Assembly (NCBI RefSeq): GCF_001447785.1
Contig: NW_015172017.1
Location: 730,748 to 794,747, forward strand
Direction of reading: 5' to 3'
Source of the DNA: Gekko japonicus
Taxonomy: Eukaryota
Length of the DNA: 64,000 nt
The notes under the pieces are model-generated. The model was not told the DNA's origin. It saw only the letters and a list, made by a program, of their open reading frames with translations, and searched no databases. Below, piece after piece: positions 1 to 64,000 of the stretch (positions are counted from its first letter, which is position 1; each line of letters opens with the position of its first letter). The position numbers were made by a program, and so were the translations under genes.

Positions 1-912
1 CCCGTTCACTCCCCCCCCAGTCTCTCTCTCTCTCCCCCGTCAAAGCTTGGCCTCGCCGGGCTGTCTCTCCCCCCTCACCAGTCTCTCTTCCCCCTCCCCC
101 CACTCTCTCTCTCTCTCTCTCTCTTTTTCCCCGTGTACCGAGGCCCGCGCGGCTTACATCCGCCGGGCCTCGGCAGTCTCTCTTCCCCTCCCCGACTTTC
201 TTCCCCCTCCTCACTTGGCGGCGGGGTGTCTCTCGGAGCGGCTGTTTCCCCCCCCTTCCGGCTCCGCATCGAGGCTGCCTCGGGCCTCGCTGTTTCCCCG
301 GCCGCCTGCCTGTCCGCCCGGCCTCCTCCAGGTGGCTGTGGCAAGGTCGGCTAAAGAGCGTTCGTGCGCATGCGCACGAACACTCTGGCACTTTCGGGGG
401 GATTTAAACATCCCCCCGATATTTTTTTTTAGTTTTTAGATTTTTGTGCACCCCTGGGGACTGCCCCAGGAGTGCACAGACCTCCCCCTGCCCCCCAAGT
501 GCCCCCGAAGTGCGGATATAGCGATCCGCACGGAGGGGGCAACTTGGCTATTAGATATAGTGATAGATGTTTGTGGTGTCTTCTGTGGACTCGTTTTCCT
601 TTGACTCAGCCTCAGGGATATGGACGCTCATACTTAGCAGTATTTTCTAGCATTTTGCAGCCTTCTGCTTATTGGGCTACTCCACAGGTTTGATCCAACG
701 GGAGACTTTGATTTATGCCACTTCCGGCGGCTTCAGCTCAGAGGTGTGTGGTGGCCTGTCTTGCTGAGTTTAAATTGTTTGGCACCTAAATATTCTCTGT
801 AGATTGCCCTTGTATTATCTATTTAATGCATGCCATCCTGTCAGTGGTGTAATATGATTTGCAAATCTAAACACAATGCCCTTAAAAAAAAAAAATTGGT
901 GCGTGCATCACT

Positions 913-918
913 TTTATT
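913..918 (-). terminator. Candidate CFI polyadenylation signal AATAAA
   Basis: tttatt on + strand, about 250 nt past the stop codon. Confidence 0.55.
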
Positions 919-1170
919 GTAACATGCAAGATGAGTGAAAAAGCAATGATTGGTTTTTTAGAAGGCCAACAGACTTTTCAAAGAACAATGGACATTTCTG
1001 AGAGTCCTTATTGCTAAACTACCAGGGCATGACCCAGTCAGAGGTAACAACTTTTGCATCCGTTGATTTCAGTGGAAGAAACACGCTTAACTTGAGCTGG
1101 AATTATGTCCCTTCTACAGCCGACCTTCCATTATTGCAGCAGAGAAGGAGAAAATCCTCGATTCCAAATG

Positions 1171-1388
1171 TCACACATTAAACCGAGAAACCGCAGCCTT
1201 TCCAGTATGCCGGCTAATCCATTCGAAATAATCTGCTACCTTTGTGTAAACACCGGGGTGTTCTGCTTCACCACAGCGCTCACGGAAACCCACAATACCC
1301 CAAACATAAGCTACATTATTAGAGTCGAAACAAACCAAAGGTCCTCCTGAGTCACCTGCACAGGAATCTACAGAACCATCATATGTAC
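1171..1388 (-). CDS. CFI: CFI exon 13 (catalytic Ser, stop)
   Basis: [20 protein letters not shown]...[15 protein letters not shown]...FNV*. Confidence 0.95.
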
Positions 1389-4300
1389 CTGAGGGAGAAA
1401 AAGCAAAAAAACCACCCCACCTCATTGTTAGATGCATCATTTTGTGGAACTGAAACATGACCATTTTTTGGTAAGTGCTCAGACTGTCGTAAAGCTTGAT
1501 ATTGGGTGCATTGGTGCATTATTCAACTCTAAACTGGGATTTTTCCACGAGAGGCTATAAATAAGGTTAAGAATTCCACCTGGCACAGAACACCCCTACT
1601 TCCTTTGACCAAGAAGCCTGAATCTGGATATCACAGCAAACTGGAGTTTGGTTGAGGACGTTTTGATTCAAGCGTCATATGTGAAGGAAGAGAGGGGCAA
1701 ATGCACAAGCATGTGTTTGTGCCCATTGTGACAAATTTCAGTAAAATCTCAGTTTGACATCTGAATGCAGCAACTGATGACAGGCAACACAATCCAGAAT
1801 ATCCAGAAAGGCCCAAGTGTATATATAGATACCTTGTTCATACAAGGTGTTACTTAGTGATAATGGATGTTGCTTCCAGTTAACATTTCACACACTGGGT
1901 GCATTCAGATGGGGCGTTTCAGCCAGCATAACCTGTACCGGTTGGAACCGGTGCAGTTTATGCCGGCTGAAACGCGATCAAACTTAACTCCTGTCTGCGG
2001 AGCCCATCGCTGTATGCCCGTTCACATGCAGTGGGCATCGGCGGTTTTTTTTTTTTTAAAGCACTCAGTTTGAGCATGCGCATAGGCAGCCATCCACAGA
2101 ATGGCGATCTTCACGCATGCGCAAAACACCCCGTCTTACATTTAAAGTTTAATGGTAAGGACTTACCTTTAAAGTTTGAAGACCAAACTGGCCTCCCTGA
2201 GGTCTCAGAGTCCTCCAAAACCTTAAACTAAGGACCTTTTCTTTTTTTTTTTAAACAAACGCCGGGGCGAAGCTTCGCTCAAGCGTATATCGCCGACCTA
2301 AAAAAAAAAGGCGGGCAAAAACCGGAAGCCTCGGGCTTCCGAACGGAAGTGGCTCTACAACGTTGGAGAGCGATCAGATGGGGGTAAAGCGATTACAACC
2401 GTTGCACTCAGGATACCACCACTTGGGGACCTAGTGGCAGAATACAACGGTGTAAAGCTCTTTGCAACGGTTAGGAACGGAAGGCAGATGTTCGCCGTGT
2501 GAACGCCGGTAAGTACACCGATTCTAACCGGCACCTATACCGTTGCAAATGCCCCGTCTGAACGCACCCAAAGTCTTATAGAAGTTTATAGAGTTATTGT
2601 AAAAGTTCTATATGTTGTATTTAAAAAAATCAAACAAAAAGCAAGAGACTGAATTCTTGTTAACTTAGAGAATTGCCTATGGGCAAACCTACTCCCTATG
2701 CTATTCATTATTTGCCTCTCTGCCCAATAACTGGCCAAGAGCTTTGTGACTGCAGAGGAAGTTATGCTGTTCCCAGCAGATGGGGAGGTATTTGAACATT
2801 TTGCTACATCGGTGGCCGCTCTAGATGGCTAGACTGTTATCACCGTAGGGGGTGCAATTTGGATTTACTGGGTTGGATCCAGTACAAAATTTCCACTTGT
2901 TCTAGAGATCCTGAATGAGAAGAAATGCAAGGAAAAACCCAAGGTAGCCACTTGTGCTGCCAGATTTCTTGTATCCCCACTACCCCCACGGTAGTCCCAC
3001 TGTGCTAAGTCCATTTATATTTCTGCTTGTGTGCACAGCTGGATCTAAGGTACCGAAACAAATCAGCCTAAATCGTCTTGGCTCACGGGTACGTGCCAGG
3101 GTGGGCACCGAAGTTACATGAATCACACTCACCTGCACATTCCATGCCTTTAAAATAACGATCCTTGTAGATTTCAGAGCAGTTGGACATTAAGTTAACA
3201 TAGCCCCATTGAAGTGTAAATTGTCTTTGATTACCTAAAAGAGGAATAAAAGAGCAAAAAAAAAAAAGAGTTTAGAAATTGTTCAGAATTCAGTAAAAAC
3301 AAGCTGGGGACCCATGCGATTGGTGTGGTGGCCCAGAACAGGAGCAGACTCCCAAGGCCTGTGAAAAGTACGCAACCAGAGAGTGATTTCAGCAAAGCGT
3401 ACTTTATTCTATCAGGAACAAGATGACTTTGGCTGGCTCGAAGGCCGGCTTATATCCCCCGAGAAACCGCCACCCAAAACACACACACCCCACTTCCCAA
3501 TAGGTTATTTACAGTGGCCGAGAGTCCCATAGGCTCTGGGCCGGGAACCTAGCCCCCTGATTGGAGCGGGGTAGGATCCGTATAGTCCATTGTCTCTTGG
3601 AACGAAGCTCGACGTTTGTCTCTGGACTTGTCTGGACTGGGTACATTACAGCCTGCCTGTCAAAAGAGCTACTTCCTCAGCCTGACAGGACAACTACTCC
3701 ACCTGAACGAGAAGAGCAGTCCCTATCCCAGTCTCTAGTCTCTTCCACATGGAGGTTGTGCCTGCATTCCCTCCAAACTGGAGTGGGGTGTGTGTGTATG
3801 TGCTTTGTCATGCTTCCCCCCCCCCCCAACCTGCTATGGTGCTATCCTTCCAGGAAGATCATGCTGAAAATAGGTTTGGGGGATCTCAGTGTTCCCTCTA
3901 AGCTGAGTGAGTGTGAGCTAGCTCACAGGTTTTTTAGCCTCCGGCTCACAGATTTTTGCCTTCGCTCAGGAAGGGATGGCTCCAGAGCAAACGAGCTTAT
4001 GCAGTAGCCAAATCGCACTCTCACAACGTTAATGCCAGTAGCTCACAGAGTAGAATTTTTGCTCACAAGACTCCACAGCTTAGAGGGAGCATCGTTTGGG
4101 ATCTGTGTAGACGGGGAGGGGTGGATTTCTGCACCTCTCCACCCTCCTCCAGTTTAATTGCCTCTCCATTTCCATTGCCCCTGCCATTCTGCGTTCTCAC
4201 CCCCCACCTACTACCAGTTTTTAAAAAATGGTAACAACATTACTGCCGGGTAGGGTTGCCAAGTCCCGCTGCCAACTGGCAGGGGATGGGGGGGGACTTA

Positions 4301-7300
4301 TCAGGAGAAACGGGAAGGCCTAGGTAAGCCACATTGCTGGCATTGCACAGGAAGTGATGCTATCAGGCTGTTGACAGCACTGTGTTGACCAATGCCCCCT
4401 CTAAGCTGTGGGGTCCTGTGAGCAAAAATCCCACTTTGTGAGCCGCTGGCATTAAAGGTGGGAGCGAGCGGTTTGGCTGCCGCATCAATGAGTTGGCTCT
4501 GGAGCCATCCCTTCCTGAGCTAGGACAAAAATCTGTGAGCTGGAGGCTAAAAAACTGTGAGCTCGCTCACACTGACTCAGCTTAGAGGGAACACTACATG
4601 ACACTCTGGTATTTGGGCAAATAACGCTGTAGTAAAAACAGGTTCTAGGTAAAAGGTAAAGGTTTCCCTTGCTCGAAAGCCAGCCAAGTCCAACTCTAGG
4701 GTTGCGGTGCTCATCTCTGTTTCAAAGCCTGAGAGCCAGCGCTGTCCGAAGACGTTTCCGTGGTCATGTGGCTGGCATGACTAAACACCAAGGCGCATGG
4801 AACGCTGTTACCTTCCCACCGAAGTGGTACCTATTTATCTACTTGCAATTTCTTGCTTTCGAACTGCTAGGTTGGCAGGACAGTTTCTACCATAGAATTT
4901 TTGCCCAAATACCAGTGTCGCCCAGATGTCTCTGGTGTGTTGATACCACTTCCTGCGTAATGCTGTCCACGCGGCCTGGGCCTTCCTCTCTCTCCTGGTA
5001 AGCCCCTGCTGGCCAGCTGATCAGCAGCTGTGGGTTCCTGCCTGGTGGTGGAGGACCTCTGCCTCCACTGAGTACAGATGCCAGCCTCCAGGTGGGACCT
5101 GGGGATCCCCCGGAATCCCAGCTCATCTCCAAACTACAGAGATCAGTTCCTCTGAGAAAAATGGATGCTTTGGAGGGTGGACTCTGCGGCATTGTGCCCC
5201 ACTGAGGTCCCTGCCCTCCCCAGGCTCCACCCCCAGATCTCCAAGAGTTCCCCAACTTGGAGCTTGCAAAGCTACCCCCCATCCCCCGCCGGGGACCAGA
5301 ATTGGCTACATCTGGTTGGAGGTGCCCCTTCCCAAAAAAGGAGATGCAGGCTGCTTATATATCCATTTACAACCACACCCATTACACACACACACACACC
5401 TGTGATAGGGAGTTACAATCTTATAGGTTCTTCGTAGAATCCCTACTCCGTAGAATCCTAAAAGGAATCAACCCTGACTGTTCCCTGGAAGGCCAGATAA
5501 TGAAACTGAAGCTCAAATACTTTGGCCACCCAATGAGAAGGGAGCCCTCACTGGAGAATAAGACCCTGGTACTGGGGAAGACTAAAGGTCAAAGAAGACG
5601 GGGACGGCAAAGGATGAGATGGTTAGACAGTGTCATAGATGCAACGAACATGAAATTGGGCCAACTTCAGAGGACGGCGGAAGACAGGAAGGCCTGGCGT
5701 AATCTGGTCCATGGGGTCGCGAAGAGTCGGACTCGACTGTGCGACTGAACAACAACAAAATGGGCAATAAACATGAATAAGGAAGTTTTGATTGAAACCT
5801 GGGAATATTTGTGGAAAAACTCTATTAAGATATCGCCCTGTACTAATATTAGAGAGAATTGCTATAAAATGATGTATAGGTGGTACATGACTCCGAAAAA
5901 AATTGCAAATATGAACCAGAATATGTCAAACAAATGTTGGAAATGTAAGAGTCATGAGGGCTCATTTTACCATATGTGGTGGACTTGCGAGAAAGCTGTA
6001 GACTTTTGGACAAAAGTCCACAAAGTAGACAATGGAAAGGATGAAATGGTTTAATTTTAAATGTTGAATTCCTAAGAAAATAAAATTTGTTTACCTAAAA
6101 AAAAAAAAGAAGTTCTCCGTAGAATCCCTACTCGCCGGTTGGCTGGTTTTAGGATCCTAGGACTCCTTGTCCCTGGTAGCGAAGCTTCGCTAGTTGGTCT
6201 GGCCACGTGGCGCCCCGACCGCATGTGCGGTTCCGCTAGTACACAACACCAAATATCTCAGCTGTTAGTCCTGCTGGAAGTTTGAAGCTGCTGAGGCTGA
6301 TTACATATTGGAGATTCGCGTCCGTTCTCGTATTGAATTGTTATTGTTCCCGGTGCATGTGAGTAAAAGCATGGAAACCACAGCAACTTAAAGGGAACAC
6401 CAGGATGAAGGATGGACTTTGATATGTTGTAATCAAACATCCGGACACAACATCGCATTATTTCATTAGTTCTCCATCATTCTGTGGATTTTTCTGTTGT
6501 AGTGTATTATCACACAAGTTCTTCATTGCTTCCGTCTTGTGTCTTTTCTTATGTGGCTACTTTGTATGCGCTACTTTCTGTCACATGTTCTTTAGCATTT
6601 TGGCAAATTGTAAGTAGTTAAGACGCTGCAGGCTGTGGAAGGTCGGTCATTCAGCAGTTCGAGACCCGAGTGCGCCGCATGACGGAGTGAGCTCCCGTCT
6701 CTAGTTCCAGCTCCTGCCAACCTCGCAGTTCGAAAGCAAGAAATTGCAAGTAGATAAATAGGTACCTCTTCGGTGGGAAGGTAACAGCGTTCCGTGCGCC
6801 TCGGTGTTTAGTCATGCCGGCCACATGACCACGGAAACGTCTTCGGACAGCGCTGGCTCTTTGGCTTTGAAACAGAGATGAGCACCGCAACCCTAGAGTC
6901 GGACTCGACTGGCTTTCGAGCAAGGGAACCTTTACCTTTACCTTTTAAGTAGTGAGTCTGTTTACTACACTTGTTTTTGCCTTCTGTTATTGGATTATTA
7001 CACAAGAGTGTCATGAACGTCGTTGAATGCGCCCTGTGGAGCTGCCAATTTCTCCGGGAGGAACTGCTCTCTGTAGCCCGGAGACCAGCTGCCATTCCAG
7101 GAGAACCTTGGCTCATTCTAGCTTGGCAGGGTTACAGGCCAGCTGCAATGGATGAAGTCATAATTCCATTACTCTGTCATAAAATTCTAATTACCTTCTG
7201 CCCGTCCCCAGCCGGACACTTTGCACTGGTGGCCTGCTCTGAACATATAAGGGGACCAGGGGATGCAGGCGGCCACCGTGTTGGGTCGAGAACACATCTG

Positions 7301-10300
7301 CCTTGGATACTTGTCATTCATTTCCAGCAGAGCAATATCGTTTTCATATGTTTGGGGATTATAGTCCTCGTGGATGATCACTCTTTTTAAAGAAAAGGTT
7401 TCAATCCTATGGCTCCAAATTAACATATTTAACAAGCCAGTCCATATCACAGAGGCACGAACATCGCTTTCTCTGAAAAAGAAAACAAATACAAATATAA
7501 AACCTTAGCCTGTAGATATTCAGTACATGAATTAATCAGTCAAAGGGGTTATATAATTATTCACCCCACCCCGGTGTGCGCATCACCAGGAAGTGACGTT
7601 ATGACACCAGACACGCTGGGGGCAGGGCCAAGACCATCCGAGGGGAAACTGTGGTTTCCCCTTGGATGGTCGTGACCCCGCCCCCAGCGTGCCCGGTGTC
7701 ATAACGTCACTTCCTGGTGACATGCGTGCAGCACGCTTCACGCACGTGCGCTCCAGGATCCACCCGGGAGTCCCCCGCTACGGAGATAAGCTAGACTTGG
7801 CAACCCTACAGCCTCCAGGTGGTGCCTGGAGATCTCCGACTATTACAGTTCATCTCCAGATGACCAAGATCAATTCCCCTGGAGAAAATGACTGCCTCGG
7901 GCGGTGGAGTCTATTGAATCACACCCTGCAGAAGCACCTCCCCTCCCCAAGCCCCGCCTCCCCCAGGCTCCGCCCCCAAAATCTCCAGGTATTTTCCAAC
8001 CCAGAGCTGACAACCCTACCTTCCAGCGATGATCCTGCTTTATACCCCCTCTGGTGGTCATGGTGGCTCTTTCAAGAGCATGCCCCATGAGCCTTTGCGA
8101 AACAGGCAATTCACACAAGCCCATGTATACATCCGCTATCTGCATGTCTGGTCTAAGGTCTCTCTAAGTACTTGCAGTTTACTAATTAGTACTAGGCCCA
8201 AAGCCCCTTTTTCCCAGTACAGGCTTGCACGGCAGTTGAGACGCAATGAGAATATTTGAAGCCAGACTAGCATGGGTCAGAACGAAGCTAGCAAAGAATC
8301 ATGGGCCCCGGTCAGACGTGCCGTCAAACACGCGGGGGGGGGGGGGCATGGCTATTTGCGCCGTCGCAGTCTGATGCGCCATTATGTGATCAGATGCGAC
8401 GGTGGCTTCCCCGCAGCAAAGAGGACGACGGGGGAGGAAGCCGCGCACCGGCGCAATCACACGTTGGGAGGTTCCCATACGCAGCCCGTGGCAAAGCATT
8501 TGCCACTACATACGGTGAGGTTTTTTTTTACCACACGGCTTTGGCGGCTTGCCATGGGTTCACCACGGGAGTGCTATGCCTCCCAGATGTTTAGTAGTTT
8601 TCCCCTCAGATGGCTGTGGCCCCGCCCCCAGCGTGCCTGGCGTCATCACGTCACCTCCGGCTGACGTGCACGCCAGGGTGGGGTTTCCCCCGGGGCCCGA
8701 TTCCGCGGTGGCGGAAATTGGGCCTCCAAAGCGGGGGGGGGGGAATCCGCCCTCCAGGGGGACTTGGCAGCCCTATGTAACTCTCTGAGTTGCTAGGCAC
8801 GTGACATCCTGAGATGAACAAGAGCAAAAGGGGGAGAAGCGAAACCACACTGCAGCTAGGCCCGGCCCACCCCCACACAAGTGTTGGTAGCTCAATTGCT
8901 TGGAATGTGCTAACTGGGAGCTCCAAGGGCAGTGAGTACTATCCAGTGTTCCCTCTAAGCTGAGTTAGTGTGAGCTAGCTCACAGTTTTTTAGCCTCCAG
9001 CTCACACATTTTTGTCTTAGCTCAGGAAGGATGGCTCCAGAGCAAACTAATTTATGCAGTAGCCAAGTTGCTTGCTCACAACTTTAATGTCAGTAGCTCA
9101 CAAAGTAGAGTTTTTGCTCACAAGACTCCACAGCTTAGAGGGAACATTGGCTACCATCCTCAGCCGAAAACAACTTAGCAAGGTCACAGCGCTCTATCTG
9201 CTATCTCTAACCATCTCTTGGAAAGTTTCTATAGGCCTCTAAACAGCCTGAACCAAAGATTTTACTTTATAGAACAGAGCAAGGAGCCATTTTTCTTTAC
9301 ACATACTATGACTCCAAGCATTCTTTGGGGGAAACCATGCCCATCAAAGCAATACACAGCTGATATAAACTACTAAAATATAACTTTGTTCAATCCTTTG
9401 CTCCAAGGCAAGGCTATACTGTAATCTAGCTAGAACAAATTTGATGCCTGAAAACCCCCAAAGTCACTTACCTAACACAGTGTGCAGCAGTGAGAATCCA
9501 ACAGCCCCCAATATAAATCCCTCCACAGGTCACATGAGATCCAGGACGTATAATTGCCACCTGCCAAGGAATTTCACCCTGCACAAAAGACAGAAAGGTT
9601 AAATTGTATCTCTTGCTGTGTACGGATTATGCTTTTTTAAATTATCTCCCTACTGTTTTGCTGTGGCTCAGTGGTAGAGCATCTGCTTGACATGGAGAAG
9701 GCCCCAGTTTCAATCTCCAATGTCTCCAGTTAAAAGAGTCTGGCAGGAGATGATGTGAAAGACCCCCTACCTGAGACCAGATAATACTGATTTTGATGGA
9801 CCAAGTGTAAAATTCAGTATAAGGCAGTTTCATGGGGCCATGTGTGACTACAATCCTTCATGTATTGCCCAGACTTCAGCACTTCCTTAACTATTTCCTT
9901 AACTTTAGGTGCAAAGTTCTGCATTCTGAGGGTGCGTTCAGACGGGGCGTTTCAGCCGGCATAAACTGCACCGGCTCCAACCGGTGCAATTTATGCCGGC
10001 TGAAACGCGACCACACTTACCACCTGTCTGCGGAGCCCATCGCTTTATGCCCATTCACACACAGCGGGCGTTGGCTTTTTTTAAAACTTAGTTTGCGCAT
10101 GCACATAGGCAGGCATCCACAGAATGGCGATCTTCGCACATGCGCAAAACACCCCATCCAGAAAAGCATGCCCTGAAGAGAGGACTTACCTTTAAAGTTT
10201 AAAGAGCAAACTGGCCTCCCTGAGGTCCCGGACTCCTTTAAAACCTTAAACTAAGGACCTTTTCTTTTTTAAAAAAACGCCGGGGCGAAGCTTCGCCCAA

Positions 10301-13300
10301 GCGCATATCGCCGACCTAACAAAAAAAATGGGGGGCGAAAATCGGAAGCCTCGGACTTCCGAACGGAAGTGGCTCTACAACAGTGGAGAGCGATCAGACG
10401 GGGGTAAAGCGATTACAACCGTTGCACTCAGGATACCACCACTTGGGGACCTAGTGGCAGAATACAACGGTTTAAAGCTCTTTGCAACGGTTAGGGACAG
10501 AAGGCAGATGTTCTACGTGTGAACGCCGGTAAGTACACCAATTCCAACCGGCACCTATACCGTTGTAAATGCCTTGTCGGAACGCACCCTGAGGGTGTTT
10601 GAACACACAACATATAAAATTGCCCTTTACTCTTAAGGAAAGATCCAGGTTGGGGAACTCCTGGAGATTTGGGGGTGGAGCCTGGGGAGGACAGGGACCT
10701 CAGTGGGGTACAAGGCCATACTGTCTACCCCCCGAAACATCTATTTTCTCCAAGGGAGCTGCTGATCTCTGTAGTCTGGAGATGAGCTGTAATTCTGGGG
10801 GATCCCGCGCAAATTTGCTCTGGAACCAGGGGTCATTTTGTAGAAAAAGAGGTGCAGGAGCTCATTAGCATAACTCATTAGCATGACTTATTTGAATATG
10901 CCACACCCCCTGACATCACCGGAAGTGTGTCAGAAGGCAACACCCACCGCTCAGGCGCCACCCCAAAAATCTCCAGGTATTTCCCAACTCAGAGCTGGCG
11001 AGCCTACTTGGAGAAAAACTGCTTCGAAATTGCCTCAAAACGACCCCTGAAAAGCCACCAGAGCAAATCTGGAAATGGAGAGCTCGGTTACTCTTAGGAT
11101 TCCCTTGTAAGGCTACATTTTTGCCCCTGCCTTTACTCCAAGGAACTCTGAGTGGCATACACGGTCCTCTGTTCTCCTCCACAACTATGTGAAGCAGGTT
11201 AGACTGAGAGTGTGTCATTTTGGAGGTGCAGCCATGTTGGTCTATGGCAGCAGAACAAAAGAGAAGTCCAAGGACATTCGTTCCAGCATGAGGTTTGTGG
11301 AGTCAGCACTCATTTCTTCAGATGCTAAGAAGCTCAAGGTCATCCACTGAGTTTCTCTCCCATACGAAGCAGGAACAGGAAGCAGGAGGGAGGGGTTGAG
11401 GGAACTGGGCAAAAGGAGCTGCNNNNNNNNNNNNNNNNNNNNNNNNNNNNNNNNNNNNNNNNNNNNNNNNNNNNNNNNNNNNNNNNNNNNCTGCTCATTA
11501 CCCCTCAAAATGACCCCTGTTTGGAACCATCCTTCCTGAGCTAAGACAAAAATTTGTGAGTCAGAAGTAGGGTTGCCAAGTCTGGGTTGGAAAATACCTG
11601 GAGACTTTGGGGGTGGAGCCAGGAGAGGGCGTGGTTTGGGGAGGGGAGGGGCCTCAGCATAGTACAATGCCACAGAGTCCACCCCTTCAAAGCAGCCATT
11701 TTCTCCAGGGGAGTTGATCTCTTTCGGCTGGGGATCAGTTGTAAAAGCGGGAGATCCCCAGGCCCCACCTGGAGGCTGGCAACCCTAGCCAGAAGCTAAA
11801 AATCTGTGAGCTAGCTCACACTAACTCAGAGGGAACACTGATCCCGCGGTCCCACCCGGAAGCTGGCATCCCTAGACCACAGATGTCCAACGTCTTGCCT
11901 AATTGTAGAACTTACAGCCAATAGATCATGGAGCGGATAAAAGAAACTGCCATCCTTTCATTCCCCCCCCAGCATAGAAAAATCAAGATTTCACTCAATC
12001 ACCTGCTCCGTGAATAGTAAAGGCCTTTCAAAACCAGGTTTCATTCTGTGCAATAACTCTGGACTCTGTCTGTACAGTCCTCCTCCCTTTGGGGGGGGAG
12101 GTGGGAATTGAGAAAGAAGAAAAATACGGGAACATTGGAAGTCATGGGTTAATAATTAACTCCTACTTTCCTTCCATTTATTTTATTCAGAGTTTTGTCC
12201 TGGATAATTATAACCACAGATGCAGCTCCTAACATTACTACAGAATTTATTAGAAGGCATTGCTGTAATGAAGCTTGCACCGTTATACAAATTAGTGACT
12301 GGTAACTTCACCTCTCGCGCGGGATGGCCCCCGATGATTCGCTTCCGGCGAGTAACGGTGTGGCTTGGAATACCACAGTGTATTTGGGGTAAAAATGTTT
12401 TGATCTTTCTTCTTTCTTTAATAAAACAGATAAGTGGTGTCATAATTATATTTATTAAAAAAAATCACAGCATTGCGATTTGATTTCTGTGACTTCCTAG
12501 TTATTTCAATTGATGTCGGTTATAAGCATGACTTATAAAAAGCAAAAACTGTACTTTGCGAGTTGTGAGCGAGCGATTTGGCTACTGCCTAAATTAGTTT
12601 GCTCTGGAGCCATCCCTTCCTGAGCTGAGACAAAAAATGTGTGAGCTGGAGCCTGAAAAACTGTGAGCTAGCTCACACTAACTCAGCTTAGAGGGAACAC
12701 TGGTCGGGGGGCGTTGGCGGTAAGTCAGGGGGCTGGGCCCCGAGATGCCCCACTGTAGCTATGGGCCTGAACTCCCTCCTCGTTTTAGATGCAAAGAGGC
12801 AGACACATGGATAACTATTTGGGGGTCCCTCCGTCACGTCTAATTGGGCCCTTAGAAGTTACTCCCGTTGAACAAAACAGATTTTACTTTTGACTAAAAA
12901 TACACAGTATGGGGCTATTAGTCTTTCCGAAAGCAGTCAGGGCGAGTTGTAGGACCCTGTGAGAGACATGACTCTTATGATAAAGCACTCTCAGGTTACC
13001 TGCGTCCATGGATTCCTCCTCAGTTTCTTCTGCTCTTTCTGTAGTTAAAAAACAAGTATATACAGCTAGTGTAAATTCTCATCAGTAAAAAAGGAAGGGC
13101 TCTTTTATAAAGGGAACAGGTTTGCAGCCTGTTCCACTGTTTATTGTATATATTTCCTTATGGCACTGGTTTCATTTTCTTTTGCACTGTCTATGATGTG
13201 TCCTATCTGATAACTTGGGAGGGGCATCATTTCTAATATTTGTGATCCTAGTCCCATTGCATTACTTGTTGGAGGCCATCATGCTATTTGATTACATTGT

Positions 13301-16300
13301 TTTACAGTGTGTAATCTGCCTGAGTCTCATGAGAAAGGTGGGCTATAAAGTATATTAAAAAAAATAAGGTTAAAATAGGTCCACTGACACACAATTCCTG
13401 CTACCCAGGATGACCAGACAAACAGATAAAAGCAGCTGACTAGAATCTGGGAGACCCGAGGTTTGAAGCCCAATTCAGACATGACGCTCAGAGTGACATG
13501 GGGTGACTAACCTACCTCACAGGGTTGTTGTGAGGACAAAGTGGTAGGGGATTTGTAAGCCATCCTGACCTTCCTGGAGGAACAACGGGATGAAAATGTG
13601 ATGGCAAGAGAAGATAAGAATGGGATATGTATCACCAGAGGTCAATTCGGGAGGGGGATCGCAGTTCCCCCGGGTGAGGTGTGGGGGGACGGGCACACGA
13701 CGAAGCCCCGCCCCCTGCTTCCAGCCGCCCCGCTTCCAGCCCTCATTCAGCCAGGAGGAGGCAGGAGAAGAGGGAGGGTAAGTTGCTTCCTCCCCGCCTC
13801 TCCCCACCCCTGCCTGCCTGGGGCCAGGGAGGGCCTTGGCGGGGCTTCCTCGCACTCTCGCCGGCCTTGCAGGTCCACCGTCGGGCCCCTGATGTCAGGG
13901 GGTGTGGCATATGCTAATGAGTTATGTTAATGAGTTCCCCTAGCTCCTTTTCTACGAAACGACCCCTGTGTATCACACAGAGTGCTTTGGGCCAAGGCTA
14001 GATTTGTATACTGATATCCTTGAAAGAAGATATCACTTCAAAAAGAACAGTAAACAGTATGATGCGATATCAAAACAAAAAAATTACCTCTTTCATTTTC
14101 ATCAGCTGTTTCATCACCTTTCCCCCCCAAAAAAAATACACACAAATTAATATAAAAATACACAAAGCAGGTATAGTTAACACTCTGTGTTATGAACTAG
14201 ACTACGCTCTGTTTATCAAGGTGGGCTGCCGTGTTGATCTGAAGCAATCGAACAGAGTCCAATGTCTCCTTTAAGACCAACAAAGTTTTATTCAAGATGT
14301 GAGCTTTCGTGTGCATGCACACTTTGAAGTGTGCACACGAACACTCACATCTTGAATAAAACTTTGTTGGTCTTAAAGGTGCCATTATGCTCTATTTATG
14401 TTATTTCTCTTTAGTTGGTCTTAAAGGTGCCATTATGCTCTATTTATGTTATTTCTCTTTAACTGCAATACGGATTGCTTCCCTAACAAAATTCAAAAGC
14501 AATTCTGTAGCAATTTTAACCTTTTCTAACTGCTTGGAGGACTACCACTTACTTAATCGTCTGTCTGGAAGTGAAAACCACATCTCTCTTACAGTTGCCA
14601 ACTAGATCTTGGCTGCACCAAAAATCTGAGCTAGTGCTATGAATTCACTGCTTAGTAAAATGCGCAACTGTTACTATTTTAATTTTAACCCGATATTTTA
14701 AATGTATGTAATAATGACCGCTTCCTAAAGTGTTGAATGTTTTTTCTTTCTCACGTGTTTCAACCATTGCTAAAAAGAAGAAATTCCAACAAAAGAAGAA
14801 ATGATATATAAATTATTGGAAACAGCAGAAATGGATAATTTAACTTTGCAGTTACAAGATAAAAAAGAAGCAGCGTTTGAGAAAATCTGGTTAAGATTAT
14901 ACAAATGGATAGAAATTTACCTTTGAGAACTGATAATGTGATTATAACCAAATGAAGAACTGCTCGAACATTGTATATAAACTGGATTAGGTGTAAAAGA
15001 AAACGGATTTACTATATTATGGAAATTTAAGTAGAGACAAGAGTATATGCTCTAGTGTTTATTGTTTGTCTTATGTCTTATTGTTTGTCTTATGTTGTTG
15101 CTTGTTTCTCAATTTCTCTTTGAAACTAATAAAAGTTTCTTTTAAAAACAAAAAGCATTGTTCTAGCATCTAAGAGATTATGGGCTATGTAGACTTAATT
15201 GAATAAAAAAGAATTCAGAAACATAAGTTATATAATACCTTTTATTAGATCAATCCAAAAAGCACAGCTTTCACGATCTCCAGAATTGTTCATTGGGCTT
15301 GATTTTGCTATGGACTAATGCAACTATCTACAACTGCATTATCTAATATGGGAGTACTGGCATTTAGCCAGTAAAAGGCACTAAGGAAGTTTTGCTGAGT
15401 AATGCCACTACAGTTTTAGCTTGCATTGACTTTTTGCTTAGTGCATCATCTTAATTTGGGGGGGGGAGCTGGTCAAGGCAGTTTACAGAATAAGTCATAA
15501 TAAAAATATAAAACATCATAAAAGGTATTAAAAAACAACAGCATGAACAACATAGCTAGAGCATAAAACAACATAACTCATGTAACTACTTAAAGAGGGT
15601 TTTTTAAATTAAATCAAGCTCCAGGCTTGTTAATACAAGGATAACGGCATTTCGCCTTTGCCTCTAGTCCTTTTAAAGGAGCTATGTGTTCCATAAAGAC
15701 ATTTGATCCATTATTAGCTATAATAATGCTTTCAGCTGGATGGCTTCCATTTTTCGCTACTTGCTCGTAGGGTGCGCATGCAGCCTGATAACAGGCACAC
15801 CCCTTTTTAGAACATCCATCATGGGGAAGAATTCTGGAGAACTTAAAACCTTGCACATGTGTTATTTTGGTTGGTCTTAATAAAATAAAATATTCCTGCC
15901 AACCTAGCAGTTCGAAAGCAAGAAATTGCAAGTAGATAAATAGGTACCACTTCAGTGGGAAGGTAACAGCGTTCCGTGCGCCTTGGTGTTTAGTCATGCC
16001 GACCACATGACCACGCTGGCTCTTCGGCTTTGAAACGGAGATGAGCACCGCAACCCTAGAGTCGGATTCGACTGGCTTTCGAGAAACCCTTTACCTTTAA
16101 TAAAATATACACATGGCTGTTGTTGTTGTTTTTAATTAGTCACTTGTCATTACATTAAAGCATCTGAAGTGGTGTGTGTGTACATAAAAGCTTATACCCA
16201 AAATAAAACGTTGTTGGCCTTAAAGGTGCTGCTGGACTCCGACTTTGTTCTGTCGCTTCAGACCAACATGCCTACCCATCTATTGTCATTACAATGTTAG

Positions 16301-19300
16301 CTTAGGCAGCATCCTGAATTTGTTGTTGTTGTCTGAAAGTCCAGCTGACCTGGCAACTGGGGGGGGGGGCTTGGAGGCAAGGGCCATTCAGAGGGGGCTT
16401 GCCATCGCCTGCCTCTGCATCACAGCCCTGGTATTCCTTGGAGGTCTCCCATCCAGGTATGAATGAATAATTTATTGCAGTCCACGACCAGATACAAGTC
16501 CACACAGCAAAACATTTTTAAGTGTGAAGGTATAGATGTTAAAACACTCCAATCAGATGAACAGATCTAGAACTATAACAGAGTAGTTCCCATCCAAGTA
16601 CTAGCTTCTAAGTCCTGATGAGGTCCGGCTTGCCTGGGCAATCCAGGACAGGGCCTGAATCCGTTGAAGAGAGGGTGGCGGGGGTGAAGTAACAATGGTG
16701 TCAATCAGCCAATAGGCATTAAGTCGCTGGCTTAACAAAGCGGTCAGAGAGATTCAGCAAGAACACAACTTTATTCTTCCGCTCGAACACAACTCCAACA
16801 CAGATCAACATCTGATAGCCAGAACAGCCTTTACATTGCAGCTGTCCTGCTTTTAAACATTCCCGGCCAATGTAGCCACACCCACTGTACAAATACCAAC
16901 CAATAAGGTTGTTCACATAAGGATCAATCACGGACGTTCCCGCTCAGGGAGCTTGCTCGAAGTGATTGGCTTGTTACTTCCTGGGCTAGCAATACTATTG
17001 GATGGATTTGGATCCTAGCCCAGGAGGATGCTTTACATTACACTTCAATTAGATGTTTCACAACATATCATGCATTCAAGGTGGCTTTGAATACACTACA
17101 ATTGGTAACAAAGAAGCTTACCTGCACACAACTGGCGAGTTTCGTCTTCTCCCGTTAAGCAGTCCATTTCCTTGTTACACAGATACTCCTTTGGAATACA
17201 CACGTCTGAGTTACAGTGGAAGCTTTCTCCTCTGCATGCTGTGGGAAATAGACTATTCAGCATACAAGAGAAGTGATCCAAAGGATCATCATCAACACTG
17301 CCATAGAAGGCTACGGACACACTATAGTCAGATTTTAAGTATACGGACTATGCAATGGAACCGGCGATTCTGAACATTGACTCATTATCAGTGGAATGAC
17401 CGCTCTTCTACTTGTGTGTGTGTGTGAGTGTGTATGCATCACAACCATTTATGGTGGTACACCATTAATTTTGTGGAACAACGGGAGCCACTTCCTCTTT
17501 ATTGTGACTCTGGTGTTAGCCCTTGTTCACGATTGGTTGTTTGATATAATGGAAGAGGGAGGCTGAGGCAGATAGTTTTGTTCACTCAGCATTTTTAATT
17601 GGGTTTGTTCACTACTCAACAAGAGAATGATGAAATTGACAAGAAGAGGTTTGACGTTCTGGTTTGGTCAATTTTACTCTGAGAGAGGTGAACCTTAACC
17701 TTCTCGCAACCCGTGGTGAGATTCAGGCCCATAGCTGCGGTGGGGCCATTCGGGGCTCCGCCCCCTCTCTTAAACGGACAGCCCCACAAGATTTTCTTCT
17801 GTAAAAGCTGTTAAAAGCCATTTTAAAGCAGTTCTAAATGTGTGTGTTCCCATGGTGAGCCACGTGCCGAGAACAGAGCCGAGAAGCCCGGCTACACACG
17901 ACATCTCTGGTTTTTTCTTAGCGCCCGCCAGGGAGAGAAATTACAGCCAAGGAGTGGTGGGGTGAGGAGATTGTGGGGAGCTGGATTTATTTTTTAGCTG
18001 TAAAATTCAAGCCCCGCCTGGCTACAGGCCTGGTGAGATTCTTATCCATGAGTGGATACCATATGGCTACAGACTGTGTCCCAAATCATGTTGAAAAAGG
18101 GTGGTCCAGCAGCAGGCGCGTACCTTTGCAACACAATTCATCACTTAGGTCTCCGCAGTCATTTATTCCATCGCATGTTTTATCCGAAGGGATGCATTTG
18201 CTGTTGACACAGTGGAATTCGCTGGAGGAACATTCTGTCAAATGAGGAGAGAGACAAGTATTTTTGAAGAAAAATTGCTGGAAAAGGAGAAACTTCTTAA
18301 GAGGACTAGGTTCTAGAATGAATGGATTACGGTAGCCAATCCCCCTCCATGAGGGAGGGGTTTCCCCTGATTTTGAGGGCCCCAATCCACTGCTTGCCAA
18401 CTGGCTGGTGGGGGAGGGGAGCCCTGCCCCTGAAGAGCCCCACCACGCTTGACGTGCGCAGCGCAATGACGTCATCGCGCTGGGCATGCTAAAACTATGG
18501 TGACTAGATCAGATTAGTTAGGGCTATTAGTGCCGCGACCAATGTTCACTGTAATCCCCCTCTCCGACTGAGCTGAGCAGTTCACATCTTGAGCAGAATT
18601 CAACTACTGTCATCTTAAAATGGGCCATGGGCAGTGCAAGACGTTGTGTGGCTCCCGGTTGCTGCTGAGCGGGGCTTCCTGTGTTAATGAGCGACCATTC
18701 ACTTGCACAGCTTAGAGGGAACACTGGCTGGGACAAGAAAGTTACATCTTGTGATCTAGGTCAGTTCCATAGCCGCGGTGAGAAAGAGATGGGTTTCCCC
18801 TCTCCTTGCAGTAAGGGTTGAAGGACAAAGAAAGCGGAAAAGAACAATAAAAACTCCTATCTTTGCGCCTCTGAGCTCAGGAAATTACTCTTAATGAGCC
18901 AGTCAGAGGGAAGCTTCTGGGACCCCTAACTGTGGACTCCAATTCCCAGGTGCAACAATTCTTAAAGATACAGAGCAGTTTTACTAAACTACAGATAACG
19001 CTGACTGGGTCCAGCACAACTACACTGGACCAACAGCTAATATCATAAGCAATGAATCTTTGTAACACGAGCTCATTGGCTTCTAATGTTACAGCATCAC
19101 TAAAGTGAAACATGCAGTGTAAAATTACTCACCAAGCATATGATACAGCTTCCCCTCACCCACCTTGGAAACCATATTTTACCTACCTCTAGGTGTTGTG
19201 TGGCACACCACCTTGGCAAGCTTACTGTCACCCCTGCTGGTTCTAGCTAAAGAGCATTCGGCTAGGCTGGTCTCTATGCCTCTGCAAGTCGCTTTAAGGC

Positions 19301-22300
19301 ATTCCGATGAATCCCAGGCATCATTTGGGTGCCCCAATTCTATGCGGTCAGCCCCCCTGCAAAATGCAAACAAAAATGTGTCGAGAACCACGTGTGTTAT
19401 TTAGTTCAGACTTTAATGTCCACTGTGGACAAGGAGAGAGGATGGTTTGTTTTTTATTTTTCAGTAATTTCACTACTTCTTGGAAAGCTACCTGCCTCAG
19501 AGAAGGCAAGATCAAAGGGTATCTCTAGTGCTATCTCTAGTGCTTCTGATTCCACGACGGGGATAAAACTATCTAGCTGTGGCTGTGGGATTTTGACAAG
19601 TGCCTGTGGGAGGGGACGCAAGGGGGAGTCAAGAGCCAGACAGAGCTCAGCGCTTCCAGAACGTGTGTCCATTTGACCCTTTAAGCCAGAGATGTCAAAC
19701 TCATTTGTCACAAGGGCCGGATCTGACAAAAATGTCACTTTGTCGAGCCGGGCCATGTATGCCATAAACGTAATGCCAGATACCGGAGATATAAACTGTA
19801 TAAAGGACAGCAGCTGGTCAGCTCCGAGTTGGTGCATCTTCACTGCAAGGCCCCCTGGGCTGGGAGGGGGGGGCTAAGGGAAAACCCATTTGGGCAGACT
19901 GGAGAGCCAGCGGTGCAGCACTGGGCAGACACCCCCATGCTGCTCGACTGCCGTGCTGAAGCCACAATTGGAGTGGCTCCACGCACTCCCCCAAAGACGT
20001 CTCCTGCTCCCTCCCTTGCACTAGTTGCTTGCAGGCTGCATAAGAGTCCTGGGTGGGCCGGTTCCGGGCCCCAGGCCTTATATTTGACACCCCTGATGTA
20101 ATGAGTCTAGGAGTATCATTGGTCTCAGCCATGCTATTGAAGTGTGGATCTGACAACCCTGTTTTTTAAGATGTGGGTCAGCTGCCATAATGTAGCCTTT
20201 GGGACTGAGTTATGTACAGCAGTATCCTGCATGAGACACCCTGTGGCAGCCCCGTAGCTAGGGATTTTTTGGGGGATGGGGCCTTGGGGGGGCCAGTAGC
20301 CAATTTAAAAAAGTTAATAATAATATCTTTTGATTTATTAATCGCTCAATCCTGCAGAGCTGCTGGCTCTGAGCGATTTACAGTTACACATATTAACAAG
20401 GGACTAGCAATGATTCATAGGGGGTAAGGGAGGACAACATATAAATCTTTTAAAGTTGCACACGTTTGCAGCCGACGGGTTTTTTTTTCCAGCTGTAGAC
20501 TTAGACGTGTTCCAGACGGCATTCACTCGGCTTGGCTTGATGATGTCAGTTTTTCCAGGACTGCTTCGAGTTGCAGCGTTGCACTGCCACCGCCTGGCCG
20601 GATTGGCCCATCGCAGGCTTCTTAATGCCGAAGAGATCCTTCCAGGCTTCCGAGCTTACAAGCTGGACATTCCGTTTCGCTGGCTAACACCTCCCCCCAC
20701 CGGGGGGTTTAATTAAATTAACTTTGATTTAATTGGTGGGACCCCTTAGAACTCCTAGGGCAGCCCTGTACCCCCCAGGCTCCAGGGCAAGGGGGGGGCA
20801 ATGCCCAGCAGCTGTAGCTTCCCTCCTCCCCCCCCCGGCAAGGGCAGGCCGTCCCTGCAGAGCGTCTGGCTCTCTCCTCCCTGGAACCCAGTTCCTCTTC
20901 CCACGGCACAGCATAAGGGGCAGCCTGATGTCCACCCTCAGCTCCCTCCCGGGGCTGGGAGAGGTGAGGCGCGCGGCAGCCAGGCTGGCCACAGAGCCAC
21001 TGCGTGTGGTTTTGTTGGTACAATGGAGCGCAGCCAGGGTCAAGAGGAGGTGGCGGCTTGCCTCCTTGCCTGCCTGGCTGGGCTTACCTGCTGCTGGCGC
21101 ACGGCACAGGGAGCATCTAGTGGAAGCCCGAGATGGAGGCTTCTCCTTGTGCCATTCATGCTCGCTGCCTGCCCGGGCCGCTCTCTTACGCCCAGCCTCA
21201 CTGCTGCCGCGGCTCCTGCTTCTGCTGCCCTCATCCTCCCTGCCGACAGGCAATCGGGGTGAGGTGGCCTGGAGGGGAGGGGGAGCCATGGGTCCGGGAG
21301 GGGGCCCATAAAAACCACTAGGGGGCCAGGCCCCGTGAGCCCCATGGTAGCTACGGGCCTGCGGCCTGTGGTAACTTTATCCCACCATTCCTACTGTCCT
21401 TGTAAACCCATTCTAACAGGACACTACGGAATCCCAGGGTACAGGTGGAAGGCAGAAGGCGCACTTAGGGTTGCAGACTCCACGATGGGAAATTCCTGGG
21501 GATCTGGAGGCGGAGCCTGGGGAGGGGAGGGCATAAGGCCATAGGATCCATTCCGAACGCTGCCATTTCTTCCGGAGGATCTGATCTCTGTGGTCTGGAG
21601 ATCGGGTGTAACTCCAGGAGATCTCCAGGCCCCACCTGGAGGTTGGCAATCCTAGGTACATCAACCTTACCAGGCTTAGCAGCTCCTGGTTATATGGGAC
21701 ATCTCCTGGGAACCCTATAAGTGCTGCTTTGGGTTTCAAGGTGGAGGAAACAAAAAATATACAAAGAAGAAGAAGAAGAGGAGGAGGAGGAGGAGGAGGA
21801 GGAGGAGGAGGAGATCGGATTTATACCCCGCCCTTCACTCAGAGTCTCAGAGCGGCTTACAATCTCCTTTCCCTGCTCTTCCCCACAACAGACACCCTGG
21901 CTGAGTTCAGACTGGCAGTTTGAAGCCGGAGGGAGTCGTGGCAAAAAAAGACCCGGAACAGACTGTTCCGGGTTTTCCGGTCACACTGCACCGACTGATA
22001 CAGGAGCATACCGGGGAGGAGGCGCAAGGGAGCGTTCGCACTGTTGGCCCGCCCCTGATGGAGGCACGGCTGTAAGGCTCAGCCCTCTTTTTGGAAATCT
22101 GGAATGGGAGCTGAGGTAAGGAAAGAACTGGCCATGACTCAGTTTGAAGGTTGGCTGGATCCAACCCTGTGCTACAGAGGTCTTTACAGATGCTGGCTCT
22201 TTGCTAGACAGTGGCACCTTCTTTAAACCTCATACTTATCAGCATAACATGTTTTCCCCGTCACATAACCTTACTCCAGAAAACGAAGATGTCTGCAGAC

Positions 22301-23740
22301 CACGTTTGCTTCATTCATACCCCATCCATGCCCACAAATAAACTTCTTCTGGGAATTTACTTTGACTTCAATAAATCTCTCGGATGCATTTTCTGGCTTC
22401 AGGGAAACTTCAAAGTTGTCTGGAAGGCAAAATGAAACTTGCTAACACTTCTGTCTCTCTAGCTGCAAGGCTTATCAGCACGTGACATTCCCACTGTGGC
22501 AATTTTTTTTAAATGGGAAATTCCCTTGAAGCATAAGCCATTTTAAATCAACCTTAATTTCACTGTAATCTTCAGACGGAAAGTCATAACTTTTTAAAAA
22601 CAGAAAACCAAACAAAATACGACAAGGCAGATTTTGGGCATAGTTCTGGAAACCTATGAAACCAATATAACTTAAATAGTCATGATAATTACTTACTGCC
22701 CTTGATTAAACAAAGTTATATTTAATTTGCCACTGCAAACTGAACACAAAAAACCCAGCAGACACATTTCTCATTTAAAAAAGAAATTCCATTTTCAGTG
22801 AACCAAAGCATTAAGATTCTTGTCTTGAAAAGAAACTTAACAGATGTCCCTTACTATCTTCTAAGATTCTTAAGACCACATCCTGAAGACATTACCAGTG
22901 TTCCCTCTAAGCTGTTAGGGTGAGCTAGCTCCGTTTTTTAGCTTCCAGCTTTATGCAGGAACCAAATTGCTTGCTCACAACTTTAATACCAGTAGCTCAC
23001 AAAGTACAACAGCTTAGAGGGAACATTGAACATTACAGAATAACTGGTTAAAGCCAGCATGGTTGAGCTTCCCATCCTTACTAATTAGTCCTTGTCACTA
23101 CGAGTGAGGAAGAGATACAACATTCATACCTTGAAGTTTACAGCTTCCTCTGCTCCTAAATTTGCTCTTGGGACGTTGACATTCGTAGCTCTTTAGTTGG
23201 CAGTAATTTCGAAAAGTCCTTCCCTCGGCAGTACAAACTGAGGTGCCATTCCTTGGGCATTGATAGGGCAGCTTACAGAGACAGGCACCATCCACACACT
23301 TCTGCCAGGGTTGGCAAAAAACTTTGCTGCAAGAATTAACCGTATAGCTGTTCCTTACGCATTCTTCTATCAAATAGTTTTCTTGCTGACCTAGTGGAGC
23401 TTCCCGGGTTGGCTTCTTTCTGCTTCTAGATTTAGCCTGTAAGGGAAAAAAAAATGCTTCTAGCAATAGGATCCTCCAAGCAGAGTATTTCCCCCTGTCC
23501 AAATCCACAGAAATCAATGGCCTCAGAAGGCTGTAATTACACTTAGGATTGCACTGGAAAGAGCACATAACTTGAACCAGCTAGGTTTTCCTTACGGTCC
23601 CTAACATAAATAAAACACATGACAGCTGAAATGTGTTTCTCAGTTATAAACAATTTTATCTAAAATAAAATCCTTACCTTTATTGCATAAGCACAAAGCA
23701 ATGAGTATAAAATGAACAGGAGAGCTGTGAATAGTCTCAT
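1171..23740 (-). CDS. CFI: Complement factor I (or CFI-like paralog), complete 13-exon gene, 596 aa
   Basis: 13 exons with GT-AG junctions and compatible phases sum to 1791 nt (63+307+145+170+111+117+30+39+104+107+278+102+218), in frame. Domain order FIMAC-SRCR-LDLa-LDLa-RRKR/IIGG-serine protease is diagnostic of factor I. Confidence 0.93.
1897..2569. mobile_element. PIF/Harbinger-like MITE, copy 1
   Basis: TIR GGGTGC(A/G)TTCAGA...TCTGAACGCACCC; near-duplicate at 9930. Confidence 0.7.
3133..3234 (-). CDS. CFI: CFI exon 12
   Basis: Hand translation [33 protein letters not shown]; ttttag / gtgagt. Confidence 0.92.
3324..3749 (-). mobile_element. Candidate solo LTR
   Basis: TGTGG...CCACA termini; CCAAT, TATA-like and AATAAA in LTR order on minus strand; TSD unclear. 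Confidence 0.45.
4647..4880 (-). mobile_element. Sauria SINE (3' part)
   Basis: BovB-like tail and (ACCTTT)n end on minus strand. Confidence 0.8.
5453..5758 (+). mobile_element. BovB/RTE LINE 3' fragment
   Basis: LKLKYFGH...[12 protein letters not shown]...VAKSRTRL, (CAA)n tail. Confidence 0.9.
5760..6108 (+). mobile_element. L1/Tx1-type LINE 3' fragment with poly(A)
   Basis: RWYMTPKK...CWKC...[10 protein letters not shown] zinc knuckle; AATAAA and A-tail. Confidence 0.8.
6622..6945 (+). mobile_element. Sauria SINE
   Basis: GAGATGAGCACCGCAACCCTAGAGTCGGACTCGACT...(ACCTTT)n. Confidence 0.85.
7195..7472 (-). CDS. CFI: CFI exon 11 (catalytic Asp)
   Basis: [21 protein letters not shown]...[22 protein letters not shown]; tttcag / gtaatt. 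Confidence 0.95.
8944..9149. mobile_element. hAT MITE, CAGTGTTCCCTCTAAGCTG family (other copies near 3887, 4390, 11520, 12560, 22896, 38785)
   Basis: 19-bp TIRs; 8-bp TSDs at the 22896-23028 and 38785-38990 copies. Confidence 0.8.
9472..9578 (-). CDS. CFI: CFI exon 10 (catalytic His)
   Basis: Hand translation [35 protein letters not shown]; tgcag / gtaagt. Confidence 0.95.
9930..10589. mobile_element. PIF/Harbinger-like MITE, copy 2
   Basis: Same TIRs, 3-bp TSD TGA/TGA. Confidence 0.75.
10827..11519. mobile_element. hAT MITE (CAGGGGTCATTTTG TIR), nested
   Basis: Inverted termini; TSD TCTGGAAC/TTTGGAAC. Confidence 0.7.
11568..11787. mobile_element. hAT MITE (TAGGGTTGCCA TIR family), nested
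   Basis: TAGGGTTGCCA...TGGCAACCCTA; TSD GTCAGAAG/GCCAGAAG; relatives near 4250-5275, 7800-8020, 21466-21654. Confidence 0.75.
12312..12415 (-). CDS. CFI: CFI exon 9 (heavy/light chain junction, RRKR/IIGG)
   Basis: [35 protein letters not shown]; furin-type tetrabasic site. Confidence 0.95.
13000..13038 (-). CDS. CFI: CFI exon 8 (39-nt micro-exon, [13 protein letters not shown])
   Basis: ctacag acceptor, gtaacc donor; ends in MDA like the factor I MDAERRRIK linker. Confidence 0.85.
14088..14117 (-). CDS. CFI: CFI exon 7 (30-nt micro-exon, [10 protein letters not shown])
   Basis: aag|GTGATGAAACAGCTGATGAAAATGAAAGAG|gtaat; frame-preserving, acidic like the heavy-chain divergent segment; weak G-rich acceptor. 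Confidence 0.55.
14215..14461. repeat. Penelope-type terminal remnant forming a palindrome, plus a 48-bp tandem duplication
   Basis: TTTAAGACCAACAAAGTTTTATTCAAGATGTGAG and its reverse complement; 14366-14461 duplicated. Confidence 0.7.
14760..15152 (+). mobile_element. L1-type 3' fragment
   Basis: A-rich ORF2 C-terminal-like sequence, T-rich UTR, AATAAA and A-tail. Confidence 0.5.
15894..16097 (+). mobile_element. Sauria SINE (3' part)
   Basis: Same core and tail as the other copies. Confidence 0.8.
16330..16655 (-). mobile_element. 5S rRNA-derived SINE interrupted by a retro-insertion
   Basis: 5S-like GTACTTGGATGGGAGACC; insert 16460-16587 flanked by TCCCATCCA(G/A)GTA duplication. Confidence 0.6.
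16685..17041 (-). mobile_element. Candidate solo LTR
   Basis: TG...CA termini on minus strand, several CCAAT boxes, AATAAA; no clear TSD. Confidence 0.4.
17122..17238 (-). CDS. CFI: CFI exon 6 (LDLa 2)
   Basis: [39 protein letters not shown]; phase 1-1. Confidence 0.93.
17724..18032. mobile_element. hAT MITE (CAGGCC..TAGC TIR)
   Basis: Exact 8-bp TSD GTGAGATT; relatives at 20247-21361 and 26851-27032 (TSD GTAGGAAG). Confidence 0.8.
18124..18234 (-). CDS. CFI: CFI exon 5 (LDLa 1)
   Basis: [36 protein letters not shown]; phase 1-1. Confidence 0.95.
19187..19356 (-). CDS. CFI: CFI exon 4 (SRCR second half)
   Basis: [36 protein letters not shown]...AKVVCH; ttgcag acceptor, gtaggt donor. Confidence 0.92.
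20320..20700 (-). mobile_element. L2-like LINE 3' end with (TTA)n tail (second copy 29268-29510)
   Basis: TGTAAATCGCTCAGAG...GAGCGATTAATAAAT terminal hairpin; two diverged copies. Confidence 0.5.
21764..21900 (-). mobile_element. Squam3-like tRNA-SINE 3' end with expanded (GAA)n(GAG)n tail
   Basis: Matches 3' half of the 39572 and 59568 copies. Confidence 0.7.
22275..22419 (-). CDS. CFI: CFI exon 3 (SRCR first half)
   Basis: Hand translation [48 protein letters not shown]; ttccag acceptor, gtaagg donor. Confidence 0.9.
23130..23436 (-). CDS. CFI: CFI exon 2 (FIMAC domain)
   Basis: [34 protein letters not shown]...YCQLKSYEC; acceptor ttacag, donor gtatga. Confidence 0.95.
23678..23740 (-). 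CDS. CFI: CFI exon 1 (signal peptide [21 protein letters not shown])
   Basis: ATG at 23740-23738, hydrophobic leader, donor AAG|GTAAGG, phase 0. Confidence 0.85.
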
Positions 23741-23813
23741 GATGAAGAGTATCTTCCTGTCTGTTTAGATCTTCTTTCCTTGCAATTCCCCCCTTCCTAT
23801 TTTTCTCGATGCG

Positions 23814-24171
23814 TTTAATTTTTAACCACTAGTAAATATTTAAAAAATCGTTTTGAAAGGTACTTCCTTGTGGACTGATGGTTCTGAACTCGGAGAGGAC
23901 CGTGTCTCAGTTTAGCCTAGTTCGTAACTGCGGAAAAGGTAAGTGAAGATCCCTTTCTCACCCTTAAGGAGTTTCACCTTGTAGCTACTTTACACAGAAA
24001 CGTCTTTGGACCGGCTGCTGTACGCAGATGAAAATGTCCCCTCTTCTGCCCACTTCTCATCCAGGAGGCTCATATTTCAAGGTTCTTTTGGTCAGTTGCT
24101 CAATTTCCTGGCAAATGGATTTTTTAAAAAAACATTGTGTGCTTAGTTCTGGAACTGCTCACTTCTGGGAA
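23814..24171 (-). promoter_or_regulatory. CFI proximal promoter with HNF1-, FOXA-, C/EBP- and STAT3-like motifs
   Basis: GTTAAAAATTAAA on minus strand (23814-23826), GTAAATA (23832-23838), TTGCTCAAT (24096-24104), TTCTGGGAA (24163-24171). Confidence 0.45.
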
Positions 24172-24499
24172 GAGTATTAACAAAAGCGACAAAAGGAAAT
24201 CTGGTATATCTTATTCATAATGCTGGGGGAAAAAAGCATCACATAACAGGCTCTCATAATCGCATTCCTAAAATCTTGCCACATCACAATAAATATCTAC
24301 TTTTATTCTGACCTACTGAAACGTCAGGCTGGATTCCTAGAAACCTTTTCCTGAGAGTAAGTCCCATTGGATACAGTAAGGCTTACTTACAAGTAGACCT
24401 GCTTGTGCTTGGGGTTGCCAGCCTTCAGTTGGGGCCCGGAGTTCTCCTGCGATTGTAACTGATCTCTACAGGGATCAGTTCCTCTGGATGAAATGATCA

Positions 24500-24632
24500 T
24501 AGATCCAGAGGAATTAGCCATGTTAGACTGTTGCTACAAAATAGTAAAAAGTCCAGTTAGTGCCTTTAAGACTAACAAACTTTATTGAAGCATAAGCTTT
24601 CAAGAAACACAGCTCTCTTCGTCAGATGCATC
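24500..24632 (-). mobile_element. Penelope-like terminal remnant with hammerhead-like motif
   Basis: GCATCTGACGAAGAGAGCTGTGTTTCTTGAAAGCTTATGC on minus strand. Confidence 0.65.
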
Positions 24633-50038: not shown

Positions 50039-51047
50039 AGCCGGCTTTGCGCTCAAAAGCAAGAAACCCAACGGCTCTTTTAAGAGCCACCCACCTTATC
50101 AGTGAAAGAGCTGTTTATTGCACATCCATGCAATGCACAGGGTCTCTTACAGCCAACTCAGTTTTCTAATGTTGGATTTTGAGTATACTTGAAGTACGGG
50201 GGGCAGGGGGAACAATTTTAAGTGTTCTGAGCTAAGGGATACTTCACACTGAGCTCGTGCATGTTAAATTCAAAGAAATGTTATAAACTGCTTTTTAAAA
50301 GCATACTTTTCAAGAATATAACTTCGATGGGTGAAGCAACCCCCCCTTTCCTATGCAACAATTTTAAATGTTTCCAGGGAATCCACTATGGGGCAGTTCC
50401 CAACCACCCCTCCCCAAATGGTGTTCAGAAATAAGCTGTGTCTGATCTAATCACTTTAACTCATTTGCTTTCATGTGGTAGCAAATTTAATTAACTGTGC
50501 TGGGTCCTGCTTTCTTGATGCAATATCTGCTGTCTTGTGCTCCCCCTCTCTTTTCCCTTCATGAACTTTTTTAAAAAAATCTCTCCATAGTACATTTTCC
50601 ACTATGGGTTTCTTCTCATGATCTCTGAAACAGTTCATTAATCCATTCTCCTAATAGTTTGATTTCTGTTGCTTCTGAAATATGTTGAGCTGATGGTCAA
50701 TGTTGTTTACATTTCCCTCTTCTGCAATAGAGCCCGTTCAACCTGTTATTTCTACTCTGCAAAATTAGTTCTCACAACCAAACAAAAAAAATCCAAGGCT
50801 GATTCTTCTAACTATCAAAGGCCTATATTTGTATTTGTTTTTGATCTTTTGGTGGGTTTTGACATTTAGCTCAAGACTGATCCAAGGCCTAACTTATGTG
50901 TGTCATGCAAGTAAATGGACTGAGAGGATCCTAAAGTGGTAGATGTGTGGGAGGTATGTTTATGAATGGTCCCTATATAAATAATTCCCTGCAAGCAGAA
51001 GAAAGCAAGCTCTGGACCGGAATTTTTCCTTTCTGTGCTTCTCCATA

Positions 51048-51288
51048 AGCATATGAAGCAGAGGTCCATCAGTGGCTATTAGCCACAATAGGTAGGAACT
51101 CTCAGTCTGGGGCAAGTGATGCACTGTATTCTTCGTGCTTGGGGGGGGGGCAACAGTGGGAGGGTTTCTAGTGTCCTGGCCCCACTGGTGGACCTCCTGA
51201 TGGCACCCGGTATTTTTGGCCACTGTATGACGGAGTGTTGGACTAGATGGGCCATTGGCCTGTGCCAACATTGGCTTCTCTTATGTTC
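51048..51288 (+). mobile_element. CR1 3' UTR fragment
   Basis: Same UTR as 27790-28020. Confidence 0.8.
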
Positions 51289-51594
51289 TCGTGTGTGTGT
51301 GTATGTGTATACAAACACATATACCTATATCAATCAATAATTTATTATGGACCAGCGGAATAAAACATACATAGCAGAGTGGTTGTAAGGTTATGTATAC
51401 AATTTCCCACTAACAGATATAAAAAAGGAAATGTATGTCACTAAATCAAAACTTCCATGAAGATAATTTCAGAGGGTTCGCCATGTTGGTCCACAGCTAG
51501 ATTTGAGTCCAGCGGCACCCTAGAGACCCTTTCAAAGTTCCCTTGTCAGAGACTCTCAACAGATTGACTATATAGCTTTGGGAACAGTTTTTTA

Positions 51595-52035
51595 AATTTT
51601 ATTTATTTATTATTTCAATTTATATCCCGCCTTGCCGGACAAACTGGCTCAAGGCGGCGTACAGACGTTAAAATGCACTAAAACGATAAGTACAATAAAA
51701 TTCACATGAACATCATAAAATGCTATTAAGAACAATACAGGTGATGGCAGCATTCAGTATACAATCCAATAGTGGAAGGCAGTATCCAACGGTGTATCAT
51801 AAGGTCTGTGGAATGTTGTGGTGGCTCTTAAGCGAAAGCCTGGTGGAAGTGCTCAATTTTACAGGCCCTGCGGAACTGTAAAAGGTCTCCCAGGGCCCTG
51901 ATGTCCTCCGGGAGCTCGTTCAACCAGTGTGGAGCTGCCACTGAAAAGGCCCTGCTCTGGTAATGGCCAACCTGGCGTCTTTTGGGCCAGGGAGGGTCAG
52001 GCAATTTTGCGACCCTGACCTCAGTGCTCTCTGGG
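51595..52035 (-). mobile_element. L2 LINE 3' fragment
   Basis: RAFSVAAPHWLNELPEDIR...FRRACK..F.QAF and terminal hairpin with (TAAA)n. Confidence 0.75.
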
Positions 52036-53257
52036 GCTGGGTTTTTTAAAAAAAACCAAATCATTGTTTATTCCCCACCCCACTCTGGCAATAAGCAAAT
52101 CAAATATGCCTTATAAAGCTATTTGGGTATTGGTGAACTTTTTAAAAAAAAATTAATTTCATATATGAGACAGACAAAGACAAACATCCATAAATACATA
52201 CAGATTGGGGAAAATTCATTTGTATCGTTATTTAACCTAGTCATTGACCTCATACTATGTCCAAAGCATTCATTTCTTTTTTCCACCTTATGATTTTCAT
52301 ATATATCTTATACTACTTATTTCCTTTTATTTTGGTTACAGGTCTGGGAGTTTTATATGTTATGTTCTTCTATCCTTTTATAAAATCTTGTCCGTGTATC
52401 TTCGAAGTCGTCTTTATTATGCCCTCTCAAAATTGTAGTTAAATTTCCATCTCTGCTGTTTCCAGTATTTTCTTTATAACTTCTTCCTTTGAAGGGATCT
52501 CATTTTTTCTCCAATATTTAGCATAGTATTTTGTATAGTAAGATAAAATCTTGTTTTTTATATTTCTCTGGTGTTATATTCAATAAGAAACAGTTCTGGT
52601 ATATACGGTCCAGTCGTTTTTAACACTTTTTGTAACAGTTCATGTAACACTTTTTGTAACAGTTCATGACCAATACTGTTTAACTTTATCACATGTCCAG
52701 GTACTGGTGCATTCTTAGATAATAAACAGCACCAGTAGAAAATCAGCACAGGGTGTGTGCGTTTTTCCCCCTTTTGGTCTTGGATACATGAACAATTCCA
52801 AATCAGGAATAGGGTACTCAGTCAGGTTTCCACTCTTAGGCTCCCACAGCAGATGCTTTGAGATTTGTGCGGCCTTTACAAATTCTGGGATTTTTCATAC
52901 CGTGCCACACAGATGAACTGATGAAGGAAGTGAATATTCTTCCTCAATCAGCCCTTAGGCTCTTAACGCTTGTTGGATTTTTAAACCTACAAAACAAAAT
53001 CACACAATGATCACCTCTGTTTTTCCTGTGCAAGTCATTTTTAGGCTGTAACCTCATTGAGGGAGAATCCTAGACTTGGCCCTGTAACTCAACATGTACC
53101 CCGTGAGTGATAGATGACTGCAGCCAAAGGGAACTGTGACTCTGGAAAGCTTTTTCCTTGAAAACCTTGTTGTGCTGTTCTACTGCAGACCTCTCTTGAA
53201 ACAATTAAACACTACAAGTTGATCAGAAGGCATTTAACTGGTGTGTATGCACCAGAA

Positions 53258-53562
53258 AAGGTCAGTAGTTCAGCAGTTCGAGACCCGGATGCCACATGAC
53301 AGAGTGAGCTCCCATCTGTAATTCCAGCTCCTGCCAACCTAGCAGTTCGAAAGCAAGAAATTTCAAGTACATAAATAGGTACCACTTCGGTGGGAAGGGA
53401 ACAGCGTTCCGTGTGCCTTGGTGTTTAGTCATGCCGGCCACATGACCACGGAAACGTCTTTGGACAGCGCTGGCTCTTCGGCTTTGAAACGGAGATGAGC
53501 ACCGCAACCCTAGAGTCGGATTCGACTGGCTTTCGGGCAAGGGAACTTTTACCTTTATCTTT
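53258..53562 (+). mobile_element. Sauria SINE
   Basis: TSD TATGCACCAGAA. Confidence 0.87.
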
Positions 53563-54498
53563 TATGCACCAGAAGTGGTACAAGAACTGGAAGGATCACA
53601 CTGCAAGTGAAAGACTTCCTCCCGATTTCCCATGCATGAAACTTCCCCTGAATGTAGAAAAATAAGACACCGGGAGTAAAAATGACATATACTACTATAG
53701 GATAGGTCCTCCCTGTCTGACCTCATATGAAAAGTTCCCCTTATCCCACCAACATTATCTGCTCTCTGTCTCACAACCATTCTCTGCACATGGTGGCCTT
53801 TATGTTGTGGAACTCTCTTGCTTTGACTTTCAGGGGGACACTCAGTCTTTTTAGACAGCTCTCGCTCTCTGTGTATTTTTGGGTGAGTATAAGGGTTAGA
53901 GTTGCTGGAATTACTTTTTGACCTTTGCTGTCAACTGTTTTGAATCCCCTTTGAGAAAAGTGTATTCTGACCATTTTTTAAATAATTTGCTACGAACCCA
54001 AACCCATTTCTTGTCTGGAGTCGTTTTCTATTTTAAGTGGGTTCAAATTAATAATAAAGGCCATAGTCGACCCTGCTTAGTTTCCGATTACTGACAAGCT
54101 TGGGCTACTCTGAGCTCTTCAGGCTGCGGATTTCTATTTTAAGGAAGTTTTTAAAACTCTTGAAGAGATGTCAACCTGTTCTGAAACCCATCGAACCAGG
54201 TCACCCCCCATCTCATCCTGTAGCGTGAAGAAAACAAACCAGAGGAAGAAAAAACCGGAAACCTTCCCCCCCCCCACGTGAACTACCGCGAGAGCGAGCT
54301 TCTAGCTATTTGAAAGGAAAGGGAAGTTTTTTGGAAATCTGTCCAATCCCGTACGTCCATGCGGGAAATTTGAATTCGGCAACGGTTCGTCCAATCAGCG
54401 GGGAGGAGACTGGCTATAAAAACTCAGTCGCGGAGGCGCACGTCGTTCAGTCTTCTGTTTGTAAAGGTGGTCGGGCGCTGCTGTTCGCATAGAAGGAA

Positions 54499-54909
54499 AT
54501 GGCCCGCACGAAGCAGACGGCGCGCAAGTCGACGGGCNNNNNNNNNNNNNNNNNNNNNNNNNNNNNNNNNNNNNNNNNNNNNNNNNNNNNNNNNNNNNNN
54601 NNNNNNNNNNNNNNNNNNNNNNNNNNNNNNNNNNNNNNNNNNNNNNNNNNNNNNNNNNNNNNNNNNNNNNNNNNNNNNNNNNNNNNNNNNNNNNNNNNNN
54701 NNNNNNNNNNNNNNNNNNNNNNNNNNNNNNNNNNNNNNNNNNNNNNNNNNNNNNNNNNNNNNNNNNNNNNNNNNNNNNNNNNNNNNNNNNNNNNNNNNNN
54801 NNNNNNNNNNNNNNNNNNNNNNNNNNNNNNNNNNNNNNNNNNNNNNNNNNNNNNNNNNNNNNNNNNNNNNNNNNNNNNNNNNNNNNNNNNCCGCGGGGAG
54901 AGGGCCTGA
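54499..54909 (+). CDS. H3: Replication-dependent histone H3, second copy (interior N-masked)
   Basis: Same termini and length as the first H3; CCAAT, TATAAA upstream; stem-loop 54972-54987. Confidence 0.9.
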   Translation: MARTKQTARKSTGXXXXXXXXXXXXXXXXXXXXXXXXXXXXXXXXXXXXXXXXXXXXXXXXXXXXXXXXXXXXXXXXXXXXXXXXXXXXXXXXXXXXXXXXXXXXXXXXXXXXXXXXXXXXXXXXXXXXXXRGERA

Positions 54910-55265
54910 GGCCGCGGGGGACGCCGCTGCTGCCCGACCGCCCCCCGGAGGAGACTGCGAAACACACCAAAGGCTCTTTTCAGAGCCACCCACTTCCTCA
55001 GAGGAAAGAGCTGCAATTATGCCATTTGGCCTAGACGGGAATAAAAGCGTTCCGTTTTCATGTTATTTCATAATTTTTAAGTCAGTCCGGTAAATTTTAG
55101 GTGAAAGGTAGGGATTAATTTGTTAGAAAATCTGTAAGGAAAACTTTACAGCTGGTTTGAAAACTTTGTATCCTTTGCTAAAGCGATTGGAGGGGGAGGG
55201 ACCTTTGGCTATAGGGCGGTCGAAGCGAGGTTTTGAGCCCCGATAGGACACATTCGACACCAAAA

Positions 55266-55308
55266 GGCTCTTTTCAGAGCCACCCACTTCCTCAAAGGAA
55301 AGCGTCTG
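55266..55308 (+). terminator. Orphan second histone stem-loop with degenerate HDE
   Basis: CCAAAAGGCTCTTTTCAGAGCCACCCACTTCCTCAAAGGAAAGCGTCTG, no histone ORF immediately upstream. Confidence 0.85.
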
Positions 55309-55856
55309 AATGCTTAGAGATACGCTAAATTCGGAAGGTAGTGGCAAGTTTCAGCCTCAGGGAAGCCCTTTGCAAGTTGGATTCGAGTCCAGCAGCACCA
55401 TAAAAGACAAGATTTTCGAAGTGTGAGCTTTGCAGATTCAATGGTAGGTGCTGCCGGACTCAAATCTGGCTTTTCTGCTGCAGACTAACATGGCGATCGC
55501 GTCTTTCCGAAACTCGTTTCTTTGGATCTCATTCTCCACTTCCGTAGTGTTATCTCGATAGGATGAAGCATGTACAAATGAATGTAAAAATTCAGATCTG
55601 AAGAGGGGTATAATTAAACTTTTTGGAGACGTGGAGGGCTACTTAATTACAAATTTGGGGGGAAACCCATTTTTAAAGGAGATAGGTGAGTAAAAGACCA
55701 ACATTATTTCCAGTGTTAAAAACTCGAGGCTCAAAACTTTGTTAGCCAGACAATTGGGAAGTTCGATTAATTTTGATTTTATATGTTGGGAATTTAAAAT
55801 CAGGCACGTTAGTACCTCTGTGTTTGAAATGATTTACTAGGAAACCTCCAATAGAA

Positions 55857-55929
55857 GCCCGGGTAGCTCAGTCGGTAGAGCATCAGACTTTTAATCTGAG
55901 GGTCCAGGGTTCAAGTCCCTGCTCGGGCG
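55857..55929 (+). tRNA. tRNA-Lys(TTT)
   Basis: GCCCGGGTAGCTCAGTCGGTAGAGCATCAGACTTTTAATCTGAGG...CTCGGGCG. Confidence 0.94.
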
Positions 55930-56390
55930 TTAGTCTATTTTTCTTACTTAAAACATTTGTGGCTACAATAACCACGTTACTATACCTATCGTCAGAATTC
56001 CCCAACCATCCTGTGATGTGAATCAGTTTCCTATAAGCATCTGTTCCTTATCTATTAAGTGTTATGTAATATTACTCTTGCTTTGTGTGGCGCAGGAAAA
56101 AGGACACTGTTCTCCCCCTCTTCTTTTTTTTAAACGTCAGGCTTCCGTTATGCATATTTCGGGCTTTGCCTGGGAGAGCAAACCACCTTATAATTTTCTC
56201 CTAGGAAAGTGTGGGTGGAATGTGGCAACATTTGCCGGTTCATTTAAAGAGGAAGCTGTCCCTTTAATTCCCCGCCCCGCACCCCAGTGTTGAATCTGTT
56301 AAATTTTAAAATAATCTGTTTAGGTTTGGAGAGGTTGTAACTATAAATACTAGCTAAAGATATTAACATGGTGATTTAAAAAGACTGAAA

Positions 56391-56472
56391 CGACGAAGGT
56401 GGGATTCGAACCCACGCGTGCAGAGCACAATGGATTAGCAGTCCATCGCCTTAACCACTCGGCCACCTCGTC
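56391..56472 (-). tRNA. tRNA-Ser(GCT)
   Basis: Reverse complement GACGAGGTGGCCGAGTGGTTAAGGCGATGGACTGCTAATCCAT...TCGTCG. Confidence 0.95.
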
Positions 56473-57085
56473 TACCTTAAAAAAATCTTCTATAGCGTTT
56501 TCCAATGCTGGAAAGCTCGAAGCTTTTTAAATTTGTGTTGATACTAGAGAAGAATGTTTCAGTCCTGTACTGCATAAATAAAACATCTCTGCCTGAGACC
56601 TTGGAGAACCGCTGCCAGTCTGAGTAGACAATACTGACTTGGATGGACCAAGGGTCTGATCCCGTATAAGGCAGCTTCATGTGTTCATGTGTCATTATGC
56701 ATACTATAAGCAATGCAACAAAACTGGATTATAAAATTAGAGAAACAGTGTAGTGTATCCAACAAACCAAACACTGAAACCTACCTAAAATTTCATAGAA
56801 TTAACTACGATCCTATTGGTTTTATAAAAAGGACATCCCAAAGGGAGCATTGAGACAGAGTGATGGTGTTATTGTTGGAGCTTTCCTGACTGCACCAGGC
56901 AGGCTATTCCACCAGTGTGACGTCCCCCTTTGGCTGTGGGTTCCTAGGATAGAGTACTCTCTCAGGCAACAGTTCTCAGGTCCATTCAGCAGAGACAACT
57001 GGCTCAAAACATCAACCGAGGTCCAACAACCAACAAACAACTACAGCCAACATACAAAACTGGAAACTGAAACAAGAGGACCAAT

Positions 57086-58057
57086 TGTTGTTCAGTCGCA
57101 CAGTCGAGTCCGACTCTTCGCGACCCCATGGACAATCTCCCGCCAGGCTCTCCTGTCTTCCGCCGTCCTCCGAAGTTGGCTCAATTTCATGTTCGTTGCA
57201 TCGCTGACACTGTCTAACCATCTCATCCTTTGCCGTCCCCGTCTTCTTTGACCTTCAATCTTTCCCAGCATCAGGGTCTTTTCCAGTGAGTGCTCCCTTC
57301 TCATTTGGTGGCCAAAGTATTTGAGCTTCAGTTTCATTATCTGGCCTTCCAGGGAACAGTCAGGGTTGATTTCTTTGAGGATTGACTGATTTGTTCTTCT
57401 TGCAGTCCAAGGGACTCTCAAGAGTCTTCTCCAGCACCATAGTTCAAAAGAATCTATTCTTCGGCGCTCGGCCTTCCTTATAGTCCAACTCTCACAGCCA
57501 TACATGACTACTGGGAATACCATTGCTTTGACCATGCGGACTTTTGTTGGCAGGGTGATGTCTCTACTTTTTATCATGCTGTTTAGGTTCGCCATCGCTT
57601 TCCTCCCAAGGAGCAGGCGTCTTTTAATTTCATGGCTGCAGTCACAGTCTGTGGTGATCTGGGATCCCAGGAACGTGAAGTCTGTCACTACTTCCACGAC
57701 TTCCCCTTCTATTTGCCAAGGAGTGATGGGGCCGGATGCCATGATCTTAGTTTTTTTGATGTTGAGCTTCAAGCCCACTTTTGCGCTCTCCTCTTTTACT
57801 CTGAGCAAGAGGCTCTTTAGATCCTCTTCACTTTCAGCCATTAGAGTGGTATCATCTGCATATCTGAGGTTGTTGATCTTTTCCCCAGCAATCTTAATTC
57901 CCGCTTGTGATTCATCCAGGCCAGCATTTCGCATGATGTACTCTGCATATATATTAAATAAGCAAGGCGACAATATACATCCTTGTCGTACTCCTTTTCC
58001 TATGCTGAACCAATCAGTTGTTCCATATCCGGTTCTAACTGTCGCTTCTTGGCCAAG
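57086..58057 (-). mobile_element. Young 5'-truncated BovB/RTE LINE
   Basis: Uninterrupted 293-aa RT ORF with RYADD; 12-bp TSD AAGAGGACCAAT. Confidence 0.95.
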
Positions 58058-58470
58058 AAGAGGACCAATAGGACCAAACTAAATCACACAGATGGGGGGG
58101 AGCAGGCTGTTTCATCACATATATGTAATAAATATACCACTTCCGGGGGGGAGCCAGAGCTGAGGAGACACCAGGACTGACAACTGTCAATCTTAGCCAT
58201 TTGGATGGCACTTTCAGAAGTTGTCACAAGGGAGCATATCAGGAAGGGAGGTCTTTTACCTATGTAGGTCCTGGATCATAATGACTTTGTAGGTGATGAC
58301 CAGTTCCTTGCACTGAACTGAAAACTAACTGATGACAAATGAAGCGACAGCAGAAGAGGAGTAATATGCATCCTCTGCCTAGCTCGTGATAGTAATTAAA
58401 CTGCTTAACAGTAATTTTATATGATTGTGAAAATATGTAATTTTATAGTTATTGATCCTTTTAAAACTGT

Positions 58471-59090
58471 TGTAATACATCTTCCTTAGTATTCTGTTTG
58501 TTAATGCAGCCAGCAGTTCAGCCTGGCCCAGAAACAGGCAACACCATTAGAAGGTTGGGGAGAGGCCTGTATAGACTTTGCTGTGTTAAGGCCTGCGTTG
58601 AATTATTGCAGGTAAATCCTGGAGTCAACTGAGAAGAGCTGCAGCCTCCCAAGTACAGCCTGGAAACCTCATACACTGTTCCAGTATCTGTGAGCTTACA
58701 ACATATGGACCTACAATATATGTATTATCTATGTGCTTAGTATTTTTTCTGTTCTGTGCATCCTTGTGGATGCTGAAGATATCTGTACTCAGTAATATCC
58801 TGAAGATTCATTGCTATGAAGTAATAGCAACCAACCAAAAGTGAATGAGGGTTTATATGAAAACCTCCATGCTTTGTTTATATAAAGAGTTTATTTTAAA
58901 TGTTAAAGTGCATTGGTTGTATTGCCTCTCTTATGTCTGTGTTTGAGTACATGTGTAGTTACAGCAGTTGCATATTCTTAGTAACCATAGGTGGGAGTTC
59001 CGCTGTCAAACCCGACTGAACCTGCCCACTCTCCCTGCAGATATTAGGACCTTAGTGAGTTACAAAAATAATTGGAGCCTGAACAGGGAC
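58471..59090 (+). mobile_element. Endogenous retrovirus 5' LTR plus tRNA-Lys(TTT) primer-binding site
   Basis: TGTAA...TTACA termini (58471-59064); TGGAGCCTGAACAGGGAC at 59073-59090 matches PBS-Lys3 at 16/18. Confidence 0.6.
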
Positions 59091-59159
59091 AGCGCCACCA
59101 TATGGTTATATTGGTAACTGCTAGACTAACTTTTGGGGACGTACTAAAACTAAGGACAG

Positions 59160-60785
59160 CGATTGCCCATAGGGAATACATGAGTGCCCATAGAGAATAA
59201 TGGAGAGTAGGCTTGCCCATAGGGGATAGTGCAGTACATAATTACCAATAGAGAATCCATTATTGCCAATAGAGAATCCATGACTGCCCATAGGGAATAA
59301 TGGAGAGGACGCTTGCCCATAGGGAATAATGGAGTACAAAACGGCCAATAGAGAATCCATGATTGCGCATAGGGACATAATTGCCAATAGAGAATCCATG
59401 ATTGCCCATAGGGAATAATGGAGAGCAGAGCACACCTGACCATAGGGTATTAGAGTCCACGCTTCCCACAATGAATAAGGGAGACCACATGTGGATGTGG
59501 GGAATAAGGGAAACCATGCTTGGCCGGAGGGAAGAAGGGAGACCACATGTGCCCATAGGCCAGTTTGAGAGCCGGTTTGGTGTCGTGGTTAAGTGCACGG
59601 ACTCTAATCTGTGAGAACCGGGTTTGATTCCCCACTCTCTCCACTTGCGCCTGGCTGGATGACCTTGGGCAAGCCGTAGTTCTGTCAGAGCTGTCCTTGA
59701 AAAAGAGCAGTTTCTCTCAAGAGCTCTCTCAGCCCCGCCTACCTCACAGGGTGTCTGTCGTGGGGAGGGGAAGGGAAAGGAGTTTGTGAGCTGCTCTGTG
59801 AAGGGCGGGGTATAAATCCAAACTCTTCTTCTTCATCATAGGGAATAAAGGAGACCACGCTTGCCCACAGAGGATATTGGAGTTCATGCTTGCCCAAAGG
59901 GAATAATACAGACCACACTTCCCCATAGGGAAAACGGAGTCCACGCTTGCCATAGGGATTAAGAGAGAACACGCTTGCCCATAGGAAACACTGGAGAGCA
60001 TCCTTGCCCATAGGTAATAATAGAGACAATGGTAGCCCTTGGAGGATAATGGTGTCCTCGCTTGTCCACAGAGGATAATGGAGACTACGCTTGCCCATAG
60101 AGAGTAATGGAGACTACGCTAGCCCATAGGGAATAATGGAGACCACGTTTGCTCTTAGAGAACAATGGAGACTATGCTTGCCCATAGAGAAAAATGGAGA
60201 CTACGTTTCCCCGTAGGGAATAATGGAGACCATGCTTGACCACAGAGAATAATGGCGAGCACGCTTGCCCATAGGGAATAATAAAGAGCACGCTTGCCGG
60301 TAGAGAATAATGGAAAGCACGCTTGCCCATAGAGAAAAATGGAGACTACGCTAGCCCATAGGGAATAATGGAGACTATGGTTGCCCATAGAGAATAATGG
60401 AGACTACGCTAGCCCATAGGGAATAATGGAGACTATGGTTGCACATAGGGAATAATGGAGACCACGTTTGCTCTTAGAGAACAATGGAGACTATGCTTGC
60501 CCATAGAGAAAAATGGAGACTACGTTTCCCCGTAGGGAATAATGGAGACCACGCTTGACCACAGAGAATAATGGCGAGCACGCTTGCCCATAGGGAATAA
60601 TAAAGAGCACGCTTGCCGGTAGAGAATAATGGAAAGCACGCTTGCCCATAGGAGATAATGGAGACTACGCTTGCCCATAGGGAATAATGGAAAGCATTCT
60701 TGGCCATAAAGAATAATGGAAACCACGCTTGCCCATAGGGAATAATGAAACCACGCTTGCCCATAGAGGATAATGGAGACTACGC
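59160..60785. repeat. About 29-bp minisatellite (GCTTGCCCATAGGGAATAATGGAGACCAC), interrupted by a Squam3-like SINE at 59568-59835
   Basis: Dozens of diverged units visible directly. Confidence 0.9.
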
Positions 60786-61855
60786 TGAATCCCCTCCTGC
60801 TCAGAGCTCAGCTGGGTCTCTTCCTTAAGGTAAACTACTCCCACTTCACATCATTAAGGTAAACAATTCCCACAAACTTTCCTGCTGTTGAATACATTAT
60901 GCAACATAACATCCTGTTTGCTAACAAACAACATTTAACTCTATAGTGACTGAAATGTAAGCAACTTGCAATCCTAACAGTGTGAAACAAAGACCAAGAT
61001 TAAATTGTTCTTAAAGAAGTAATGTCCTCTTGATCCTTTTTCAGAGCAGCATTTAGATATACTTTGTGAGCCTTCTATCTGTAATATCTCTGTGTTTTAT
61101 GTAACTTTATAGGACCAAAAACTCATAATAAATTACCAATCAGTCAATTGTCTGCATTGTTTCTGCTGCCAAGCGTATGAGCACCTGGGATGCCTATTGT
61201 GGAGTGCTGGGTTGCTCACCCTCCACTTTTCTGTCCTGGCCTTTAAGAACCATCTGGCACTATCCACAAGCCTCTGCAATCTCACAGACATCGACAGGTA
61301 TAATAGAGGTCTGTGATGTAAATTCAACAAAGTGGTAATTTCTTGCAGTGCTCTAAGTAGAAATGCTACTTTTTCATATAGGTGTATTTTACAAACTCGT
61401 GCCTGTCTCCACCTCCATGCTTGTTTCTCCTTGACATCTATCCCCTGCCGAAAAGCAAACAAAATCCAATCACTAAAAATAAGTCTCTAGCCCTCATAGT
61501 AAAATTGAACCCCTAGAGATAACAGGCCATCTACCTCTGAATTCTGGCTCCTGGGGCCAAACAAGAGGAAAGGGCCGTTGCCTTCACATCCTCTTTGTGG
61601 ACTTTCCAGAAGCATCTGACTAACCACAGTTCAAAACGAGATGCTGGACTAGCTCAACCTTTGTTCAGATCCAGCGAGACCATTCTCATGTCTTTGTTTA
61701 AGGTTCATTGCCAAAGCACACACTGATTGCCTAAATTAGGCGGAGTTATAGGGGATTAACTAAATTCATGGAGAAGAGGTCTGTCAATGGCCATTAGCCA
61801 TGATCGCTAAATGGAGCTTCCATGTCTTGACGCAGGATACCACCAAATGCCAAGA

Positions 61856-62283
61856 TGTTGGATATGTCAAGTTTAAAACACTTCAGTATTTACAGGGTTA
61901 ATGTTGTTTGTAATGGTCAACAGGAAGTCACATGTTTGCTTGTAACCAATCTGTTTTCACAATGGAATGCCCGGGAATTTTTAAAGAACCTTAGGTATCT
62001 GATTGGAAAACAATGTATCAGGTATTTAGCATATTGGATTCTCCTTCCTGCCCTTTGTTCTTGCTGAAGAAGGAGACGCCATTCCTTTTTTATCTCTTTG
62101 GCTGTAAGGATGTAGCACCGAGCTCTTGTTGTTATTTTATATCCTGTGCACCTTTTCCCCATGTTAGGTTTATAGTAAATTTTATATTTTTCATACACAT
62201 GGACTCAGTCTCTCAATCTTTACTCTGCTTACGCCTAATGATTTTTACTCTGCTTAAATATTTTTACCAAAAGAATCCCAACA
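61856..62283 (+). mobile_element. Solo LTR, family A
   Basis: TGTTGG...CCCAACA, TSD CAAGA/CAAGG. Confidence 0.8.
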
Positions 62284-62646
62284 CAAGGTGCTTCAGACAA
62301 ACAGCTGGGGAGAGATTCTGCCTCACTTACGGGTTTCACAGGAGCACCCTGCTTGCCATTTTTGGGAACATCAGGCTGGATCAGATGGGCCTTCTAGCTC
62401 TGAGCTTGCCGCTGGGAGACGAGGCGCGTATTTGGCGCTCAGGAACCCAGGGACACTGGGGGGGGGGGAGCNNNNNNNNNNNNNNNNNNNNNNNNNNNNN
62501 NNNNNNNNNNNNNNNNNNNNNNNNNGGGCGGCGCGCCGCGCGCCATCTGACATATCTTTTTAAAGAGCACCTCCCCAGCCCTGCTCTTTAAAGAGGCACG
62601 AGGAGCGTATTTGGCGCTCAGGAACTCAGGGACCCAGCAGTTAAAA

Positions 62647-64000: not shown

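What the first reader, a model, noticed from the sequence alone, without database searches (positions are those of the whole stretch)
1282..1290. Factor I-like protease with a remodelled S1 pocket (SWG to GFR) but intact triad
Seen: the last exon reads [10 protein letters not shown]...[12 protein letters not shown]. Established: factor I and nearly all trypsin-like proteases have Ser214-Trp215-Gly216 here (human CFI VWGVVSWGENCG), and Gly216 keeps the entrance to the Asp189 pocket open. Here Asp189, Gly226 and the His/Asp/Ser triad are kept, but three adjacent codons differ and Arg sits at 216, in an otherwise open 596-aa frame. Inference: Arg216 could plug the pocket by pairing with Asp189 (reminiscent of the self-inhibitory 214-218 loop of complement factor D), change P1 specificity, or make a catalytically silent C3b/cofactor-binding decoy. 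Any of these would be an undescribed variant of complement regulation in geckos.
Basis: partly seen in the sequence, partly recalled or inferred. Interest (0 to 1): 0.78.

Follow-up and report, generated by a model that had tools for sequence, protein, structure and literature searches.

The report
Disarmed second copy of factor I
This gecko has a second, relocated and transcribed copy of the blood enzyme factor I that carries the same glycine-to-arginine change that inactivates the human enzyme, so it likely acts as a non-cutting competitor of the normal enzyme, and several other lizards and snakes show that change in their own extra copies.

Summary
SWG reads GFR at 1282-1290 in an intact 13-exon, 596-aa factor I gene, and an independent run with spliced transcripts shows the same letters. 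It is not the gecko's only CFI: a normal SWG copy sits between PLA2G12 and GAR1, and this one is a duplicate with introns inserted in a histone cluster. Arg216 is human G547R, published as secreted, processed and almost inactive on C3b and C4b. All three gecko C3 matches keep Arg at both cut sites, so no matching specificity switch is seen. The copy is under selection: heavy chain and protease core are conserved, while active-site loops change at or above the neutral rate. Extra CFI copies in eight squamate lineages have damaged pockets or triads; four carry Arg216 (Gekko, Zootoca, Thamnophis, Varanus), and they do not form one clade. Best reading: a non-cleaving factor I-related protein that likely competes with factor I on C3b (0.55). 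No activity or binding was measured. The Arg216-Asp189 plug is untested. Verdict: new variant of a known kind, interest 0.72.

The parts
1282..1290 (-). Gly214-Phe215-Arg216 (normal Ser-Trp-Gly; Arg216 = human G547R position)
   Evidence: same letters in run X1
1276..1278 (-). Arg219 (normal Asn; AAC vs CGC), shared with the G. kuhli and Varanus extra copies
1348..1368 (-). Asp189-Ser195 kept except Lys192Ala (1359-1357)
1171..1388 (-). exon 13 (end of protease domain, stop)
3133..3234 (-). exon 12
   Evidence: spliced joint to exon 11 in X1
7195..7472 (-). exon 11 (Asp102 at 7339-7337; cofactor-facing loop; Tyr405Ser, Lys97Gln)
9472..9578 (-). exon 10 (His57 at 9482-9480; fast-changing 34-41 loop)
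12312..12415 (-). exon 9 (RRKR linker 12350-12339 and IIGG light-chain start, both intact)
13000..13038 (-). exon 8 (acidic linker)
14088..14117 (-). exon 7 (acidic linker)
17122..17238 (-). exon 6 (LDLRA2)
18124..18234 (-). exon 5 (LDLRA1)
19187..19356 (-). exon 4 (SRCR)
22275..22419 (-). exon 3 (SRCR)
23130..23436 (-). exon 2 (FIMAC; C3b-contact patch kept)
23678..23740 (-). exon 1 (ATG, signal-peptide-like start)
569..28021 (-). duplicated segment: introns and upstream DNA align in order to the normal locus G000:C1697, mostly at about 80-90% identity

Best explanation
The window holds an intact, spliced second copy of complement factor I whose Gly216Arg change likely stops it cutting C3b and C4b, so it likely works as a non-cleaving factor I-related protein that docks on C3b and competes with the normal enzyme. 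Shown: duplication, intact frame, transcription, purifying selection on heavy chain and protease core, fast change in active-site loops, and Arg216 in four squamate lineages. Inferred from the human variant: loss of cleavage, by a clash with the scissile loop at the P3 proline or by blocking of the Arg pocket. Inferred and untested: secretion, docking on C3b through the kept FIMAC patch, competition, and so slower C3b inactivation where it is present.
For: (1) A normal SWG copy exists between PLA2G12 and GAR1, so this copy is free to diverge. (2) Human G547R is the same position. It is secreted, fully processed and gives no C3b breakdown; bead IC50 6.0 ug/ml vs 0.020 wild type and 2.7 for S525A; C4b cleavage is also reduced (PMC11792236). 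(3) Inactive human S525A, H380R and I340T inhibit wild type by 15-35% (PMC9832388). (4) Selection: 43 of 43 Cys kept, 0 of 95 highly conserved heavy-chain sites changed, no indel. A neutral copy at the lower (intron-based) divergence would carry on average 5.7 stops and about 12 indels; 0.2% of 5000 simulations had no stop. (5) Derived amino-acid changes: light chain 37 vs 9 in the normal copy (p=4e-5), heavy chain 29 vs 26. (6) C3b-contact patch: 7 of 9 positions as in the normal copy, the other two changed to hydrophobic residues; the RRKR-IIGG linker is intact. (7) 3 of 3 C3 matches keep Arg at both cut sites. (8) In 10 species with both copies in hand, the extra copy has a damaged pocket or triad, including outright triad loss in Anolis, Phrynosoma, Python, Liasis and Candoia.
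Against: No activity or binding was measured for the gecko protein. The human G547R passages that I read show no binding or competition test. Arg216 may weaken C3b binding rather than leave it intact. The cofactor-facing surface changed at 4 of 9 mapped positions. The triad, Asp189 and Gly226 are all kept, and loop change may exceed the neutral rate; both fit a protease with a new target as well. Japonicus-only changes at conserved sites (Phe365Ile, Tyr405Ser, Lys192Ala) could mean continuing decay of the protease domain. Three raw RNA runs had exon-bin depth of about 0-1.5, so expression is narrow or low, and the tissue of X1 is unknown. The human dominant-negative effect is modest.
Confidence: 0.55

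Rival explanations
1. It is an active protease with a new target: the loops were reshaped by positive selection for a substrate other than the Arg-Ser sites of C3b, possibly with an acidic residue near P1-P3 read by Arg216 or Arg219.
For: Triad, oxyanion hole, Ile16, Asp189 and Gly226 kept, also in the G. kuhli, Thamnophis and Zootoca Arg216 copies. Loop pN 0.172 vs neutral 0.07-0.11; 30.5 changes vs 20.0 or 12.2 expected (p=0.02 or 1e-5).
Against: Gecko C3 copies keep Arg at P1. With about 15% of light-chain residues changed on this lineage, keeping three triad residues is expected more often than not (my arithmetic). The Varanus copy has Arg216 together with Asp102Gly, and other extra copies lost the triad. 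Human G547R is inactive on both natural substrates.
Confidence: 0.2
2. It is kept for a heavy-chain or scaffold role unrelated to competition, or is a slowly dying duplicate. The loops drift because catalysis no longer matters, and Gly216Arg recurs because it is one base away and tolerated.
For: If all synonymous differences fell on this lineage, the loop ratio would be about 0.76, not above 1; GC3 is higher in this copy (0.43 vs 0.38). Release of sites conserved only for catalysis would also give repeated hits at 192, 215, 216 and 219. Exon depth is near zero in 3 of 4 runs.
Against: The frame and 24 of 24 splice dinucleotides survive at dS 0.22-0.27. Non-loop light chain (12 vs 27-45 expected) and heavy chain (27 vs 55-90) are under purifying selection. 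An Arg216 relative exists in G. kuhli. 4 of 7 changed conserved light-chain sites fall within 5 residues (p=0.0007).
Confidence: 0.17
3. It is still a working but weak factor I: Gly214 and Phe215 compensate for Arg216, and the copy adds dosage or works with one particular cofactor.
For: All catalytic residues and the C3b patch are kept. The human test had Arg216 in a Ser-Trp background only.
Against: About 300-fold loss in human G547R. Further changes lie at nearly invariant sites.
Confidence: 0.08

Closest known systems
Complement factor I (human CFI, PDB 2xrc/5o32; Gekko japonicus XP_015281804)
   Same: Same domain order and the same 13 exon lengths as the normal gecko copy, 490 of 596 residues identical, linker and triad kept.
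   Different: Ser-Trp-Gly replaced by Gly-Phe-Arg, plus Asn219Arg and Lys192Ala; ectopic locus; about fourfold faster light chain; 3 instead of 6 N-glycan sequons.
Human type 2 variant CFI G547R, and dominant-negative S525A/H380R/I340T
   Same: Same Gly216Arg; secreted, processed and inactive (PMC11792236). Inactive variants compete with wild type (PMC9832388).
   Different: In humans it is a rare allele (1 of 1886 alleles in that cohort); here it is the assembled state of a separate gene kept beside a normal copy.
Factor H-related proteins (FHR1-5; recalled, not tested)
   Same: Duplicates of a complement regulator that keep docking surfaces, lose regulatory activity and can act against the parent.
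   Different: They are CCP-domain proteins derived from a cofactor, not a protease. The likeness is functional and inferred.
Complement factor D self-inhibited loop (recalled: Arg218-Asp189)
   Same: An arginine in the 214-220 segment of a protease that keeps Asp189.
   Different: As recalled, factor D is active once bound to substrate and its arginine lies two residues before Cys220; here the arginines lie one and three residues before. No salt bridge was tested.
Serine pseudoproteases (haptoglobin, HGF, azurocidin; recalled)
   Same: Chymotrypsin fold kept for binding without catalysis.
   Different: Those lose triad residues; this copy keeps the triad and is predicted to be disabled at the substrate entrance.

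Membership tests
Complement factor I | FIMAC-SRCR-LDLRA-LDLRA-serine protease chain | tested here: met
   Exon-by-exon match to annotated gecko CFI; all 43 Cys kept; best PDB hits are factor I.
Complement factor I | RRKR furin linker and Ile16 start | tested here: met
   TRRKR-IIGG at 12353-12327.
Complement factor I | His57/Asp102/Ser195, Asp189, Gly226 | tested here: met
Complement factor I | Ser214-Trp215-Gly216 open pocket entrance | tested here: not met
   GFR; SWG in 254 of 264 rows.
Complement factor I | Normal locus between PLA2G12 and GAR1 | tested here: not met
   Those neighbours flank the C1697 copy; histone genes flank this copy on both sides.
Complement factor I | Cofactor-dependent cleavage of C3b and C4b | not testable with these tools
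   Predicted lost from human G547R.
Pseudoprotease (sequence definition) | Loss of a triad residue | tested here: not met
   Triad intact in this copy; lost in the Anolis, Phrynosoma, Varanus, Python, Liasis, Candoia and Erythrolamprus extra copies.
Pseudoprotease (functional definition) | No catalysis, binding kept | not testable with these tools
   Needs recombinant protein.
Pseudogene | Stops, frameshifts, broken splice sites, neutral rate, no transcript | tested here: not met
   None found; dN/dS 0.34 (95% bootstrap 0.25-0.48); spliced in X1.
Factor D-type self-inhibited protease | Loop Arg salt-bridged to Asp189 | tested here: inconclusive
   The one fold, of the Zootoca Arg216 copy as a single sequence, failed (pLDDT 40); no side-chain geometry was obtained.
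One ancient squamate paralogue clade | Extra copies form one branch | tested here: not met
   AU test rejects one clade for the 4 Arg216 rows (p=1.3e-4) and for all 8 extra-copy rows (p=1e-5) in a 20-row tree. Gene conversion could give the same result.

The most novel reading that the evidence does not exclude
Lizards and snakes have repeatedly evolved factor I-related decoys, the protease counterpart of the factor H-related proteins. Each time factor I was duplicated, selection disarmed the copy, four times with Arg216, and kept its C3b-docking chain. The decoy would occupy C3b-cofactor complexes, or microbial proteins that recruit factor I, and so keep complement running on invaders.
Probability: 0.3. 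Interest if true: 0.88.

Novelty: new variant of a known kind. Interest (0 to 1): 0.72.

Why it matters
As far as I recall, no natural antagonist paralogue of factor I is known in mammals; inactive forms are known as disease alleles linked to macular degeneration and aHUS. A reptile gene that carries a human loss-of-function change, and is conserved and transcribed, would show that a dead factor I can be useful. It offers natural variants to test whether inactive factor I competes in vivo, which bears on factor I replacement therapy (PMC9832388). It also warns that annotation by the catalytic triad alone would call this gene an active protease. Microbes can recruit factor I through its cofactor face (Pasteurella PmSLP-1, PMC12080921), which gives a concrete pressure that a decoy could answer.

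Tried and rejected
Assembly error: rejected (0 differences over 900-1389 in X1; Arg216 relative in G. kuhli). GFR as the usual reptile state: rejected. Retrocopy or haplotype duplicate: rejected (introns present, non-coding K2P 0.154, different neighbours). Co-evolved C3 with non-Arg P1: not found in 3 of 3 C3 matches; C4 was not examined. Single origin of Arg216: rejected on the protein tree, though gene conversion is not excluded. One-step multi-base event at 214-219: not tested; G. kuhli has Leu215, which fits a stepwise Trp-Leu-Phe path (inference). The single-sequence fold failed, so no fold search was run. No complex prediction was sent, because an enzyme-substrate pair with a solved human template would not decide the question. 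The level of this transcript against the normal copy in the same run is not known. The unlaid small-share run X20 was not used. The C3b-FH-FI structure paper was not held under the two ids tried, so contact residues come from secondary papers. Earlier-finding look-ups returned nothing. Literature: 'complement factor I' + squamate + duplication gave 0 papers; + lizard + paralog gave 3, none on this by title or abstract start; + CFI + reptiles + gene duplication + complement system gave 0; Gekko japonicus + complement + factor I gave 32, 15 listed, none on this; factor I / CFI-like / pseudoenzyme gave 117, 20 listed, none on this; a teleost isotype search gave 21, 15 listed. Subscription journals are mostly not covered, and no supplements were read.

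Full report
1. Observation. The minus strand at 1290-1282 reads GGT TTC CGT, giving [12 protein letters not shown]. It aligns without gaps to human factor I, which has VWGVV-SWG-ENCG. The gene runs from 23740 to 1171 in 13 exons, all introns GT-AG, and encodes 596 residues with no internal stop. His57, Asp102, Asp189, Gly193-Ser195 and Gly226 are kept; Lys192 is Ala and Asn219 is Arg. A contig of run X1 covers 900-1389 with no difference. The same run shows joints at the exon 10/11 and 11/12 boundaries with depth 207 and 158, against about 4-12 in unique intron pieces. The run's kind is not on record; I infer RNA from the splicing. In three raw RNA runs the exon bins had depth of about 0-1.5. 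The run index lists 16 of 24 runs as holding half or more of the stretch's words; of those 16 only X1 was laid.

2. What it is. The genome holds a second match at G000:C1697, 86% identical over the last exon. Its joined exons equal the annotated Gekko japonicus CFI, XP_015281804. It has normal SWG and lies between PLA2G12 and GAR1, the usual vertebrate neighbours as I recall them. The window copy has the same exon lengths, and its introns and upstream DNA align in order to that locus. Non-coding divergence is 0.154 (K2P over 7408 aligned bases) and dS is 0.22-0.27. Histone genes lie on both sides. So it is an old DNA-level duplicate that moved into a histone cluster. A G. kuhli protein with GLR-ERC groups with it at 100/100; that record is flagged unverified by its source and has a faulty gene model.

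3. Selection. Pairwise dN/dS is 0.34 (NG86; 200 bootstraps, 0.25-0.48). I polarised the 106 differences by majority of six gecko outgroups: 66 arose in this copy, 35 in the normal copy, 5 are unclear. In the light chain the split is 37 vs 9 (p=4e-5); in the heavy chain 29 vs 26. None of 95 highly conserved heavy-chain sites changed. Seven of 104 light-chain ones did, four of them within 214-219 (p=0.0007). A neutral copy would carry about 5.7 stops and 12 indels. Eight active-site and cofactor loops (75 residues) have pN 0.172 on this lineage, against 0.030 for the rest of the light chain and 0.034 for the heavy chain; the neutral estimate is 0.07-0.11. Caveats: I drew the loop limits from recalled chymotrypsin numbering after seeing the differences; I split synonymous change equally between the copies; the intron estimate is biased low. 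If all synonymous change were on this lineage the loop ratio would be 0.76. The safe statement is 'at or above neutral'. No branch-site test was possible without orthologous DNA.

4. What Arg216 does. Human G547 is this position; the mutagenesis primer printed in PMC11792236 reads through the same motif (passages seen). G547R was secreted slightly less, fully processed, gave no C3b breakdown in fluid phase, had a bead IC50 of 6.0 ug/ml against 0.020 for wild type and 2.7 for S525A, and lost most C4b activity. The authors predict contact with Pro1301 of the scissile loop. That a side chain at 216 also narrows the S1 entrance is textbook knowledge, recalled. PMC9832388 (passages) shows that inactive variants inhibit wild type by 15-35%, and that S525A and H380R form long-lived C3b-factor H-factor I complexes. 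The three gecko C3 matches keep Arg at both factor I sites, by alignment to solved C3 chains. Of nine C3b-contact heavy-chain positions (eight listed in PMC6568211, one in PMC11277764; passages), seven equal the normal copy and two changed to hydrophobic residues. Of nine mapped cofactor- or substrate-facing positions (PMC12080921, PMC9832388, PMC11277764, PMC11792236; passages), four changed.

5. Other squamates. Of 264 aligned rows, 254 have SWG and the 10 others are all squamate (rows include isoforms and come from the best 120 hits of each of three searches plus cluster members). Later members added Zootoca, whose CFI-like copy reads SWR-ET and is 96% identical to its partner in the heavy chain and 87% in the light chain. 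Arg216 therefore occurs in Gekko, Zootoca, Thamnophis and Varanus (the last beside a one-residue gap, with Asp102Gly). Hemicordylus has Asp216. Anolis and Phrynosoma lost all three triad residues; Python, Liasis and Candoia lost His57 and Ser195; Erythrolamprus has Asp102Asn and Gly226Ser. In 10 species I had both an intact and an altered copy; in G. kuhli, T. sirtalis and Varanus only the altered one was retrieved. Against the pattern: a Rhineura 'CFI-like' has intact catalytic residues and may be either copy, and all Podarcis records listed are SWG. Across eight lineages, position 216 changed in 6, Lys97 in 7 and one His in 6; random placement gave a maximum of 6 or more in 57 of 20000 shuffles. 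That null ignores that sites conserved only for catalysis are released together. Where the partner was in the tree, most extra copies group with their own species' or family's normal copy; the iguanian and Varanus copies are unresolved. One clade is rejected. Periodic gene conversion among tandem copies could mimic this. G. kuhli keeps Lys97, so at least that change in Gekko is parallel. Gly to Arg is one base away, so mutational ease may add to the recurrence.

6. Mechanism. Shown: duplicate, intact, spliced, scaffold conserved, active-site face rebuilt. Strongly inferred (about 0.85): no useful cleavage of C3b or C4b. Inferred (0.55 overall): it is secreted, docks on C3b through the heavy chain and competes with the normal enzyme, slowing C3b inactivation. 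Rivals: new-target protease 0.20; scaffold role or slow decay 0.17; weak factor I 0.08.

7. Known and new. It belongs to the factor I family by descent and architecture but fails the SWG and locus tests, and it is not a pseudoprotease by the triad definition. It would work like human dominant-negative factor I, and by recalled analogy like the factor H-related proteins. Six searches of the open library found no description of such paralogues; databases name them only 'complement factor I' or 'CFI-like'. Passages of PMC10776941 (gecko genome) and PMC5410159 held nothing relevant. Extra factor I isotypes in carp and shark are recalled, not checked. Supplements were not read and may hold binding data for G547R. 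Verdict: new variant of a known kind, interest 0.72.

Noticed in passing
window 33900-55000; L025, L026, L028-L031: Histone gene cluster (H1 at 35430-36185, H2A at 49574-50035, H2B- and H3-like starts nearby; further core histones on both flanks), so the CFI copy sits inside the cluster.
   Followed up: partly
L027:3584-3991: GATase_5 exon (PFAS-like) about 46 kb beyond the window start, on the far side of the downstream histones. A link of this region to the reptile MHC neighbourhood is recalled, not checked.
   Followed up: no
G000:C1779 (two copies) and C13536: At least three C3-like genes in this gecko; all keep Arg at both factor I sites, and two read Arg-Ala instead of Arg-Ser at the first.
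   Followed up: partly
P0277, P0128, P0213: The Zootoca, Erythrolamprus and Anolis extra copies all start the light chain with IAGG instead of I(I/V/L)GG, another repeated change.
   Followed up: no
window exon 2, residue 74 (human Val60): This C3b-contact position turned hydrophobic in the Gekko, Erythrolamprus and Phrynosoma extra copies while their partners have Ser, Gln or Arg; it might tighten C3b binding.
   Followed up: partly
P0075: A UniRef 'factor I-like' labelled giant panda groups with snakes in both trees; likely mislabelled or contaminant.
   Followed up: partly
L024:1589-4741; L030:902-3727; window 57095-58078: A long LINE frame with endonuclease and reverse transcriptase (1051 aa), a 942-aa frame with a BED zinc finger (possibly a hAT-type transposase), and a reverse-transcriptase fragment.
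   Followed up: no
window 26255-28021: Upstream pieces matching the normal locus are separated and partly repeated (two pieces match the same stretch), suggesting insertions or rearrangement in the promoter region after duplication.
   Followed up: no
G000:C1757:160671-160814; C5552: A second Gar1-family match and a second PLA2G12-family gene elsewhere in the genome (likely NAF1 and PLA2G12B).
   Followed up: no
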